Assembly: GCA_040384565.1 (NCBI GenBank)
Contig: JAZKJC010000003.1
Span: 87,195-151,194 of the forward strand
Direction: 5' to 3'
Length of the DNA stretch: 64,000 nucleotides
Origin: Patescibacteria group bacterium
GTDB taxonomy: Bacteria; Patescibacteriota; Saccharimonadia; Saccharimonadales; JAZKJC01
This document shows, piece by piece, positions 1-64,000 of this stretch (position 1 is its first letter; each line of letters opens with the position of its first letter). The translations under genes were made by a program, and so were the position numbers. The notes under the pieces are model-generated. The model made no database searches and was not told the origin of the DNA. It was given only the letters and a program-made list of their open reading frames with translations.

Positions 1-2717
1 TTTTGGATCTGGAAGGCGTCCGTAGCATTGGCGGTTCTTGTAGTGAGCTGGGCGCCATTGGCACCGCGGGACTGGTTGGCATAAACAGTGCCAGTGCCTA
101 GGTCCTGGATGGTCGTAGCGCCAGTGCCACTAAACCGGTTGTCGGCAAGGTAGTTATTGTCGGAGGTCGAGTCAGCAATGTTTATAGCATGACCACTTCC
201 AGCTGTGTCGGTAACCTCATTTGAGTTAATAGAGTTAGCGTCAGAGTTTGTCATGTATATACTGCTGTTTCCAGTAGCTACTGTATTGTTATGAAGTTTG
301 TTCGCAGAAACAATGTTATTATTCGAGTTATTGAGCCCGATACCATCGGTTCCACTGCCGTTGACATTGTTTGCTGAAATAATATTGTTACTCGAATTTA
401 TTAAAGTAATGCCTCTAGCCACGGAGTTGCTTACTATGTTGTTTGATATGGTGCTCTGGCTAACTCCTCCAAAATAGACATTAACGCTATTAGCTACGAG
501 TATGTTATTGCTAATGATAAGCCCGCTGGAGCTATCACTAACAATACCTTGGTTACTATTTTGTATAGTGTTCTCATAAACTTTTACATTATATGAAGAA
601 AGTAATCCTATTGCGTCCGTCCGAAAATTATCTATTGTTAATCCTCGGATGTCTGCGCCTGCAGTGGTTGCGTTAGTAGCTACTTCTATAAATACGATAG
701 CGTGCTGCGTACCAGCCGTATTATTCGCCTTATTTCCGTCCAGCTTAAAGTCCCGCAGTTTTATATTTGTGTTACCGTTGGTGGTATCGCTATTCACGAT
801 GGCACTGATGGAAGCGTTGATGCCATCCTCAAGCTTGATTATTGTACTGGCTCCAGCTCCTGCAAGAGTAACGTTGCTGGGTACAGATATTGCTGTATCG
901 ATAGTGTATGTCCCCTCCATCAAGTAAACTGTGCCGCCTTGGGCCGGCAGGGCCGCAATTGCTGCCTGAATCTTGCTGTCGGCATTGCCGGCGGTTTCTT
1001 CTGCACTGGTGACCTGGTAGTCAGCTCCGGCTGGGGTTTGGCTATTGGATGCAGCCACGACTTTTGTTGAGCTACGGCTCATATTCTGCCAAGCTCCACC
1101 ACCGTAGACCAGGAGTTGATCAGTGTCAGTATCAAAGTAGATCTGGCCTTCGGTTGGTGAACCTGGACGTTGAGCGGTGGTGCCACCGATTAGCCTTAAA
1201 GTCTTTTGGGCAGCAATGGTAGTGTCTACGCCTATGTTTACTCCAGTGCTAGCTACACTCAGTAAGTTGCCTGAACCTGCGTTATTCTGGATAGCAAAAG
1301 CAGTCGTAAGAGGGGTGGAGGCATCGCGCACCAAAAGACTGCCATCGGTGGAATTTAAGACGATTATGGCTTCCGTACTGTCACCATCTGCATCATAGGC
1401 ATCCTGCAATGTCACAGCCCCGCCAGACCCAGAGCCATTATTACAGTTAGCAAAGGTTAGAATACCGGCCGTACCGGAATTCTTAACACACTGGCTGGCA
1501 CTACCTAGAGTAGTTGGGAAGACAAACGTTTGACTAGAAGCAGAATCCCCTGCCCTAAAAGTCGTAGTCTGCCCATTGCCATCATGCAGTATTAAATCGC
1601 CCAGAACACTGGTAGTACCGATAGTGGCGCTGGTACTGAATGTGCCGCTGCCGGTAACTTGTATACCGCTAGCAGTGACCGCAAAATACTTTGTACCACC
1701 GCCATTGCTGGTGACCTCTAGCAGATTAGTCCCAAGGGCGCTGCTGGCATCCTGTATGGTCAGTACGCCTTGGGCACTGGTGAGTACTATTTCCGGTGTG
1801 GCATCAGCTGTAGTATCGTAGGCGTCCTGCAAGGTTCCGCCAGCCGCTCCACAACTGGCAAAGGTCAACGTGCCAGCTGTCCCGCTGTTCTTCAAACACT
1901 CGTTGGCAGATCCTACCGTTAGTGGCAGGGTTAAGGCATAGGTGGTAGTGGTTGAGCCTGATTGGATGGTAACAGTGTTGTTGTTAGCGCTATTAGCCAG
2001 GACGATCTTGCCGGTGTTGCCACTAGCTCCATTGCTGGTGCCTAGGGTTAGGATACCGGTTTTGTCCAGGGTCAGGACATCCAGACCGCTACCTTGGAGT
2101 TGCAGGAGGTTACCTGCACCGGTTTGGTTGATGCGGATGGCGTTACTGGCGGAGTTAACTCCCTGGACGCTAGCTGGAGCCAATTGGGCAAAGCCAGTGC
2201 TGTCTATGCCGTCCAGTTGGGAGCTATTGAAGGCGTGGGGCACAGCTGTCAGCTTGATGCGGGGTGACATCTCGCCGTCCCAGGTTGGTCCGGCAGTACC
2301 ACCTATGTTCATGGTTAGCCACATGTCTTGATCCCAGTTAAGAGCTGGGAAGCCAGTTATAGAAGCTAGGTTAACACTGAAGTAACCGTTCTTGACAGTT
2401 ACCTTGTTAGCACCGGTTCTGGTTTCTACCCAGAGACAGTCATCTGTAGCTCCACCTACACAGACTCCTTGGGCACTGGCGCCAGCAGCCAGGGTGTCAT
2501 AGAGCTTAAACTCAATGTTGTAGGTGCCGTCTGGCACTAGGCCGCCACTGGCGTTGAGCAGGCGGGCTTGGAAGTTTAGGTTGGAGGAGGTGGCGGCTTG
2601 GACTGGCTGGGGAGGGCTAAGTAACAGGTTTGAGACAATAAACAGCAAGGGTACTAGGAAAGCTAGCACGGATGTGATGAATGGTTTGCGGGTGGACCGC
2701 TGTTTTTTGTTTGCCAT
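1..2717 (-). CDS. Large secreted surface protein, N-terminal 905 codons only (runs off the left edge); signal peptide, tail-fibre-like repeats, then right-handed beta-helix-like repeats
   Basis: Hand translation from ATG at 2717 gives MANKKQRSTRKPFITSVLAFLVPLLFIVSNLLLSPPQPVQA.. The frame was re-checked at 1082 (..GTTAQRPGSPTEGQIYFDTDTDQLLVYGGGAWQNM) and at 3-62 (..ANGAQLTTRTANATDAFQIQ). Only short plus-strand shadow ORFs lie here. It is absent from the ORF track, presumably because there is no stop in the window. Asn-rich NNI/SxN periodic repeats occur around 240-700. Confidence 0.75.
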   Translation of the reverse strand, partial: MANKKQRSTRKPFITSVLAFLVPLLFIVSNLLLSPPQPVQAATSSNLNFQARLLNASGGLVPDGTYNIEFKLYDTLAAGASAQGVCVGGATDDCLWVETRTGANKVTVKNGYFSVNLASITGFPALNWDQDMWLTMNIGGTAGPTWDGEMSPRIKLTAVPHAFNSSQLDGIDSTGFAQLAPASVQGVNSASNAIRINQTGAGNLLQLQGSGLDVLTLDKTGILTLGTSNGASGNTGKIVLANSANNNTVTIQSGSTTTTYALTLPLTVGSANECLKNSGTAGTLTFASCGAAGGTLQDAYDTTADATPEIVLTSAQGVLTIQDASSALGTNLLEVTSNGGGTKYFAVTASGIQVTGSGTFSTSATIGTTSVLGDLILHDGNGQTTTFRAGDSASSQTFVFPTTLGSASQCVKNSGTAGILTFANCNNGSGSGGAVTLQDAYDADGDSTEAIIVLNSTDGSLLVRDASTPLTTAFAIQNNAGSGNLLSVASTGVNIGVDTTIAAQKTLRLIGGTTAQRPGSPTEGQIYFDTDTDQLLVYGGGAWQNMSRSSTKVVAASNSQTPAGADYQVTSAEETAGNADSKIQAAIAALPAQGGTVYLMEGTYTIDTAISVPSNVTLAGAGASTIIKLEDGINASISAIVNSDTTNGNTNIKLRDFKLDGNKANNTAGTQHAIVFIEVATNATTAGADIRGLTIDNFRTDAIGLLSSYNVKVYENTIQNSNQGIVSDSSSGLIISNNILVANSVNVYFGGVSQSTISNNIVSNSVARGITLINSSNNIISANNVNGSGTDGIGLNNSNNNIVSANKLHNNTVATGNSSIYMTNSDANSINSNEVTDTAGSGHAINIADSTSDNNYLADNRFSGTGATTIQDLGTGTVYANQSRGANGAQLTTRTANATDAFQIQ

Positions 2718-2809
2718 TGGGTGGCTTTGGTTTTATTTGGTTTTGGTTTTGCTTTTTATTTTGCAATACCTGGTAATAATTTTAAAGGATTATAGGGGCA
2801 AATCAAGGG

Positions 2810-2847
2810 TGAATACATAAATTATATACTCAGCTATATTCTGTCAA
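2810..2847 (-). promoter_or_regulatory. Candidate promoter of the left-edge giant gene (TTGACA-15-TATAAT) with a conserved downstream box
   Basis: Minus strand reads TTGACA (2847-2842), a 15-nt spacer, then TATAAT (2826-2821). It is followed by TTATGTATTCA, which is shared with the region upstream of the 4,719-aa gene (18876-18894). Confidence 0.35.
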
Positions 2848-3117
2848 ATTATTTAAAATAGGTGCTCTAATCAAAATACATTCGTTGTACAAACCACAAC
2901 TTGTAAAGAGTTGTTACCTATAATTTGAGTCAATAATCAAATATTGCATTATAATTTGAGTTGTAATTTTGTCATCAAAATAAATAATAGACACCTCTGC
3001 CCTAAAACTTATCCACAGCTGCCTAATCTCTCTAGTCACCTTAAGGGTCTTTTAATCGTCTCAAAGATTTTTCAGCACTACTCCCCACAAACTTCAGGTC
3101 AAAAGGTCAAAACCCAA

Positions 3118-3141
3118 AGAGAACTGTTCTCTAACAGATGG
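3118..3141 (-). repeat. REP-like palindromic repeat, copy 1 (reverse complement of CCATCTGTTAGAGAACAGTTCTCT)
   Basis: 24/24 identical to 24901-24924 on the opposite strand. It contains the palindrome AGAGAAC-N-GTTCTCT. Confidence 0.8.
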
Positions 3142-3238
3142 TTAAATTACAGATCAGTCAGACACCACCGGCTATGCCGGTGGCTTGATGAGTGGGGTCG
3201 CCTAAAAGGCGATCGATCTGCCGCTACCACGTTAGTTG

Positions 3239-3673
3239 TTAGTTAGAAAGCGCCTTGAGCCGCTGAAGCTTCGTTTTCTTCTTGTTCTTTGATGTACTTT
3301 TGTATGACCTGCTCTCTTCCAGGTCAACGGTTGACACGGCATAGCCCCTGGCCCAGAAGTGCTCGCCATTGAAGTTTCTGGTTTTGCCGCCAAACTCTCT
3401 AGCAATGGCGATGGCACTTTTACCTTTCAGGAAGCCAACTACTGCTGAAACCTGATATTTTGGTGGGACCTCAATGAGCATGTGGACATGATCGGGCATG
3501 AGATGGCCTTGCAGTATCTTGCAATCCTTTTGGGAAGCCAGGGCATGAAAGATCTGTCCGAGTCTTGGCCTTATTTGGCCGTAGAGCATTTTCTTTCTCA
3601 TCTTGGGCACAAAGATGAGATGATACTTGCAGTCCCACTTCGAATGGGACAGGCTGTTGTAGGTTTGTGACAT
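3239..3673 (-). CDS. tnpA: IS200/IS605-family Y1 (HUH) transposase TnpA; the C-terminal tail is probably frameshifted
   Basis: MSQTYNSLSHSKWDCKYHLIFVPKMRKK..PDHVHMLIEVPP (HUH)..FWARGYAVSTV (catalytic Tyr). The start was moved to the ATG at 3673. After ~3310 an alternative frame reads VIQKYIKEQEENEASAAQGAF*, which matches the usual family C-terminus better than the annotated frame. Confidence 0.85.
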   Translation of the reverse strand: MSQTYNSLSHSKWDCKYHLIFVPKMRKKMLYGQIRPRLGQIFHALASQKDCKILQGHLMPDHVHMLIEVPPKYQVSAVVGFLKGKSAIAIAREFGGKTRNFNGEHFWARGYAVSTVDLEESRSYKSTSKNKKKTKLQRLKALSN

Positions 3674-3724
3674 ATTGATCCTTTCGCGAGTGGTAGCGAG
3701 CAGATCTAAGAAACAGTCTAGAGC

Positions 3725-3757
3725 AATAATACCCAGGCTAATCGCCTGGGTATTATT
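3725..3757. other. Perfect 14-bp stem / 5-nt loop hairpin upstream of tnpA (IS200-end-like)
   Basis: AATAATACCCAGGC-taatc-GCCTGGGTATTATT. Confidence 0.7.
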
Positions 3758-3840
3758 CTGTTGGCTCGCAAAGGTCAAACCGATTCAAGTCACACTAGTA
3801 GAACTAGTGGCTTCCCGATGGGGTAGTGAATTCTTATCCA

Positions 3841-4455
3841 TTAGCGGTCAGCTAGTTCGTGCTTAATTTCTGACAACATATCGCGGTGCTCTTCGTAATC
3901 CGCCACGAACTGCAGGTAGCTCTCACTGCTATTAAACATCTCTAAGATTCGTTGCGGATGAAGCCAGACAGGTGCGTTGCCACGCTTGTAATAGGTGAGG
4001 CTGGAGTAAGGGTATGTTTTCCAGGAACGTGGGTTTAGATGAATATATCTACTGATATGTTCTAGGTAAGCCTGCGTATCAATTCTTGATGCCTTATAGC
4101 GGTTTTCGAACAAGGAGCCACTTCTCTTATACTTGAGATTAAAATAACGGCTGTAGCTAGTCATTATGCCACGCATCAGAGCTGTTAGGCCTCCTTGTTC
4201 TGCCTGGTACACCAAGATATGGAAATGGTTAGGCATAAGGCAGTAGGCAAGAACTTGAATTGACTTTTTAAAGTTGGGGTAAGCAATTCCCTGTTTGCTG
4301 ATGGTTGTTTTATCTGACAAGTATCTCTCAAATAGTTTTAGGAAATATGTGTAGTCCTTTGGCTCCAAAAAGATTGGCTGTTTGCTGGCTCCCCTGGCAT
4401 AGACATGGTAATAGGACTCTCCAGTATCTAACCTGATTGTATTGCGTGATGGCAT
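3841..4455 (-). CDS. REP-associated tyrosine transposase (RAYT)-like Y1/HUH protein
   Basis: YHVYARG.., LMPNHFHILV (HUH) and LFENRYKAS (Tyr motif) are present. Length is 204 aa. Confidence 0.8.
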   Translation of the reverse strand: MPSRNTIRLDTGESYYHVYARGASKQPIFLEPKDYTYFLKLFERYLSDKTTISKQGIAYPNFKKSIQVLAYCLMPNHFHILVYQAEQGGLTALMRGIMTSYSRYFNLKYKRSGSLFENRYKASRIDTQAYLEHISRYIHLNPRSWKTYPYSSLTYYKRGNAPVWLHPQRILEMFNSSESYLQFVADYEEHRDMLSEIKHELADR

Positions 4456-4501
4456 AACTTAACATAACTCTACCAAATATGCTAAAATCTGCAAAATCCT
4501 T

Positions 4502-4523
4502 ATCTGTTAGAGAACAGTTCTCT
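4502..4523 (+). repeat. REP-like palindromic repeat, copy 2
   Basis: ATCTGTTAGAGAACAGTTCTCT is identical to the core of copies 1 and 3. It is followed by the direct duplication CTTGAAGCCCT x2. Confidence 0.8.
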
Positions 4524-4600
4524 TGAAGCCCTCTTGAAGCCCTCCTGTTCATAATAATCTTTTTCCGCGCTTACCCCCGATGCTGGCGGCCAAGCAATCC

Positions 4601-7600
4601 TTAGGGAGTTGGGGCGGCGGCTAGGATGACGTAATCAAAGTTGTAGGTGGTGTTATCGGCGGCTGGGTTGATGGCTACCAGCTCAAAGCCATCTGCAGTC
4701 TTGCGTACATATACCTGAAGCAAGAGGCTTAACTCGTCGTTGGCACTTATAACTATCTTGGGTGTTCTTTCAAATGCTTTATTGAACTTAATGGTGGCCA
4801 ACACTCCCCTATTAGAGGCTGTTGCGGTACGCACCGATATGGTACCGGTTGTATCAGTACCATCCAGTGCGATAGTTGGCATGGTTGCAGGGTCGATTGG
4901 AGTGCCTGTTCCTGTGCCGCTGGCGGCTCCCAATACGGCTTGAGGGGCGGTGCCGCGGCTAATAATGTGGCTTTCTATGATTAGGGTGTCTTTGATAACT
5001 AGCTTGGTTACTGTCAGAGTACCCTGCACTTTTGCGTTGCCAGTTACGGTTAGTTCGGCTAAGGTAGATACTCCAGATACGGTCAGATTCTGGATGGTGG
5101 CCGTGCCGGTGACCGTCAGGTCTTTAGTTGTAATGGTGTTAGTCACAGTCAGGTTGTTTATGGTGGCATCGCCTAGGATGGTTAGGGTGTTGAATGTAGC
5201 GCTGTTGCCCTGTATGTCGGTGGTTGGTTCACTGTTGTAGCCAATGCCAAGCTGTACCATGACTTTGTTACCGGTTTGGGTGCCGTCATAGGCGTCTAGG
5301 GCTATGCCGATGATCCGGCCAGCACCACTTGCCTTCATGGCTACCCCCGGGGTTGATGAACTTGTTAGTTTGTCACCTACTTGGATGGCGCCACCTTCCA
5401 GGCTGACTTTAACTGGCACACGGCCGGTTAGAGCTAGGACAACTGATTGGCCATCATCGGTACCCATAACGGTATGTGGCGTTGTAGATACAACTCCTAT
5501 GAGTTTGCTGTCGTAGGCTAAGGTAGATTGCTTCACGCTGACTGTACTGTCACCGACCGTCAAAACATCGCCGGGTTGAGGTTTTGTGCCGGTGTACTTG
5601 ATCCACTCGGCCAGGTCGGCGGTGTCGGAACCGTTGGCGGCTTGAGCTGTGCCAGAGTTGAGGCCAACTATTCTCCAAGTGCCGTTGATGTAGGCCACTG
5701 TGTAGTTTTCTGTCACCGACCCGTTAACGGTGTTGGCGGCGGTAACGGTGCCAATAGTCGATCCGTTTATCTGGACAGTGACATCGACAGAGTTACTAGT
5801 ACAGTTGTTGTCAGTGGCTTTAGACACAATGTAGGCAAAGGTGCCTTCACTTGATGGCAGGCCAGTTATGTTGAAGGTTTTATCAGCAGTATTACAGTCA
5901 CCAGTAGTGTCGGTAGATTGGACGTAGTAGGCCAAGGCAGCCGTACTTACGGTAGAAGTAGTGGCCGAGTCGCTGGTTGCTGTGGTAGAAACATTACCGC
6001 CCCATGTACCAGTTACGTCAAGTTTACGGCTGGGACTACTCATACCGATACCTACATTACCACCGCTAGCCTGCAGTGTTATGTTACCAAACAAGCCAGC
6101 TGTGCCGTCAGTGCCATTAATGCTTCCTGAGGCTCCTGAACCTGCATTGCCGCCGGCACCGCCCTGCAGAACAAGCCGCCCACCGTTACTCCCATTACCA
6201 CCATTACCGCCGGGCCCGCAGTAGCCTCCACAACCGGCCTCCTCATAATAAGCCTCCCCGCCATTGCCACCTGCTCCACCAATTGCACCCGATATAGTAA
6301 TATCGCCAGCGGCGGCACCGTTCCCGCCGTTATTGCCAGTAAATTGAATGCCACTGCCACCCGCACCGCCCGCTCCCGATGCAAGGCTAATGGAGCTTCC
6401 AGTTCCACCGTTGCCTGAATCAGCACCTGACCCCCCGATACCTCCAACTACATTCAGCGTCTGCACAGCTGCCGCACCACTATCAGCTGGTTGGTTAGGT
6501 CCAAGGACATTTAACGTATTGGTAGTCACGCTGCCGGAGAAGTTTGTAGTCGTAGCGGAGGTACCAAAGTTGATAGTTGAAGTGTTGCCATTATCCAGGA
6601 AGTTGAAAGTGCTGCCGCCGACGGTCTGCTGGATGGACTTGTCGGTGAAATAGGTGGATCCGTTGCCAGTGACGATGCCGTCTATGAAGTAACCGCGGCC
6701 GTAGCGATTGGTCAGGCTCTGGGTTAGGTCTACGCCACCCAGTTCTGGGATATGCATCTCGACTACAGCGGCACCATTATCCCAGGTCAGGGCTGGGGAG
6801 ATGGTCAAGGTGTTGGTAGCAATAGCGGTGATCTTGGCGTAACACACAGTTACTGCTCCAGAACAGGTGTTAGCACCCGTGGGGTCTACTTGGACATAGT
6901 TGCCTACATCAAAGTTAGTGGCAGAAGTCAGGATAAGGGTGGTGCTATTGGTACCAGCCCCGTTAGCAGTGGTAGAGCCGTTGAGGGTGGTGAAGCTAGA
7001 AGTAATGTCGCCATCGGCATTGACTTTGAAGTTGGAGGCAGCTCCGGTGCCGACGGAGAGGAGGGCGGATGGGGTAGTGGTACCGATCCCGACGTAGCCA
7101 CCGTTAAATAGTGCGGCGTAATTGGTATCGGCGCCTGATACATTTACGTTTAAGCCTGTCAGTGTGGACGTACCGCCAGTATCACCAGTCGCCTGAATAT
7201 CTAAGCCGTAAGTATTGATGGTGCCGCCAGTGGCACCAGTACGAGTAACTGTCAGTTGTTGGCCGTAAGTAGTGTCTGTACCGGCAGTCTTATTCACCGT
7301 GTTAGAAACCGTCAAACCAGAGCCGGTGTTTGTGGTGGTGCCGGTTGTGGCTGGAGAGAAGGTTGCATCAATGTCGAATTTGGCGTCGGGGGTGGCGTCG
7401 CCAATGCCGACAAATCCACCACTTGATTGCAAAATAACATTCCCATACGAGCCGTTTGTACCGGCAGTTCCAGTACCAGCTGGTCCGCCAGTACCACCAG
7501 TACCACCTTGGATAGTTATCGTACCACCAGAGCCACCGTTGCCGCCGTTTACTCCCGGACCGTCAGGATCTTCACATCCCGGGCAAGCTGAGCCGCCGAT

Positions 7601-10600
7601 TCCGCCAGTTCCGGAAGTAATGGTAATGTTTCCACCATTTGCACCTGACCCAGCATTGGTACCGTTATATCCCTGCGAGCCTGCTCCACCAACACCAGTA
7701 GTTAAGCTAAATGCGCCGCCAGCACCACCATTATCACCACCAAAAGTATTAATAGTACCACCTCCCCCGCCAGCGCCGGTAGTAACAGATAGTGCTCCGC
7801 CCACACCACCCACGGCACTAATAGAGTTGAAGCTAAGTCCGCCCTGCCCACCTGAACCCGTTGCAAGTGTCAGGACGCCGCCATTGCCACCGTTCATGCT
7901 GCCGACAGCTTGACCAGCCGACCCGCCATTACCAGATTGTAAACTTATAAGGCTGCCATTACCGCCAGCTGATCCGGCAACGCTAGCTCCATTTCCTCCA
8001 AACACCTGTAACACAGGTGTAGCAGCAGCTCCTGCAGTTGTAGCTGATGGCCCATCAACCTGGAGCATGGAACCTGGTGTAGAGGTGACGCCTATGCCAA
8101 CCCGGCCATTCTGATCAATCACAAACGGTGTGGTGTCACCTGAACTATCATCAACCCGCAGAGCATACCCTGTACCCAGGCTATTAATAAACATACCCCC
8201 GAAGGCACCAGTGTTTAGTTGGTCTACAGTTAATGGGTAGGTGCTATCTGAGCCGGAAGATGCAGGATTACGGATAATTATTGAGTCATCAGCTGTTGTC
8301 AGGGCAACAATAGCATCACTGCCGTCAGCGTCAGTGTTATAGGCAGATTGAAGAGTTGATGCAGCAGATATACAGTCTCCCCACGCGCTGTTTTCAAAGC
8401 AGCGGAACTTATTGGTGTTGGAGTTATAGTACGATGCGCCATTGACGCCAGTGGGATCACCGGCAGTGTTTTTTGTGTCTAGCACTAGTAGAGCAGCGGT
8501 GGCATCGGCGGTTGTATCGCCAATATAAATTCTAGAGTTTGTTGTATCTATCTGGAACAGTTCGTTGCCAGCAGTAGTCGACTGAACTACAAAGGCGGTG
8601 GTGGAGTTGGTCTGGTTGCGGAAGGTAGTAGCACCACCGTCAGCAACCTTTAGAACATCTTGGGCTGTAGTGGATGTGTCAGTTACCTTGAAAAGATCGG
8701 TGGAACCGGTCGAACTGACATGAAGAAGGGCACCAGGGGTGGATGTACCGATCCCCACATTGCCTCCGCTCGCCTGCATAGTAATATTGCCATAAGCGCC
8801 AGTCTGGCCGCTGTTACAGGATCCGCCACATCCGTCTCCTCCTCCTCCTCCTCCTACACCTGTTTGAATATTTATATTTCCTCCAGCTCCTCCGTCGGCA
8901 CCATCAAGCCCTGTACCTGCTCCGGCACTGCCTCCTTGCCCGCCTGCGCCGCTAGTTATATTAATAGCGCCACCTAAAGCACCAACGCCTCCACCGGCAA
9001 CGCCATCTGTACCATTACCGCCAGCTCCACCTGTCCCGCCGGTAAGCGTTAGTGCTCCTCCTGCTCCTCCTGTTTGCCCAAGTCCTCCGCCGGATACTCC
9101 ACCCACACCACCTGTTCCTGAAAGCATTGCAAGCAAACTGCCAGCACCACCAGCACCGGTTGTACCATTACCGCCAGTACCACCCGTGACTTGCAGGGTT
9201 TGGACGGCAGCCGCGCCAGCTGTGGCTTGGTTTGGACCAAGGATATGTAAAATTGAGGTTGGACTAGCCAGTCCAATACCCACATTGCCCGCATTATCTA
9301 TAATAAACGGTGTGCTGTCAGTGTCGGTGCCGTCATCGTTAACCCTTAGGGCATAGCCTGAGCTACCGCCAGCACTAGTTAGGAGTAAGCCGCTCTTGCT
9401 AGCGCCCGTGGCAAGTTGGGTCACCTTTAGCACGAAGTCGCTATCCGAACCACTGGCTGCCGGATTAGAAAAGATTAGTGAATCATCAGCTGTAGTCAGG
9501 GCAATCGTGGCATCAGAGCCATCAGCATCGGCGTTGTAAGCACCTTGGAGAGTAGAAGCTGAGGCGCTTGTAATACAATCCGCCCAGGCGCTATTTTCAA
9601 AGCAGCGGAACTTGTTGGTGTTAGAGTTGTAGTAGGTGGCACCATTGACACCAGTTGGGTCGCCGGCAGTGTTCTTGGTGTCAAGCACCAGTAGAGCGCC
9701 GGTGGCATCGGCTGTAGTGCTGCCGACCTGCAGACGTGAGTTCGTAGTGTCGGCTACTAGCAAGTTGGTACCAGCGGCGTTTTGGATCTGGAAGGCGGTG
9801 GTGGAGTCGGTTTGGTTGCGGAAGGTGGTGGCTCCGCCATCAGCGATATCAAATACATCCCTGGCTGTCGCGGTCGTGTCAGTAACTCTAAGGAGTGAAC
9901 TTCCTCCGCCAGTTCCTGAGACATGGAGCAGCGCGCTGGGGCCAGAGAGCCCTATGCCGACCCGACCAGCTGTAACTGTAGAGAACAGTATATTGCCGGG
10001 AGTACCGGAGGTAGTGCCGCCATCAATATATACATTGCCACCATTCGTACCATTGCCACTAGCACCGCCCTGAATTCTTACGTTGCCACCCGGTGACACA
10101 CCGCTGCCACCACTGCCACCATTTAGGTTTAGGTCACCGCCTGTGCCACCGGCGTTAGCACTGCCAGCTTGAACTGTTAAATTATAACCGTTACCACTGG
10201 ATGCTTGGGCTACGCTTATGGTGCGGTTAGCGCCTTGGCTCAGGGTGTGGTTACCGGTTGAGATAAGGTTACCACTGGCTAGGATATTGCCTGTGCTATC
10301 GACCTGGAATTGGTTTGAGGCACCGACACTTAGCATTGATGCTGGGGCTGTAGTTCCGATGCCCAGGGATCCGCTTTGATCAATCCGTGCGCGCTCAGTA
10401 GTTGAGCAGCCGTTACAGCGGGTGGCGAAAACCAAGGCGTTGGAGTCAGTTCCAGTCCGAACAGCGCCGATGGTGGCATTGCCGGAGTTGGCCGCGGCAC
10501 TGGAGGCAAAGCTAATGCCGACGAAGCCAGTTGAGTTAGTGTTGGTATTACGAATGGTTAGACCCTGCATTAAGGACGTTGTAGTATAAGCTGCCGCGCC

Positions 10601-13600
10601 GGTGTCAGCCGTAATGTATGCCGAATTCGCACTAGTAGATAGGACTTCGAAGGCAGCGTTGGGATTAGAAATGTTTATACCCACTCGGCTTCCGGTGATG
10701 TTTACTACACCATTGGTGGTCTGTAGATTTATGTTGCCATTCACTCCATCGCTGTTACCGCCCGTACCTTGCGCACCAGCCTGCAACGTAATGTTGCCGC
10801 CGTTGGGTCGAGCAACTAAGTTGCTACTGTCGCCGCCGTTGCCAGCAGTGATTGAAATATTTCCTCCGTTGCCACCAAAGTTACCGCTTGAGCCATTTCC
10901 GCCTGTGCCACCGCTGAGTACTAGATCTGCGCCAACGCCCCCAGGCCCGCTTGAGCCATTGCCGCCCGTACCGCCAACCACGCGCAAGGCAACTGGTGCA
11001 GCGCCACCAGTCCCAGCATTGTTGCCGTTTGCACCAGCCACATGTAGTGTAGCGGTTGGGTTGGTAGTCCCTATGCCGACGTTGCCACCAGCCCCCTGCA
11101 AAACCAAGTTGCCCGTGCTAGATAAATTCCCATCACTCAAAGTTGTGCTCCCTGCCCCCGTCACTACCCCGCCCAGGAAGTAGCCCTGGAAGTAGCGGTT
11201 GGTGTCGGTACTATAGGCTGAACTTGTCGCACCAATGCTTTGAGCGTTGACCTTAGTGATGGTTATATCAGCATCGTAGCTGACGGCTGGAGAAACCGTT
11301 AGGGTGGTAGTGCCGCCACCTGAGACAATACGAGTGTAGTAATCCTGGCCAGCGTTATTGATCCAGATGATGTCGTTGTTGGCAAAGCTGCCAGCCGCGT
11401 CAATAGTGACGGTTGTAACGTTAGTACGGGGTGTAGACTCAGTATTGCCGGTTGTGCCGGTGGTAGTAACGTTGCCTTGGACAAAGCCACTGGAATCAAC
11501 CTTGAAGAGGTCACCGGAGCCGACTGTCAGAAGCGCTGCCGGTGAGGCATCACCGATGCCGACGTTGCCCAATGCCGTAGTTCCGTCATGAGCGAGAATT
11601 ACGTTACCGTTACCTCCTGCAGCTGATCCGCCCGCCACATACACATTATTTCCGGAACCTATTGCCCCGCCATTACCGCCTCTTAATATAAGCCTCCCTG
11701 GTGTTCCGCCGGTGTTAGCACCTGCTACAATAGTAAGGTTACCTCCGCTATTTCCACCCACAACAATCGATCGGTCTACTCCGCCACCAAAGGTAAGATC
11801 AGCAGCTAATGTAGTCGTACCGATCCCCACCTGTCCATTTTGATCAATCACAAACGGTGTGGTGTCACCTGAACTATCATCAACCCGCAGAGCATACCCT
11901 GTACCCAGGCTATTAATAAACATACCCCCGAAGGCACCAGTGTTTAGTTGGTCTACAGTTAATGGGTAGGTGCTATCTGAGCCGGAAGATGCAGGATTAC
12001 GGATAATTATTGAGTCATCAGCTGTTGTCAGGGCAATGATGGCATCTGAGCCATCGGCGTCGGCATTGTAGGCGGATTGGAGGGTTGTCGAGCTTGCACA
12101 GTTATTCAGCGTTAAAAGACAGAAAGTATCTGTAGTGGCTGAGCTATTGGGAATAGTGTAGGTCCTGGAGGCAGTGGGGTCGGCTGCTGTGATGGTGAAG
12201 TTATTAGCGTCATTTGTTGTGCCCTCAAACTTCAGATCGCCGGCGCTGGTGACACCGAACTTGTCATTATTACCGACGGTTAGTAAATAGGCTGGGCTGG
12301 TGTCGCCGATGCCGACGTTGCCACCAAGAAATTGAGCAACATAGGAATTGCCGGTTGCATTAGTTGGGGCATTCACCGTCAAACCATAGGCATTGGTGGT
12401 AATGCCCGCAGCACCAACCGAAAAATTTTGAATCAGTAGCGCGTGTGAGTTTGTGATGGTGGCGTTAGAACCTGTTCCTGGCGGGCCGGTAATTGCAGCA
12501 GTGGCAGCATTGGTAATAGTGCTGCTGCCGGTAAAGTTATAGGTTGGAGCCTGTATCACGAATGCACGTTGCGTAGCTAGGGCTCCGGTGGCAAATGATA
12601 CTGAACGGGATAGGTCAAAATCAACATCAATTGACTCGGTGGAGGCGGTTAGGCCGGTATGAGCACCTGCCCTTACCCGCAGTGCCAAGGGAGTCCCAGA
12701 AGTAGCCACCTGCTGCAGGACGTGCAGAGTGGCATTCGGGGTATTTGTGCCTATGCCGACTTTGCCAATCGCGGCAGCTGCACCAATGTCATAGGCCAAA
12801 ATGGTATTGCCGTGTAGCGTACCAACCACATCGGTCCCCCCGTACAGATAGGCATTTCCGCCGTTGCCGCCTGAAATTCCGCTGTTGCCGCCATGAAGGT
12901 CCAAATAGCCGCCGGCTGCCGGACTGGTGGGCCCAAAACCCTTGGCCGCATGAATGCCCAAATTGCCACCGGTTTGCCCACTGGCCCCAACTGACGGCGG
13001 TAAGATGGTGATAACCCGATTGCCATTGCCAAAAGTCAGGGCTTGGCTGGGATTTTCCAGCGCCGTCATGGCGATGCCGACCCGGCTATTAGTCGTATCA
13101 ACTACCAGCGCCTTCTCTCCGGCGGTTGCAAGCACCTGGAAAGCGGTGGTGGAATTGGCTAATTGATTCTGCAAGGTGGTATGGCCATTACGATTGACGG
13201 TAAAAGAAGCGGAGCCAATACCGCCGGCATCATTATCACTCACTAACTGCAGGAGGTTGCTGCTAGTGCGGGCATTAACCGTCAACACCGTTTCACCGAC
13301 ACCGGAGTTATGTCCGGTTAAGACAGTCAGGCCGTCATTCACAGCAAGATTAGTGCTATCCCACAAACTAACCCCAGTAAAACCACCGCTGACACTGATG
13401 TTAAAGGCGTCAACCCCAGCGTTTTGAACTGAAAATTTACCATTCGAACCACTAGCAATATTGACGAAAAAACTGCTATCGGTAGTGGTATTGGCCAGTG
13501 TAACCAAAAGGTTGCGAGCGTCAGTTGTGGTAATGGTATTGCCGGCGTTGTAGGCAGCTTGTAACGTTCCGCCGGTACCGGTGCCGAAGCAGTTACCTAG

Positions 13601-16600
13601 TGATAATAAGCAAAAAGTATCGTTGCTGGTAATAATAGGGACATCGACTATACGGTTGGCAGCCTGATTAAGACTGCGAATACTCAAAGTTTGGCCACTG
13701 CCATCATGCAGAGCCAATGAACCTTGTAACGCCGCTGTACCAACAGTGGCAGTGGCACCCTGAACTGCTAAGGTACCGGCAATGGTAGTATTGCCACCGG
13801 ACGTCACGTCAAAGTTGGTGAAGTCTATGACTGCCGTGGTGCCTTGCAACGTCTGGGCAGCCAAATCAATACCCCCACCAGCGACAATCTGGTTATTGAA
13901 CGTCTTAACACCAGCAAACGCCTGAGCACCAGTGGTAACAGCACCGGCTTCGGTGGCAGAAGCATTGCCAATAGCTAATGTAATATCATCTGGGTTTGTT
14001 ACAACGTTCAAAGTCCAAGTGACAGACGCCGACGTACCAGTGGCAGCCGTACTGAGGAAATTAGCCCCCGTTGCTCCAGTTCCGTTAACAGACACATCGT
14101 CACCCGTGCCGGTACCGTCAGTGGCACAGATCCAGGTGTTGCCAGTGGTTTCGTACTTCAGGACTTCGCCGTTAGCACAATCAATTAGAGATAGGCCATT
14201 GCCGTCAACTTCCAGACCTTTGCTGGCTTGGAGTGTCAGGGCGATGTCATTAGCATTCGCTACAATACCGCCATTGGCCGAAGCCACGTTTAGGGTTAGT
14301 ACTCCAACTGTACCACCGCCTGTTAAGCCGGAGCCAGCCGTGACACCAGTGGTGGCATGGCTAGCGACATTGCCGCTGGTCACAACCGTGCCGCCCTCAT
14401 TCAAGGTAAATGTCTGATCAGCCGCCAGATCGGCAACATCCAGAATGGCGTAGAAAGCACCGGACGATTCACGAATCTTCAGCTCTGAGCTGGAGTTATC
14501 CAGAGTAATATCAAAGGCACCACTTTGCAGCCAGTCAGCCGTCAGGTTACTAAGCGCAATCGTCGGCGTACCGCCTTCAGTGTTAGAGGTTCCAGATATA
14601 CCGTTCCCGGCGGTAATTGTGGCTACATAATTGCCATTTGTATCTGTACCAAGATCAATCGTGCCGACACTGACCACCCCGGAGCCGTCGACTTCCAGAA
14701 AGCCGTTTGTGAGGCTTGAGAAAGTGGCAGTACCGCCGACAGTTATGCCGCCGGTGCCTTGGAGGAGTCCTGAGCCGGCATTAACGCCAACTGCCGTGAC
14801 TGCACCGGCACTACTGACATCAAAGTTGGTAAAGTCAATGACAGCCGTGGTACCTTGCAGAGTTTGAGAACCTAAGCTAATACCCCCACCAGCGACGATT
14901 TGGTTGTTGAAAGTCTTAACGCCGGCAAATGTCTGGGCGCCAGTGGTGACAGCTCCTGCCTCAGTGGCCGAGGCGTTACCAATAGCTAGGCTAATGTCAT
15001 CTGGCGTAGAGGCTCCGACGAGCGTCCAGGTAGTGGCCGTAGAAGTACCGGTCGCGGCCACGTTGAGGAAGTTAGCATCATCTGCAGCTGTGCTGTTGAC
15101 GCTAATGTTATCGCCTGAACCGCCACCGTTATCGGCAGCGCAGGCCCATTGGTTGGAGCCGTTATATTTAAGGACCTCGCCACTACTACAATCAATCAAT
15201 GACAAGCCGCTGCCGTCGACTTCCAGGCCTTTGTTGGCTTGGATTGTTAACGTTATGTCATCAGCATTTACAACGATTCCACCATTACCGGAAGCAACCG
15301 TCAGCGTCGCGTTACCGGAAGCTGCGCCGCCAGTTAGACCAGCTCCGGCAGTAACATCAGTGATCACACCGCTGACTTCGCCTTCTGTAATGCCGCCGTC
15401 TAAGACCTCTAGTTCGACGCTTGTGAGTGTTGCACCTGAGGTAATGATACTGTTGGCACCAATGCTTAAATTACTCGTTAACGTCAGGCCGGCAAACTGC
15501 GGCGTTGCGGCTGTGCTGATGCCTTGTATTGTATTTATAACACCACTTGCTGCTGAGAAGTTCGTGGCGTTGAAGGCGGCAATACCTTTAGTTGTGCCGT
15601 CTGCCGCCGCATCATCAATGGTAATAACGTTACTGGAACCCGTGGCGTTATTGATAGTCACAGCCGGGCCAGTTTGACCGTCAATACTTGTCAGACCGCC
15701 ACCGCCACCACCGCCTAAACAGGCATCCCAGAACAGCGTGCCTGAGCCATCTTGGGCCTTGAGACATTGGTTAGCGCTACCAACGGCACCGGGCAATAGT
15801 AGTGAATAGCTGGTACTCACATCAGGCAGATTCAAAGTAATAGTCTCTCCGTCACCGTCGTGCAATACAATCGATGCGCCTTGGGTAATCGTACCGAGTG
15901 TGGCACTGCCGCCTTGAACGATGATGTCAACACTTGTGGTTACATTAGTGCCATCATCAGAAATAGTCGAATCGACGATATTATTACCGCCTACCCCGAA
16001 TTTACTCAGTTGGTTTTGGGTACCGCTACCGGTGATACCGCCGCCGGCGCCGGCGCAGTTGCCACTATCCAAACAGATTGTGCCGGTACCGGTCGTGTAA
16101 TTAGGCAAGGTGTAGGTTCGGTCAGCTGTCAGGTCACCGACGTCTAGCGTGCCGTAGAAGGCCCCAGATGATTCCCTAATAGATAATTCACTGGCGGCGT
16201 TATCCAGCACGATGTCAAAGGCGCCAGTCTGGGTCCAGTTAGCCGTCAGATTACTGAGGCCCAGCGCCGCCGTCCAGCCCTCACCGGGCGTCCCCGTAAC
16301 TGCAATACCGTTGCCGCCGGTGGTGCTGGCCTGATAGTTCCCAGCCGTTTCAGTCCCCAGATCAACTTCCGTACCAAAATTGTTGGTCACGGTGATGCTG
16401 CCGCTGGCGTTACTGATAGTGATCCCCGCCCCTTGGGTAAGAGTCGCTAGGGTATAGCCCGTTCCATTACCGATAAGCAACTGGCCATTGGCGGCAGCAG
16501 AACCATTCACACCAGTCCCGCCATTACCAACCGGCAGGATACCGGTGACTTCGGCACTGGCCAGATCGACGCTTGTACCAAGTGTGGTTTGCAATGAGCC

Positions 16601-18760
16601 GCTGCTGATCGTCAAACCGGTGCCAGTCAGATCGGTGAAGGCATCGCCATTGAACGTAAAGGTGTCGCCGGTCTGAACAGCCAAGTTGCCGTTGGCCGTC
16701 AGCGTGCCGGAGAATGTTCCAGTGCCCGTGACGTCAAAATTACCGCCAAGCAGGCTCAGGTTCCGCGTGTTGTCCAGCTCAAGCGTTGAGCCGTTTTGGA
16801 GTAACCAGCTATCGGCGATAGTCTGGGCACCGCTGAAGTAAGCAATCCGGTTTGTGTTGCCCGTGCCTGTGATGCCGCTGGCCGCATCGCCGTTGTCGTC
16901 TTGACAACCAATGTTACCGGATGCATCTGTCGTCAATACACCACCATTAGCAAAGGTGGTACAGTTTAGTCCTGTTAAGCGTACTTGATCAGCACTGGTC
17001 AGGACAATGTCATTGCCGGCGCCATTGCTGGTAATGGTGGTGGTTGAACCTTGCAATAGAGCCGTTTGGCCAGTTGCCCCAACCGTTAAGGCACCGCCTG
17101 GAGTAATGCTTAACGCCCCGCTGCTTTGCAATAGCGGCGTTGTCACACTTGAGGAAAACGTAGGGTTGTTGATCGTATTAATGCTGTAGGTGCTATTGGC
17201 ACCGCCATCGGAACCGATTAGATTGCCGGTAGGCGTAATAGCTCGTTCACCTGTCAGTGTACCGTCATTGCCTACGGTCACATAGGCTGCACTGTTGGGC
17301 GCCCCGGTGGTATCGCTATCTGTATCACAAGCCCACTGGTTAGCACCATTATATTTGAGGATTTGGTTGAGTCCACAATCGATTAGCGACAGGCCGTTGC
17401 CGTCAACTTCCAAGCCTTTATTGGCTTGTATCGCAAGCGTAATGTCATCAGCGTTTACCGTAATTCCATTTCCGGCACCGATGTTGAGGGTTGTGGCTGC
17501 GCCAAGCGCGACACTACCGCCATTCGTTAGACCGCTACCGGCTGTAACTGTCAGTGAAGAATTGACCAGCTCGAGGTTAGAGATTGTGGGACCCAGTAGT
17601 GACACATTGGCACTAAGCCGTAGATCATTAAGTGTTCCGCTAGCCATATTGCTGGCATTAAGCGCCGTTAAGGCCGATCCATTGCCAGAAAAGGCCACCG
17701 CACTGATATTGCCACTAGCGCTCAAGTCTCCAGCGACTGATACAACACCAAGCGCCTGTGACAATAGGGAATTCTCAATATTTGTAGCTGAGGTAAAGAC
17801 TGGAATTGTGCCAGCAGTTCCGCCACCAGTAGTCACCCCAGCCCCAGCGCCACCGTCATCATTGGCACAAATAACCTGGCCAGAACCATTAGTGGTTAGC
17901 GTACCGCCATTGGTCAGGACACTACAGTTCAGTGGCAATGTTAGCATTCCGCTCATTGACAGATTACCGTTGAGCGTCAAACCAGCAAAGGTTGGTGAGC
18001 TGAGCTGCGCCAAATCCTGGGGCCCAGCCAAGGTAATTGTGCCGTTAGCGGTTGATACTGTAATTTGATTGGCTGTCCCCTGGACAGTGACCACGCCGAC
18101 TTGATTGTTGACCAGACTGGAGGCTGGAATTGCCGGCACAACCACCTGGCCAAGCCGGTTTTGCAGCAAAGCAAGAGTAGCGTTGGTTTGATTGAGAGCA
18201 GCCTGAGTCGCTAGGTTACAGTTATTACTATCCAAACAGAGCGTGCCCGAAGCGTTAGGTAAAATAAACGTTTGGTCGGCTGTGGAATTTTGCGTTTTTA
18301 GAGTGGTCGCGTAGTTGCCATTTGAGAATCTCAACTCGCCGCGGGTCGCCAGGTCACCGTTTACCAGCAATGATTCACGGGCAGTGTTTAGCTCTTTGGG
18401 GATTGTCGATAAATTGGCGTCTTTGAGAGAGATGTCTTGGGGTGTAATTGTCGCTTGCTGGGCTAGTTGATTATCCGAGCCGCGCCGGGCAAAGAACAAT
18501 ATGCTTGCCCCCGTAATTAGTATTACAAATATGGTGATCCCGATTGAAACAATCATGGCCTTTCGGCGGGAGAAAGAAAATCCTCGAAAGTTTGACTCGG
18601 AAGAATAGGTTTGAGCCTGAGAAACAACATTTTGTTCATGCATTTCTAAGGACTCTGCTGGTGTTGGTATTTGAGCACTGTCGTAGAAACCCCCAGAAAT
18701 GGGAGTACTTACCGAGTCGTTTTGACCTGTATTGGCGGTATTAAACCGCTGTTCATCCAT
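4601..18760 (-). CDS. Giant (4,719 aa) membrane-anchored surface protein built from tail-fibre-like modules
   Basis: From the ORF track. A ~66-aa N-terminal tail precedes one TM (AMIVSIGITIFVILITGASILFF, ~18488-18556). Fibre motifs include GILPVGNGGTG and 3x GLEVDGxGLSLIDCxxGEVLKYNGSNQWAC. A repeated ~430-aa super-module runs TTAFQIQ..DTTNSR..LVLDTKNTAGDPTGVNGAxYYNSNTNKFRCFENSAW..TLQxAYNxDADGSDA..TPFVIDQNGxVGIG..GGxGGxG blocks..GNVGIGTxxPxAxLHV. The C-terminus has an ADLAEWIKY..LIGVVS..GRVPVKV block (~5245-5640) resembling a Peptidase_G2-type chaperone domain, and the last ~90 aa look like an H-type lectin. Confidence 0.9.
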   Translation of the reverse strand: MDEQRFNTANTGQNDSVSTPISGGFYDSAQIPTPAESLEMHEQNVVSQAQTYSSESNFRGFSFSRRKAMIVSIGITIFVILITGASILFFARRGSDNQLAQQATITPQDISLKDANLSTIPKELNTARESLLVNGDLATRGELRFSNGNYATTLKTQNSTADQTFILPNASGTLCLDSNNCNLATQAALNQTNATLALLQNRLGQVVVPAIPASSLVNNQVGVVTVQGTANQITVSTANGTITLAGPQDLAQLSSPTFAGLTLNGNLSMSGMLTLPLNCSVLTNGGTLTTNGSGQVICANDDGGAGAGVTTGGGTAGTIPVFTSATNIENSLLSQALGVVSVAGDLSASGNISAVAFSGNGSALTALNASNMASGTLNDLRLSANVSLLGPTISNLELVNSSLTVTAGSGLTNGGSVALGAATTLNIGAGNGITVNADDITLAIQANKGLEVDGNGLSLIDCGLNQILKYNGANQWACDTDSDTTGAPNSAAYVTVGNDGTLTGERAITPTGNLIGSDGGANSTYSINTINNPTFSSSVTTPLLQSSGALSITPGGALTVGATGQTALLQGSTTTITSNGAGNDIVLTSADQVRLTGLNCTTFANGGVLTTDASGNIGCQDDNGDAASGITGTGNTNRIAYFSGAQTIADSWLLQNGSTLELDNTRNLSLLGGNFDVTGTGTFSGTLTANGNLAVQTGDTFTFNGDAFTDLTGTGLTISSGSLQTTLGTSVDLASAEVTGILPVGNGGTGVNGSAAANGQLLIGNGTGYTLATLTQGAGITISNASGSITVTNNFGTEVDLGTETAGNYQASTTGGNGIAVTGTPGEGWTAALGLSNLTANWTQTGAFDIVLDNAASELSIRESSGAFYGTLDVGDLTADRTYTLPNYTTGTGTICLDSGNCAGAGGGITGSGTQNQLSKFGVGGNNIVDSTISDDGTNVTTSVDIIVQGGSATLGTITQGASIVLHDGDGETITLNLPDVSTSYSLLLPGAVGSANQCLKAQDGSGTLFWDACLGGGGGGGLTSIDGQTGPAVTINNATGSSNVITIDDAAADGTTKGIAAFNATNFSAASGVINTIQGISTAATPQFAGLTLTSNLSIGANSIITSGATLTSVELEVLDGGITEGEVSGVITDVTAGAGLTGGAASGNATLTVASGNGGIVVNADDITLTIQANKGLEVDGSGLSLIDCSSGEVLKYNGSNQWACAADNGGGSGDNISVNSTAADDANFLNVAATGTSTATTWTLVGASTPDDISLAIGNASATEAGAVTTGAQTFAGVKTFNNQIVAGGGISLGSQTLQGTTAVIDFTNFDVSSAGAVTAVGVNAGSGLLQGTGGITVGGTATFSSLTNGFLEVDGSGVVSVGTIDLGTDTNGNYVATITAGNGISGTSNTEGGTPTIALSNLTADWLQSGAFDITLDNSSSELKIRESSGAFYAILDVADLAADQTFTLNEGGTVVTSGNVASHATTGVTAGSGLTGGGTVGVLTLNVASANGGIVANANDIALTLQASKGLEVDGNGLSLIDCANGEVLKYETTGNTWICATDGTGTGDDVSVNGTGATGANFLSTAATGTSASVTWTLNVVTNPDDITLAIGNASATEAGAVTTGAQAFAGVKTFNNQIVAGGGIDLAAQTLQGTTAVIDFTNFDVTSGGNTTIAGTLAVQGATATVGTAALQGSLALHDGSGQTLSIRSLNQAANRIVDVPIITSNDTFCLLSLGNCFGTGTGGTLQAAYNAGNTITTTDARNLLVTLANTTTDSSFFVNIASGSNGKFSVQNAGVDAFNISVSGGFTGVSLWDSTNLAVNDGLTVLTGHNSGVGETVLTVNARTSSNLLQLVSDNDAGGIGSASFTVNRNGHTTLQNQLANSTTAFQVLATAGEKALVVDTTNSRVGIAMTALENPSQALTFGNGNRVITILPPSVGASGQTGGNLGIHAAKGFGPTSPAAGGYLDLHGGNSGISGGNGGNAYLYGGTDVVGTLHGNTILAYDIGAAAAIGKVGIGTNTPNATLHVLQQVATSGTPLALRVRAGAHTGLTASTESIDVDFDLSRSVSFATGALATQRAFVIQAPTYNFTGSSTITNAATAAITGPPGTGSNATITNSHALLIQNFSVGAAGITTNAYGLTVNAPTNATGNSYVAQFLGGNVGIGDTSPAYLLTVGNNDKFGVTSAGDLKFEGTTNDANNFTITAADPTASRTYTIPNSSATTDTFCLLTLNNCASSTTLQSAYNADADGSDAIIALTTADDSIIIRNPASSGSDSTYPLTVDQLNTGAFGGMFINSLGTGYALRVDDSSGDTTPFVIDQNGQVGIGTTTLAADLTFGGGVDRSIVVGGNSGGNLTIVAGANTGGTPGRLILRGGNGGAIGSGNNVYVAGGSAAGGNGNVILAHDGTTALGNVGIGDASPAALLTVGSGDLFKVDSSGFVQGNVTTTGTTGNTESTPRTNVTTVTIDAAGSFANNDIIWINNAGQDYYTRIVSGGGTTTLTVSPAVSYDADITITKVNAQSIGATSSAYSTDTNRYFQGYFLGGVVTGAGSTTLSDGNLSSTGNLVLQGAGGNVGIGTTNPTATLHVAGANGNNAGTGGAAPVALRVVGGTGGNGSSGPGGVGADLVLSGGTGGNGSSGNFGGNGGNISITAGNGGDSSNLVARPNGGNITLQAGAQGTGGNSDGVNGNINLQTTNGVVNITGSRVGINISNPNAAFEVLSTSANSAYITADTGAAAYTTTSLMQGLTIRNTNTNSTGFVGISFASSAAANSGNATIGAVRTGTDSNALVFATRCNGCSTTERARIDQSGSLGIGTTAPASMLSVGASNQFQVDSTGNILASGNLISTGNHTLSQGANRTISVAQASSGNGYNLTVQAGSANAGGTGGDLNLNGGSGGSGVSPGGNVRIQGGASGNGTNGGNVYIDGGTTSGTPGNILFSTVTAGRVGIGLSGPSALLHVSGTGGGSSLLRVTDTTATARDVFDIADGGATTFRNQTDSTTAFQIQNAAGTNLLVADTTNSRLQVGSTTADATGALLVLDTKNTAGDPTGVNGATYYNSNTNKFRCFENSAWADCITSASASTLQGAYNADADGSDATIALTTADDSLIFSNPAASGSDSDFVLKVTQLATGASKSGLLLTSAGGSSGYALRVNDDGTDTDSTPFIIDNAGNVGIGLASPTSILHILGPNQATAGAAAVQTLQVTGGTGGNGTTGAGGAGSLLAMLSGTGGVGGVSGGGLGQTGGAGGALTLTGGTGGAGGNGTDGVAGGGVGALGGAINITSGAGGQGGSAGAGTGLDGADGGAGGNINIQTGVGGGGGGDGCGGSCNSGQTGAYGNITMQASGGNVGIGTSTPGALLHVSSTGSTDLFKVTDTSTTAQDVLKVADGGATTFRNQTNSTTAFVVQSTTAGNELFQIDTTNSRIYIGDTTADATAALLVLDTKNTAGDPTGVNGASYYNSNTNKFRCFENSAWGDCISAASTLQSAYNTDADGSDAIVALTTADDSIIIRNPASSGSDSTYPLTVDQLNTGAFGGMFINSLGTGYALRVDDSSGDTTPFVIDQNGRVGIGVTSTPGSMLQVDGPSATTAGAAATPVLQVFGGNGASVAGSAGGNGSLISLQSGNGGSAGQAVGSMNGGNGGVLTLATGSGGQGGLSFNSISAVGGVGGALSVTTGAGGGGGTINTFGGDNGGAGGAFSLTTGVGGAGSQGYNGTNAGSGANGGNITITSGTGGIGGSACPGCEDPDGPGVNGGNGGSGGTITIQGGTGGTGGPAGTGTAGTNGSYGNVILQSSGGFVGIGDATPDAKFDIDATFSPATTGTTTNTGSGLTVSNTVNKTAGTDTTYGQQLTVTRTGATGGTINTYGLDIQATGDTGGTSTLTGLNVNVSGADTNYAALFNGGYVGIGTTTPSALLSVGTGAASNFKVNADGDITSSFTTLNGSTTANGAGTNSTTLILTSATNFDVGNYVQVDPTGANTCSGAVTVCYAKITAIATNTLTISPALTWDNGAAVVEMHIPELGGVDLTQSLTNRYGRGYFIDGIVTGNGSTYFTDKSIQQTVGGSTFNFLDNGNTSTINFGTSATTTNFSGSVTTNTLNVLGPNQPADSGAAAVQTLNVVGGIGGSGADSGNGGTGSSISLASGAGGAGGSGIQFTGNNGGNGAAAGDITISGAIGGAGGNGGEAYYEEAGCGGYCGPGGNGGNGSNGGRLVLQGGAGGNAGSGASGSINGTDGTAGLFGNITLQASGGNVGIGMSSPSRKLDVTGTWGGNVSTTATSDSATTSTVSTAALAYYVQSTDTTGDCNTADKTFNITGLPSSEGTFAYIVSKATDNNCTSNSVDVTVQINGSTIGTVTAANTVNGSVTENYTVAYINGTWRIVGLNSGTAQAANGSDTADLAEWIKYTGTKPQPGDVLTVGDSTVSVKQSTLAYDSKLIGVVSTTPHTVMGTDDGQSVVLALTGRVPVKVSLEGGAIQVGDKLTSSSTPGVAMKASGAGRIIGIALDAYDGTQTGNKVMVQLGIGYNSEPTTDIQGNSATFNTLTILGDATINNLTVTNTITTKDLTVTGTATIQNLTVSGVSTLAELTVTGNAKVQGTLTVTKLVIKDTLIIESHIISRGTAPQAVLGAASGTGTGTPIDPATMPTIALDGTDTTGTISVRTATASNRGVLATIKFNKAFERTPKIVISANDELSLLLQVYVRKTADGFELVAINPAADNTTYNFDYVILAAAPTP
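8112..8307 (-). repeat. Intragenic 196-nt repeat, copy A (100% identical to 11841-12036)
   Basis: Base-by-base comparison of the two stretches. Both encode ..TADDSIIIRNPASSGSDSTYPLTVDQLNTGAFGGMFINSLGTGYALRVDDSSGDTTPFVIDQ. Confidence 0.85.
11841..12036 (-). repeat. Intragenic 196-nt repeat, copy B
   Basis: Identical to 8112-8307. The flanks diverge immediately on both sides. Confidence 0.85.
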
Positions 18761-18875
18761 GTATATTTTATGTGTTTGTTTGGGAGCACCCCTGTTACAG
18801 AGCTGCTTTAGCCTCTTATAGCTACATTATCCCACATAAAGTGTAAGAGAGGTCATGAAATTGCGCAAGTAATTT

Positions 18876-18894
18876 TGAATACATTTATTATATC
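18876..18894 (-). promoter_or_regulatory. Candidate extended -10 promoter of the 4,719-aa gene with a conserved box
   Basis: Minus strand reads TGATATAAT (TATAAT = 18892-18887) followed by AAATGTATTCA, ~125 nt upstream of the ATG at 18760. The same TATAAT-WW-ATGTATTCA box is at 2810-2828. Confidence 0.35.
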
Positions 18895-18939
18895 ATTCTC
18901 CTGAACTTATCCACAGGATGTATAGACTGGCGGGTAGAT

Positions 18940-19758
18940 CTAGACCCAAAGCACCGCATAAACGGCCGCCACCCCAAGAAGTAAAACGGCAACAGCAATT
19001 GCTGCTACCCTGAGAAGTTCGCTTCGAATCGCTTTACGCGCCAACGGATTACGTCCAAGGGCAGTAATGGCGCTGGAAACCGCACCGTATATGATCCCAC
19101 CTTCAGCAATCAGCACAATGATGAATATAATTAGCGCAATCAGAACTCGGATTTCACCGACGTCTTTGCCAACTATGGAGCGTCCGAGTTTGGCCAAAGC
19201 TGAATCACTTTCAACTATCCCGATGTTCACGCCTTGTCGGTTAAGATTGATGCTAATCTTGCTAATGTTCGTATCTTTGGCTTGGCCATTATCCTGATAG
19301 GAATAGACTGTTTCCGTAATTGACCCAGTTGCAGCTAGAGCAATGACAGTCGTGGGAACATTTGCCGACAATTTCATCAAAACCCCTTTGAGAGGTGATA
19401 AAACCAAGTTGTCGCCTTGGCTAACTGGACCGTTAATGTCACTCACATACGCCTCGGTCTGACCCTCACTTTCCACCAGGACTTTTGCCACACCCGACCC
19501 AACAGTGACTAAACTCGTATCAATCGTTGTGACAATACCAACCACTCGATCACTGCTGGCTTGTGTTGCACGCTCAACTTTAGCTTGGCTTAAAGGGTCA
19601 AGGCTCAGCGCAACAACCATACCGGCCTGCAAACCCGTATCATCCGTAGTGTAGCCCCGAGCAATAGCCAAAACATGCGCTTGAACCACACTGATAACTG
19701 CTAACGTCAATACTAGAAGTGCTAACGATCTAATTTTTTTGATTTTTGAGCCGTACAT
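18940..19758 (-). CDS. Small envelope protein: signal peptide, a barrel domain related to the giant-protein C-termini, and a C-terminal two-TM hairpin
   Basis: MYGSKIKKIRSLALLVLTLAVISVVQA is the signal. GLQAGMVVAL..RVVGIVTT..AKVLVESEG..VSQGDNLVLSPLKGVLMK aligns by eye to PGDVLTV..LIGVVST..GRVPVKV..IQVGDKLTSSSTPGVAMK of the giant protein. The last ~75 aa form two hydrophobic helices around ALGRNPLARK. Confidence 0.7.
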   Translation of the reverse strand: MYGSKIKKIRSLALLVLTLAVISVVQAHVLAIARGYTTDDTGLQAGMVVALSLDPLSQAKVERATQASSDRVVGIVTTIDTSLVTVGSGVAKVLVESEGQTEAYVSDINGPVSQGDNLVLSPLKGVLMKLSANVPTTVIALAATGSITETVYSYQDNGQAKDTNISKISINLNRQGVNIGIVESDSALAKLGRSIVGKDVGEIRVLIALIIFIIVLIAEGGIIYGAVSSAITALGRNPLARKAIRSELLRVAAIAVAVLLLGVAAVYAVLWV

Positions 19759-19844
19759 ACATTGCCCTAAATTGTTATGTTTAGCATTAGTATGCCCCCG
19801 TTTACCATGTAAGACAAGCTCTTCGTGATAAAGTCGGTGAATTA

Positions 19845-20153
19845 TTATGCGATTTTGGTAATTTTGAGCTGAGTTTTATGCTGACGATGGCCTCGCACGG
19901 TGTGAACACGTTTTTTAGCCTTATAGCGTATAGAAATGACTTTGTCGGCCTGAGTATCGGCATTGATAATTTCGGCCGTAACCTTAGAAGCAGTTACTTC
20001 CGGAGATCCGATGGTGGTTTTATCACCGTCAATGACAAGAAGTGGCACGAAAGACGTGGTTTTATCTGAAGTTTTTAGAAGCTCAACATCAATAGTGTCG
20101 CCTTCAACTACAAGATATTGCTTGGATCCAGTGGTGATAACTGCTTTTTTCAT
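19845..20153 (-). CDS. rplU: 50S ribosomal protein L21
   Basis: MKKAVITTGSKQYLVVEGDTIDVE..RYKAKKRVHTVRGHRQHKTQLKI. Typical L21 length and motifs. Confidence 0.9.
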   Translation of the reverse strand: MKKAVITTGSKQYLVVEGDTIDVELLKTSDKTTSFVPLLVIDGDKTTIGSPEVTASKVTAEIINADTQADKVISIRYKAKKRVHTVRGHRQHKTQLKITKIA

Positions 20154-20317
20154 AGATTATTCCATAAACCTTTTATAAAAATGGTACCGATAGATACTAC
20201 CAGAGATAGCTACTCTTGTAAACACTTCGAATTTTAATTATAAAATTCCCACAGTCCCCGCCAATAGGGCGAAATGTTAGCGAGTGAAGTATGAGGTAAG
20301 TTATACTGGTAATTATA

Positions 20318-20947
20318 ATGCGTGATAGCTCTGTTGATAGACTAATTGAACCTTCGTATGCCAGCTTTTGTTGTGCCGTACTTCTTGCTATAGCTATTAT
20401 GGGCGGAGCTATAATTTCTAACTCGCTGCCAAATGGCAGACTTTATAATCTATTATTTGGACCAACCAGCTCAGCAACGCAAATAGAAACCGCGCAAAAT
20501 ACTGTCAGAGCCATTACCACGACTGTACTTGGAAACCCCACACTCAACAAGACGCTTTTTTTTGGTTTCTGGCTTTTAGTCGGACTAGTTGTTTATACAT
20601 TTGTTCAGGGCTTTAGCTATTACACTGGTGGAATATTTGCATTCTGGGAAAAGATTCATCACTTTCCTTCACGCAAAAAGGTGCTTGGGGAACAGTTTGT
20701 TTTAAGAATCTTGCTACAAGTAATAGGGCTATTGATGCTACTGCTTTTTAGCCTCTTCTTCATAAAAATTCTTCTGCCATTTAGCATTCTCTGCGCCCGA
20801 ATAAGTGCTGGATTATGGGTTAGTTGGGGTAGTTTTGGCTATTTCATTGCCGGGTTGATCACCATGATGCTTAGCTTGCATCTTTACACTATCCTGGTTC
20901 GGTTCGCTTTTCTTAGGAGCCGGCTTTACGGAAGTGCCCTAAGTTAA
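20318..20947 (+). CDS. Hypothetical polytopic membrane protein (about 4-5 TM)
   Basis: ORF track. It has several 20-aa hydrophobic segments and no recognisable motif. Confidence 0.6.
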   Translation: MRDSSVDRLIEPSYASFCCAVLLAIAIMGGAIISNSLPNGRLYNLLFGPTSSATQIETAQNTVRAITTTVLGNPTLNKTLFFGFWLLVGLVVYTFVQGFSYYTGGIFAFWEKIHHFPSRKKVLGEQFVLRILLQVIGLLMLLLFSLFFIKILLPFSILCARISAGLWVSWGSFGYFIAGLITMMLSLHLYTILVRFAFLRSRLYGSALS

Positions 20948-20997
20948 AAACCTGACAAAATCCCCCTGCTAAAGGCAAAGTTGAAGCAGCAATCATG

Positions 20998-21071
20998 ACT
21001 TATCATCTGTTTTATCGTTACAAAGCGAATCTCTAAATGATCTGGTGCGAAGCGAAAAAGAGATGATAAGT
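20998..21071. terminator. Long-loop inverted repeat between convergent genes (possible bidirectional terminator)
   Basis: ACTTATCATCTGTTTT (20998-21013) pairs with AAAAGAGATGATAAGT (21056-21071), 15/16 complementary. Confidence 0.3.
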
Positions 21072-21105
21072 GACTGTGACTTTCAATTTTGGCCGGCAAG
21101 GAGTT

Positions 21106-21708
21106 TTAGGGGCTGGCAGTTGTATGAGCGCCTAACTCCCGTTCAATCATTCCGCTCAATTCCCTTCCCAAGCCATTAAAATATACACTGCCATCTTGGG
21201 AGCACAATATGTTACTTACTTCTTGGGATTCAAGCAAAGCTAGGCCTGCAGCTTTGTTGGCAACCGCGGCGTCCGCGACCATTTCTGCTTGGCCAGCTTC
21301 ATCAACCCCTGCTTCATGGGCCATTCTTTCCGCCTCACTTCTTATCACAGAATCTGGATAGTCTGCAGGGTCGAATGAAACCAAAGAATTTGCAACAACA
21401 CGAGGATCTAGAGACAACTTATATCCAGGCAATGATGCGTCTGGCGTAGGTATAAGCCCTGGTTTGGCATCAGGACCTACGCCAATATTAGCTTCAGTGC
21501 CACGACAGTTTGGTATCCCAGTTTGAGCCGCAAGCATATCCCCAACCTGTTCAGCACCTTCTATTGTGACAGCAACTAGCCCAAATCCTAACAGACTCAC
21601 TACTAATACCTCTGCTAGCCCCGCACTACCAAGTTGTCTTAACCCAAAACTTTGTTCAACAGATTGATTTCTTTCTGGTGATATTTTTCTGGCATTCCAA
21701 AAACTCAT
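21106..21708 (-). CDS. Hypothetical single-pass membrane protein
   Basis: ORF track. One TM (AGLAEVLVVSLLGFGLVAVTI). No recognisable domain. Confidence 0.55.
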   Translation of the reverse strand: MSFWNARKISPERNQSVEQSFGLRQLGSAGLAEVLVVSLLGFGLVAVTIEGAEQVGDMLAAQTGIPNCRGTEANIGVGPDAKPGLIPTPDASLPGYKLSLDPRVVANSLVSFDPADYPDSVIRSEAERMAHEAGVDEAGQAEMVADAAVANKAAGLALLESQEVSNILCSQDGSVYFNGLGRELSGMIERELGAHTTASP

Positions 21709-21797
21709 ACGAGAAATAACCCTTTCAATTAAATGTTAGAGCGATCATAATTTATGCAATTTGATTTGTCAACTGATTTATTTTATTAATTGTTTTC

Positions 21798-24700
21798 TTA
21801 AGATGCTTGCTCTAGTTTTATGTCTAGCATGTAGCTGTCAATTTTTAATGTTGATTGATAAGCTTTGGCGCCTGGATTATCAGAGATGACTAGGGTTTCT
21901 TGGTGGATGGTGTCTCTGTGTTCACTGATGGCCTGTTGCAGGTCATTGTCATCTGTTTGCAGGGCTAGAGCGATACGATCGTCAACCTGCAGGCCAGCTT
22001 GCTTGCGAGCATTTTGGACTTGCCGGACAACTTCCCGCATTAGGCCCTCGCGCTTTAGTTCGGGCGTCAGATTGAAATCAAGCTCAATCTGGTACAATTG
22101 CTGGAAATTGTCTTCTGCCAGGTTTTCAGCAAATGTTTTGTCAGCTTTTGGCTGCTTGTCATCGACTCTTGCTTCTTTTAGGTTGAGTTCCTCTTTTACG
22201 ATATCTATTAACGCTTGGGGGAAGTCTTTGTAGATGCCTTTTATCGTGGCAGATGCCAATGGCTGACGGACCTTTATACCCTTTTCTGCCCGTAAGCTGA
22301 GACCAATGTTTATAACATGACGGATAGCATCCATTTGTTGCAGAACTTCCGTGTCAACTTTTCCGGCTTCTGGCCAGTCCAGTAAGTGCACGGATTCACC
22401 GCCAGTAAGCTTCTGGTACAGCTCTTCGGCCAGAAAAGGCGTAAACGGTGCCATAGCCAGGCTTAAGCGAACCAAAACGTAGTGTAGGGTCTTGTAGGCG
22501 TCGTTTTTGTCTGTGTCATTATCTGATTTCCAGAATCTTTTACGGCTGCGGCGAACATACCAGTTGCTGGCGTCATCTATGAACGGTAAAATATCTGCCA
22601 AAGCATTTGGGATATCATAAGTAGCCATGTGTTTATCGATATGCTGGGTTAACTGATGAACCCGGGATACAATCCATAGATCTAGGGGGTTAGTTAGTTT
22701 ATCACTTGGGTCATTTAATTCACCGTCCCACTCCCAGCCATCAACATCAGCATATAGCGTAAAGAAATCATACATATTCCATACCATCGCTAGCTTACGG
22801 CTGACATCACCCACGTCTTTATCTGTTAGCGAGAAATCTTCTCCGTTCAGTAAAGGCGAGCCAAGTAGCAAAAAGCGCAGCGCGTCAGCCGAGTAAGTAT
22901 CCATGAGTTCATTTGGGTCGGTGTAGTTACCAAAACTCTTGCTCATTTTGCGACCATCACTGCCCGCTAGGGTTCCCGTAACATTGACCTGCCTAAATGA
23001 GTTTTTGCCAAAGAGCCCCACACTCACAGCATGCATATAATAAAACCAGGCTCTCACCTGCCCAACGTACTCCACGATAAAATCACCGGGAAAATTGTGT
23101 TCAAATTTATCGGTATTTTCAAACGGATAGTGATACTGTGCAAACGGCATGGAGCCGCTCTCAAACCAACAATCCAACACTTTATCAATCCGAGAATATT
23201 CAACACCATCTATACTAAATTTGACATCGTCAACCCATGGGCGGTGGTAATCATCCAGTTCCACCCCTGACAATTCTTTTAGCTCGGCGTAGCTGCCGAT
23301 AATTTTTACCAGCTCACGGCCGTTGCTATCCTTGCCTTTCCAAACCGGCATCGCAGTCGCCCAAAACCTGTCCCGGCTTAGGTTCCAGTCCGGCGCGCTT
23401 TGAACAGTTTTTTCAAACCGGCCATGTTTTATGTGCTCCGGAAACCAGCTTATATTTTCATTCATTTCCAGCATTTCTGATCGCTGCCCCTCAATATCCA
23501 TGAACCAGCTGGGGTGTGCCCGGTACATAAGCTTGGTCCCGCAACGGTGACAATGCGGATAACTGTGGGTTATATAATCAATCTTCCAGACTACGCCACG
23601 GGCATGTAGTTCTTTAGCGATTTCCTTATTCGCCTCCCAGACGTTCCGGCCTTTCCACTTGCCATCAGTATAAATACCGTTTTCGTCCGTATTCATCACC
23701 CACGGGAAGCTTTCTTGCTTACTAAGCGTGTAATCTTCTTCACCATAAGCCGGCGATTCATGGGCTATGCCCGTACCGTCTTCTGCGTGTACAAAATCTG
23801 CATGCCAAACCTTAAAGGCTTTGTTGTCCAAGTTTTTGTAAGTATCAAATAAAGGCTCGTAAGAGTTGCCTACTAATTCCTGACCCTTAAATTTGCGCAA
23901 GACTTTGTGTGGTAATGGTTGATGTTTCTCATCTGTTAGTACTTTCTCTACCAAGGCTTCGGCCAATATAAGCTTCCCCCCCATTTCCAAACTTTCCAAG
24001 GAGGCTCCTTGGAAACTAGGGTTTTGTGATGTAATAGGTTTTGTAATTTCAATCTCTACGTAATCCAGATCTTTATTAACTGCTATGGCACTGTTTGAGG
24101 GCAGCGTCCAAGGTGTTGTTGTCCAAGCCAGAAGAAAGGTAGGATTTTCATCTACCGTTTCCAATTTTCCACCCTCCCCCCTTTGCTCATTGCTCATTGC
24201 TCTCTGCTCATTGCCTAATAATAGTTTGAACTTCACGTACACTGACGGGTCGGTTACATCCTGATAACTGTTGTCCATGGCCACCTCGGCCTTACTGATG
24301 GGCGTAGCATCGCGTGTGCAGTACATAAGTACTTTCTCTCCCTCGTAGATTTTGCCCTTCTTGTGCAGCTCCTTAAAGGCCCACCAGACGCTTTCCATGT
24401 AATCCTTGTCCATGGTTTTATAGGCACCCTTAAAATCAACCCAACGCCCAATCCGGTCAATAGTGTCTTCCCAGAGGCTCCCAGTCTGAACCATGTTGTC
24501 CCGGCAGGTTATGATGTATTCTTCCAGGCTAATTTTTGTACCGATGTCACGCTTGTCTTTGATGCCAAGCTTTTTCTCTGTAAACACCTCCGCTGGCAAG
24601 CCATGACAATCCCAGCCCCAACGTCGCTCCACTCGCTTGCCTTTCATAGTCCAGTAACGAGGCACAGCGTCTTTGATGATTGTCACCAGTAACGTGCCCG

Positions 24701-24866
24701 TATGTGGCTCCCCAGTGATAAACGGAGGCCCATCATAAAACACATACGAGTTGTCTTTTGTCCGCATCTCAACAGACTTCTCAAAAGTCTTATGCTCTTT
24801 CCAATACTGTACAAGGTCTTTCTCGTACTCAATTGGTTTCCGCCTAGTCCCCTGCTTGAATTTCAC
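21798..24866 (-). CDS. ileS: Isoleucyl-tRNA synthetase
   Basis: 1,022 aa with a class I aaRS HIGH-like motif (PHTGTLL), KMSKS, WTTTPWTLP and a C-terminal tRNA-binding region. GTG start preceded by AAGGAG. Confidence 0.95.
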   Translation of the reverse strand: MKFKQGTRRKPIEYEKDLVQYWKEHKTFEKSVEMRTKDNSYVFYDGPPFITGEPHTGTLLVTIIKDAVPRYWTMKGKRVERRWGWDCHGLPAEVFTEKKLGIKDKRDIGTKISLEEYIITCRDNMVQTGSLWEDTIDRIGRWVDFKGAYKTMDKDYMESVWWAFKELHKKGKIYEGEKVLMYCTRDATPISKAEVAMDNSYQDVTDPSVYVKFKLLLGNEQRAMSNEQRGEGGKLETVDENPTFLLAWTTTPWTLPSNSAIAVNKDLDYVEIEITKPITSQNPSFQGASLESLEMGGKLILAEALVEKVLTDEKHQPLPHKVLRKFKGQELVGNSYEPLFDTYKNLDNKAFKVWHADFVHAEDGTGIAHESPAYGEEDYTLSKQESFPWVMNTDENGIYTDGKWKGRNVWEANKEIAKELHARGVVWKIDYITHSYPHCHRCGTKLMYRAHPSWFMDIEGQRSEMLEMNENISWFPEHIKHGRFEKTVQSAPDWNLSRDRFWATAMPVWKGKDSNGRELVKIIGSYAELKELSGVELDDYHRPWVDDVKFSIDGVEYSRIDKVLDCWFESGSMPFAQYHYPFENTDKFEHNFPGDFIVEYVGQVRAWFYYMHAVSVGLFGKNSFRQVNVTGTLAGSDGRKMSKSFGNYTDPNELMDTYSADALRFLLLGSPLLNGEDFSLTDKDVGDVSRKLAMVWNMYDFFTLYADVDGWEWDGELNDPSDKLTNPLDLWIVSRVHQLTQHIDKHMATYDIPNALADILPFIDDASNWYVRRSRKRFWKSDNDTDKNDAYKTLHYVLVRLSLAMAPFTPFLAEELYQKLTGGESVHLLDWPEAGKVDTEVLQQMDAIRHVINIGLSLRAEKGIKVRQPLASATIKGIYKDFPQALIDIVKEELNLKEARVDDKQPKADKTFAENLAEDNFQQLYQIELDFNLTPELKREGLMREVVRQVQNARKQAGLQVDDRIALALQTDDNDLQQAISEHRDTIHQETLVISDNPGAKAYQSTLKIDSYMLDIKLEQAS

Positions 24867-24900
24867 AATAACTCCTTGAAAATTAAAATCTGTATTTTCC

Positions 24901-24924
24901 CCATCTGTTAGAGAACAGTTCTCT
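24901..24924 (+). repeat. REP-like palindromic repeat, copy 3 (inside the ileS 5' UTR)
   Basis: CCATCTGTTAGAGAACAGTTCTCT is 24/24 identical to the reverse complement of 3118-3141. Confidence 0.8.
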
Positions 24925-24944
24925 TTCAGGGAGGATTATTACAA

Positions 24945-25135
24945 ATTAAAAATAAAAGCCCCTAATCGTGTAGGAGCTCCAATATTTTGGAACGGTACCA
25001 TCCTACTCATGGGACTTAATTACTGCTATAACGGGCTTACCCGGCACGGTCTAATCAGTTGTTCTACCTTTCTTCGTGCTCCTCATGGCTGATAACCACT
25101 CAAACGGATTAATTAGAATTGTAGCGCACTTATCT
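24945..25135 (-). promoter_or_regulatory. T-box riboswitch leader of ileS
   Basis: Minus strand reads GGAUGGUACCGUUCC (T-box core, 25003-24991). GUUCC can pair with GGAGC as an antiterminator. The competing terminator is AGCUCCUA-cacgau-UAGGGGCU followed by UUUAUUUUU (24978-24948). AUC and AUU triplets sit in the upstream stem region. Confidence 0.7.
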
Positions 25136-25160
25136 GTTAATATCAACGGTCAAGCGTACT

Positions 25161-26288
25161 TTAAGTGTACAATCCGACTAGATTATCAATATCAGCCTTA
25201 ATGACCCGGCTCTCATCAATTTCGCCCACTTTATCTGACAGCATTTCATGAATTAACTGGCTACCTTCTACTTGTCCATCAATCAGCTTTAACTTGGCCA
25301 AGGCAACTGTCCTTGGCATATCGTAAAGTGGCACAACGCCAGCTTCCCGCAACTTAATTGATGTTTCATAGGCATGAAGACTGACTGGTTCACCATTTTC
25401 AGTAGCTGCAAAGAAAGTAATTCCTTTTTCATGCCTGAGCCTATTTACCAGTTCAGACACTGACATGCTGGGATTTTCAGTATTAGCCGTCCCTGAGTGA
25501 TAAAGTGTCAGTAATACAGCACGGACGTCATGGGAGGCAATATACTCCAGAAATTCATCATGGTTTGTACGTACTATGTTAACCGCGTATTCTAAAATAT
25601 CTTCTGTGCCTTGTTCTTTATCAAAAGCAGCTTCCATTTCTGCAATAATTCTATCGTCACGCTCCTTTTGTTTTTGCAGTGCTAACGTATACTCCGGATG
25701 GTCATTTGCTATGTATGTCATCGCAACATCGTTTTCGTAATCAAAAGGTTTTTTCACGACCTTTTCAGCTGGGATAAGTTTACGATGGAAGGCTACGTAT
25801 ACACCCGCAAGTACATCGCTCTCTATACTTTCGAATCCAAATTCTAGATTATCCCAGGCGTCGGTTTCAGGCAAAGATATATCATCATTTGCACCAAGAA
25901 GAATCAGTTTTGCTTTTTTACGTGTTAAAATTTCACGAACTTTTTCATTATCTAGCCGCCGTGCGAGTTGCTCCATGCCGTCTGTTCCAAACGTCACAAT
26001 CACACCTCTTGGATCACGCTCCAGAGCCTCAATAACTTTTTCCTCAATCACATCCCAGTCTTTAGGCTCAACATTTTCGCTCAATCCAGTAAAGGCTACT
26101 TCTTTGTGGCCTATACTAAACCTTTCTTCAAAATAAGGCACTCTTTGACTTATCTCACCTACTAAATCAACTACATGCCCACCTTCGCGGTAGCCTTCTG
26201 TAGTAGCAAAAGACGAGATGGTTCCCCCAGCATATACAACTTCAATCGTTGGGATGGGATTATTTAATGTTTCTTTTTCAACAGGCAT
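25161..26288 (-). CDS. L-asparaginase / GatD-family amidohydrolase
   Basis: VVYAGGTISS (Thr nucleophile motif) and TFGTDGME (HGTDTM-like). Length is 375 aa. Confidence 0.75.
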   Translation of the reverse strand: MPVEKETLNNPIPTIEVVYAGGTISSFATTEGYREGGHVVDLVGEISQRVPYFEERFSIGHKEVAFTGLSENVEPKDWDVIEEKVIEALERDPRGVIVTFGTDGMEQLARRLDNEKVREILTRKKAKLILLGANDDISLPETDAWDNLEFGFESIESDVLAGVYVAFHRKLIPAEKVVKKPFDYENDVAMTYIANDHPEYTLALQKQKERDDRIIAEMEAAFDKEQGTEDILEYAVNIVRTNHDEFLEYIASHDVRAVLLTLYHSGTANTENPSMSVSELVNRLRHEKGITFFAATENGEPVSLHAYETSIKLREAGVVPLYDMPRTVALAKLKLIDGQVEGSQLIHEMLSDKVGEIDESRVIKADIDNLVGLYT

Positions 26289-26344
26289 ATATAAATTGTA
26301 CCATAAAACGGTATATTATGCAATGACGTCCAGGGTTTCTTGAT

Positions 26345-26605
26345 TTAGACCAGGTAGCCAGCGAGTTCGTCTTTTAGGGGGAGATGTTCGCCTTGCCAGT
26401 CTTTTACTAGCTGGCCGTCGTCGCGGATTACTACCAAGGTTGGGTTATGCAATATGTCGTATAGGGTTGCCATGGCGGCACCGTCCCGGGTATTTAGATC
26501 AATCAACTCTATAACTTTACCCTTGAAATGCTCGAAATCACGAGCGTATTCTTCAACTATACGAGAAAATTCAGAATCAGACCGATACAGAATGCAAGCT
26601 TTCAT
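26345..26605 (-). CDS. Small hypothetical protein (86 aa), possibly thioredoxin-fold-like without CxxC
   Basis: Start trimmed to MKACILYRSD.. at 26605. No diagnostic motif. Confidence 0.5.
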   Translation of the reverse strand: MKACILYRSDSEFSRIVEEYARDFEHFKGKVIELIDLNTRDGAAMATLYDILHNPTLVVIRDDGQLVKDWQGEHLPLKDELAGYLV

Positions 26606-26660
26606 TAAAACTAGCTTATAGCTGATAGCTGATAGCGTCAAGCCACTGTGAGCGCAAAAC

Positions 26661-26689
26661 TTGACGTTACGCATATATGTGAGTACAAT
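26661..26689 (+). promoter_or_regulatory. Candidate promoter of the mazE-like gene (TTGACG-17-TACAAT), ATG 9 nt downstream
   Basis: TTGACG at 26661-26666, TACAAT at 26684-26689, ATG at 26699. No SD sequence is present. Confidence 0.45.
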
Positions 26690-26698
26690 GTAATTACT

Positions 26699-26932
26699 AT
26701 GAAAGCATTGATTATTAAGATTGGTAACTCACGTGGTATTCGTATACCCAAAAAGTTTCTGGAAGAAACGAACCTTGATGAGGTGGCTGATATTGCAATA
26801 GAAAAAGGCGCGTTGGTTATCCGCCCTGTCAAAAAGAAAGCCCTGGATGAGGGAGTGTTACTGAGCCGCTCCGCACTGGCTAAGGAATGGGATAGCCCCG
26901 AGGAAGACGCGGCGTGGGTCAAGTACCAGTGA
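26699..26932 (+). CDS. mazE: AbrB/SpoVT-fold antitoxin (MazE-like)
   Basis: MKALIIKIGNSRGIRIPKKFLEETNL.. is the typical looped-hinge-helix N-terminus. It lies upstream of a PemK/MazF-like gene. Confidence 0.8.
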   Translation: MKALIIKIGNSRGIRIPKKFLEETNLDEVADIAIEKGALVIRPVKKKALDEGVLLSRSALAKEWDSPEEDAAWVKYQ

Positions 26933-27094
26933 AACCACTTCATATCTCCCCTCCAGCCTCAAGCTACCCTGACGGCAGCCTGTACCAGTTTTGCTCGTCA
27001 ACGTATCAGCAGATACGCCTCCTCCCAAAAACTACCACAGGCTACTCGCCAGGATGGCTTTCACTTAACAGACGAAAGATATGAAGTGGTTTCA
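26930..27094 (+). promoter_or_regulatory. 165-nt spacer element between antitoxin and toxin, bounded by perfect 18-bp inverted repeats
   Basis: TGAAACCACTTCATATCT (26930-26947, includes the mazE stop) versus AGATATGAAGTGGTTTCA (27077-27094, includes the mazF GTG at 27086). A nested imperfect IR (CCTGACGGCAGCCTGT / ACAGGCTACTCGCCAGG) lies inside. Confidence 0.6.
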
Positions 27095-27409
27095 GTAGGA
27101 ACGGTTGTACTTATCAACTTCCCTTATGCCGATCTGAAGAGGTATAAAAAACGGCCTGCTGTCGTGGTGGCCGATAGTTCGCTTGATACTGTTATTTTGT
27201 GTCAAATAACAAGCCGTAAGCTACCCGATGTGCCGGCCATCCCTATAACCAAAAACGATTTTGCAAGTGGTGGGCTGCCTTTTACCAGCTACGTCCGTCC
27301 GGATAAGTTGTTCACGGTCAACGCTGATATGGCAAAGTCCAGTCAACTTGGAGTTTTGACAGACCAAAAACTAAATGAATTAAAGCTAGCTATCAAAAAA
27401 CTGTTTTAG
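27086..27409 (+). CDS. mazF: PemK/MazF-family endoribonuclease toxin
   Basis: VSVGTVVLINFPYADLKRYKKRPAVVVADS..ITS.. has the MazF/PemK N-terminal signature. Length is 107 aa with a GTG start. Confidence 0.8.
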   Translation: MVSVGTVVLINFPYADLKRYKKRPAVVVADSSLDTVILCQITSRKLPDVPAIPITKNDFASGGLPFTSYVRPDKLFTVNADMAKSSQLGVLTDQKLNELKLAIKKLF

Positions 27410-27441
27410 CCCTACTTATACATGTTATTTTTAAAAATTAC

Positions 27442-27470
27442 TTGTAAATTTGTAATATAGCGTGTAAAAT
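27442..27470 (+). promoter_or_regulatory. Candidate promoter of vapB (TTGTAA-17-TAAAAT), ATG 7 nt downstream
   Basis: TTGTAA at 27442-27447, TAAAAT at 27465-27470, ATG at 27478. Confidence 0.4.
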
Positions 27471-27477
27471 TATAGAT

Positions 27478-27711
27478 ATGAAAACAACACTATCAGAACG
27501 AGGACAGACAGCGGTACCGGCTAGAATTCGTAAACGGTTTGGGTTGCTGCCTGGACAGAAATTCCAGTGGACCGAAGATGGTGAACTTATTTACCTAAAA
27601 CCCATATCCAAAGATCCAGTAAAGGCTTTTCGTGGTTCTAGCAAAGGTGGAGGTTTGACTATGGCTCTACTTAAAGAGCGCCAAAAAGACCGAGAACGAG
27701 AACGTGAGTAG
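27478..27711 (+). CDS. vapB: AbrB/SpoVT-type antitoxin (VapB-like)
   Basis: MKTTLSERGQTAVPARIRKRFGL.. It overlaps the downstream PIN gene by 8 nt. Confidence 0.8.
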   Translation: MKTTLSERGQTAVPARIRKRFGLLPGQKFQWTEDGELIYLKPISKDPVKAFRGSSKGGGLTMALLKERQKDRERERE

Positions 27712-28123
27712 ATTTGTTCTGGATACGTCCGCTTTGTTAGCCCTGAAAGAAGACGAACCTGGCGCCTCAGCAGTTGACAAGATCCTGCTGGAACATGGAG
27801 CCAAAAATACTGTTTGGGTATGCTTTATAACGCTCATGGAGTTTTACTATATTATGCAGCGAAGATATGGTGAAGATGAGGCACGCAATGGCTATCTTAT
27901 GCTCAAAGAGCTACCTCTACGAGTGCTTGAAAGTGATGAAGAATTAGGGCTTTTGGCAGCCAATATTAAAGCTACGGCAAGCTTATCACTAGGCGATGCC
28001 TGGGTAGCCGCTACCGCACAGCGTCTGGATGCGACATTAGTGCACAAAGATCCGGAATTTGAACAGCTGAAAGACAGGATCAAACTCCAATCTCTTCCCT
28101 ATAAACCTGTGAAAAAGGCGTAG
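27704..28123 (+). CDS. vapC: PIN-domain ribonuclease toxin (VapC-like)
   Basis: FVLDTSALLAL (Asp), ..MEF.. (Glu), LGDAWVAATA (Asp) and HKDPEF. Length is 139 aa with a GTG start. Confidence 0.85.
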   Translation: MSRFVLDTSALLALKEDEPGASAVDKILLEHGAKNTVWVCFITLMEFYYIMQRRYGEDEARNGYLMLKELPLRVLESDEELGLLAANIKATASLSLGDAWVAATAQRLDATLVHKDPEFEQLKDRIKLQSLPYKPVKKA

Positions 28124-28141
28124 GTTTAGCGCGCTTTTTTT
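28112..28141. terminator. A/T-flanked GC hairpin after vapC (possible bidirectional terminator shared with nrdJ)
   Basis: AAAAAGGCG-taggtttag-CGCGCTTTTTTT. Confidence 0.35.
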
Positions 28142-28199
28142 CAGAATAGATAAGCTGCATCCTGTTGAGCTACCGTCCTTCGACTTCGCTCAGGATGGA

Positions 28200-30992
28200 T
28201 CAACTGCAGCCGGTAGTTGATCCACATGAGGTACATACATAGCAGCTGCCAGCTTTTTGGGTCTGGTTGCCGCAGTTATAGCACATTGGGGCAGAATCAT
28301 CCTGGAAAGCTTTGGCTTTGGGTTTCTCGTCAAAGGCAGTTGTTACCGGTTGCGTAGCTTCTACGATTGGCTTAGACGACGTTTCCGGGATTTGCTCGGC
28401 TACTTCTGTTTCTATCATTGATTGCGGTTCATCTAGCAAGCTGGTTTGTTCGTCCGGCATGTCATCTATTGAAGCCAAGCCAAGTTCTAGGCGGTCATCA
28501 AAAGATAGATAGCTTAAGGCTAAGCGCCTGAAAATATAGTCCGTTATAGAGCTGGCGGTGCGGATTTCCGCGTCATCTGTTACGCCGGCTGGGGCAAAGC
28601 TGGTGCTCATGAACGCGCTGACGTATGTTTTGAGCGGAACACCGTACTGCAAACCGTGGCTCACACTGATGGCAAAGGTATCCATAATTCCCCGTAAGGT
28701 TGAACCATGCTTGGAAAAGTTAATGAATAGCTCACCTGGCGAACCGTCCTCGTATTCACCCAAAGTGACATAACCCTTTGAGTCAGCTACCTTAAAGGCA
28801 AAAGTCTTTGAGTTGCGGACTCGGGGTAATGGACGGCGGACTGCGCCCCTGACAATAATTTTATCGTTCATAGCATCGGCTACACCTGGTAAATTATTGT
28901 TGCTATCGCCGCCTTTTTTGGTCATGGACAACGGCTGTGCGACCTTACAATTATCGCGGTAAATTGCTACGGCCTTAAGACCTAATTTCCAGGCTTCCAG
29001 GTGGAGTTGTTCTATCTCTTCCACGGTTGCGGTTTCCGGCATATTGACAGTTTTGCTGATTGCGCCAGAAATAAAAGGTTGTACTGCTGACATCATTTTT
29101 ACGTGGCCCATATAGTGGATTTCGTTATCTCCCATAGAGCAAGAAAAGACGGAGCGGTGTTCTGGCTTGAGGTGAGGTGTATCTGTTATTGTTTTCTCTA
29201 CATCAATATAAGTCACAATATCCTGGATTTGTTGCGCAGTATATCCGAGTACTTTTAGTGCTCGCGGTACAGTTTGGTTCACAATATTCATAGTGCCACC
29301 ACCAACCAGTTTCTTGAATTTTACCAGTCCGAGGTCAGGCTCAATACCAGTTGTGTCGCAATCCATCATTAGGCCGATGGTGCCAGTTGGAGCCAAGACG
29401 CTGGCCTGAGAATTACGCACTCCGTATAGTTCGCCCAGTTCTACGGCGTCGTCCCAGGCGGTGGCTGCCGCGCTTAGGAGTTCTTCCGCAACCAGGCTGG
29501 CATCTATCTTTGATACTTCTGCCCGGTGCATCTTGAGTACATTTAACATGCCGTCACGGTCCTTATGGAAGCCGGCGAAAGGTCCGACCCGGTTAGCCAT
29601 CCGCGCACTGGTGGCATAGGCATGTCCCGTGAGAATTGCTGTGATAGCTGCGGCCTGAGCCCGACCTTCGTCACTATCATATGGCAAACCCTGAGCCATC
29701 AACATAGCACCAAGGTTAGCGTAGCCAATACCCAGCTCACGGTAAGCGCGAGCATTCTTGGTGATGTTTTCTGTGGGGTATTCACTGTAACCGACTAGGA
29801 TTTCCTGAGCCGTAAATATCAGTTCTACGGTGTGCTTGAAAGCCTCGACGTCAAAGCTGCCGTCATCGTTCAGGTACTTAAGTAGGTTGATTGAAGCCAG
29901 GTTACAGGCTGAGTTATCCAAGTGCATGTATTCGCTGCAGGGATTACTACCATTGATACGCCCGGCATTAGGGCAGGTATGCCAACGGTTAATTGTAGTG
30001 TCAAATTGCATGCCAGGATCGGCGCATTCCCAGGCCGCTTCAGAAAATTGGCGCATAAGCTCACGCGCTTTGAGTGTCTTAACGACTCTGCCATCTTTGA
30101 CTGCTCGTAGCTCCCAGGTTTCATCATCTTCTACGGCTTTCATGAACTCATCTGTCACCCGTACGGAGTTATTGGCGTTTTGGTATTGGACAGAGTGGAT
30201 ATCTTTGCCGTCCAGGCTCATGTCCCAACCGGCTTTTTCCAGGTCCCTAGCCTTGCGCTCTTCAAGTGCCTTGCACCAAATAAATTCTTCTACGTCTGGG
30301 TGGTCTACATCCAGTATTACCATCTTGGCGGCTCGGCGAGTCTTGCCGCCGCTCTTGATAGCTCCGGCTGAAGCGTCTGCTCCGCGCATAAAGCTTAATG
30401 GTCCGGATGCCGTGCCGGCGCTTTTGCCGAGCTTTTCAACTGATGAGCGAATGGTGCTAAGGTTAATGCCTGAGCCTGAGCCGCCCTTAAATATCATCCC
30501 CTCTTCTTTGTACCAGTTAAGGATTGAGGGCATAGTATCTTCTACGGCCAGAATAAAACAGGCGCTGGCCTGCTGTGCACGCTCCGGCGCTCCAATATTG
30601 AACCAGACTGGTGAGTTAAAGGCGGCGCGTTGGGTAGCGAGAATATACTTCAACTCTTCACGAAAATCTTCGGCTTCTGCCTCTGTCTCAAAATAACCTT
30701 CCTGTAAGCCTTGGCGCGTAACCGTATCAACTACACGATCAATCAGTTTTTGCAGAGAATCTTCACGTTCGGGCGTGCCTGGGGTACCCGTGAAATATTT
30801 TTGGGCTACTATATTAATAGCATTCAGCGACCAGCCTTCCGGGAAATCAATACCAAGCTGCTCAAAAACTGGTTTATTAGTCATAGGATTCATAATCACC
30901 GAGTCACGCTTAACCCACTTCAGTTGATCGTAAGCTTTAGATTTTGCGGGCGTAAAGAATCTCCTGCGCCCCAGGATAGTTGTTTGTCCCAT
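28200..30992 (-). CDS. nrdJ: Class II (adenosylcobalamin-dependent) ribonucleotide reductase
   Basis: 930 aa with NPCSEYMHLDNSACNLASINL in the active-site region and a C-terminal Cys-rich tail CYNCG..CYVCTSCG. AAGGAG SD sequence. Confidence 0.9.
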   Translation of the reverse strand: MGQTTILGRRRFFTPAKSKAYDQLKWVKRDSVIMNPMTNKPVFEQLGIDFPEGWSLNAINIVAQKYFTGTPGTPEREDSLQKLIDRVVDTVTRQGLQEGYFETEAEAEDFREELKYILATQRAAFNSPVWFNIGAPERAQQASACFILAVEDTMPSILNWYKEEGMIFKGGSGSGINLSTIRSSVEKLGKSAGTASGPLSFMRGADASAGAIKSGGKTRRAAKMVILDVDHPDVEEFIWCKALEERKARDLEKAGWDMSLDGKDIHSVQYQNANNSVRVTDEFMKAVEDDETWELRAVKDGRVVKTLKARELMRQFSEAAWECADPGMQFDTTINRWHTCPNAGRINGSNPCSEYMHLDNSACNLASINLLKYLNDDGSFDVEAFKHTVELIFTAQEILVGYSEYPTENITKNARAYRELGIGYANLGAMLMAQGLPYDSDEGRAQAAAITAILTGHAYATSARMANRVGPFAGFHKDRDGMLNVLKMHRAEVSKIDASLVAEELLSAAATAWDDAVELGELYGVRNSQASVLAPTGTIGLMMDCDTTGIEPDLGLVKFKKLVGGGTMNIVNQTVPRALKVLGYTAQQIQDIVTYIDVEKTITDTPHLKPEHRSVFSCSMGDNEIHYMGHVKMMSAVQPFISGAISKTVNMPETATVEEIEQLHLEAWKLGLKAVAIYRDNCKVAQPLSMTKKGGDSNNNLPGVADAMNDKIIVRGAVRRPLPRVRNSKTFAFKVADSKGYVTLGEYEDGSPGELFINFSKHGSTLRGIMDTFAISVSHGLQYGVPLKTYVSAFMSTSFAPAGVTDDAEIRTASSITDYIFRRLALSYLSFDDRLELGLASIDDMPDEQTSLLDEPQSMIETEVAEQIPETSSKPIVEATQPVTTAFDEKPKAKAFQDDSAPMCYNCGNQTQKAGSCYVCTSCGSTTGCS

Positions 30993-31150
30993 AGTTCCCT
31001 CACTCCTTTTTTAGCTAGTAGCTTATAGCTAATAGCTGTTAGCTTAATTTTTGGTTGTTTGTTTAGAGTTGTTGCTCTGTACGCTCTCTTGTACATTGCC
31101 AGCTCCTGCCCAGGCTGTTTAATTGCAGCCAAGGAACAGCTGGTAATGGC

Positions 31151-31621
31151 TTATGCAACAGGTTTAACTTTGCGTTCGCGGATTTGTAAAAGTTCGTTTT
31201 CGAACCCGGCAATATCCTTGAACCTTCGGTAAACACTGGCAAACCGTACATATGCAACTTCATTTAGGGGTGCTAGTCGCTCCATAACCATTTCGCCGAT
31301 TTGCTTGGTAGCCACCTCTTGGTCTCCGCAAGCGTAGACCTGGTGTTCTATGTCTGCAACAAGCCGTTCAAGTTGCAAACTGGTTATAGGAGTCTTTTCA
31401 CATGCTCTATACAGTCCGGCTAGCAGCTTATCCCGGTTAAAGAGCTCACGGACACCGTTATTTTTGATAACGATGATCTGTGGGCGTTCAATCCGCTCGT
31501 AAGTAGTAAACCTAAAGCCGCAGTCGGGACAAGCCCGTCGGCGCCGAATTGCTTCACCTTCACTTACGTCACGAGATTCTATAACCTTTGTATCTGCGGT
31601 AGAACATTGGTTGCATTTCAT
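31151..31621 (-). CDS. nrdR: Transcriptional repressor NrdR
   Basis: Start trimmed to MKCNQCSTADTKVIESRD..CPDCGFRFTTYE (zinc ribbon) followed by an ATP-cone. AAGGAG SD sequence. Confidence 0.9.
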   Translation of the reverse strand: MKCNQCSTADTKVIESRDVSEGEAIRRRRACPDCGFRFTTYERIERPQIIVIKNNGVRELFNRDKLLAGLYRACEKTPITSLQLERLVADIEHQVYACGDQEVATKQIGEMVMERLAPLNEVAYVRFASVYRRFKDIAGFENELLQIRERKVKPVA

Positions 31622-31649
31622 GCTAGTTCTCCTTCTTGTACGAGACCCT

Positions 31650-31787
31650 CTCATTTTGCACATTTTGCTCCAAAACCTGTGACTCCGATGCTCGCTGTAC
31701 CATAAAGTACGGATGCGCTTCGGTGCCCCGCCTGTCTTTCCGACAGGACGGACAGGTCGGTTTTGAATCAAACTGCACTAAAATGCG
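31650..31787 (-). repeat. Dispersed imperfect-palindrome element, copy C (in the nrdR 5' leader)
   Basis: Minus strand reads CGCATTTTAGTGCAGTTTGATTCAAAACC..GCACCGAAGCGCATCCGTACTTTATGGTACAGCGAGCATCGGAGTCACAGGTTTTGGAGCAAAATGTGCAAAATGAG. It is colinear with 36834-36939 on the plus strand and carries a 34-nt extra hairpin. Confidence 0.65.
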
Positions 31788-31968
31788 ATGATCTTTGGTC
31801 TCCCGGCTTAAGCGCAAGAGACACGTGATACAAATTATTTGTTCATTCTGAATGTGCTATGGCTCTATATTTTTTCCCTACATATAGCGTCTATACTTAA
31901 GATCATAGTCCCATATACAGTGTTTTGCAATAAGGAAATCGGTGTATTATTTACTAATTTTGTATCTG

Positions 31969-33321
31969 TTATTTATCGGCATTTTCTGATTTTTCAGGGG
32001 TAGAATCTTTTTTGTCATCTTTTTGCTGACGGCGTTTTGTTAGGCGGCGCAAGAATGAGGGCTTTTCCAGCTCATCTTCTTCTTCGGCGCTAAACACTGC
32101 TCCGTGGGTTTGAGGTGAGGTTTTTGGCGAGACTTTATTCTTGTCCGTATTTTTATTAGCATTAGATTCATCGTGATTGTAGTCATCTGCTTTATCGTCT
32201 AAGGCCCAGATGTTAGGCATAGGTGTGTCCTGATGCAGGTCACTGGCTTTATCGGCGTCATTTAAGTCCATATCAATATCACTCATATCTTGGTCATCAT
32301 CTCTTGTAGGTGCTTGCGGGGTGAATGGAGAGGTTGCAGTCTTGGCGCTCTTTCTATTAGCAAAGTAGGCGTCATCAAAGCCTGTAGCCACTACGGTTAT
32401 TATAATTTCGCCCTCCAGATCAGGGCTAATGGTTGCACCGAAGATAATATTGGCTTCCGGATCGGCCGCCACGGTTATAGTCTCCGCGGCCTGGTTGATT
32501 TCATGCATCGACATATCGCTGCCACCAATGACGTTAAACAAAATGCCCCGGGCACCATCAATAGAAACTTCAAGTAGTGGCGATTCGATAGCTTGTTGAG
32601 CAGCATGAGCGGCCCGATCTTCTCCGGAAGCTCTACCAATACCCATTAAAGCCGAGCCAGCATGGCTCATCACGGCCTTTACATCTGCAAAGTCTAGATT
32701 AATAAGACCGTGAACGGTGATAAGATCAGAAATACCCTGTACACCTTGTCTAAGCACATCGTCAGCAACTTTAAATGCTTCTAGTAATGGTGTCTGACGA
32801 TCAATAGTCTGCAGGAGTCTATCGTTGGGGATTGTAATGAGGGTGTCTACGGACTTACGGAGGTTCTCAATTGCTATGTCGGCATTTCTACGACGTTTTT
32901 CACCCTCGAAAGCAAAGGGTTTTGTAGCAAAACCTACTACAAGCGCACCAGCATCTTGGGCACTTTGAGCAACTATGTGGCCAGCACCGCTGCCTGTACC
33001 ACCACCCGCGCCTAAAGTTACGAACACCATGTCAGCACCCGTAACCGCTTGCTTGATTTCATCAATGGATTCCTGGGCCGCTTTTTGGCCTACTGTAGGG
33101 TCAGCTCCCGCACCCAGACCCCTGGTAGCATCACGCCCAATATGGATTTTTGTCTGTGCTTTTGAGTGGTGCAAGGCTTGAGCGTCGGTATTTACAACTA
33201 TAAACTCTACACCTTCAACGCCTGCTTCAACCATACGGTTAATTGCCGCGCCACCGGCGCCGCCAACTCCTATTACTTTAATTCTGGCAAACGTTTCAAT
33301 TACGGGGTTAACTTGGGGCAT
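31969..33321 (-). CDS. ftsZ: Cell division GTPase FtsZ
   Basis: [13 protein letters not shown] and GGGTGSGAG tubulin signature, with a long acidic/basic C-terminal tail. Confidence 0.95.
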
Positions 33322-33390
33322 CTAGTAATACATCCTCGCGTTTAGTATAGGGTGAGTATAACCGATATTGATCAAGCGTTCAACCTTGAC

Positions 33391-33511
33391 CAAATTTTCA
33401 ATTTACAATTTACAATTTTCAATCAATGTACTAATTTTCAATGTCTCAAAAGTTTGAATCATTAGGTTATTGTAACTTGAATGAAAATTGAAAATTGGAG
33501 GTTTGAAAATT
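33391..33511. repeat. AT-rich palindromic intergenic element X1 (AATTTTCA arms / TGAAAATT arms)
   Basis: Four AATTTTCA-type units face three TGAAAATT-type units. The right 27 nt (33485-33511) is identical to 34927-34953. It begins 5 nt after the ftsA stop. Confidence 0.7.
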
Positions 33512-33515
33512 ACTT

Positions 33516-34745
33516 TTACTTCTTAAATCGTTTGATGAGGCCTTCTATTAGGCCAAGCGCTTTTTTATTGGGGCTGCCGTGTGATGTACGATCAGCTTCT
33601 GGTGTCAGCAGCATATCTAATTGCATAAGTCCGATGGCTGTCGCGTATGATGGATCATCAACGACATCTACTAGCCCTTGTAAGGGTTGGAGAGTACCGA
33701 GCCGAGCCGGTAACTGTAATTTCTCTTTGGCAAAGTCAGCCAGGCCGGGCAGCTTAGACGACCCACCTACAATAACTACACCACCGGGCAATTTGCGGGC
33801 TCTGCCTATTTTGCGGAGTTCTTTATCTACAAAATCAAATAGTTCATCCACCCGGGCTTCTGTGATCATATGGATTTCACTTTTGGGAAATGAATGTTGC
33901 TTACCGTCTACTTCAACCTTTATGGTGGCGTAATCGGGAGCTTCAAGCGTAGCATGATTAATTTTTACGGCTTCAGCTACATTCAGATCCGTCTTAAGCC
34001 CAATAGCTAAATCATTGGTGATATTAATACCTCCGATTGGCAGGACCGCGACATGCTGGATCTCACCATCCTCTACTACGACAAGGCTGGTGGTGCCGGC
34101 GCCAATATCAAGCAGCACGGTCCCAGACTCTTTTTGTTGCCGGTTTAATACCGCCTCAGCCGCAGCTAAGCTAGATACTGTGATGTGATTGATGCTAACA
34201 TGGGCGCGTTCCAGGGCACTGGTAAGGCTTTTTAGTGTAGGCGACGACGCTGTCACTATGTGCGTATCAACTTCTAGCCGTACCCCATTCATACCGACTG
34301 GATCTTTGATGTTATCCTGGCCATCAACCCGGTAATTTTTGGCAAATACCTGGATAATCTCACGGTTAGGTGGCAACTGCATGATTGTGGCTGCTTCTTC
34401 GGCCCGGAAGCGATCATCCACACTGATTTCACGGTTAGCGGCACTAATTGCTACAACGCCTTTGGAGTTAATGCCTGAAACATGGGTTCCATTAATATTA
34501 ACTGTAGCAGCACGAATATGAATACCGGATATACGCTCCGCTTCTGTAACAGCGTGAGTGATCGCTTCTGTCACATCGTCCAGATGCACCACAACACCCT
34601 TTCGCATCCCAATATTTACTGTAATACCATGTCCAATTATAGAAGTCTCGTTGGGACGCTCAGGATCAAACATACCAACCACGCACCTGACGGCTGACGT
34701 GCCTATATCAAGGCCAAAAAAATTTGTCGGCGAAGCATCGCGCAT
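33516..34745 (-). CDS. ftsA: Cell division protein FtsA
   Basis: FFGLDIGTSAVRCVVG.., the actin/HSP70 fold motif LDIGAGTTSLVV and GGSSKLPGL. Start trimmed to the ATG at 34745. Confidence 0.9.
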   Translation of the reverse strand: MRDASPTNFFGLDIGTSAVRCVVGMFDPERPNETSIIGHGITVNIGMRKGVVVHLDDVTEAITHAVTEAERISGIHIRAATVNINGTHVSGINSKGVVAISAANREISVDDRFRAEEAATIMQLPPNREIIQVFAKNYRVDGQDNIKDPVGMNGVRLEVDTHIVTASSPTLKSLTSALERAHVSINHITVSSLAAAEAVLNRQQKESGTVLLDIGAGTTSLVVVEDGEIQHVAVLPIGGINITNDLAIGLKTDLNVAEAVKINHATLEAPDYATIKVEVDGKQHSFPKSEIHMITEARVDELFDFVDKELRKIGRARKLPGGVVIVGGSSKLPGLADFAKEKLQLPARLGTLQPLQGLVDVVDDPSYATAIGLMQLDMLLTPEADRTSHGSPNKKALGLIEGLIKRFKK

Positions 34746-34825
34746 ATCCAAAAGTATACCATAAGAGTTGTTGACTGTTAGCGTATAGCACCTGCTTAGT
34801 TCCTTATCGTTCCCGACAGTTATCG

Positions 34826-34954
34826 GCAAGCTCGAGCAATTTTCAATTCACAATTTTCAGAGAATTTTCAAGCACCAATTTTCAAACAGGACATTGAGAG
34901 TGTAAGTCTGAAAATTGAGGTTTGGTAATTGAATGGAAATTGAAAATTGGAGGT
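34826..34954. repeat. AT-rich palindromic intergenic element X2
   Basis: Same architecture as X1. It begins 10 nt after the map stop. Confidence 0.7.
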
Positions 34955-34964
34955 TTGAAAATTT

Positions 34965-35717
34965 TTACAGTTGGGTGAGGATTTCGACGCTATCTTCAGT
35001 AATTAGGACGGTATGCTCAAAGTGGGCGGCTAATGATCCGTCACGTGTCCGGACAGTCCAGCCATCAGGATCTGTCTTTACGGAATAGTCACCTAGCGTT
35101 GCCATAGGTTCGATAGCAACGGTCATGCCTGCTTCCAGCGTCATTCCGGTTCCTCTTTTGCCATAGTTTGGTATATTTGGATCCTCATGTAACTGGTGGC
35201 CTACGCCATGGCCCACTAGATCACGTACTATGCCGTATTTGCCTTTATCTAACACCATCTGAACTGCCGCCGATATATCACCTACCTGGATTTTATTTTT
35301 CAGAACGCTAATACCCACCATTAAGGCACGTTCCGTCGTTGTGACAAGCTGTGCGACCTCCTGAGAAGCCATTCCAGCCACAACGCTAATAGCTGCGTCC
35401 GTAATCATGCCCCGATATGTGACCCCAAAATCAAGGCTGACAATATCCCCCGCTTGAATGATTCGCGTACTTCTCGGTATGCCGTGTACCACCTCATCAT
35501 TGATAGATACGCATAGTACGTCAGGAAAATCATAATAACCCAAGAATGTTGGTTGACCGCCAAGGCTGCGTAGTTCTGCTTTAGCGCTTTCGGCTAAATC
35601 TTTAGTAGTGATACCTGGTCTCACCTGGCCTTTTAAATGTTCCAAAACAGATGCCAGCATACGCCCGCTTTCACGCATAGCGGCAATTTCCTGACTATTT
35701 TTTATACGGGTTTGCAT
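34965..35717 (-). CDS. map: Methionine aminopeptidase type I
   Basis: 250 aa with metal ligand motifs (DFG..D..D, HGVGH, E..EP). Confidence 0.95.
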   Translation of the reverse strand: MQTRIKNSQEIAAMRESGRMLASVLEHLKGQVRPGITTKDLAESAKAELRSLGGQPTFLGYYDFPDVLCVSINDEVVHGIPRSTRIIQAGDIVSLDFGVTYRGMITDAAISVVAGMASQEVAQLVTTTERALMVGISVLKNKIQVGDISAAVQMVLDKGKYGIVRDLVGHGVGHQLHEDPNIPNYGKRGTGMTLEAGMTVAIEPMATLGDYSVKTDPDGWTVRTRDGSLAAHFEHTVLITEDSVEILTQL

Positions 35718-36253
35718 TAGACTTCTTTCAGCAAATGAACAATTTCAGCATGTACGGACTCGACTGGCTGTTCAGCGTTAACCTCGTTTACTTTGACGCC
35801 AGCACCTGCCAGATAGTCAAGAATAGGAACAGTATCCCGCTCATATTCACTGAAGCGCTGTTCAATACCGTCATCATGATCATCTGGTCTGGATCGCTCC
35901 AGCAAACGTGCCCTGACGGCTTCATGGGAGGCTACCAAATGAATCACACAGCTAATCTGAAACCTTCCCTCTTTTTGCTGGTCAAGCAACCACTGCGCCT
36001 GGGATATACGCCGGGGATAACCATCCAGGATAACATTGTTCTGATCAGGTATCTCGCTTAACGCACGCTCCAGCAGATCAGTAACCTCTTGATCGCCCAA
36101 GATTTCGCCCTTATGCATGCGCCTATGTTGGTTATCCGAACCATAAACCCTCAGTAAGTCGCCAGTAGAAACGATATTAAAACCATCCTTATCTGATAGT
36201 AATTTGCTCTGTGTTCCCTTACCTGCTCCAGCAATACCCATTAGTAAAATCAT
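35717..36253 (-). CDS. adk: Adenylate kinase (short form)
   Basis: MILLMGIAGAGKGTQ P-loop, ..ILDGYPR... Length is 178 aa. Confidence 0.85.
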   Translation of the reverse strand: MILLMGIAGAGKGTQSKLLSDKDGFNIVSTGDLLRVYGSDNQHRRMHKGEILGDQEVTDLLERALSEIPDQNNVILDGYPRRISQAQWLLDQQKEGRFQISCVIHLVASHEAVRARLLERSRPDDHDDGIEQRFSEYERDTVPILDYLAGAGVKVNEVNAEQPVESVHAEIVHLLKEV

Positions 36254-36299
36254 GCGAGATAACCTCGCCTGATTTTATGAGCAATGAGCAAGACAGAGC

Positions 36300-36752
36300 T
36301 CATTGGAGTTTATCCTTAACTAGGCGGGCAATTACCGCTCCATCGGCTGATCCCTTAGAGAGTTCTTTAACCTTACCAATAACCTGCCCCATAGCTGACA
36401 TGTCAGTCGCGCCTGTTTGGGCGATTACTTCTGCTATGAGCTGCCCGATCTCTTCTTCAGATAACTGAGCTGGTAGATATTTCTCTATAACTTTTTTCTC
36501 TGTTAGTTCAGCATCGGCCCGCTCCTGGCTACCACCTTGAATGTACATATCAGCGCTTTCCTGACGTTTCTTGGATTCTTTGCCCAGGATATCAACCACT
36601 TCTGGGTCAGGCAGGCCTTCTTCCCGTGCGTTTTTAGCTACTTCCACATACAGTATGGCGCTCTTAAGTCCTCGTAGCGTAGTCACCAGCGTTTTTTCTC
36701 CAGCCAGCATAGCAGTCTTTAGATCTTGGTCAATTTGTTGTTTAATGCTCAT
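36300..36752 (-). CDS. yqeY: GatB/YqeY-domain protein
   Basis: MSIKQQIDQDLKTAMLAGEK..LRGLKSAI..ESADMY..GG..ERA. Start trimmed to 36752. Confidence 0.8.
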   Translation of the reverse strand: MSIKQQIDQDLKTAMLAGEKTLVTTLRGLKSAILYVEVAKNAREEGLPDPEVVDILGKESKKRQESADMYIQGGSQERADAELTEKKVIEKYLPAQLSEEEIGQLIAEVIAQTGATDMSAMGQVIGKVKELSKGSADGAVIARLVKDKLQ

Positions 36753-36833
36753 AATAGATATCCCAGAGATTTTACCAGAGTAAGTAGCTTCTCGCCAAAT
36801 TCTGTAATTAAAAATTGGTTTGCTCAAGACTTC

Positions 36834-36939
36834 CGCAAAATAGTGCAGTTTGGTTCAAGAACGAGCACCGTAAGGGAAGCGTACTTTAAGGTACGCTGAG
36901 TGCGGAGCGCAGTTATTGAGCCAAAATGTGCATTTTGCG
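36834..36939 (+). repeat. Dispersed imperfect-palindrome element, copy A
   Basis: CGCAAAATAGTGCAGTTTGGTTCAAGAACGAGCACCGTAAGGGAAGCGTACTTTAAGGTACGCTGAGTGCGGAGCGCAGTTATTGAGCCAAAATGTGCATTTTGCG. The apical hairpin is AGCGTAC-TTTAAG-GTACGCT. Confidence 0.65.
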
Positions 36940-36948
36940 AAAGTCGTT

Positions 36949-37191
36949 CTAGCGGTTTTCGCGCTGGCCAGCTGGAGGAGCCAATCCCATTTTGATCTTC
37001 TTCATCTTGATAGCTTTGCGCTCCCGCCTAACAATAGCTTTCTGGCGACGATCCCGCTTACTCAGTGGCTTTTCAAATCGTTCTGCCGATTTAGCAGTAG
37101 TAACAACACCAGCCTGCTGCACCTTACGGGTAAACCGCCGAATCAAATTCTCAACAGATTCTTTAGAGTCTTTCTTAGTAACTTGTATCAT
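36949..37191 (-). CDS. rpsU: 30S ribosomal protein S21
   Basis: MIQVTKKDSKESVENLIRRFTRKVQQAGV... Confidence 0.9.
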   Translation of the reverse strand: MIQVTKKDSKESVENLIRRFTRKVQQAGVVTTAKSAERFEKPLSKRDRRQKAIVRRERKAIKMKKIKMGLAPPAGQRENR

Positions 37192-37200
37192 ATCCTGTAG

Positions 37201-37229
37201 ATTCTATCCTAACAGATAGAATTTTGCAA
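37201..37229 (-). promoter_or_regulatory. Candidate rpsU promoter (TTGCAA-17-TAGAAT), ATG 9 nt downstream
   Basis: TTGCAA at 37229-37224, TAGAAT at 37206-37201, ATG at 37191. Confidence 0.4.
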
Positions 37230-37340
37230 CCAAGAAATATTTTCCAGATAGCAGATAATATTTGGCAAAAAGTTATCAGATTTCAGATCGCAGACCAAAC
37301 CAAACATCAATAAATTATTTAGAGTCAAAGCTGATTAGAT

Positions 37341-37793
37341 TTATGTTTTAGGGTTATTTCTGAACCATCTATTTTTTGCAGCTAATGCAACCCTATATAG
37401 AATGAGTACGCCTAAAGATATGATGTATATTAACAAGATGATAATCATGAATATAGCCATCCAAATCAATGGAAATTGTAATCCCTCCCAAACACCACTA
37501 TTGCAATAACCTCTAGTTTCTTTTGACCCGCTAAAAAAGCCAGTGCTTAGTGCAAGTAACAGTAACCCTGAAATAATCGCAAGTAATTTTGTCCAATATC
37601 GAGAAACTGTCTGTTTGGAGTTCTTTTTCTTAAGGATTTCATACACTTTTATAGATGCCAGACACAGCGCAACAAGAATAATCGATGCAAAGAATAATAT
37701 CTGAAAAGCTGTTTTTTCAGTTGGGGGCGGTAAAAGACAAACTGGACCAGCAAAATAAGTTATAAAATGCATTACTGCTATTATACAGCCCAT
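37341..37793 (-). CDS. Hypothetical membrane protein (4 TM)
   Basis: ORF track. Hydrophobic segments only. Confidence 0.55.
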   Translation of the reverse strand: MGCIIAVMHFITYFAGPVCLLPPPTEKTAFQILFFASIILVALCLASIKVYEILKKKNSKQTVSRYWTKLLAIISGLLLLALSTGFFSGSKETRGYCNSGVWEGLQFPLIWMAIFMIIILLIYIISLGVLILYRVALAAKNRWFRNNPKT

Positions 37794-37972
37794 TGTTAAA
37801 ATTGATGGATTAACCCAGATTAGGTCTAAATGAAAGGTCTAGCTAAAACATATGCCATCTCTGAGTATAGGTATAGGGAAACTAAAGGGTTCAAGCCTTA
37901 ACAGATGGGAAACTCCCACTTTTTCGTTAGGGATTTTCTTTCTTAGAACTTATCGTAAGGTGTCCTGACCCT

Positions 37973-38072
37973 TGCATTTGAGTGCTAGACGTTCATAACA
38001 ATGAAGCACGGAGTGAAGCGTACATTAAGGTACGCTGAAGCGAGTACTGGAATTGTTAGGGACGTATAGTGC
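37973..38072 (+). repeat. Dispersed imperfect-palindrome element, copy B (diverged)
   Basis: GCATTTGAGTGCTAGACGTTCATAACAATGAAGCACGGAGTGAAGCGTACATTAAGGTACGCTGAAGCGAGTACTGGAATTGTTAGGGACGTATAGTGCC. Confidence 0.55.
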
Positions 38073-38128
38073 CAAAAAGACTACAGAATTACCGGCTCTG
38101 CCGGTGAATCTGTAGTCTGGTGCATGGG

Positions 38129-38422
38129 TCAGGGGGCGATTTGTTGCTTTTTTTGGGAAAGTCTTTGTGACTTCAAAACAATACTCTGCAACTCCTTAAA
38201 AATAGCAAACTGCTTATTGGTGTGGTAAATCTTGGTATTGCCCTGACGCTCAGAGATAAGAAAGCCAATTTTTTCTAAACGCTTTAGCTCGCGCTGAATA
38301 TTCCCGGCATCTTCTTTGATAAGCTTGGCTAATCCACGTACATGGGTCTTAAAATCAGGATACTTAGCATAAACAACAATGATTTTGCGCCGAACTCTAG
38401 AAGTTATAAATACATCTAGCAT
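38129..38422 (-). CDS. Small winged-helix transcriptional regulator (ArsR/MarR-like)
   Basis: 97 aa. ..HVRGLAKLIKEDAGNIQRELKRLEKIGFLISERQGNTKIY.. has an HTH plus wing pattern. Confidence 0.6.
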   Translation of the reverse strand: MLDVFITSRVRRKIIVVYAKYPDFKTHVRGLAKLIKEDAGNIQRELKRLEKIGFLISERQGNTKIYHTNKQFAIFKELQSIVLKSQRLSQKKQQIAP

Positions 38423-38568
38423 AAGGGTCTTTCTCCTGTCATGACCTGCTCAACTAGTGATAATTGTGTTAAATACATAAGCTTTTATTGTTACTCCTAC
38501 AACGTAAAGTATATGCCTCCCGGTCAAACTATTCAATACATATTTTTAGAAAAAGCTATAATGAGCCC

Positions 38569-40494
38569 ATGTTCTATAGTGTTTTGGTAGCAAGTCAAAG
38601 ATATCATGGCAAGGAAAGTCTGACCTACATATCGGATAAGCCACTTAGTATTGGTCAGCTAGTAGCCGTACCTATGCAACGCAGGACTATCATGGGGATT
38701 GTTGAGGCCAAAACCTCTAAACCAGCTTTTGCGACTAAGAATGTTGAAATGTCTTGGGATTTTTTTGTACCCCCTAAATCACTGGAACTACTCAAATGGC
38801 TGACAATATATTATCCATCTCCGTTAGGATTAATTACCGATTTATTCACGCCACACTTACCCAAGAAAGTCCCAGAAATACCCCAAATACCTATTAGCAA
38901 AGCAGCGCTAAACGTGCCGCCTTTAAGCCCCGAGCAGCGTGCCGCCATAAAAATAATTGAGTCCTGTGGCCAAAAAAGCGCCTTACTGCACGGCGATACT
39001 GGAACTGGTAAAACCAGGGTGTACCTTGAGTTAACCCAAAAAACGTTGGCCCTAGGCAAGTCAGTGATTGTCCTAACGCCGGAAATTGGCTTAACCGAAC
39101 CATTAGTACAGATATTTCAGCAACAGTTTGGCGCTCAAGTCATTGCCACCCATTCAGGCATGACGCCCGCACAACGTAGAAAAGCTTGGCTAACCTGCAG
39201 CACCGACGAGCGTGGCCTGGTTGTTATAGGACCGCGTTCTGCCTTGTTCTCTCCACTCAAGCAAATTGGATTGATCATCATGGATGAGGCCCATGACGCG
39301 GCCTATAAGCAGGAGCAAGCCCCTTATTACCAATCTAGCCGGGTAGCCGCCCAGCTGGCACATTTACATGGGGCTCAATTGGTACTAGGCAGCGCCACGC
39401 CATCTATAGCTGATTACTTTATCTTTACGCAAAAGAAGTTACCGATTATTCGTATGGTAGAACCTGCTACCGGGCTAAAGCAACGGTCCGATATAAAAAT
39501 CGTTGACCAACGCGGCAGAGACCAGTTTGTTCGTTCGCCGTGGCTAGCAAATACCTTGATAGATGCCATAGATGGCGCCTTAAAAAAAGGCGAGCAATCG
39601 TTGCTGTTTCTCAACAGACGTGGGAGCGCCCGGCTGGTCCATTGTGAACAATGTGGCTGGCAGGCGCTTTGCCTGCATTGTGACGTAGCCCTAACGTACC
39701 ATGCTGACCAACACGCCATGCGCTGCCATAGCTGCGATTACAGCGGCCATGTGCCGACAAGCTGCCCTGATTGTGGCAAAAATGGACTAATTTTTAAGAG
39801 TATCGGGACAAAGGCGCTTGAGGTAGAGATTAATCGCCTTTTTCCAGCTGCCCGGGCAAGCCGTTTTGATGGCGACACACATAAGTCGGTTGGCTTGAGC
39901 AGCCAGCATGCGGCTCTTCAGAGTGGTGAAATTGATATTTTGATTGGTACACAGTCTATTGCGAAAGGTTTTGACCTGCCCTTGCTAAGCGTAGTTGGCA
40001 TTGTGCAAGCAGATAGCGGCCTACAAATGCCGGACTACACTGCCAGCGAGCGGACATTCCAGCTGATTAGCCAGGTCAGTGGTCGAATTAGCAGAGGTCA
40101 CTTACAAGGAAAGCTATTTGTCCAAACTTATGAGCCAGAAAGCCAACTGATAAAATTGGCTTTACAAAAAAACTACTCCGGGTTTTATGAACATGAGATC
40201 AAACAAAGGCAACTTTATGATTTCCCGCCTGCTGTTTACTTGCTCAAAATTACCTGCACACGGTCTAGCCGCAAATCTGCCCTGCATGCTTGCAACAAAT
40301 TTACAGATACAATTAATGGGCTGGGGCTACCTGTGCGTGTGGAGGGTCCCTCTCCACGATTTATAGAGAAAATAGCTGGCAAGTATGCCTGGCATATTGT
40401 CGTTAAATCCAAAGACCGCTCACATTTATTACAAATCATTGGCAATCTACCCGGCAACTGCATATACGATCTTGACCCCAGCGATTTGCTTTGA
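38569..40494 (+). CDS. priA: Primosomal replication restart helicase PriA
   Basis: LLHGDTGTGKT (Walker A), DEAHD and the Cys-cluster zinc motif CxxCxxxxxCxxC..CxxC..CxxC. Start trimmed to 38569. Confidence 0.9.
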   Translation: MFYSVLVASQRYHGKESLTYISDKPLSIGQLVAVPMQRRTIMGIVEAKTSKPAFATKNVEMSWDFFVPPKSLELLKWLTIYYPSPLGLITDLFTPHLPKKVPEIPQIPISKAALNVPPLSPEQRAAIKIIESCGQKSALLHGDTGTGKTRVYLELTQKTLALGKSVIVLTPEIGLTEPLVQIFQQQFGAQVIATHSGMTPAQRRKAWLTCSTDERGLVVIGPRSALFSPLKQIGLIIMDEAHDAAYKQEQAPYYQSSRVAAQLAHLHGAQLVLGSATPSIADYFIFTQKKLPIIRMVEPATGLKQRSDIKIVDQRGRDQFVRSPWLANTLIDAIDGALKKGEQSLLFLNRRGSARLVHCEQCGWQALCLHCDVALTYHADQHAMRCHSCDYSGHVPTSCPDCGKNGLIFKSIGTKALEVEINRLFPAARASRFDGDTHKSVGLSSQHAALQSGEIDILIGTQSIAKGFDLPLLSVVGIVQADSGLQMPDYTASERTFQLISQVSGRISRGHLQGKLFVQTYEPESQLIKLALQKNYSGFYEHEIKQRQLYDFPPAVYLLKITCTRSSRKSALHACNKFTDTINGLGLPVRVEGPSPRFIEKIAGKYAWHIVVKSKDRSHLLQIIGNLPGNCIYDLDPSDLL

Positions 40495-40641
40495 GCTACC
40501 AGCCATCAGCTAATAAGGTATACTAATCGGTGATGAATCCCGTTAGAACTCGACAGCCAGTACCCGACTCCAGTACACCTAAAAGGGTAAGTTTTATTGA
40601 ACCGCCAACTATTATTAATGGGACGAACGAGATCTAACGGG

Positions 40642-41223
40642 ATGAAAACAGCTAAAGATCAAATTATTTACTTGCCCGATAAGCGTTTACGCCAAAGGTC
40701 CACCCGCGTCGGCCTTATAGATAAAAGTATTCAGGAAATTATAGACCAAATGATAGAGTCTACTATGGACTGGGAAGATAGCCGCCAGCACGAGCTTGGC
40801 GTTGCGCTAGCTGCCGTCCAGATAGGATTAACACTTAGGATTGTCATAATCCGTAATGATTTTAACAACAAAGATGATCGAAAATTTCGGGTGTTCATTA
40901 ACCCCGAGATTGTGAAATCAGAAGGTGAATTGATTGCTGATTTTGAGGGTTGTTTGAGCATAAAAAATGTATATGGGAAAGTGCCACGCTACCCCAAAGT
41001 TAAAGTTAAAGCTACTGATCGGGACGGTAAACCTATCCGCATTACCGCAAAGGGTTTCCTGGCACGAGTATTTCAGCATGAAATCGACCACACCAAAGGA
41101 ACGGTTTTTATAGATCACATCAAAGATAACACTGAAGCATTCTACAGATTACAGGATGATGGACACTTACTACCCCTGGATTATGAAAAAGAAATCGAGA
41201 ATAATACTGCTCTATGGAAATAG
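40642..41223 (+). CDS. def: Peptide deformylase
   Basis: GVALAAVQIG, EGCLS and HEIDH motifs. Confidence 0.95.
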   Translation: MKTAKDQIIYLPDKRLRQRSTRVGLIDKSIQEIIDQMIESTMDWEDSRQHELGVALAAVQIGLTLRIVIIRNDFNNKDDRKFRVFINPEIVKSEGELIADFEGCLSIKNVYGKVPRYPKVKVKATDRDGKPIRITAKGFLARVFQHEIDHTKGTVFIDHIKDNTEAFYRLQDDGHLLPLDYEKEIENNTALWK

Positions 41224-42131
41224 TTTTTTTTGGGACTGGACCTGTCGCTGCCGCTTCTTTAGAATCATTGGCTACTAACTTTAGCATTGAGCTGGTCATA
41301 ACTAAGCAAGCCCCTGCCCACCACAAAGGTTCTGTGCCAGTCCTAGAGGTTACGAACAGGCTTGGGCTGGCAGTTGAATTTGCTAACACCAAAGAAGAGC
41401 TTGATCAACTTATGGAAGACATGATTTTTGAAAGCAAAGTCGGTGTAATTGTTGATTACGGAGTAATTGTTTCTAAACGCGTCATCGATATTTTTGCGCT
41501 AGGTATCATAAACAGCCACTTTAGCTTACTGCCTGAGTGGCGTGGTGCCGATCCGATTACCTTTACCATTCTATCTGGACAAACAGAAACTGGCGTAAGT
41601 TTAATGAAAATTGTAGAAGCATTAGACGAGGGCCAACTAATAGCACAGGAAAAAATAGAGATTACTCCAAATGCTACGACACCAAGCCTCACTGGCATGC
41701 TAATCAAAAAAAACAACGAAATGTTTAAAAAATTCTTAGATGAGTACGCTTCAGGAAATATTGTTCCCTATGATCAGCCCGATATCCCTGCCACATACTC
41801 ACGTAAACTCACCAAAGACGATGGCATTCTGGATTGGACAAAGCCTGCAGTTCAATTGGAGCGGGAGATTAGAGGTTATATAGATTGGCCCAAAAGCCGG
41901 TGCGTGCTGGCCGGTAAAGACGTTGTCATCACGAAAGCTCGAAGTGAGCAACGAGCAGTGAGCAGTGAGCAAGGGGTAGAAATTGGAGACGCGAAAGTAA
42001 CTCCGGAAAAGCAGCTGGAAATTCAGACTGGGGATGGGGTGCTAATTATTGAAAAACTGAAGCCAGCTGGCAAGCCAGAAATGTCAGTAGAAGCCTTTTT
42101 GGCTGGGTATGGTCATCTACTCTCTAAATAG
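41214..42131 (+). CDS. fmt: Methionyl-tRNA formyltransferase
   Basis: IVFFGTGP.., the SLLPEWRGADPI motif and a C-terminal beta-barrel domain. It overlaps def by 10 nt. Confidence 0.9.
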   Translation: MEIVFFGTGPVAAASLESLATNFSIELVITKQAPAHHKGSVPVLEVTNRLGLAVEFANTKEELDQLMEDMIFESKVGVIVDYGVIVSKRVIDIFALGIINSHFSLLPEWRGADPITFTILSGQTETGVSLMKIVEALDEGQLIAQEKIEITPNATTPSLTGMLIKKNNEMFKKFLDEYASGNIVPYDQPDIPATYSRKLTKDDGILDWTKPAVQLEREIRGYIDWPKSRCVLAGKDVVITKARSEQRAVSSEQGVEIGDAKVTPEKQLEIQTGDGVLIIEKLKPAGKPEMSVEAFLAGYGHLLSK

Positions 42132-42135
42132 CTAA

Positions 42136-42489
42136 TTAAGCAGCTGCGGGTGGTTGCTCTGGAGGTTGTTGTTGAGCCTGCAAACTTGCAGCTAGTATAT
42201 GTGGCGCATTGGACTTAATTTCTGCTTTTAATTTCTCTAACTCATCGGCCACGACTTTTTTATAATCAGGAAAGTTGGTTTCCAGCCACTTCAGCGCACC
42301 TGGCTCGTCATTTTTGTCTATAAAGCTCTCGAACTCATCTAGCTGCTCATTGGTCATCTGTTCTGCCAGCTTCATCCCAACTCGCATCTCTAAGGTTTCG
42401 TATACATGCGCCAGCATCTTGTTCTTTTCGTCATTGGGCAAGGAGCCAAGTCCTAATTCTTCAAGTAATGCGTTATCTAGTTTGAACAT
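42136..42489 (-). CDS. Small acidic hypothetical protein with a Gln/Pro-rich tail
   Basis: ORF track only. No motif recognised with certainty. Confidence 0.55.
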   Translation of the reverse strand: MFKLDNALLEELGLGSLPNDEKNKMLAHVYETLEMRVGMKLAEQMTNEQLDEFESFIDKNDEPGALKWLETNFPDYKKVVADELEKLKAEIKSNAPHILAASLQAQQQPPEQPPAAA

Positions 42490-42534
42490 ATTGGGTTGAT
42501 CCTTTCCTTTTAATCTATTCTATCATTTTTTAAG

Positions 42535-43002
42535 CTACGACACCTGCAAAACCAGTAATCCCAACAGAACAACCATACCACCTGCCGCACCGATAATCAT
42601 TGGTCGTCGGTACAGTGGGGTACTGATTGTTGATTTTATAGTTTGTAAAACTGGCGTAAGTCCCGCAAGCCTATCCTGTCTGGTGGAAACTGACCGAGGT
42701 TCAGGGTTAGCTGGGTGCTTTGCTAAGACCTCTTTGAGAGGAACCATCCCGCCTATAGTGGGTTCTGGTTGTTTATTTTCCAAGGTTTCGCGGCGGCGAT
42801 CAAAATATGTTTCTGGCTTATCTGCTAGGTCTTCTTCTACTTTGGCTTTGAGCTGAGGGCTCCATTCATATATAGGTGGCGGCACTGGTGGTGCATCCTT
42901 ATTATGAAGTAACCACTTCTCGGCTTTTTCTGGTTTCTCGGATTTAGCATTTGCACCAGTTGATGGCTTTATCTCTGGCAAAATGGGTACTTCTTCCGTC
43001 AT
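42535..43002 (-). CDS. Hypothetical protein with a C-terminal TM anchor
   Basis: ORF track. C-terminal IIGAAGGMVVLLGLLVLQV. Confidence 0.55.
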   Translation of the reverse strand: MTEEVPILPEIKPSTGANAKSEKPEKAEKWLLHNKDAPPVPPPIYEWSPQLKAKVEEDLADKPETYFDRRRETLENKQPEPTIGGMVPLKEVLAKHPANPEPRSVSTRQDRLAGLTPVLQTIKSTISTPLYRRPMIIGAAGGMVVLLGLLVLQVS

Positions 43003-43042
43003 AAAGCGTTATTATATAACTCTAGGGGTATTTTTAAAACCT

Positions 43043-44800
43043 CTACAAGGCTCTGGCAACTATCTCGCGGCTGAAGAATTCCAAGTGGTCGCTTTCTTGT
43101 AATTCCAGTTTAGTGGTTGTGGCCAAGCTAACTCCGCACATCTCGCCTTCAAACACTTCTTTGGTATCCTGAGGACCACGCTTAAGGTTGGTGACTTGGG
43201 CCTCTGCTAAGGCCTCTTTGCCGCGCATTACACGTACCAAAGCCGGGATGGTTAGCTTACCTTTTGTGACTTCTCCACCACAGATTACCTCTGATTTAGT
43301 GGTTTTAAATACAGCTTTTACAACCAAGCGGCCTATGTCAGTTTCTACTATTTCTGGTGGCAGGAGTTTTTGCAACTCTGCTTTAGTGTCATCTATTAAT
43401 TCATAGATTACCCTGTACAAGCGGATTGGGATTTTATCCCTTGAAGCCAATTGCTTGATACTGGTTGGTAAAGTTACATGGAACCCGTAGAGGATGGCCC
43501 CGGTAGTAGAAGCCAGGTGGATGTCGTTTTCGGTGATGGTGCCAACACCTGAACCGACTACCCTTACGGCTACTTCCTCGGTATCAAGTGCCTTTAGGCT
43601 GTCTATAACTGAGGTCAATGAGCCCTGTACGTCGGCTTTAACGATGATATTTAGCTCGTTTAGATCATTGCTCCGGTTTATCATACGGATGAGTTCGCCA
43701 CTGTTAATATCCATACGATTACCACGTTGGCTATCTATGGCTGATTGATTTGACTGATTGCGCGCGGTCTTTTCATCCTCGACAGCCGTAAATGTATCAC
43801 CAAACTCTGGTAATGACTTAAAACCAGTGATTATTACTGGAGTGGATGGGCCAGCTGATTTTAGAACTTCGCCACTGGTAGTTTCCAGGTTACGGATACG
43901 GGCATAGCTGCTGCCCGCCACCACAAACTGGCCTGGTTTTAATGTTCCGGCTTCTACCAGCGCGATAGCCACAGAGCCGCGCCCCTGCTCCATATGAGAT
44001 TCAATAATAAGCCCCTGGCCTGGTACGTCTATATCGGCCCTCAAGTCCTCAACATCAGCCACTAAAAGCACCATATCCAGCAGGTGGTCAATTCCTTCTT
44101 TGGTTTTGGCGGAAACGGGCGCAACGACAATGTCTCCGCCCCATTCCTCAATTAATAGATCTTGCCCGGTCAACTCTTGCTTGACCCGGTTGATATCGGC
44201 ACCTTCTTTGTCAATCTTGTTGATGGCTACGATAATTTTGACGCCGGCTTTACGGGCAAAACGAATAGCCTCTATAGTCTGGGGCTTTACACCATCGTCA
44301 GCGGCGACAACTATAATGACAACATCGGTCAGTTGGGCACCGTGCTCCCTTAGAGCCGCAAAGGCTTCATGGCCTGGTGTATCCAGAAAGGTAATCAACC
44401 GATCACCATGCTTGATCTGATAGGCAGAGATATGCTGGGTAATGCCGCCAGCCTCGCCTTTTACAACAGAAGCACCCCGAATAGCGTCCAGCAGGCTGGT
44501 TTTGCCATGATCAACATGTCCCATAACGGCTACAACTGGTGGACGCTGGCCAGCAGATTTACTGGCAACGGGTTTTGCCCGAACTACTTCATTGGCTGTC
44601 TCGTCTTTTCGGGCTAACTCGATTTCCAGATCAAGCTCACCAACAATAATCTGGGCTGTATCAAAATCAATCCGCTCATTAACGGTGGCCATAACGCCAT
44701 TTTTCATGAGCTCCATAATGAGCTTGGTAACAGGTATACTTAACTGCTCTGCCAGATCGCCTACGGTGATCATATTTTCAATTTCGATAGTGGTACTCAT
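43043..44800 (-). CDS. infB: Translation initiation factor IF-2 (short form, 585 aa)
   Basis: VVAVMGHVDHGKTSLLD, DTPGHEAF and NKID G-domain motifs. Confidence 0.95.
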   Translation of the reverse strand: MSTTIEIENMITVGDLAEQLSIPVTKLIMELMKNGVMATVNERIDFDTAQIIVGELDLEIELARKDETANEVVRAKPVASKSAGQRPPVVAVMGHVDHGKTSLLDAIRGASVVKGEAGGITQHISAYQIKHGDRLITFLDTPGHEAFAALREHGAQLTDVVIIVVAADDGVKPQTIEAIRFARKAGVKIIVAINKIDKEGADINRVKQELTGQDLLIEEWGGDIVVAPVSAKTKEGIDHLLDMVLLVADVEDLRADIDVPGQGLIIESHMEQGRGSVAIALVEAGTLKPGQFVVAGSSYARIRNLETTSGEVLKSAGPSTPVIITGFKSLPEFGDTFTAVEDEKTARNQSNQSAIDSQRGNRMDINSGELIRMINRSNDLNELNIIVKADVQGSLTSVIDSLKALDTEEVAVRVVGSGVGTITENDIHLASTTGAILYGFHVTLPTSIKQLASRDKIPIRLYRVIYELIDDTKAELQKLLPPEIVETDIGRLVVKAVFKTTKSEVICGGEVTKGKLTIPALVRVMRGKEALAEAQVTNLKRGPQDTKEVFEGEMCGVSLATTTKLELQESDHLEFFSREIVARAL

Positions 44801-44850
44801 TTTATGATCACTCCTTTCTAGCCGGTCTGGCAGTTCAATTTAGTTACATA

Positions 44851-45918
44851 CTATTTGGCGTCTTTGAGACTGAGAGCAATCTTACGACCCTCGGCATCGA
44901 TGTCTAATACTTTGAATTTCTTGGTTTCGTTGAGCTGGAATATTTTTTCAGGATCTATCCCCTCCTCTTTGCTCATCTCTGATACATGCACGAGTGCTTC
45001 AACGGCTGGGCTTAATTGAACGAAAGCTCCAAAAGGAGTTATGCGGGTAACTTTACCTTCTACGACATCGCCCTTTTTAAAAACTTTTACTTCGCTCAGC
45101 CACGGGTCTTCGCTCATTTGCTTGAGGCTAAGGCTCAGGCGGTCTTTGTCGATTGCTATAATTTTGGCTTTAACAGTTTGGCCGGTTTTGACGTAATCCC
45201 GGGGGTCTTCTACGCGCTCCCAGGAAATTTCAGAGATGTGGATAAGACCTTCAATGCCGTCAACATTGATGAAAGCACCAAAATCTATAACGCCGGTTAC
45301 GACACCCTCTACGGAATCATCAACCTTTAGTTCAGAGAACCTTGCCTGCATATCATCTTTGACTGCTTCTTTTTCTGAGAAGATCAGCTTGTTATCTTTG
45401 CGGCTGATATCAAGGATACGCGCCCGGATGGTCTGATTGGTTAGCTGATTGAGCTTTTGTAAGATTTCGTCCTTGTCTGCACCGGATACGCGCGGATAGT
45501 GGCCGGCTGCTAGCTGCGATACTGGCAGGAAGCCACGAATGCCCTCTAGCTCAACAAGCAAACCACCCCTGTTAGCATCGTAAGGTGAAATGTCGATGAT
45601 TTCCTGTTTATCAAACAAAGCCTGTAGCTCATCCCAACCGCGGTCTTTAACGGCCCGGCGCATACTCAAAAGCGCATGGCCTTCGTCCATTTCAGGATCT
45701 ACCACACTAGTCATAATCTTCTGACCCTCTTCTAGCTGTTGCCCGTGGCCGATTTCCCGGCGCATGACAACCCCGACACCGTTGGCTCCAAGGTCAATCC
45801 AGACCTCGTGCTTATGCACCGTAGATACAACGCCCTCTATGACGTCCCCTGTCTTTAGCTGGTTTATTTCACTGGACTCCAGCAATTCGTCCATCGTTAT
45901 CGTACTATCTTTTGACAT
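44851..45918 (-). CDS. S1 RNA-binding-domain protein (ribosomal protein S1-like, ~4 S1 repeats)
   Basis: Four GxVxGxV..(F/W)GAFV-type S1 repeats. Start trimmed to 45918 behind a strong AGGAGG. Confidence 0.8.
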   Translation of the reverse strand: MSKDSTITMDELLESSEINQLKTGDVIEGVVSTVHKHEVWIDLGANGVGVVMRREIGHGQQLEEGQKIMTSVVDPEMDEGHALLSMRRAVKDRGWDELQALFDKQEIIDISPYDANRGGLLVELEGIRGFLPVSQLAAGHYPRVSGADKDEILQKLNQLTNQTIRARILDISRKDNKLIFSEKEAVKDDMQARFSELKVDDSVEGVVTGVIDFGAFINVDGIEGLIHISEISWERVEDPRDYVKTGQTVKAKIIAIDKDRLSLSLKQMSEDPWLSEVKVFKKGDVVEGKVTRITPFGAFVQLSPAVEALVHVSEMSKEEGIDPEKIFQLNETKKFKVLDIDAEGRKIALSLKDAK

Positions 45919-46073
45919 GTAAACATGCCTCCTAAAATTCTGCGGCAACCCGTAAGTTGTAACCCCGTTCAGATTTACAAGTATTATATCTGTTCGCATC
46001 TGTAAAGTAAACCGTTAGCTGTTATTTTAGGTTCGTAGTAAACAGTTTGGTTAGAAAATGGTAAACTGATCGC

Positions 46074-46886
46074 ATGTATTTGGCTGTTGATATTGGAGGA
46101 ACTAAGACGCTTGTGGCGGTGTTTACGCCTGAGGGTGAGGTGGTGGAGTCACAGAAATTTCGTACACCTCAGGTTTATGAAGAATTCAAACAAGAACTGG
46201 CTGCAAATGTTGCTAAATTATCTACAAATAACTTCTTAGGAGGAGCGATTGGGATGCCTGGACAGGTGGATCGGGCACTTGGAATAAGCATATCAGCAGG
46301 ACCGAACCTACAGTGGTCCAATTCGCCTTTGGCCGCTGATTTACAATCACTGATTAATGCCCCGGCTGCAATTGAAAATGACGCTAACTTAGCGGGTTTA
46401 AGCGAAGCTTTATTGGTCAAAGAAACCTATCGAAAAACATTGTATATAACCTTAAGCACAGGCATTGGTGGAGGCTATGTGATTGATGGATTGCTCGATC
46501 TCAACACTTTAGATGCCGAGGTTGGGCATATGATTTTTGAGCGTGACGGCACCTTCCGAACTTGGGAGAGTTTCGCTTCTGGGAAAGCAATTGTTGCCAA
46601 GTATGGAAAGCGCGCAAGCGAAATTGAGGACACGACAATATGGGAAGAGATATCCTTAAATATTGCAATCGGAATTATTAATGTCTCTGCGGTATTAACG
46701 CCTGATGTCATTATCATTGGTGGTGGAGTTGGAGCACATTTGGAAAAGTTTATTAATCCGCTTAATAAAAAACTCGCGGAGCTCAAGCCAGGTAGCTTGA
46801 AATTACCTGCTGTTATACAGGCCGGGAGGCCGGAGGAGGCGGTGATTTATGGATGTTATGAGCTCGCCAAGCAACAGTCTCGTTAA
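46074..46886 (+). CDS. ROK-family sugar kinase (glucokinase-like)
   Basis: MYLAVDIGGTK.., ENDANLAGL.., GIGGG... Confidence 0.8.
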   Translation: MYLAVDIGGTKTLVAVFTPEGEVVESQKFRTPQVYEEFKQELAANVAKLSTNNFLGGAIGMPGQVDRALGISISAGPNLQWSNSPLAADLQSLINAPAAIENDANLAGLSEALLVKETYRKTLYITLSTGIGGGYVIDGLLDLNTLDAEVGHMIFERDGTFRTWESFASGKAIVAKYGKRASEIEDTTIWEEISLNIAIGIINVSAVLTPDVIIIGGGVGAHLEKFINPLNKKLAELKPGSLKLPAVIQAGRPEEAVIYGCYELAKQQSR

Positions 46887-47379
46887 GAGTTGTAAGAAGT
46901 TAGCGCCAGGTGTGCGGTTTGAAGAGGCTGGGAGTTTTTACTGGTCGCCTAAAAAGCAGGTTATATATATGAATAGCCCTAGGCTACAAACAGATGAGGG
47001 GTGCTGGGCGCTGGTACACGAGGTGGCCCATGCCCTTTTGGACCACCAGAGCTATCAAACAGATGCAGGGCTGTTGAAACTGGAGGTAGAGGCTTGGGAG
47101 AAAGCCCGGGATTTAGGCACTAAACTTGATTTAAGCATAGATGAAGAGCATATCCAGGAATGTCTGAACACCTACCGGGACTGGTTGTACGCGCGCAGTA
47201 CCTGCCCTACTTGCATGCTAAACAGCCTGCAAATTGACGAGACAACCTACCAGTGCCTGAACTGTTCAACCCGCTGGTCAGTTTCCGGCGCAAGATTCTG
47301 TCGCCCCTACCGCATGCAGTCCAGGCATAAAAAAACATCGTCTGATGACCCAAAGTCTTTGCAAACATTATTTAGTTAG
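46849..47379 (+). CDS. HExxH metalloprotease-like protein with a C-terminal zinc ribbon
   Basis: WALVHEVAHALLDH and CPTC..17 aa..CLNC. It overlaps the ROK gene by 38 nt, and the start is uncertain. Confidence 0.5.
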   Translation: MDVMSSPSNSLVKSCKKLAPGVRFEEAGSFYWSPKKQVIYMNSPRLQTDEGCWALVHEVAHALLDHQSYQTDAGLLKLEVEAWEKARDLGTKLDLSIDEEHIQECLNTYRDWLYARSTCPTCMLNSLQIDETTYQCLNCSTRWSVSGARFCRPYRMQSRHKKTSSDDPKSLQTLFS

Positions 47380-47764
47380 GCTCAGTCGAGGGTTCAACCG
47401 TATGAGTCGCGCTGACTGGAGCATCAAAGTTATTGTTATTAATGCCGCACTTTAGTGAATTAGTTGTTGCAAAGCTGCGTGGCCCAGGACAGTTTTCGTC
47501 AATAATTCCAGCAAGTTCAGTTGCCTCTGCGAACCCTTCTTCTTCTGTGAGATTACCAGCTTCAACCTCCTCTTGAATAATATCAACATTAAACAAGATT
47601 GTGTAACAAACCTTTTCCTCCCCTAGACTACCCCCAACTCGACGACAACTTTCTGGGTACAGTGCTAGCATCCTGTCTCTTAAGCTAGAAGCTGGCGCAC
47701 CGTCACCACCTCCAATGTATACTTCTTTACTCTCTGACCTAGCTTCGGGTGAACGTTCTCCCAT
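47372..47764 (-). CDS. Hypothetical acidic protein
   Basis: ORF track only. Confidence 0.45.
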   Translation of the reverse strand: MGERSPEARSESKEVYIGGGDGAPASSLRDRMLALYPESCRRVGGSLGEEKVCYTILFNVDIIQEEVEAGNLTEEEGFAEATELAGIIDENCPGPRSFATTNSLKCGINNNNFDAPVSATHTVEPSTEPN

Positions 47765-47914
47765 GACTTCTCCTATTATACTTCATTACTTGTCTTCCAA
47801 GCGCTTTGTACTTTGGTTATAGGCGCGTTTTCTCTCTGAGAAACGGACTGAGCTGTACGGGAGGTACTGCTCAGGAGTATCGCAAGAGAAAAACGTGCAT
47901 GGCACTAAAGAGCT

Positions 47915-47951
47915 AAACCCCCTTGTCCGCCTTAGACGGATTAGGGGGTTT
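47915..47951 (-). terminator. Hairpin terminator candidate after the KGG gene
   Basis: Minus strand reads AAACCCCCT-(19 nt with an inner stem)-AGGGGGTTT followed by AGCTCTTT. Confidence 0.45.
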
Positions 47952-47967
47952 AGCGGTACAAAGTGCT

Positions 47968-48165
47968 TTACACAGTTTTCTTAGAACGGCGACTGATGCG
48001 TCCGCCCTTGGCGCCAGCAATGCGGGCTAGTTCGCGATTAGCGAAGAAGCCGCCTGTGCGGCCTTTTTTGCCACCGGCAGCACCGATTTTTGCGTAAAAA
48101 TCTGCACCGTACTTAGTTTTGTTAGTGTTTGCAGCGGCTTTGCCGCCAGCCTTTGTTCCAGCCAT
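47968..48165 (-). CDS. KGG-repeat stress-induced small basic protein
   Basis: MAGTKAGGKAAA..GAAGGKKG..GAKGGR has repeated KGG-type motifs. Length is 65 aa. Confidence 0.75.
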   Translation of the reverse strand: MAGTKAGGKAAANTNKTKYGADFYAKIGAAGGKKGRTGGFFANRELARIAGAKGGRISRRSKKTV

Positions 48166-48340
48166 CTTCTATCTCCTTACGTGCGTGCTTATGTTAATGG
48201 CACATCTTGGCTGTAAAGCTCCAGTTCTCGTTTCGGCGTACCTGTGTAGTACGCCTGCACTCCGATCCTCGCTTTCCACTCCAAGCTGCACTCATAAACA
48301 AAACCACTTAACACTGGTTATTGTTGAGTCTCCTCGAGAG

Positions 48341-48431
48341 AAACAAAAAGGGCTCTCCGGTTATTACCGGAAAACCCTCTTGCTTCTTTCGAAGTTAAGC
48401 TTATGCTATCACACCATATTGCTAATGTCAA
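48341..48431 (-). promoter_or_regulatory. Strong promoter followed immediately by a terminator-like hairpin, at the head of the ~230-nt KGG-gene leader
   Basis: Minus strand reads TTGACA (48431-48426), a 17-nt spacer, then TAGCAT (48408-48403). Next come CTTC-GAAA-GAAG and AGGGTTTTCCGGTAATAACCGGAGAGCCCT plus TTTTTGTTT (48378-48341). Confidence 0.5.
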
Positions 48432-48454
48432 CAATTTATGCTATTATTAAGCTT

Positions 48455-49387
48455 ATGGTTAGTCACGAAGCAGATTCAGGTCAACCTTTTGGCCCAAACC
48501 AAGTTCAGCTTATACCGATCACCCAGCCGGAAGAAGCAGACTTTGTGCTGTCCCGTCAGTCTCTAATGTCTTTTAGCGGCCAACCACCGAAGATTTTCTC
48601 GGACGAAGATCTAAGGGGTCAACTGGAGCGTAATATTAAATCTGTTTACTGGGTTTTAGACCCTAAATATCAGAATCGAGAGGCAAGCCAGCAATGGAGA
48701 TTCGAGATAGACGGTGAGGGCTCCGTAGATGTTTTCAATTTAACCACTGAGACAGAATTTACGCAGGAGCATGCCGATATTTTTACTGCTACGCTCGCTA
48801 AATTTAAGCGTCATTTTCCTTTTGCTACAGATCAACTCGAGACAGTGTTGGTTGATGATACGCTTCCCCCTTCGTTTTATGGAGATCCAAGAAACTTTCC
48901 CACACATGGGTATGCGGTTAGCAGTCAAAGGCTAATGCAATTAACACCGCTAGGACTGGGTTTTCACCCTTATCGACGTAGCCAGATGGATATCCCTACA
49001 TTTCAGGCAACTTTTTGCCACGAACTTGCGCATATTGCCGGACTGGATAGCAAACTCAGCGGAGAGTGGTTTAGTGCAGGTTACCGATGGTACAGTAGCC
49101 CTACAAAGGGTATTGAGATTGTGGCGGATATTCCGAATAAGCCTGAGGAATGTGTTAGTGACTATGCTCAGCTCAAAGGCCAAGAAGACATCTGTGAGTC
49201 GGTTGTCGCTTACTTACTTCAGCCTGAGTTGCTTCGCGCTAAATCCCCAAGAAAATACAACATCCTCGGTAGTATTGACCAATATGACAAAACTGAACCA
49301 GTATCTGTGGTTGGTCAAGAGCAACCGAGCGTAAAAATGCCAACATTGGAAGCAGTACGTTTCTTCATAGACGAATCCATCCGATAG
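48455..49387 (+). CDS. Hypothetical HExxH (HELAH) putative metalloprotease
   Basis: Start trimmed to MVSHEADSG.. at 48455, because the upstream part of the tracked ORF overlaps the KGG gene and its leader. The motif is FCHELAHIAG. Confidence 0.55.
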   Translation: MVSHEADSGQPFGPNQVQLIPITQPEEADFVLSRQSLMSFSGQPPKIFSDEDLRGQLERNIKSVYWVLDPKYQNREASQQWRFEIDGEGSVDVFNLTTETEFTQEHADIFTATLAKFKRHFPFATDQLETVLVDDTLPPSFYGDPRNFPTHGYAVSSQRLMQLTPLGLGFHPYRRSQMDIPTFQATFCHELAHIAGLDSKLSGEWFSAGYRWYSSPTKGIEIVADIPNKPEECVSDYAQLKGQEDICESVVAYLLQPELLRAKSPRKYNILGSIDQYDKTEPVSVVGQEQPSVKMPTLEAVRFFIDESIR

Positions 49388-49419
49388 ATAGCCCCATATC
49401 TAATACTTTTCGAAATGAT

Positions 49420-49920
49420 CTATTGCTTAACCGGAGCTGTAGTTCCCGCCCCCACAGTCGCACTACTAGTAGCTTCCACCACTTTCTTGGTGGATGGCCT
49501 ATATAGTATGGCACGGACGGATTTGTCTGGGGAGACATATAGCAGCACTACGTCGCCGTTCTGAGCGTTTTTGAAAAAAGCGTTTTCTGTTGCCAGCTTT
49601 TTAGCGTCTTTGACAGGTATAAGGCTGGGCGTTAAATCTGTTGGTAGCTCTACAACCTTGCCAATCTCTTCCTGATACTTCAGAGCGTCAGTTTGGCCAT
49701 CGGATGATTGGCTGGTAAATTGTTTTTGGACTTCTTCTTTGAGCTTGTTCCGATCATTAAGTAGAAAAATAAAGCCAAGTATTACTGCTAAAGCAACTGC
49801 GGCCATTATTACTGTGTTTTTGGAAAGTCCATGTATACGAGGCACAACTAGGCTAGGCTCAGCAGCAGCGACCTGCTGCTTGGACTGGTCGATTGGGACT
49901 TGGATTCGTACTCGCGCCAT
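49420..49920 (-). CDS. Small single-pass membrane protein immediately downstream of giant gene 2
   Basis: ORF track. TM is VIMAAVALAVILGFIFLL. It starts 27 nt after the giant gene stop. Confidence 0.6.
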   Translation of the reverse strand: MARVRIQVPIDQSKQQVAAAEPSLVVPRIHGLSKNTVIMAAVALAVILGFIFLLNDRNKLKEEVQKQFTSQSSDGQTDALKYQEEIGKVVELPTDLTPSLIPVKDAKKLATENAFFKNAQNGDVVLLYVSPDKSVRAILYRPSTKKVVEATSSATVGAGTTAPVKQ

Positions 49921-49947
49921 TCTACTCTCCGTTATGCTTATAGTTTA

Positions 49948-52900
49948 TCATTGTTGGACGAAGGTGTTGGGGTTATTTACGCTTATAGCGGTCCAGGTGA
50001 ATTGCAAGTCCTGGGTAGCGGGTTGCGCCAGAACTATATCGAAGCCAGTGGCAGTTACATTATTGTGACTATACTGGGCAAATTTGCCGCCGCCAAGCGC
50101 CAAGGTTATGATTGGAGGCTGGCCATACGGTTTGCTAAATGAAACGTGAACAGAGCTGGCTCCTGATTTAATTACGGCGTAACCACCGGTGTTGTTGTTG
50201 AATGAAGCATTGCCATTAAAGACTACATCCTCATTAAATACGGCTGGTTTAGCAAAGGTTACAAGGCCACCGAATATGCTATCGCCGCTAAATTGCGCCT
50301 GGCCATTTACCAATAATGAGCCGTTAATTAGGGCGTTCAAGTCTGCCGTAATGTTGCCGACATGCAAGTTGTTTAAATCAATAGCGCCGTTTTGGTTGAC
50401 TTGAGTTTGCAAGCTGTTGATTTGGTTCTGGAGCTGAGCGTAAGAATCCGCGTCGCCACCAAAGTAGCTTGAACCAACCATTACCAGCACCTCACCCTGG
50501 CCTGCTCCACCGTAAGACGTAACGGCTGTACCGATGATAGGGCCAGCGCCACTGGCTTTGGTGGCTACGCCGGGCGTAATGGAAGATGTCAGTGGGTCGC
50601 CAACAGCGACTGGACCTTGAACCTTGACCGATACGCGTCCAGCTGAAGCCACGTTCACCGTACCTTCGCTATCGGCCTGACTGGTATCAGCTACAACCCC
50701 TACCAAGCCCTTCTGGAATGACGCCGAAGATTTGCGCAATAAGCCTTGTTCGTCAGCACTTACAACATCACCTGCACTGACCGGCTCTGCCACCCTGTAA
50801 GGTGTTGCTACATAATTGGTGATAATGCTGCTTACATCAATGGTTTCAGCGTGTATATTAACCAGTTGGTCTTCGGTTATAGTATCAACTTTCGCGGAAA
50901 GCTCTTGGATGGCAGATGCCAAGATGCCAGTGAATGATTGATAATCAATTCCAAGATAATCACCTACCCCGTAACGCTCGCTTACAAGCTCAGGCAAGAG
51001 TTCTTGGACTTCCTGGGCTATAAAGCCATAATGGATTCCAGTATTATTATCATCGTGTGCTACCTCTGAATATAGATCATTAAATGTATAGCTCACAGCA
51101 CGTAGTTGATTAACTGTATCGAGTGCACTGCTTATAGTGTTAACGTCCTGTTTTAAGCGCGCATCAGATATACCAGCGTCGGCCGCACAATTCCAGACAG
51201 AACTGGCGTCAACCCATTTGAGAATTTCATTATTAGCACAGCCTTGGAGCAAACCAATGCCACCTGTACCAGCTTCGAGCCCAGAGCCATTGCTTATAGC
51301 ACCCGCGCCATCACCCGCGATAAAGTCGTTTTGGTCGACCAGTGCCGCGTCTTTGCCATCAAGACGGTTAAACTCTGTGGCATTGACATTCACCGCGTTA
51401 ATCACAAAAGCAGTTGAGGCGTTGCCAGTCAATGTAACCGTATCGAGCGCTGAGCCCACACTAATAGTATCGGCAGTGGTGTTGTTGGTGCCTATTTGTA
51501 TGGTATTGCCAGATGTGCCCAGACCAAGCTGGATGGTCTTTACGCCATTGCCCGAACCAAGCGTGATGCTCTCTGCTGACGTGTCAGTCCCAATAGCAAT
51601 AGTGCCGGTCGTACCGGAATCAATGGTAAGGTTTGTACCTGCGGCTGATGATACTGTGACCGCGCCAAGGCCGGTATAACTCTGGCCAGCTGCTACGGAG
51701 ACTCCGGCGTCACTGGTGAGGCTATCAGCATTTAAGGCGTCCTGTATATCCACGTTACCGGCCGCATTGATAGCTAGCGTGGCTTGGGTAGAAGTAATCC
51801 CCCCATTGGCGGCTACCGCGCCTGTGAATGTGCCGCCAGCACCGGTGAATATCGTGCTACCAGCAGTGCCTATCGTCCCGGTAGTGGTAATGGTGTCAGT
51901 GCCGACGTTTATACTACCGAAGTTAGCGGTGATTGAGCCAGCGTCTAACGCGCCCGTGCCAATAATGGCTGTCGTCACGGCGTCATCTGCATCCAATAGT
52001 GCGGCGGTTTTGCCATCAAGACGATTAAGTTCAGTCGCGTCAATTGTGTTGCCACCCAGGACAATCGTAGAACTGGCGCTACCTGTTAAGGCCAGTGTTC
52101 CGGTGCCATTTCCAATAGTCGTATTCGCAGTGCCGCTGTTATTGATTTGGGCGGTGCCAGTTATAGTTATACCGTTAGTCCCCTGTATCAAACCAGCACC
52201 GGCGTTCAGTCCAGCACTTGTCAGGGCACCGGCGACTGCTACCGTACCACTGCTGTTACCAAGGTTAAGCATTGTGGCCGCACCGCCAATCCGAAGCGTA
52301 GTTACAGTGGTGTTTAGCAGGTCGAAACTGGCCAATGAGCTATCGATGTTATTCTCGTTATAATAAGTTGTCCCGTTCCCTGTGGCAACACCGCTAATGA
52401 AGTAACCGCGGCCATAGCGATTCGTCAGGGTTTCAGCAGTATTAGTGGCACCGATTTCCGGGACGTGGTACTCGTTTACCGTTGAAGTATTCGCCCAAAC
52501 CAAAGCCGGGGTAATTGTTAAAGTATTGGTTGCCTTGGCCGTGATCTTGGCATAACAGATATCAACCGTACCACTACAGTCAGTACTATTGACTTGCACA
52601 TAATTCCCGACGTCAAAGCTGGCAGCGCTTGTCAGGGTTAAGCTGGTAGATGGTATGACAGCGGCACCGTTAGCTGTTGACGTGCCATCCAGGGCCGTGA
52701 AAACACTAGTTATATCACCGCTCGTATTCACGCTGAATTTGTTGCTCGCGGCCGTAAGCGTGGTACTGAATGTACCGCTAGCTCCCGTGAAAGCCGTGCT
52801 GCCGGCAGTACCTATCGTCCCGGTGGTAGTAATTGTATCGGACCCTACGTCTATGCCGCCAAAGTTAGACGTTATGCTGCCGGCATCTAATGCTCCAGTG

Positions 52901-55900
52901 CCTGTAATTCCCGTATAACTGCCAGATATATGACTCGTCCCTAACACGCCGGCAACCTCAGCCGTAGCCAGGTCAACAGCGGTAGTGGTGCTACCGGAGC
53001 CAACGAACAGGCTGGCGGTTAGGGTGTCACTGACATCAGCGTCGGTAATGCTGGCACAGGTCAGGTTGCCACTAGCGGCAATGGCGTTAGCGAACTGGTT
53101 AGCACTACAGTCGGTGGGGTTGGCGGCTAGAGCTGTGGCCGAGGTAGCCAGGGCGGCCAGGTCAATCGTGATGTTGTTGGGGATGTCAGCGTCAGTGATG
53201 GCGGCACAGCTTAGGTTGCCGTTCGCGGCAATGACGTTAGCGAACTGGTTGGCGGCACAATCGGTGGGGTTAGCCGCCAGGGCGCTGGCAGTAGAGGCGT
53301 TGCCGGTTAAGGCACCACTGAAGGTAGTGGCCGTAATAGTGCCGTCTAGGGTTAGGTTAGTGACGAATGAACCATTGGTATTAGTGAAGTCGATGGTGAT
53401 GTTGGCGGCACCGAGGTCAGCCGGGCCGCTTTGCAGGTTCGTAGCCCGTAAGTTGCCGGCTACTTCGGCAGTCGCCAGGTCAACGGCGTCAGTAGTGCTT
53501 CCTGGGCCCGCAAAAATACTTGCCGTAAGGCTATTAGAGACATCCGCATCAGTTATGCTGGCGCAAGTCAGGTCTCCATTTGCGGCAATTGCATTGGCAT
53601 ACTGGTTAGCCGAACAGTCAGTGGGGTTAGCGGCAAGTGCCGTGGCGGTAGTGGCGTTGCCACTTAGGGTACCGCTGAATGTAGCGGCTGTAATACTCCC
53701 GTCCAGGGTGAGGTTAGTAACGAATGATCCGTTAGTGTTACTAAGGTCTATTGTAACGTTAGCCGCGCCAAGGTCAGCAGCAGCACTTTGCAAGTTTGTA
53801 GCCCTTAAGTTACCTGCTACCTCAGCCGTGGCCAAGTCAATGGAATCTGTAGTGGAGCCGGAACCGACGAAGAGGCTTGATGTTAGGGTGTTCGAAACAT
53901 CAGCGTCAGTAATGCCGGCGCACGTGAGATTGCCATTAGCCGCTATGGCGTTGGCAAATTGGTTGGCGGCACAGTCGGTTGGGTTTGCGGCTAGGGCGCT
54001 GGCTGTGCTGGAGTTGCCGGTTAAGGCACCGATAAAAGTGGTGGCGGTAATAGTACCGTCAGTTGTTATATTCGTATTAAAGGAACCATTGCTGTTGCTG
54101 AAGTTAACCGTAACGTCAGCCGCGCCCAGGTCCGCAGCAGCACTTTGTAAATTGTTAGCCCGCAAATTGCCGCTTACTTCGGCGCTAGCTAAATCTACAG
54201 CATTGCTGGTGCTGCCGGAGCCAACAAGGTTAACCGCGGTAGTCGCATTGGCGGCGAGGTCGATAGTGATGCTGTTTGGTATGTCGCCATCTGTTAGGGC
54301 AGCACATGTCAGATTGCCGTTAGCGGCAATGACGTTTGCGAACTGGTTGGCGGCACAGTCGGTTGGGTTTGCGGCTAGAGCGGAGGCTGTTGATGCGTTA
54401 CCACTCAGGGCGCCACTGAAGGTCGCAGCGGTTATAGTCCCGTCTATGGTCAGATTAGTCACGAACGAACCATTGGTATTACCAAGGTCAATAGTCACGT
54501 TGGCGGCACCCAGATCCATTGCGCTGTTCTGCAAATTGCTGGCGCGGAGGTTGCCGGCTACCTCAGCCGTACCGAGGTCAACAGCATTAGTAGTGCTGCC
54601 AGAGCCAATTAGGTTGGTGGCATTTGTCGCGTTTGTCGCATTGGTTGCATTGGTTGCATTGGTTGCATTGGTTGCATTATCAATGGTGATGGAATTCGGA
54701 ACGTCCGCGTCTGTGATAGCAGCACACGTCAGGTTTCCGTTGGCAGCAATAGCCGTCGCGAACTGGTTAGCAGCACAATCTGTTGGGTTGGCAGCTAGAG
54801 ACGTCGCGCTCGCGGCAAGGTCAACAGTGATGTTGTTAGGGACATCAGCGTCGGTCAGGCCAGCACAGGTTAAATCACCATTGGCAGCAATGGTAGTTGC
54901 AAACTGGTTAGCAGCACAATCATTAGGGTTACCGGCCAAGGCAGACGCAGTGGAAGCATTCCCTGTTAATGCCCCGACAAATGTGGCGGCGGTTAGTGTG
55001 CCGTCTATTGTCAGATTAGTTACAAATGCTCCGTTAGTATTGCTCAAGTCAATGTTTACATTAGCGGCGCCAAGGTCAGTGCCGGCGCTCTGAAGATTGA
55101 CCGCGCGCAATGTCCCTGCCACTTCAGCTGTCGCGAGATCTACGGCATTAGTCGTACTACCACTTCCTACTAGATTGGTTGCGTTCGTGGCATTTGTCGC
55201 GTTATTAATTGTGATTGAATCAGGCACATCGGCGTCGGTGATGCTTGCGCATGTTAAGTTACCGTTCGCGGCTATGGTGGTTGCGAACTGGTTGGCCGAA
55301 CAATCGGTTGGGTTACCAGCAAGCGCGCTAGCAGTAGTAGCGTTACCAGTCAAAGACCCTACAAAAGTTGCGGCTGTAACCGTACCATCGAGTGTCAGGT
55401 TAGTTACAAATGAACCGTTTGTGTTGGTAAGATCTATACTGACATTTGCCGCGCCAAGATCGGTACCAGCGCTCTGCAAGTTAGTGGCCTTAAGGTTACC
55501 GGCGACTTCGGCGGTGGCCAGGTCTACAGCGTTACTGGTACTACCGGAGCCGATAAGGTTCGTGGCATTTGTAGCGTTAGTTATGGTAATGCTGTCTGGA
55601 ACATCCGCGTCAGTTATCGTGGCACAGGTGAGGTTACCATTGGCGACAATGGCGTTGGCGAACTGGTTGGCCGAACAGTCGGTGGGGTTGGCTGCGAGCG
55701 CGCTCGCCGTAGCGGCCAGATCAATCGTTATAGAGTTGGGGATATCCGCGTCAGCAAGAGCAGCACATGTCAGATTGCCATTAGCTACGATGGTGGTGGC
55801 AAATTGGTTTGAGCTACAATCTGTCGGGTTAGCTGCCAAAGCGCTTGCCGTTGAAGCGTTTCCTGTTAATACACCGATAAAAGTTGCTGCTGTAATTGTA

Positions 55901-58900
55901 CCGTCTAAGGTCAGGTTGGTAACAAAGCTGCCGTTAGTGTTGCTCAGGTCAATAGTCACATCGGCTGCGCCGAGGTCAGCGGCGGCAGATTGCAGATTGC
56001 TAGCCCGCAAATTACCTGCGACTTCCGCGGTAGCCAGGTCGATAGCACTACCAAGCTTCGTCACGTTGGCACTTAAAGCACCGTCCGCTACTGAACCGCT
56101 GGCTGAAACGCTGAGCGCGTCAGTTACCTCACTATCAGCCCAGGCGAAGCCCAGAGTACCACTATTGGTAAGTTCATCTTTGGTGATTGTCGCACCAAGC
56201 TTGGTGACGTTTGCGCTAAGGGCGCCATCCGCAACCGTACTGCTCGCCCCTACAGTAAGCGTATCTGGTATATCGGCGTCTGTGAGCGCAGCACAGGTCA
56301 GGTCTCCATTAGCAGCAATTGCGTTGGCGAACTGGTTGGCGGCACAATCGGCTGGGTTAGCGGCAAGCGCAGTTGCTGTCGTGGCATTACCCGAGAATGA
56401 CCCTGAGAATGAAGCGGCTGTAACCACGCCATCAATGATGAGATTCGTGACAAAACTGCCATTGGTATTGCTTAAGTTGATAGTCACGTTCGCAGCCCCC
56501 AGATCAGCGCCAGCATTCTGCAAATTCGTAGCCCTAAGGTTACCGGTCACTTCACTCGTCCCCACATCTATGCTGGTTCCTAGCTTAGTAACATTGCTAC
56601 TGAGCGCGGCATCATTCACCGAGCCGGAAGCACCGATAGTGATCGTATCGGATATTTCGCTATCGGACCAAGTAAAGCCTAAAGTGCCGCCACTTGATAA
56701 TTCATCCTTGCTGATACTTGAGCCAAGAAGACTAACGTTGGCGCTTAACGCCCCGTCCGCCACCGAACCGCTAGCTGAAATAGTGATACCGTCCGGTACA
56801 TCCGCATCGGTAAGTGCCGCGCAAGTGAGATTCCCGTTAGCTACGATGGCAGTAGCGAATTGGTTTACCGCGCAGTCGGTAGGATTTGCGGCAAGCGCGC
56901 TGGCGGTCGTGGCATTACCCGATAAAGCACCGCTGAAAGTGTTAGCCGTAATGGTACCATCAAGTGTTAAGTTCGTAACAAACGAGCCGTTGGAATTACT
57001 GAGGTCAACGGTAATATTCGCCGCTCCAAGGTCAGCGGCGACAGATTGCAGATTGGTAGCCAGGAGATTGCCGGAGACTTCAGCTGTTGCCAAATCAACC
57101 GCAGTTGTAGTGCTGCCGGAGCCAACGAACAGGCTAGCAGTTAGGGTGTCACTGACATCGGCGTCGGTAATGCTGGCGCAGGTTAGGTTCCCGTTGGCGG
57201 CAATTGCATTGGCATACTGGTTAGCACTACAGTCAGTTGGGTTAGCGGCTAAGGCGGTGGCAGTAGCGGCAAGGTCAATAGTAATGGAGTTTGGTATGTC
57301 AGCGTCAGTGATGGCGGCACAAGTCAGGTTGCCGTTGGCGGCAATGACGTTGGCAAACTGATTGGCGGCACAATCTGTGGGGTTGGCAGCTAGGGCGCTG
57401 GCCGTTGAGGCGTTGCCGGTTAAGGCACCGCTGAGGGTAGTGGCGGTAATGGTACCATCTAAGGTTAAGTTAGTTACGAATGAGCCATTAGTGTTGGTGA
57501 AGTCTATGTTAACATTGGCGGCACCCAGGTCAGCTGGGCCACTTTGCAAGTTAGTGGCCCGAAGGTTGCCTGCCACTTCAGCCGTGGCCAGGTCAACGGC
57601 GCCAGTGGTGCTGCCACTACCGACAAGGTTAGTAGCGGTGGTAGCTAGGGTGGCTAGATCGATGGTGATGTTGTTAGGGACGTCAGCGTCAGTGATGGCC
57701 ACGCAGGTCAGGTTGCCACTAGCGGCTATGGCATTGGCGAACTGGTTGGCACTACAGTCCGTGGGGTTGGCAGCTAGGGCTGTGGCAGTCGTCGCGTTGC
57801 CGGTTAAGGCACCAATGAAGGTGGCGGCTGTGATGCTGCCATCTAGAGTCAGGTTAGTAACGAAGGCTCCGTTAGTGTTGCTAAGGTCTACGGTAACGTC
57901 AGCGGCACCTAGGTCTGAGCCGGCATTTTGCAAGTTAATGGCCCGGAGGTTGCCGGCTACTTCCGCCGTGGCCAGGTCAATGGCGGTAGTCGTGCTACCT
58001 GAGCCGACGAACAGGCTGGCGGTCAGGGTGTCAGAGACATTGGCATCATTTATAGCCGTACCATTCCATACACCGACGGTGATAGTACCACCAGACACAC
58101 TAAGGCCGTTAACTGCGCTTGAACTTAGGGAACCGCCAGATATAGTTGCAGTGTTAATGGTGCCGGTAGTAATCAGCGTACCTGCCACGCTTGCGCCACT
58201 GGCGGTAACATCAAAGTATGAGGAAGTACCGCCGCTGTTCTGGACGGCAAATAGTGAAGTACCGAGCGGTGTAGAATTATCCCGTATAAGTAAGCTGCCG
58301 TCAGCACCATTCAGATTGACGATGACATTACTGCCGTCGACATCGTTATCGTATACGTTTTGGAGAGTCGGCGCTGAACCAGTGCCGTTATCGGCGGCAC
58401 AAGCCCATTGGTTAGACCCATTATATTTCATTATTTCGCCGGCGGTACAATCGATCAGCGACAGGCCATTTACATCAACCTCTAGGCCCTTATTAGCTTG
58501 CAGGCTGAGCGTAATGCTGTCAGCGACTACAGAGATACCATTGCCCGCCCCTACTGCCAAACTGGCGGCTATGCCCTCGCCGCTGGCATCCCCTGTCAGA
58601 CCGTTGCCGGCAGTTATACTCTGGATATAATTTCCGGTAGTGTCAGTCCCTAGAACAACACTGTCTACGCCGACATTAAGACCGCCGCTGAAAGAGCCGG
58701 TTATGTCACCCGCTGCTGGTGATTCTCCGACGTTTACGTAAATACTGTCTAGTGTTGTAAAGTAGTTCGCATTAGTCAGAACCGTGCCAGTCGCACCACT
58801 AAATGTATAGGTTGCCGGCGCCCCGGGAGTAGCAAACGTAAGTGTTACATCATTGGTGCCTTTTTCTAGCTTAACGTCACCATTCTCAAGAATACGTATA

Positions 58901-61900
58901 ACTTCGCTGCCAGCGGTATTAAAGATTATGTCGTCTGCTCCGGCAGTCGCAGTTGTCCCTATAGTAATAGCGCCGGCGTTTTGCAGCGTTGGTGTCGTAA
59001 CCGAGCCAGTAAAGCTTGGGGAGTTAGTAATAGAAATACTGCCGCAGTTTGTACCAGTTGTACCTATCGTGACCGTCGCGCCACCACCGCTTAAGTTGCC
59101 GGTTCCACTGGCACAAGTAAATGTATTTGCGCCAGCGGCCGCATTGTTGGCACTGGAGCCATAAAGTACGCTCAAGGTTGGAACTGAACCTTCACCGCTG
59201 TTTCCAGTGGTTGAGAGACCGGTGAGGGTACCTAGATTGGCTACGTAGTCGCCGGTGGTGTCAGTTGTTAACGCAACACTGTTAGCCCCGACATTAAGGC
59301 CAGCACTAAAGCTGCCGGTGATGTCTCCGGCTGCTGGAGACTCACCGACATTGACGTAGATGCTGTCGGTGGTAGCGGTGTAGTTGCCCGTAGTCAGGAT
59401 GGTGCCTGTGGCACCTGATAGGGTGTAAGTGGCTGGGGCACCGGAAGGCGTACTTACCGCCAAGGTTACATCGTTTGTGCCCTTTTCGAAGAGTAGGTTA
59501 CCACTTTCCAGGATGCGAACCTTTTCCGTTCCAGCGGTTTCAAAGATGATGTCATCACTACCAGCGGTGGCCGTGGTGCTGATTATCATAAAGCCAGTGT
59601 TCTGCAGTAGCGGAGTTGTGACGCTGGTACTGAAGGCTACGGCATTATTAGTCGTTAGGTTATTACAGCTGCCGCCTGTACCCAGGGTGATGGTGTTACC
59701 ACCACCGCTTAAGTTGCCCGTGCCACTGGCGCAGGTGATAGTGGTGTTACCTTGGACGGCAGTATTGGCAGCGGAACCGTAGGCTACGGCCAGGCTGGTT
59801 GAGCTGCCTAATGCAACACTGCCACCACCGGACAAGCCGTTTCCGGCACTGACAGTTATAGATGAATTCTGAAGAGCGCCGTTAGCAAGCGTTGTTGTCC
59901 CGGCAGCCGTTAGTCGACCCTGGGCGTCGACTGTAAAGGTGGGAACAGCCGTAGTTGATCCATAAGAATTGGCCGTAACTGAGGTATCAGCCAGGTTAAG
60001 CGTCGCACTGCCACCCAGGCTAATGGCTCCGCCGCCAGACAAACCAGTACCAGCGCTAACTGTCACTGCGCTGTTTACTAAGTCCCCATTTGTCACCGTG
60101 CCATTTACTATCTTGCTGCCGTTAACACTATCAGCTTCCAGCTCACCTAAACCAATAGTTTGGCCTAGCAAAGTGACATTGGCGCTGAGGCGCAGGTCAT
60201 TTAATGTCCCACTGCTTACGTTACCGGCATTAAGGCCAGTCAGGGCGCTACCATCACCGCTGAAGGCTCCGCCAATGATTGTGCCCGTCACATTAATATG
60301 GCCAGCCTGGGGAGTACCAGGAGTAGCAGGCTGCAGTGAAACGCAGCCGGAACAGCTATTAAGGCCTGTGATCGCTACATTGGCCGCGCCAGTAATCCGA
60401 CCTTGCTGGTCCACGGTAAATTGGCCAACTTGCGTAGCTGAGCCATAGTTTCCTGCCGTAACAGCGGTATCTGCCAGATTCAATGTCGCGCTGCCACCCA
60501 GGCTAATGGCTCCGCCGCCGGACAAACCGGTACCACCGCTAACAGTCAGTGAACTGTTCTGCAATTTAGCGTTGGTAACATTGCCATCGGCAATCTTAAC
60601 AGTCGTAACAGCGTTATTGGCTATTGTGCCCATACCACTGGCATTAACCGTCAAATCACCACCCAATGCCTGCGTGACCCAGCTTGTACCATTACCAATC
60701 AGTAAATTACCGCTGGTAGGCGTGGTGGTGCCAAGTGAGCTGCCATTAATTTTACTGACAGTTGGGTTAGGATAGCTACCGCTCAAGTCGCCACCTGCTG
60801 TTCCACCCGGAGCAACGCCACTAATAACGGTATTTGTTACGTTTGTTATCCTGCCCTTGGCATCCACGGTGAATACCGGCACTTCCGTGCTGCTGCCATA
60901 AGTGTTAGCAGAGACACCTGAGTTTGCCAACGTCAATAAGCCGGAAGCAGCTAACAACGCGTCACCAGAGAGGCTTACAAAGCCCGGTACGCCACTACCA
61001 TTCGCAACCAGCAGTTGCCCAGTTGTACCAGCGGTCGTTGCCTGGACAGCTCCGGTACCATTGCCATACAACACACCATTACTGGCAAGAGTTGACACGC
61101 CTATACCACCGTACTGTACGCCAATAGTGGAGCCTTGCCAGACGCCACTGGTAAGCGTCCCGACACTGGTAATGTCAGTAAGGTTACCAGTGGTAATAAG
61201 CATGCCGTTAACATTAGGCACCGTAAGTGTACGCGTAGTCCCAACATCTACGCCCGCAACATTAAACATTGCTTTCTTGGTATTGTCGGTACTGTCCTGC
61301 AATGTAAAGCTATTGTTATTGAAACTCCAGTTACCACTGATAACTTCAGCATTCGTGCGCCGCGTGATACCTGAATTCGTGTAATCAAGCCCTATGTTAG
61401 CCCGTCCAGCTGGCGTCTCGGTGACAGTGAAATCATTGTTGGCGTAGTTAAGAGTATTAATAGTATTAGATATGGTTACGCCGCCCTGCTGCATGGTTAG
61501 CGCGCCGGCATTGAGGTCAGTGGCGCACTCCCACAGGCTCGTGCCACTATTCCACTTAAGTATCTGGTTACCCGCACAGCCGCCGATAAGGCGTAGGCCG
61601 TCCGTACCCAGTTCCAGTCCGGAGTTAGAATTAACAGTTCCCGTTGTGCCGGTAGTAGCAACATCCAGGGCTATAGAAGTGGCTGCATTTTCCGAACCCG
61701 AACCTGTAACCGTAAGGCCAGTTCCCCCGGTAAGGGTTGCTACGTAATTTCCCGCTGTGTCTATGCCCAGGACAACGCTGTCAGCACCTATGGCCGTGAC
61801 GCCGCTACTATTGACTGTAACATCGCCTGTCATAACCTGGCTAACCCAACTTGTACCATTGCCAACCAGCAGCGCTCCGCTACTTGCGTTTGTACTACCT

Positions 61901-64000
61901 AGCGATACTCCATTAATACGGGCTACCGTTGGATTGGGATACGATCCGCTTAAGTCACCACCCGCTATTCCACCTGGTGTTACACCGCTAATAGTCGTAT
62001 TGGTTACCACAGTAACTCGGCCTTTAGCATCTACCCCAAAGACCGGTACTTGGGTAGCGCTACCATACGTTGCCGCAACAACACCTGAATTTGCCAATGT
62101 AAAGGTTCCGGTTGAGCCTAAGGTCGCATCGCCAGATAACGTTGTAAATGTTGGTACATTGGTGGCATTAGCAAGGAGTAATTGACCACCACTTCCAGGT
62201 GTTGTAGCTTGCACAGCACTAGTTCCGTTGCCGTATAAAACGCCGTTGGCCGTTAGAGATGTAGTCCCAGTGCCGCCGTATTGGACCGCGACAGTCGAGC
62301 CCTGCCAGACCCCACTCGTCAGGGTGCCAACGGCTGTTATATCCGTCAGGTTACCTGTCGTAACAAGGGTACCGTTAGTATTCGGAGCCGTAAATACCCT
62401 TGTTGTACCCGCGGTAATACCGGAAAGTTCAAAAACTATTTTCTTAGTTGAGTCGGCATTATCCTGAAGCGTGAAGCCAGCATCAGTGAAATTCCAATTT
62501 CCACTAATAATTTCGTTGGCGCTGCGGCGCGTAATGCCAGAAGTAGCATAATTGATAGCCAGATTAACTGCCGCGTTTTCCGTGCCAGATCCGGAAACCG
62601 TAAAGTCCGAGCTGCCAGTCAGGCTGGAGACATAATTGCCTGTCGTGTCTGTCCCAAGAGCCACAGAGTTTGGCGCAACGCTTAGGCCACCAGAGAAACT
62701 TCCTGTAATATCACCCACCGCTGGGGACTGATTTTCGTTCACATATATAGAATCAAGCGTCGCCGCGTAATTGGTTGTCTGCAAAACATTATTGCCAAGC
62801 CCTATCCTGACCTGGCCACCACCCAGTGATGTAACTATAAATTCATCTGATGAGCTTACCGCGGGCCCAAATTGTATATTCGTGGCACTCATGACAACCA
62901 CGCTGCCATCTGAAGACTGTACGTTCACAGCACTACCACCGGCATCCGCATTACAGATCCAGGCACTGCCATTCCATTTTAGAATCTGGCCACTGGAACA
63001 GCCGCCTACTAGACGCAGCCCCTGGCTACTTGTCTCCAGCCCGGAGGCTGAACTTGTTGTCGTAGTGCTACCACTGGCTGCGACCCTTACTTCAACCTTG
63101 TTTGAAAGTACCTCGGTACTAACCCCTGTTTGGACACCAAGGCTTACGCTGCCGCTTGAACCGCCGCCGAACAAACCAAGCCCGGCGCTAACTTCATCTA
63201 TATCGCCGGATGGACTATTAGTATTATTGGTACTGGTATTCGAGGTTGGTGGCTGGCTGACATATGTGGTCCCTCCGCCTCCACCAGCCCCCCTAAGGGC
63301 CATAATAGTACTTACCGACAAGTTATTCAGCTGGATGGCACCGTCGCCAATCTGAGTACCCGTAATAGACTTATCTTTAATTTGCTTGCCTGTTAATGGC
63401 AATACGGCCAAGTTGCCGTCTTTATCACCCGGTTCACGGCCTTGGACAAACTGGCTGTTAAGATTAGCAACCAAACCTTGGTCAGGAATGTTTATATATG
63501 ATGAGTCAGGCACGCTAAGTACATATTTACTTTCGATATTGCCGTCTTTATCAGGTGCAAATATATCGTTGACATCTTTTATAGCGTCATTTGGTTTGAT
63601 GTTGGCAGCCAGATCTGGATTAACAATACCCGCGACACTAAGCGCGGAGTTAGTAACAGGACGTAATATCCGGGCAAATATACTTGGTGATTTGGGCTCT
63701 ATATAGTGTCTGCCTAAGTGATTAGCGGGTGTATAACCAAAAATATTCGCCATTGCGCCTGGCGCGGTCAGGAATAGGCCGGCGCAGGACACTATTAAAG
63801 CAGCTAGCAATACCGCCGAGCCAATAGTCGCACGCTGCCAGACTGGCAACCTAAGGAACCACCCAGGAGTAGGTAGTTGCACTTTGGGTACTTGCCAGTG
63901 AGGGCGAGGCGTAGAAGCCTGGTGTTGAGGGGCGTTTACGATACTTGGAGTAGAAGCTACTTCCGCTGCCGCAATAGGTATGTCTAAAGCTATAGTAGGA
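49948..64000 (-). CDS. Giant (at least 4,644 aa) membrane-anchored tail-fibre-like surface protein; the 5' end is possibly outside the window
   Basis: The ORF track starts at GTG 63882. By hand, the same frame stays open to 64000 (..[47 protein letters not shown]..). TM is [19 protein letters not shown]. Fibre motifs are [15 protein letters not shown], [19 protein letters not shown] and GLRLxGGCxxxQILKWNxxxxWxC. It also has a ~1,700-aa tandem array, a Peptidase_S74 motif, a G2-like barrel and an H-lectin-like end. Confidence 0.9.
   Translation of the reverse strand, partial: [4683 protein letters not shown]
50870..51168 (-). other. Peptidase_S74-type intramolecular chaperone / autocleavage domain inside giant gene 2
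   Basis: [11 protein letters not shown] (Ser codon 51168-51166), ..[10 protein letters not shown].., ..[17 protein letters not shown].., ..[22 protein letters not shown]. Confidence 0.8.
52950..58045 (-). repeat. Coding tandem array (~5.1 kb; units ~350-560 nt; 15 Cys-loop copies)
   Basis: The repeating module is [110 protein letters not shown]... I counted 15 ANPxDC..LTC loops in the translation. Confidence 0.85.
54616..54678 (-). repeat. 9-nt microsatellite encoding (Asn-Ala-Thr)x7 inside the array
   Basis: The plus strand has GGTTGCATT four times perfectly (54643-54678) plus three degenerate units. It translates as [28 protein letters not shown]. Paralogous units carry only (NAT)2 or (NAT)3. 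Confidence 0.85.

What the first reader, a model, noticed from the sequence alone, without database searches (positions are those of the whole stretch)
49948..51168. S74 intramolecular-chaperone motif is internal: ~300 aa of folded domains follow it
In tail fibres and endosialidases the Peptidase_S74 chaperone domain is the extreme C-terminus and is released by cleavage at the Ser of S-D-x-R-x-K. Here GI-SDARLKQDV..GFIAQEV..AIQEL is unmistakable (51168-50870). It is followed by a G2-like barrel (~50800-50455), a QLQNQINSLQTQVNQ coiled segment, beta repeats and an H-type-lectin-like end (..VHVSFSKPYGQPPIITLAL..VTATGFDIVLAQ..LQFTWTAI, ~50180-49951). If self-cleavage occurs, a 406-aa lectin-tipped fragment would be shed or remain non-covalently attached. 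If it does not occur, the chaperone has been converted into a structural joint. I am not aware that either case has been described.
Basis: partly seen in the sequence, partly recalled or inferred. Interest (0 to 1): 0.75.

Follow-up and report, generated by a model that had tools for sequence, protein, structure and literature searches.

The report
Self-cleaving chaperone inside giant bacterial fibre
A giant cell-surface fibre protein of an ultrasmall (Patescibacteria) bacterium carries a phage-type self-cutting folding domain about 400 residues before its end, followed by a lectin-like knob; this layout recurs across the group and implies that a lectin-tipped piece is cut off the fibre after assembly.

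Summary
The ORF 49948..>64000 (-) encodes at least 4,644 aa. Residues 4239-4334 are a clear Peptidase_S74 domain (64 bits against a cut-off of 22) with the S-D-x-R-x-K motif intact. After it come 310 aa: a barrel related to the phi29 gp12 (Peptidase_G2) auto-chaperone that has lost its cleavage-site Asp, a short coiled coil, beta repeats, and an H-type-lectin-fold knob.

The context is not a phage. It is a Patescibacteria (Saccharibacteria-like) chromosome, and the protein is an N-terminally anchored giant surface fibre.

The layout is recurrent. The tail module occurs in about 2,800 protein clusters. About three quarters of tail-bearing proteins have a putative self-cleaving module in front of it, either S74 or a barrel with an intact D-[LYF]-A-E motif. 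Where S74 is present, the barrel motif is almost always degenerate.

Ser, Asp, Arg and Lys are invariant in 12 diverged S74-plus-tail homologues, which argues for real cleavage at I4238|S4239. Whether the 406-aa cap is then shed or retained cannot be decided here.

Eukaryotic MYRF is a described precedent for an internal S74 domain. I therefore rate this a new variant of a known kind, of moderate to high interest.

The parts
49948..64000 (-). Giant fibre gene ('giant1'). At least 4,644 aa and open at the window edge. Hydrophobic anchor or signal segment at aa 20-38 (window 63769-63825).
   Evidence: The juxtamembrane region is shared with homologues that carry N-terminal MerR HTH domains followed by a TM helix.
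51187..51243 (-). Cys-pair element GCANNEILKWVDASSVWNC directly upstream of the cleavage Ser. It is the third copy of a C..ILKW..W.C motif in the protein.
   Evidence: Both Cys residues are invariant in the 12-sequence alignment A2. The other copies are at aa 769 and 1812.
50881..51168 (-). Peptidase_S74 / ICA intramolecular chaperone domain, aa 4239-4334.
   Evidence: Pfam 64.4 bits against a cut-off of 22. phmmer hits to phage S16 gp37 (6f45) and the MyRF ICA domain (7dc3). Foldseek hit to 7dc3 at E 2.2e-4.
51151..51168 (-). Catalytic motif S4239-D-A-R-L-K4244. The predicted scissile bond is I4238|S4239.
   Evidence: S, D, R and K are invariant in A2. The motif is kept in nearly all of the roughly 24 internal S74 copies. 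The position of the cut relative to the Ser is taken from MyRF (P586|S587).
50455..50817 (-). Beta-tulip-like barrel related to the G2-type (phi29 gp12 D4) auto-chaperone, aa 4356-4476.
   Evidence: 42% identity to the giant2 barrel. Family profile against PDB hits 3gqh, 6qz9 and 28nb at E 1e-4 to 7e-4. Foldseek hits phage cement proteins and 3gqh. pLDDT is 74-87.
50785..50799 (-). Degenerate cleavage motif Y-R-V-A-E. Arg sits where intact barrels have the Asp of D-[LYF]-A-E.
   Evidence: The cleaved phi29 gp12 fragment starts at this Asp (DFAEYF, 3gqh). Dpo31 D4 is traced from Asp664.
50392..50445 (-). Short coiled-coil segment SYAQLQNQINSLQTQVNQ, aa 4480-4497.
   Evidence: Helix in the AF2 model at model residues 270-288. 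It is lengthened in homologues P0123 and P0132.
50191..50382 (-). Beta-strand repeats (x-F-x-G type), aa 4501-4564. Presumed trimeric beta-helix.
   Evidence: Conserved F/G/V columns in A2. The monomer model is of low confidence here. That this stretch forms a trimeric beta-helix is inferred.
49978..50190 (-). C-terminal H-type-lectin-fold knob, aa 4565-4635.
   Evidence: Pfam H_lectin 22.4 bits, below the cut-off of 24. Homologue P0102 scores 24.2. Foldseek hits HPA 2ccv, HAA 4q56 and SLL-2 3wmp at E 1.5e-3 to 4e-3. The sequence profile against discoidin-2 reaches only E 0.05.
49420..49920 (-). 166-aa membrane protein with a distant LytR_C-like domain. A candidate partner of the fibre's C-terminal module.
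   Evidence: Homologues lie directly downstream, on the same strand, of tail-bearing giant genes in about 41 genome loci. Four of 24 homologues hit Pfam LytR_C. AF2 model pLDDT is 75, with no PDB fold match.
4601..18760 (-). Second giant fibre gene ('giant2', 4,719 aa). It has no S74, a barrel with the intact T-A-D-L-A-E-W motif (window 5603-5623), beta repeats, and an H-lectin-like end.

Best explanation
The gene encodes a giant cell-surface fibre of a Patescibacteria (Saccharibacteria-like) bacterium. The fibre is anchored at its N-terminus and is presumably trimeric.

Its last 406 aa form a composite C-terminal assembly cap built from phage fibre parts:
- an active-looking S74 intramolecular chaperone;
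- a relic G2-type auto-chaperone barrel that has lost its cleavage Asp;
- a short coiled coil;
- beta repeats;
- an H-type-lectin-fold knob.

Proposed sequence of events: after Sec export, the three C-termini associate through this cap. The cap sets the chain register and nucleates folding of the shaft from the C-terminus towards the N-terminus. Once the trimer has formed, the Ser4239/Lys4244 dyad cuts the I4238|S4239 bond. The 406-aa, lectin-tipped trimeric cap is then no longer covalently part of the fibre and is most likely released.

Shown here: the domain identities, the intact catalytic motif, the family-wide architecture, the complementary state of the S74 and G2 motifs, and the chromosomal context.

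Inferred: trimerisation, the cleavage itself, the direction of folding, and the fate of the fragment.
For: - The S74 domain is identified at 64 bits, with S-D-x-R-x-K and GFIAQE present. The aromatic positions equivalent to MyRF Y615/Y617 are kept as Y and F.
- S, D, R and K are invariant in 12 homologues that share only 34-61% identity overall. They are kept in nearly all of the roughly 24 internal S74 copies found. That is the conservation expected of a working protease, not of a structural relic.
- The state of the barrel motif tracks the presence of S74. Barrels downstream of an S74 lack the D-[LYF]-A-E consensus in 12 of 13 cases. Barrels with no upstream cleavage module keep it in 71 of 78 cases. 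In proteins with two barrels, the first is intact and the second is often degenerate. This looks like one functional cut site per chain.
- S74 bearers fall into several terminal-domain lineages whose nearest relatives are G2-type, so the swap happened more than once.
- About 74 of 102 tail-bearing proteins with enough upstream sequence have a putative self-cleaving module in front of the tail.
- The tail is well conserved (40-70% identity across clusters, about 2,800 clusters) and sits at the extreme C-terminus. That fits an assembly role better than a hypervariable receptor tip.
- In every characterised S74 system the two cleavage products separate: endoNF and T5 pb1 from established knowledge, and MYRF from PMC8326128 and PMC3742440.
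- An N-terminal hydrophobic anchor is present, so the C-terminus is the last part exported and is distal.
Against: - There is no experimental or proteomic evidence for cleavage, and no trimer model. The monomer AF2 model is poor over the S74 region (pLDDT 45-66) and over the repeats.
- Phage S74 chaperones do their job with 100-150 aa, so the extra conserved 300 aa suggest a function beyond folding.
- A lectin-fold knob at the distal tip of a surface fibre of an epibiotic bacterium looks like an adhesin, and shedding it would seem wasteful.
- Some relatives carry two (P0144) or three (L035) internal S74 domains, each with an intact motif. If every copy cut and the pieces dissociated, the fibre would fall apart. 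This favours continued non-covalent association, or use as an in-line trimerisation node.
- The contingency counts are inflated by relatedness, because eight S74 bearers form one clade.
- About a quarter of tail-bearing proteins show no recognisable cleavage module.
Confidence: 0.5

Rival explanations
1. Cleaved but retained. S74 cuts, but the 406-aa trimer stays non-covalently docked on the fibre end. It would act as the distal adhesin, with the H-type-lectin knob binding a glycan on the host bacterium. The nick would create a mechanically weak or exchangeable joint.
For: - The knob has an H-type-lectin fold, a carbohydrate-binding fold that forms trimers.
- Patescibacteria live attached to host cells and need adhesins (PMC10633639).
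- Relatives with two or three internal S74 domains would fall to pieces unless the fragments stayed associated.
- giant2 places the same kind of knob at the tip of a similar fibre.
Against: - In the known S74 systems the products separate (plus established knowledge of endoNF and T5 pb1).
- MyRF shows almost no interface between the stalk and the ICA domain (PMC8326128).
- The knob sequence is conserved rather than variable across species that presumably have different hosts.
- The sugar-binding residues were not checked.
Confidence: 0.25
2. Non-cleaving structural joint. In this context the S74 domain acts only as an in-line trimerisation node and the chain stays intact.
For: - Multiple S74 domains occur within one polypeptide in relatives (L035 with three, P0144 with two).
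- MYRF cleavage can be held off by partner proteins (PMC7153906 and PMC12803276, abstracts), so a competent dyad does not guarantee constitutive cutting.
Against: - The Ser, Asp, Arg and Lys of the motif are the most invariant positions of the domain in 12 diverged homologues. A purely structural node would not need the nucleophile or the general base.
- The barrel's own cleavage motif decays specifically where S74 is present. That implies S74 has taken over a function the motif used to provide.
Confidence: 0.12
3. MYRF-like release. The C-terminal tail is the part that stays at the cell envelope, perhaps held by the conserved LytR_C-like membrane protein encoded next door. S74 cleavage then frees the distal end of the fibre, or the whole fibre if the N-terminal segment is a cleaved signal peptide.
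For: - A LytR_C-like membrane protein is encoded directly downstream of tail-bearing giant genes in about 41 loci.
- giant1 has an A-M-A|N site after its hydrophobic segment that could be a signal-peptidase site.
- In MYRF the piece downstream of the ICA domain is the anchored one.
Against: - There is no hydrophobic segment in the last 406 aa.
- giant2 and many homologues have a clear uncleaved N-terminal anchor preceded by a cytoplasmic region, often with HTH domains. The N-terminus is therefore the fixed end.
- No interaction between the tail and the LytR_C-like protein has been shown, and the partner's fold gave no informative match.
Confidence: 0.1

Closest known systems
MYRF (myelin regulatory factor) ICA domain, eukaryotes
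   Same: A Peptidase_S74/ICA domain lies inside the polypeptide with hundreds of residues downstream. The Ser-x4-Lys dyad is the same, and the cut falls immediately before the Ser. Cleavage depends on trimerisation. The downstream piece keeps the ICA domain (PMC8326128). Sequence and fold matches to 7dc3 were found.
   Different: MYRF is a eukaryotic ER-membrane transcription factor with the order Ndt80-type DNA-binding domain, ICA, TM helix, luminal domain. Here the ICA domain is extracellular, at the far end of a fibre of more than 4,200 aa. There is no TM helix downstream. It is followed instead by a G2-type barrel, beta repeats and a lectin-fold knob.
Phage C-terminal intramolecular chaperones of family S74 (K1F endosialidase endoNF, T5 pb1, S16 gp37)
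   Same: The domain family and motif are the same, and the domain sits at the end of a long trimeric beta-structured fibre. PHROG tail-fibre profiles match at E values down to 1e-21.
   Different: In phages the domain is the last 100-150 aa and nothing follows it. Here 310 aa of folded domains follow, and the protein is cellular rather than viral.
Peptidase_G2 auto-chaperone (phi29 gp12 domain D4; Dpo31 D4)
   Same: The barrel that follows the S74 is related by profile (E 1.4e-4 to 3gqh) and by fold. In giant2 and most family members, the D-[LYF]-A-E motif aligns with the first residues of the cleaved phi29 fragment (DFAEYF).
   Different: No Pfam PF11962 hit reaches threshold. Only the N-terminal barrel part is shared. 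In giant1 the Asp is replaced by Arg. In this family the barrel is internal, followed by 170-250 aa, whereas in phages it is terminal.
H-type lectins (Helix pomatia agglutinin, discoidin-2 C-domain, SLL-2)
   Same: The fold matches over the whole lectin (99 of 99 columns, TM-score normalised to the target 0.57). Pfam scores are close to threshold. These lectins are naturally trimeric.
   Different: Sequence identity is about 12%, and the score is below the Pfam cut-off for giant1. Sugar-binding residues were not examined. Here the domain is the terminal knob of a fibre.
Bacteroidota 'tail fiber domain-containing proteins' with S74 followed by a T9SS C-terminal sorting domain (database entries only)
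   Same: These are cellular proteins with an internal S74 and about 110 aa downstream (P0050, P0058, P0071).
   Different: The downstream piece is a secretion signal domain (PF18962), not a folded fibre tip. The proteins are small (330-400 aa).

Membership tests
Peptidase_S74 / ICA (PF13884, PROSITE PS51688) | Profile match above the curated threshold | tested here: met
   64.4 bits against a cut-off of 22, E 1.2e-17, covering profile positions 1-57 of 58.
Peptidase_S74 / ICA (PF13884, PROSITE PS51688) | Ser nucleophile and Lys general base spaced S-x4-K (endoNF S911/K916, MyRF S587/K592) | tested here: met
   S4239-D-A-R-L-K4244. It aligns to the dyad of 6f45 and 7dc3. It is invariant in alignment A2.
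Peptidase_S74 / ICA (PF13884, PROSITE PS51688) | Hydrophobic and aromatic residues around the scissile bond, and the G-x-I-A-Q-E strand | tested here: met
   V-S-Y-T-F aligns with MyRF H-Y-R-Y (Y615/Y617). GFIAQEV is present.
Peptidase_S74 / ICA (PF13884, PROSITE PS51688) | Fold of a solved ICA domain | tested here: inconclusive
   Foldseek top hit is the MyRF ICA domain 7dc3 (E 2.2e-4). However, the monomer model has pLDDT 45-66 in this region and the rmsd is 15 A.
Peptidase_S74 / ICA (PF13884, PROSITE PS51688) | Trimerisation-dependent autoproteolysis | not testable with these tools
   This needs protein expression with S4239A and K4244A controls, or mass spectrometry.
Phage tail fibre / endosialidase C-terminal chaperone (CIMCD as used in phages) | Domain is the extreme C-terminus of the polypeptide | tested here: not met
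   310 aa follow the domain.
Phage tail fibre / endosialidase C-terminal chaperone (CIMCD as used in phages) | Encoded among phage structural genes | tested here: not met
   The neighbours are IleRS, RNR, FtsZ, FtsA, PriA, deformylase, formyltransferase, IF-2, S1 and a ROK kinase. Relatives lie in Patescibacteria genomes.
Peptidase_G2 auto-chaperone (PF11962; phi29 gp12 D4) | Profile match above the curated threshold | tested here: not met
   There is no PF11962 hit for giant1 or giant2 even at E up to 10. The best family member, P0153, scores 19.6 bits against a cut-off of 25.
Peptidase_G2 auto-chaperone (PF11962; phi29 gp12 D4) | Homology to the solved auto-chaperone domains | tested here: met
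   A profile of 26 barrels hits 3gqh at E 1.4e-4, 6qz9 at 4.7e-4 and Dpo31 D4 (28nb) at 7.2e-4. Foldseek hits 3gqh at E 2.5e-3 and also 3suc. Only the N-terminal half aligns.
Peptidase_G2 auto-chaperone (PF11962; phi29 gp12 D4) | Asp at the cleavage site, as the first residue of the released domain (D-[FY]-A-E-Y-F) | tested here: not met
   giant1 has Y-R-V-A-E, with Arg in place of Asp. The feature is met in giant2 (T-A-D-L-A-E-W) and in 71 of 78 barrels that have no upstream cleavage module.
H_lectin (PF09458) | Profile match above the curated threshold | tested here: inconclusive
   giant1 scores 22.4 bits against a cut-off of 24. P0102 scores 24.2. P0002 and P0003 carry the precomputed hit. 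The PDB sequence profile reaches only E 0.05-0.7 against discoidin-2 and HPA.
H_lectin (PF09458) | H-type lectin fold | tested here: met
   Foldseek hits 2ccv, 4q56, 2ce6 and 3wmp at E 1.5e-3 to 4e-3, covering the whole target, with TM-score normalised to the target of 0.52-0.59. pLDDT in this region is 64-80.
H_lectin (PF09458) | GalNAc-binding residues at the protomer interface | not tested
   No residue-level alignment to HPA was obtained.
MYRF-type membrane-bound transcription factor | ICA domain internal to the protein, with a large downstream fragment | tested here: met
   406 aa from the Ser to the end.
MYRF-type membrane-bound transcription factor | Transmembrane helix downstream of the ICA domain and a DNA-binding domain immediately upstream of it | tested here: not met
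   There is no hydrophobic segment in aa 4239-4644. The only anchor is N-terminal. Upstream of the ICA domain lies more than 4,000 aa of fibre repeats.

The most novel reading that the evidence does not exclude
Patescibacteria build their giant surface fibres with a modular, phage-derived 'cut-here' cassette. Either of two unrelated self-cleaving chaperones (S74 or G2-type) is placed in line before a conserved lectin-fold cap, and they have replaced each other repeatedly. After assembly the cell deliberately sheds, or hands to the conserved LytR_C-like membrane partner, a roughly 130-kDa trimeric lectin particle. This would be a programmed bacterial counterpart of MYRF-type processing, and a previously unrecognised class of released lectins or assembly caps in epibiotic bacteria.
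Probability: 0.3. Interest if true: 0.75.

Novelty: new variant of a known kind. Interest (0 to 1): 0.6.

Why it matters
Self-cleaving intramolecular chaperones are textbook C-terminal devices of phage fibres. The one known exception, MYRF, turned out to be a regulatory switch.

This finding shows that ultrasmall epibiotic bacteria, whose attachment machinery is largely unknown, use the same devices inside giant cell-surface fibres, in front of a conserved lectin-fold cap. It also shows that two mechanistically different proteases (Ser-Lys S74 and Asp/Glu G2) fill the same slot. Together this gives:
- a concrete, testable processing site, I4238|S4239;
- a natural experiment on what the chaperone and the cap each contribute;
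- a candidate secreted or tip-located lectin;
- a conserved gene pair (fibre plus LytR_C-like membrane protein) to target in the genetically tractable Saccharibacteria.

Tried and rejected
- **Phage or prophage origin: rejected.** The genes between the two giant genes are housekeeping genes, there are no tRNA or Rfam hits, and relatives lie in Patescibacteria chromosomes.
- **Chance motif: rejected.** The Pfam E-value is 1e-17.
- **Assembly chimera or gene-call artefact: rejected.** The same layout occurs on independent contigs and genomes (P0001, P0102, L001, L002, L003, L008-L011, L013, L024, L028, L034, L037). A syntenic contig also carries it.
- **Pfam Peptidase_G2 on the barrel:** no hit for the window proteins. 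A family profile against PDB was needed instead.
- **Sequence profile of the terminal domain against PDB:** only weak H-lectin hits at E 0.05-0.7. The fold search carried the argument.
- **Structure model:** the AF2 monomer model of the 436-aa C-terminus has a mean pLDDT of only 55. The S74 region, the linker and the beta repeats are unreliable. No trimer prediction was possible with the tools.
- **Fold of the 166-aa neighbour:** no significant PDB match.
- **Literature:** searches found no paper linking S74/ICA domains with H-type lectins or with Patescibacteria.
- **Fisher test (p = 2e-9):** this should not be read as a probability, because many S74 bearers are one clade. My 'degenerate' class also mixes two kinds of barrel: Asp-replaced barrels and an 'I-G-Q' variant. 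A few of the latter (P0132, P0120) still have both Asp and Glu.
- **giant2 barrel:** my simple barrel HMM missed it, so I placed it by hand from the BLASTP alignment.
Full report
**What is there**

The minus-strand ORF ending at 49948 is read by the ORF lister as 4,644 aa from a GTG at 63882. The frame is still open at the window edge, so the protein is longer than that.

Pfam finds one strong domain. Peptidase_S74 matches aa 4239-4300 at 64.4 bits (cut-off 22, E 1.2e-17) on the last 556 aa. My own S74 HMM extends the domain to aa 4334. S-D-A-R-L-K lies on the catalytic Ser/Lys, and V-S-Y-T-F lies on MyRF H-Y-R-Y. In MyRF the cut is P586|S587 and S587/K592 are indispensable (PMC8326128). The predicted cut here is therefore I4238|S4239.

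**The 310 residues after the S74 domain**

An AF2 monomer model built on 12 homologues is poor overall (mean pLDDT 55). It is usable for two regions: aa 4356-4476 (pLDDT 74-87) and the last roughly 70 aa (pLDDT 64-80). Foldseek against the PDB returns three groups of hits:
- the MyRF ICA domain;
- phage capsid cement and decoration beta-tulip proteins, together with the phi29 gp12 C-terminal auto-chaperone (3gqh, 3suc);
- the H-type lectins HPA (2ccv, 99 of 99 columns), HAA and SLL-2.

A profile of 26 related barrels hits phi29 gp12 (3gqh at E 1.4e-4, 6qz9 at 4.7e-4) and the Dpo31 D4 chaperone (28nb at 7.2e-4). The conserved D-l-A-E-x-Y of the profile aligns to D-F-A-E-Y-F, which is the very first stretch of the cleaved phi29 fragment. 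Dpo31 D4 is likewise traced from an Asp (PMC13317679). Pfam H_lectin scores 22.4 bits for giant1, just under the cut-off of 24. Homologue P0102 reaches 24.2.

**Context**

The window is a cellular chromosome. Between the two giant genes lie IleRS, an asparaginase, a class II RNR, FtsZ, FtsA, methionine aminopeptidase, PriA, deformylase, formyltransferase, IF-2, S1 and a ROK kinase. No tRNA or Rfam family was found.

The small gene next to the giant ORF is 100% identical to an NCBI protein of a 'Patescibacteria group bacterium' MAG. A scan of species-representative genomes with the C-terminal alignment returns almost only Candidatus Saccharibacteria/Saccharimonadales and other Patescibacteria for matches that include the tail. 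A metagenomic contig encoding P0002 is syntenic with the window, with ROK, S1 and IF-2 in the same order.

The giant protein has an N-terminal hydrophobic segment at aa 20-38. This is a membrane-anchored surface fibre, not a virion fibre.

**A second giant gene**

The ORF at 4601..18760 (-), 4,719 aa, has no S74 domain. It ends with the same kind of module: a barrel 42% identical to that of giant1, beta repeats, and an H-lectin-like end. Its barrel starts T-A-D-L-A-E-W. The giant1 barrel starts P-Y-R-V-A-E-P, with Arg where the Asp should be.

**Family-wide pattern**

Searching the 300 aa downstream of the S74 domain against 1.84 billion cluster representatives gives 2,784 hits at E <= 1e-3 and 65 at E <= 1e-30. 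Nearly all are at the extreme C-terminus of long proteins, up to 4,863 aa.

Among the best 150 plus three earlier hits, about 24 carry an S74 domain upstream of the tail, and almost all have S-D-x-x-x-K intact. Most of the rest carry the barrel, which starts with a strongly conserved G-A-D-[LYF]-A-E-x-Y.

| Barrel context | D-[LYF]-A-E intact | D-[LYF]-A-E not met |
|---|---|---|
| S74 upstream | 1 | 12 |
| No upstream cleavage module | 71 | 7 |

Source. In two-barrel proteins the first barrel is intact and the second is often degenerate (P0104, P0110, P0115).

Two caveats apply to this table. Eight of the S74 bearers form one clade by terminal-domain similarity. The others have G2-type nearest neighbours, so there were several independent swaps but far fewer than 13 independent events. 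The 'degenerate' class also contains an 'I-G-Q' barrel variant in which a few members still have both Asp and Glu.

Of 102 tail-bearing proteins with at least 500 aa upstream of the tail, about 74 have S74 or a D-x-A-E motif in front of the tail, 13 have only a motif-less barrel, and 15 have neither.

In the 12-sequence alignment of S74-plus-tail C-termini (34-61% identity to giant1), S, D, R and K of the motif, G-x-I-A-Q and two upstream Cys residues are invariant.

**How it most likely works**

The conservation of the nucleophile and the base, and the decay of the alternative cleavage motif when S74 is present, both argue that S74 really cuts and that each chain needs one cut between shaft and tail. 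Three lines point to release:
- the cleavage products of known S74 systems separate;
- the tail is conserved rather than variable;
- the N-terminus is the anchored end, so the C-terminus emerges last from the Sec channel.

From these I favour, at about 0.5, a composite assembly cap. It would register and nucleate the trimer from the C-terminus and then be severed at I4238|S4239, releasing a trimer of 406-aa chains.

The main rival, at about 0.25, is that the nicked cap stays docked and serves as a lectin adhesin. Three observations favour it: the lectin fold, the epibiotic lifestyle, and relatives with two (P0144) or three (L035) internal S74 domains that would otherwise fragment.

A non-cleaving joint (about 0.12) and a MYRF-like arrangement in which the tail is held at the envelope (about 0.1) are less likely, for the reasons given under the rival explanations.

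None of this can be settled without protein work or a trimer model.

**Comparison with what is known**

The literature treats S74 as a C-terminal device of viral fibres (PMC11058221; PMC12220804). PHROG profiles and database statistics agree.

The internal position is not unprecedented. MYRF is the described case (PMC3742440; PMC8326128). Unpublished database entries from Bacteroidota place a T9SS sorting domain after S74.

My literature searches found four things undescribed:
- S74 inside giant cellular fibres of Patescibacteria;
- S74 followed by a G2-type barrel and an H-lectin knob;
- the apparent interchangeability of S74 and G2 modules;
- the conserved LytR_C-like neighbour gene.

I file this as a new variant of a known kind.

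**Side observations**

- A 166-aa membrane protein (49420..49920) with a distant LytR_C-like domain is encoded immediately downstream of tail-bearing giant genes in about 41 loci.
- Many homologues begin with two cytoplasmic MerR/HTH_17 domains before the TM helix. giant1 may do so too, beyond the window edge.

Noticed in passing
window 49420-49920 (-); L001-L025, L029-L032, L036, L037, L047, L050, L053, L055, L063: A 166-aa membrane protein sits directly downstream of the giant gene. It has a TM helix, a long helix and a small alpha/beta domain, and 4 of 24 homologues hit Pfam LytR_C. Homologues lie immediately downstream, on the same strand, of tail-bearing giant genes in about 41 genome loci, sometimes as two tandem copies. 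This is a conserved gene pair of unknown function.
   Followed up: partly
window 63883-64000 (-); P0104, P0106, P0110, P0112, P0115-P0117, P0120, P0125, P0156: The giant ORF is still open at the window edge. Many homologous giant proteins start with two cytoplasmic MerR/HTH_17 DNA-binding domains (E about 1e-23), then a TM helix near aa 200, then the juxtamembrane region that giant1 shares (IKDVNDIF.PD..GNI). A DNA-binding domain on the cytoplasmic end of a giant surface fibre is odd and unexplained.
   Followed up: partly
window 4601-18760 (-): A second giant ORF (4,719 aa) has an uncleaved-looking N-terminal anchor at aa 70-90 and no S74. It has a G2-type barrel with an intact T-A-D-L-A-E-W motif (window 5603-5623), followed by beta repeats and an H-lectin-like end. 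This predicts a self-cleavage site that is also internal.
   Followed up: partly
L035 5735-12376 (+); P0144: A Saccharimonadales ORF carries three internal S74 domains with the motifs SDSGLK, SDSNLK and SDIRLK. Another protein, P0144, carries two. If all of them cut, one gene would yield several trimeric fragments, in a polyprotein-like way.
   Followed up: partly
window 51187-51243 (-), and aa 769 and 1812 of the same protein: A Cys-pair element C..ILKW..W.C occurs three times in the protein. The last copy lies directly before the cleavage Ser, and its two Cys residues are invariant in homologues. It may be a disulfide-stapled end of the mature shaft.
   Followed up: no
window 3239-4455 (-): Two adjacent IS200-like Y1 transposase ORFs (Pfam Y1_Tnp, E 1e-34 and 3e-11) sit where giant2 would be expected to have its LytR_C-like neighbour gene.
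   Followed up: no
P0050, P0058, P0071 (Bacteroidota/Muribaculaceae proteins): In these small 'tail fiber domain-containing' proteins the S74 domain is followed by a T9SS C-terminal sorting domain (PF18962). This is another undescribed class with an internal S74.
   Followed up: no
window 6000-18000 and 50000-62000: Both giant genes are more GC-rich (0.50-0.55) than the housekeeping genes between them (0.41-0.49). Both also carry long spurious ORFs on the opposite strand (for example 52985-55093 and 55097-57361), which are composition artefacts of the Ala/Thr/Gly/Asn-rich repeats.
   Followed up: no
window about 52900-58000 (-), central part of giant1: There are many tandem copies of a unit of roughly 90-100 aa containing ANPTDC..NQFA..I.ANGNLTC..ITDADV, with one Cys pair per unit. 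No Pfam family covers it. The only hit is a sub-threshold WxLIP_HBD match (whole-protein 34.3 bits, but no single stretch passes).
   Followed up: no
PDB 9flp (GhpA grappling-hook protein of Aureispira): The barrel profile gives a very weak hit (E 0.85) to another giant bacterial surface fibre used in contact-dependent predation. This is probably chance and was not supported by the fold search.
   Followed up: no

Follow-up and report, generated by a model that had tools for sequence, protein, structure and literature searches.

Genomic setting of the giant gene

The whole stretch of DNA analysed here (the window) comes from a Patescibacteria group bacterium and is 64,000 nt long. On its minus strand, positions 49948 to 63882 constitute a single ORF of 4,644 aa that contains an entire array of tandem repeats (Table 1). 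No stop interrupts the frame before the window ends at 64000, and therefore the true N-terminus of the giant protein lies outside the window. The N-terminus as seen in the window aligns to the L001 orthologue from residue 180 on. The protein is anchored by an N-terminal hydrophobic helix, and the same hydrophobic segment is present in the orthologues, preceded there by two HTH domains. No Pfam match to a C-terminal YadA-type beta-barrel anchor, the mark of trimeric autotransporter adhesins, was found in the giant protein. Plus-strand ORFs of 702, 754 and 422 aa overlap the array region and are best seen as by-products of the repeat in antisense. The initial annotation of this DNA was silent on the strand, on the enclosing 4,644-aa ORF and on its Peptidase_S74 (S74) end.

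The neighbours of the giant gene encode S1, IF-2, ROK, Fmt, PriA, FtsZ/FtsA, IleRS and RNR, and the GC3 of the giant gene resembles that of housekeeping genes. The window contains no phage structural genes, including the baseplate/tail gene module that would accompany a virion tail fibre. Moreover, the order giant gene - orf166 - ROK - S1 is kept in five Saccharibacteria contigs (MAGs). The giant gene is a cellular chromosomal gene and not a phage gene. As a separate observation, two giant Ala/Thr/Gly-rich membrane-anchored proteins are encoded within this one 64-kb window.

Table 1. Coordinates of the features of the giant gene and its 3' neighbour in the window
Feature	Residues (aa)	Window position	Strand	Basis or remark
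Giant ORF	at least 4,644	49948..64000	-	ORF calling and translation; listed start GTG at 63882
Hydrophobic transmembrane/signal-anchor segment	19-41	63760..63828	-	ATIGSAVLLAALIVSCAGLFLTA; read from translation
Tandem array	1931-3650	52933..58092	-	11 long and 4 short units, 15 Cys-loop modules
Span of the eleven ungapped 99-aa cores		53185..57978	-	DLATAEVAGNL...C-x16-C...TDAD
Cys-loop module 1	2027-2070	57673..57804	-	Cys 2043 and 2060; regex; profile 70.9 bits
Cys-loop module 2	2155-2198	57289..57420	-	regex and profile
Cys-loop module 3	2202-2245	57148..57279	-	short unit; regex and profile
Cys-loop module 4	2321-2364	56791..56922	-	regex and profile
Cys-loop module 5	2497-2540	56263..56394	-	regex and profile
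Cys-loop module 6	2673-2716	55735..55866	-	regex and profile
Cys-loop module 7	2720-2763	55594..55725	-	short unit; regex and profile
Cys-loop module 8	2845-2888	55219..55350	-	regex and profile
Cys-loop module 9	2973-3016	54835..54966	-	regex and profile
Cys-loop module 10	3020-3063	54694..54825	-	short unit; regex and profile
Cys-loop module 11	3160-3203	54274..54405	-	regex and profile
Cys-loop module 12	3288-3331	53890..54021	-	regex and profile
Cys-loop module 13	3407-3450	53533..53664	-	regex and profile
Cys-loop module 14	3526-3569	53176..53307	-	regex and profile; AF2-predicted hairpin
Cys-loop module 15	3576-3619	53026..53157	-	short unit; regex and profile; AF2-predicted hairpin
Ser/Gly-rich insert 1	2363-2438	56569..56796	-	...SASGSVADGALSANVSLLG...
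Ser/Gly-rich insert 2	2539-2614	56041..56268	-	
(Asn-Ala-Thr)7 linker		54613..54681	-	encoded by a 9-nt tandem repeat
Trp-type Cys loop		51187..51240	-	C-ANNEILKWVDASSVWN-C, directly ahead of the S74 cleavage motif; regex
Peptidase_S74 / intramolecular chaperone domain	includes SDARLK, 4238-4243	50866..51171	-	Pfam E 1.8e-16
C-terminal beta-sandwich, H-type-lectin-like	4565-4637	49972..50190	-	Pfam, model, Foldseek
orf166, small membrane-protein gene	166 in total	49420..49920	-	immediately 3' of the giant gene

Anatomy and divergence of the repeat array

The tandem array with 15 Cys-to-Cys loops described in the initial annotation is real, and the limits given there (52950-58045) are near the measured ones (52933-58092, minus strand). 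Both the regular expression NPxDC-x16-C and a profile of the module give exactly 15 loops. The former places them at aa 2043-3609 (window positions 53056-57756), while the profile hits these 15 sites, at 62-71 bits each, and no other site in the giant protein. The Cys-loop module is 44 aa long and consists of a GNAxTAxALAANPxD lead-in followed by C-x16-C. From Cys to Cys it therefore spans 18 residues inclusive, and the 21 aa reported earlier are reached once the NPTD lead-in is counted. Eleven of the 15 modules close an ungapped 99-aa core (starting at aa 1969, 2097, 2263, 2439, 2615, 2787, 2915, 3102, 3230, 3349 and 3468), each within a long unit of 119-176 aa; the other four stand alone in short units of 47-50 aa. 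A long unit is followed by no or one extra short unit, which agrees with the alternation of a longer module with one or two loops noticed before. The occasional Ser/Gly-rich inserts also proved genuine: there are two, each of ~76 aa. Elsewhere in the giant protein, three loops (62953-63000, 61525-61578 and 58399-58449) resemble the Trp-type Cys loop ahead of S74, and none of these four loops is picked up by the Cys-loop profile.

The 99-aa cores share on average 79% amino acid and 70% nucleotide identity, with a pN/pS of 0.16, and synonymous sites are saturated among units (pS 0.79). Over the full set of units, nucleotide identity lies at 64-85%, and exact direct repeats in the array reach 35 nt at most. 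The units are old and under purifying selection. The similarity proposed between 53040-53150 and 57140-57250 amounts to 23% identity at that literal offset and rises to 79% in register (offset 4122). The further proposal that the units are alike enough to recombine finds no support in this genome, because at this level of identity, pN/pS and exact-repeat length easy recombination, or collapse of the array in assembly, is unlikely. Copy number varies between Saccharibacteria species, with 7 modules, or 15 arranged as five identical super-repeats in one relative. An independent short-read contig covering this sequence stops within the array, at window position 53320, and agrees with the window at 100% identity over 5,239 nt.

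Distribution of the Cys-loop module

In line with the earlier remark that no named family could be recognised in the motif, Pfam and NCBIfam gave no match over the array, and searches of PDB sequences with phmmer and hmmsearch gave none at E up to 10. Among 66 family members scanned, no Pfam domain covering the loop is common to the family. The profile search suggested at that time shows that the module is common, neither rare nor private to this protein: at least 3,398 protein clusters match it, as do 138 stretches of IMG/VR viral contigs. On phage contigs of 32-42 kb, the small homologues P0014 and P0111 are encoded directly after baseplate genes, in the tail-fibre position. Among the homologues, some have a Collar, PTR, BppL_N, Phage_fiber_C or S74 domain, and in some the loop region is overlapped by PHROG tail-fibre families. 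In the small homologues, the module lies upstream of variable C-terminal domains of the receptor-binding type. The module is an unnamed predicted hairpin bracketed by cysteines that is also used in the tail fibres of uncultivated phages. These phage proteins (for example P0014, P0111 and those of the IMG/VR loci L029-L107) have the same 44-aa module, with the same lead-in and C-x16-C. However, they are virion parts of 200-500 aa with 1-5 copies, whereas the giant protein has 15 copies and is chromosomal and membrane-anchored.

The lead-in GNAxTAxxL also recalls the classical repeat of P1 S and P2-like gpH (GNAxTATKLxTARxIxGxxFDGxxNI), found in 619 phage records. In the orthologue L006, the classical gpH-type motif takes the place of the Cys loop at the same site, after "...IDLATAATTL", and two family members have both. 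However, the second half of the classical repeat differs and is without cysteines. The full consensus is absent from the module, and hhalign aligns only the 9-residue GNAATATKL (E 0.06). Since the alignment is limited to this lead-in, homology with the P1 S/gpH repeat is not established.

Structure of the loops and of the C-terminal end

AlphaFold2 predicts each Cys loop as a beta-hairpin (pLDDT ~78-83). Both Cys occur at the x16 spacing in 519 of 547 instances anchored on the lead-in, and the 26 exceptions examined are either truncated or differently spaced. All 46 extracellular Cys of the giant protein fall into 23 pairs 3-23 residues apart, an arrangement equalled by none of 20,000 random placements; the other Cys of the protein are likewise paired at short range, including C-x2-C and C-x6-C. 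Short-range Cys pairs are typical of extracellular disulfide-rich proteins. The two Cys of each module are most likely joined in a local disulfide, which would staple the hairpin outside the cell. Since the tail fibres of phages fold in a reducing cytoplasm, the function of the conserved Cys pair may be a different one in them. The loops are near-invariant, with conservative changes only and no hypervariable positions, and K, R and E together account for less than 2% of the array. Near-invariant, charge-poor loops look like structural parts of a stalk rather than binding sites. Of the two structural ideas offered at the outset, the stacked shaft is accordingly the better one, given the predicted hairpins and the complete pairing of the extracellular Cys. 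Nevertheless, the 99-aa core modelled by AlphaFold2 as a monomer is coil at pLDDT ~60, which counts against the explanation preferred below, and fold searches with this monomer model gave no match.

The S74 assignment is supported by a PF13884 match of 60.6 bits (gathering cut-off 22) over aa 4239-4300. SDARLK fits the catalytic Ser/Lys motif S-D-x-x-x-K, and its S, D, R and K are near-invariant among 22 aligned sequences (A4). The model of the domain reaches pLDDT ~90 and has the ICA-domain fold, with Foldseek matches to 7dc3 (E 7e-5) and, weakly, to 3gw6. In sequence, Ser/Lys motif and ICA fold it resembles phage K1F endosialidase, T5 pb1 and MyRF. Known S74 domains promote folding of the trimer before cutting themselves off, and in K1F endosialidase and T5 pb1 the domain is the discarded C-terminal end. 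In contrast, the S74 domain of the giant protein is not terminal: ~300 more residues follow, comprising a further conserved region and the lectin-like domain. If self-cleavage followed the canonical course, the supposed binding tip would thus come off. The H_lectin match (PF09458) scores 21.3 bits (E 3e-4), under the Pfam cut-off of 24. The domain is modelled at pLDDT ~90, with Foldseek matches to 4q56, 2ccv and 3wmp (E 7e-4 to 4e-3, TM ~0.53), and the homologue P0253 has a precomputed PF09458 match. This C-terminal knob is more likely than the loops to be the binding part of the giant protein.

A possible host-attachment fibre

Saccharibacteria (Patescibacteria/CPR) are tiny epibionts attached to other bacteria. 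Their epibiotic growth requires adhesins (PMC10633639). We favor, with some confidence, the explanation that the array is the central stalk of a trimeric, membrane-anchored surface fibre by which a Saccharibacterium attaches to its host. The fibre is probably homotrimeric, and host attachment would be the best reading of its role. The stalk would be built of short modules of the phage-tail-fibre type, which repeat alone or behind the beta-rich 99-aa core, giving a longer and stiffer stalk that could hold the S74 domain and the lectin-like knob away from the cell. Scaling from the Bdellovibrio Bd3182 fibre suggests a length of roughly 100 nm for the array and of a few hundred nm for the whole protein.

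The closest parallel is found in the MAT fibres of Bdellovibrio, bacterial surface trimers ending in S74 and used for prey recognition (PMC10769870). MAT proteins are ~1,000 aa long, with a signal peptide followed by a conserved beta-rich N-terminal domain of ~130 aa (PMC10769870). Compared by description only, the giant protein and the S74 subgroup of B. bacteriovorus MAT (Bd3182) are both long, modular, phage-like surface fibres with Peptidase_S74 and SDxxxK, encoded in cellular genomes of bacteria that live on other bacteria. Both families are mosaic, with variable tips. The features of the MAT type, namely a long fibre, a cellular genome and S74 or another adhesive tip near the end, are all found here. 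However, the giant protein is at least 4,644 aa long and has a membrane anchor, two cytoplasmic HTH domains in its orthologues, 15 Cys-loop modules in its stalk and, after S74, ~300 residues that include the knob. It is best read as a new variant among phage-like S74 fibres such as MAT.

Several other explanations were considered. Each clamped hairpin could itself be a ligand site, for example for a cell-wall glycan, with 15 copies adding up to strong combined binding. The regular repetition of surface elements suits this idea, and every loop has a conserved aromatic (F/Y at +5) as well as Asn/Gln/Asp residues, which could contact sugars. We nevertheless regard such a multivalent binding surface, the second idea of the initial annotation, as unlikely: the loops of phages and of bacteria from unrelated phyla, whose targets must differ, are almost alike, they lack hypervariable positions and charge, small homologues place the module upstream of separate receptor-binding-type domains, and the giant protein already has a dedicated lectin-like tip. 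Alternatively, in the same stalk, the Cys pairs might be metal ligands on or near the three-fold axis instead of disulfides. Metal sites are established in trimeric phage fibres, with His residues binding metal near the three-fold axis in T4 gp37 and gp12, and conservation of the module in tail fibres that fold in a reducing cytoplasm would fit. This is quite unlikely, however, since both Cys flank the same predicted hairpin within one chain, no conserved His/Asp partner lies beside them, and every other Cys of the protein is also paired at short range, as in extracellular disulfide-rich proteins.

An S74 domain and a lectin-like knob, an end of the phage receptor-binding type, and a module common to phage tail fibres speak against a coat or spacer protein that belongs to an S-layer-like or fibrillar envelope and plays no specific part in recognising the host. 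The low charge and the co-occurrence of two giant Ala/Thr/Gly-rich proteins are consistent with a coat, which we consider improbable. Finally, phage-like modules, the S74 end and a short-read contig ending inside the array could point to a prophage or phage tail-fibre gene, or to a misassembly that gives a wrong copy number. This is very improbable in view of the housekeeping neighbours and missing phage structural genes, the membrane anchor and gene order conserved across species, the diverged units that make collapse unlikely, and the identical independent contig.

In an extension of the attachment-fibre explanation that we consider unlikely, the full protein would combine a transcription factor tethered to the membrane with a phage-type fibre, whose stalk of a few hundred nm, S74 domain and lectin-like knob would lie outside the cell. 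If true, contact of the tip with the host, or S74-dependent processing, could be relayed to gene expression; the epibiont would then sense host attachment directly, through a bacterial protein whose logic parallels that of MyRF. The orthologues have their two HTH_17/MerR-type DNA-binding domains on the cytoplasmic side, ahead of the membrane helix, and the giant frame leaves the window exactly where these domains would lie.

The giant protein and its array

The tandem array of Cys loops that had been noticed from the sequence alone is real. A regular expression for NPxDC-x16-C returns exactly 15 loops, and the profile of the Cys-loop module matches the same 15 sites, at 62-71 bits per site, with no further match in the giant protein. 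The initial annotation therefore stands as to the existence of the array, with the correction that it lies on the minus strand and is enclosed in a giant ORF; the Cys-to-Cys spacing, given there as 21 aa, is 18 residues inclusive. The frame of this ORF has no stop as far as the window edge at 64000, and the first residues of the protein in the window align to the orthologue at locus L001 from residue 180 onward. The window thus truncates the giant protein, whose full length exceeds 4,644 aa.

Features of the giant gene, its array and related or neighbouring sequences (window positions unless stated otherwise)
Feature	Position	Strand	Description
Giant ORF	49948..63882	minus	4,644 aa; whole protein a mosaic of repeated modules: ~470-aa super-repeat near the N-terminus, ~205-aa repeat before the array, the array, further modules
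Cys loops of the array	53056-57756	minus	aa 2043-3609
Long units		minus	n = 11; 119-176 aa; each with an ungapped 99-aa core, DLATAEVAGNLRATNLQ...GNAxTAxALAANPTDC-x16-C...TDAD
Short units		minus	n = 4; 47-50 aa; barely more than the loop module
Ser/Gly-rich inserts		minus	n = 2; ~76 aa each
(Asn-Ala-Thr)7 linker	54613-54681	minus	n = 1; encoded by a 9-nt tandem repeat, 7.2 copies, 89% matches
Trp-type Cys loops	51187-51240, 58399-58449, 61525-61578, 62953-63000	minus	n = 4; GC..GQILKWN....W.C; layout like the array loops
Region between S74 domain and lectin-like knob	50191-50865	minus	aa ~4340-4564
orf166	49420-49920	minus	166-aa predicted membrane protein; directly downstream of the giant gene; no Pfam match
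Second giant ORF	4601..18760	minus	4,719 aa; N-terminal membrane segment, Gly-rich repeats, Trp-type Cys loops (LSLIDC..GE.LKYNG.NQWAC)
Y1 transposase domains	3239-3778, 3841-4455	minus	two adjacent ORFs
Super-repeats at locus L003	L003 5255-16849		aa 1434-3079 of a 3,865-aa ORF

The units in the table were obtained by cutting the array at the loops. The array is almost devoid of charged residues except Asp. It contains 72 N-x-S/T triplets versus 45 ± 5 in shuffled sequences, a 1.6-fold excess in repeats that are not independent of one another. Further modules of the giant protein are common to a second giant protein encoded in the window. Besides the seven-copy linker, other linkers carry (Asn-Ala-Thr) at 2-3 copies; this linker repeat might serve to vary length by slippage, or might offer a set of sites for glycosylation.

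Age of the repeats and copy number in relatives

The 11 cores share on average 79% amino acid identity and 70% nucleotide identity (range 64-85%), with pS of 0.79 (synonymous sites near saturation), pN of 0.128 and pN/pS of 0.16, and the longest exact direct repeat in the array region is 35 nt. The array units are old, under purifying selection and not recent duplicates. Collapse of the assembly is therefore unlikely, and homologous recombination between units would be inefficient in this genome. The array is not detected by Tandem Repeats Finder because its unit lengths vary and nucleotide identity is only ~70%. Over 5,239 nt (window positions 48082-53320) the sequence is matched at 100% identity by an independent Logan short-read contig (L108, run SRR26324625), whose end falls within the array. 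This contig confirms that side of the sequence and illustrates how assemblies from short reads are interrupted by the repeats.

At the same locus, the L001 orthologue is a 2,704-aa protein with 7 modules and the L006 relative has 4 modules. In the L003 relative the 15 modules form five super-repeats of 331 aa (148 + 136 + 47 aa), apparently identical and with three modules apiece; this indicates that the amplification there is recent, unlike the diverged units of the window. Short (G-N-V-T)n or (N-A-T)n runs further alter the unit lengths. The differing counts (7, 15, and 15 as five super-repeats) at a positionally conserved locus suggest that fibre length has been tuned in evolution. The pair of DNA segments originally singled out as similar enough to recombine is 79% identical once placed in register, and change of copy number by recombination fits the family, in which counts differ between relatives, but not the diverged units of this genome.

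Distribution of the Cys-loop module

The initial annotation could not assign the Cys-loop motif to a named family, and our searches agree: the array has no match in Pfam or NCBIfam, neither giant protein has one in NCBIfam, and no PDB sequence is matched by the array or, even at E up to 10, by the module profile. The HMM search proposed at that stage, when run against protein libraries, revealed a common module. The first search found 259 proteins, mostly of 200-500 aa with 1-5 copies. Among 1.84 billion cluster representatives, the 44-position profile matched 3,398 proteins at E up to 1e-3, of which 1,598 have E up to 1e-10; its best matches are to giant proteins, 2,491-5,554 aa long and carrying 9-17 copies each. 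The consensus of 209 instances is N-A-x-T-A-T-A-L-A-A-N-P-x-D-C-x-A-(N/G)-Q-(F/Y)-A-x-x-I-A-A-x-G-(N/D)-L-T-C. The module is a widespread building block described by no curated library. It merits a family definition, which would help to annotate the tail fibres of environmental phages as well as giant surface proteins.

Two small homologues lie in phage contigs of 32-42 kb directly after genes for tape-measure, Dit, Baseplate_J and Mu-Gp48 proteins, that is, in the tail-fibre position, and a scan of IMG/VR gave 138 confirmed stretches with the module. Some homologues have a Phage Tail Collar, PTR, BppL_N, Phage_fiber_C or S74 domain, and in some a match to a PHROG tail-fibre family overlaps the loop. 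In the small homologues, attachment regions lie on one side of the module and variable C-terminal domains on the other. A tblastn search of 50,697 deposited phage genomes with two loop modules gave a single weak match (MW202477, E 5e-4), so the module is essentially absent from cultured phages. The long units open with a lead segment of ~30 aa (SDTLTASLFVGSGSTTTAVDLATAEVAG) that is also found where Cys loops are missing: it is tandemly repeated by itself in the homologous protein P0008 and matches loci (L010-L019) in MAGs of Planctomycetota, Ignavibacteria, Kapaibacteria, Nitrospiraceae and Hyphomicrobiales. Since this segment is found alone, the long unit is itself a composite of smaller modules.

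The GNAxTAxxL lead-in is common to the Cys-loop module and the classical repeat of P1 S/P2-like gpH (619 phage records). At L006, a P1/P2-type motif, QTARNIGGVSFNGSADIT, follows the usual linker '...PNNITIDLATAATTL' in place of a Cys loop (aa ~1398-1435 of a 3,868-aa ORF), and this sequence suggests that the motif and the Cys-loop module may be interchangeable. When the module was compared with the P1 S/P2-like gpH repeat by hhalign, only nine lead-in residues aligned (E 0.06, not significant); the P1/P2 likeness is therefore a resemblance and not a membership. Lambda Stf was also considered as a carrier of GNAxTATKL and was ruled out by checking, the motif being present in P1 S and P2-like gpH instead.

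Predicted structure and cysteine pairing

When instances were anchored on the lead-in alone, Cys was found at both positions in 519 of 547, and the 26 'C,x' cases inspected are spacing variants or truncations. The 46 Cys residues beyond the membrane segment of the giant protein fall into 23 pairs, 3-23 residues apart within a pair and at least 30 residues from one pair to another; such pairing was never reproduced in 20,000 random placements, not even when only the 16 Cys outside the array were considered. An AlphaFold2 monomer model of aa 3449-3617 (two-and-a-half units; alignment of internal repeats and homologues) has a mean pLDDT of 70. In this prediction of a few units, a step also proposed initially, both loops are modelled as beta-hairpins (pLDDT ~78-83). 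The 99-aa core is modelled as an extended chain without regular secondary structure (pLDDT ~60-80), as would be expected if an intertwined oligomer is modelled as a single chain. Because most of the monomer model is extended, Foldseek searches of PDB and BFVD with it gave nothing above noise. From the conservation of the x16 pair, the pairing statistics and the predicted hairpin bracketed by both Cys, we infer a local disulfide within each loop. Alternatively, the Cys pairs of the loops could possibly bind metal.

The four Trp-type Cys loops of the giant protein were considered as further copies of the array module; they are similar by eye, yet the module profile does not match them. One of these (51187-51240) stands immediately before the S74 cleavage motif and, were self-cleavage to occur, would come to lie at the new C-terminal end, four residues (ADAGI) from it.

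Within the C-terminal 445 aa of the giant protein, two parts were modelled with confidence. The Peptidase_S74 domain (Pfam 60.6 bits) has an SDARLK motif in which S, D, R and K are nearly invariant, and its model matches the MyRF ICA domain 7dc3 (Foldseek E 7e-5) and, weakly, 3gw6. The last ~75 aa are modelled as a beta-sandwich that matches the H-type lectins 4q56 and 2ccv (E ~1e-3), as well as the C-terminal knobs of several tailspikes and the R2 pyocin fibre. The S74 domain and the C-terminal extension are kept as a unit in other family members. By analogy, canonical S74 cleavage at Ser4238 would part the lectin-like knob from the anchored stalk. The region between S74 and the knob, which is conserved in the homologous protein P0252 and to some extent in the second giant protein, has no family match and was modelled with a pLDDT below 50 over most of its length.

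At the N-terminus of the orthologues, a membrane helix is preceded by two HTH_17/MerR-type DNA-binding domains. The proteins at L001 and L003 start ~180 aa before the ORF in the window, with HTH domains at Pfam E 7.6e-18 and 6.4e-21, and five (P0123-P0126, P0128) of the eight largest family members listed have the same HTH start. The HTH part of the giant protein here would fall beyond window position 64000 (63883-64000 open, minus). It is unusual for a DNA-binding domain to be tethered to an extracellular fibre of giant size; the coupling of HTH domains to the fibre is a possible reading drawn from the orthologues.

A stalk or a set of binding sites

In the most likely reading, the array forms the stalk of a long surface fibre, probably a trimer, and the modules would stiffen and lengthen this stalk. 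In characterised proteins, the S74 domain folds, then cleaves, trimeric fibres (PMC10769870). Both a shaft and a multivalent ligand-binding surface had been proposed initially. The loops are nearly invariant inside the array and across very different organisms. Together with the few charges (Asp excepted), the purifying selection, the S74 precedent and the position of the module in small homologues, this points to a structural role and not to 15 binding sites, and the shaft is the proposal that we retain. Scaled from the Bdellovibrio fibre Bd3182, reported to be ~550 Å long and self-cleaving at residue 782 (PMC10769870), the 1,720-aa array would, as a rough inference, measure ~100 nm; for the extracellular part as a whole the figure would be a few hundred nm.

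Since Saccharibacteria are epibionts dependent on adhesins (PMC10633639), the most likely function of the giant protein would be host-cell attachment or recognition. Like the Bdellovibrio MAT fibres, the characterised example, it is a phage-like, S74-bearing surface fibre of a bacterium living on bacteria. Unlike them, it is much larger and membrane-anchored, its stalk is built of a module without an entry in curated libraries, and it has extra domains after S74. The general nature of the giant fibre is foreseeable from known systems, and we found nothing specific on this protein family in the literature on Saccharibacteria/CPR. To our knowledge, how Patescibacteria find and hold their hosts is, beyond type IV pili, largely unknown. 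A conserved chromosomal locus for a giant phage-like fibre is a concrete candidate for tests with the genetics now available in Saccharibacteria.

Genomic context

The giant gene is chromosomal and at a conserved position. The window contains housekeeping genes (IleRS, class II RNR and NrdR, FtsZ, FtsA, methionine aminopeptidase, adenylate kinase, PriA, Fmt, IF-2, S1, ROK kinase), and no phage structural genes were found in its 64 kb. In the species-level genome collection, the closest loci are from Candidatus Saccharibacteria/Saccharimonadales MAGs, and the order giant gene, orf166, ROK, S1 is kept in five Saccharibacteria MAGs (S1 identity 80-87%). Recent horizontal transfer, hinted at by the higher GC of the giant gene, is ruled out: GC3 (0.50) falls among the values of the housekeeping genes, and it is GC2 that is raised, reflecting the Ala/Thr/Gly/Ser-rich composition.

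The small membrane protein orf166 is kept in the same position at L001, L003, L004 and L005, with a second copy at L003 upstream of the giant gene there, and may be a partner or assembly factor of the giant protein. The second giant protein has two C-terminal regions in common with the first (50% and 38% identity), and neither the S74 motif nor any copy of the 15-copy module was found in it. Just downstream of its gene, two adjacent ORFs carry IS200-like Y1 transposase domains (E 1.2e-34 and 3.2e-11).
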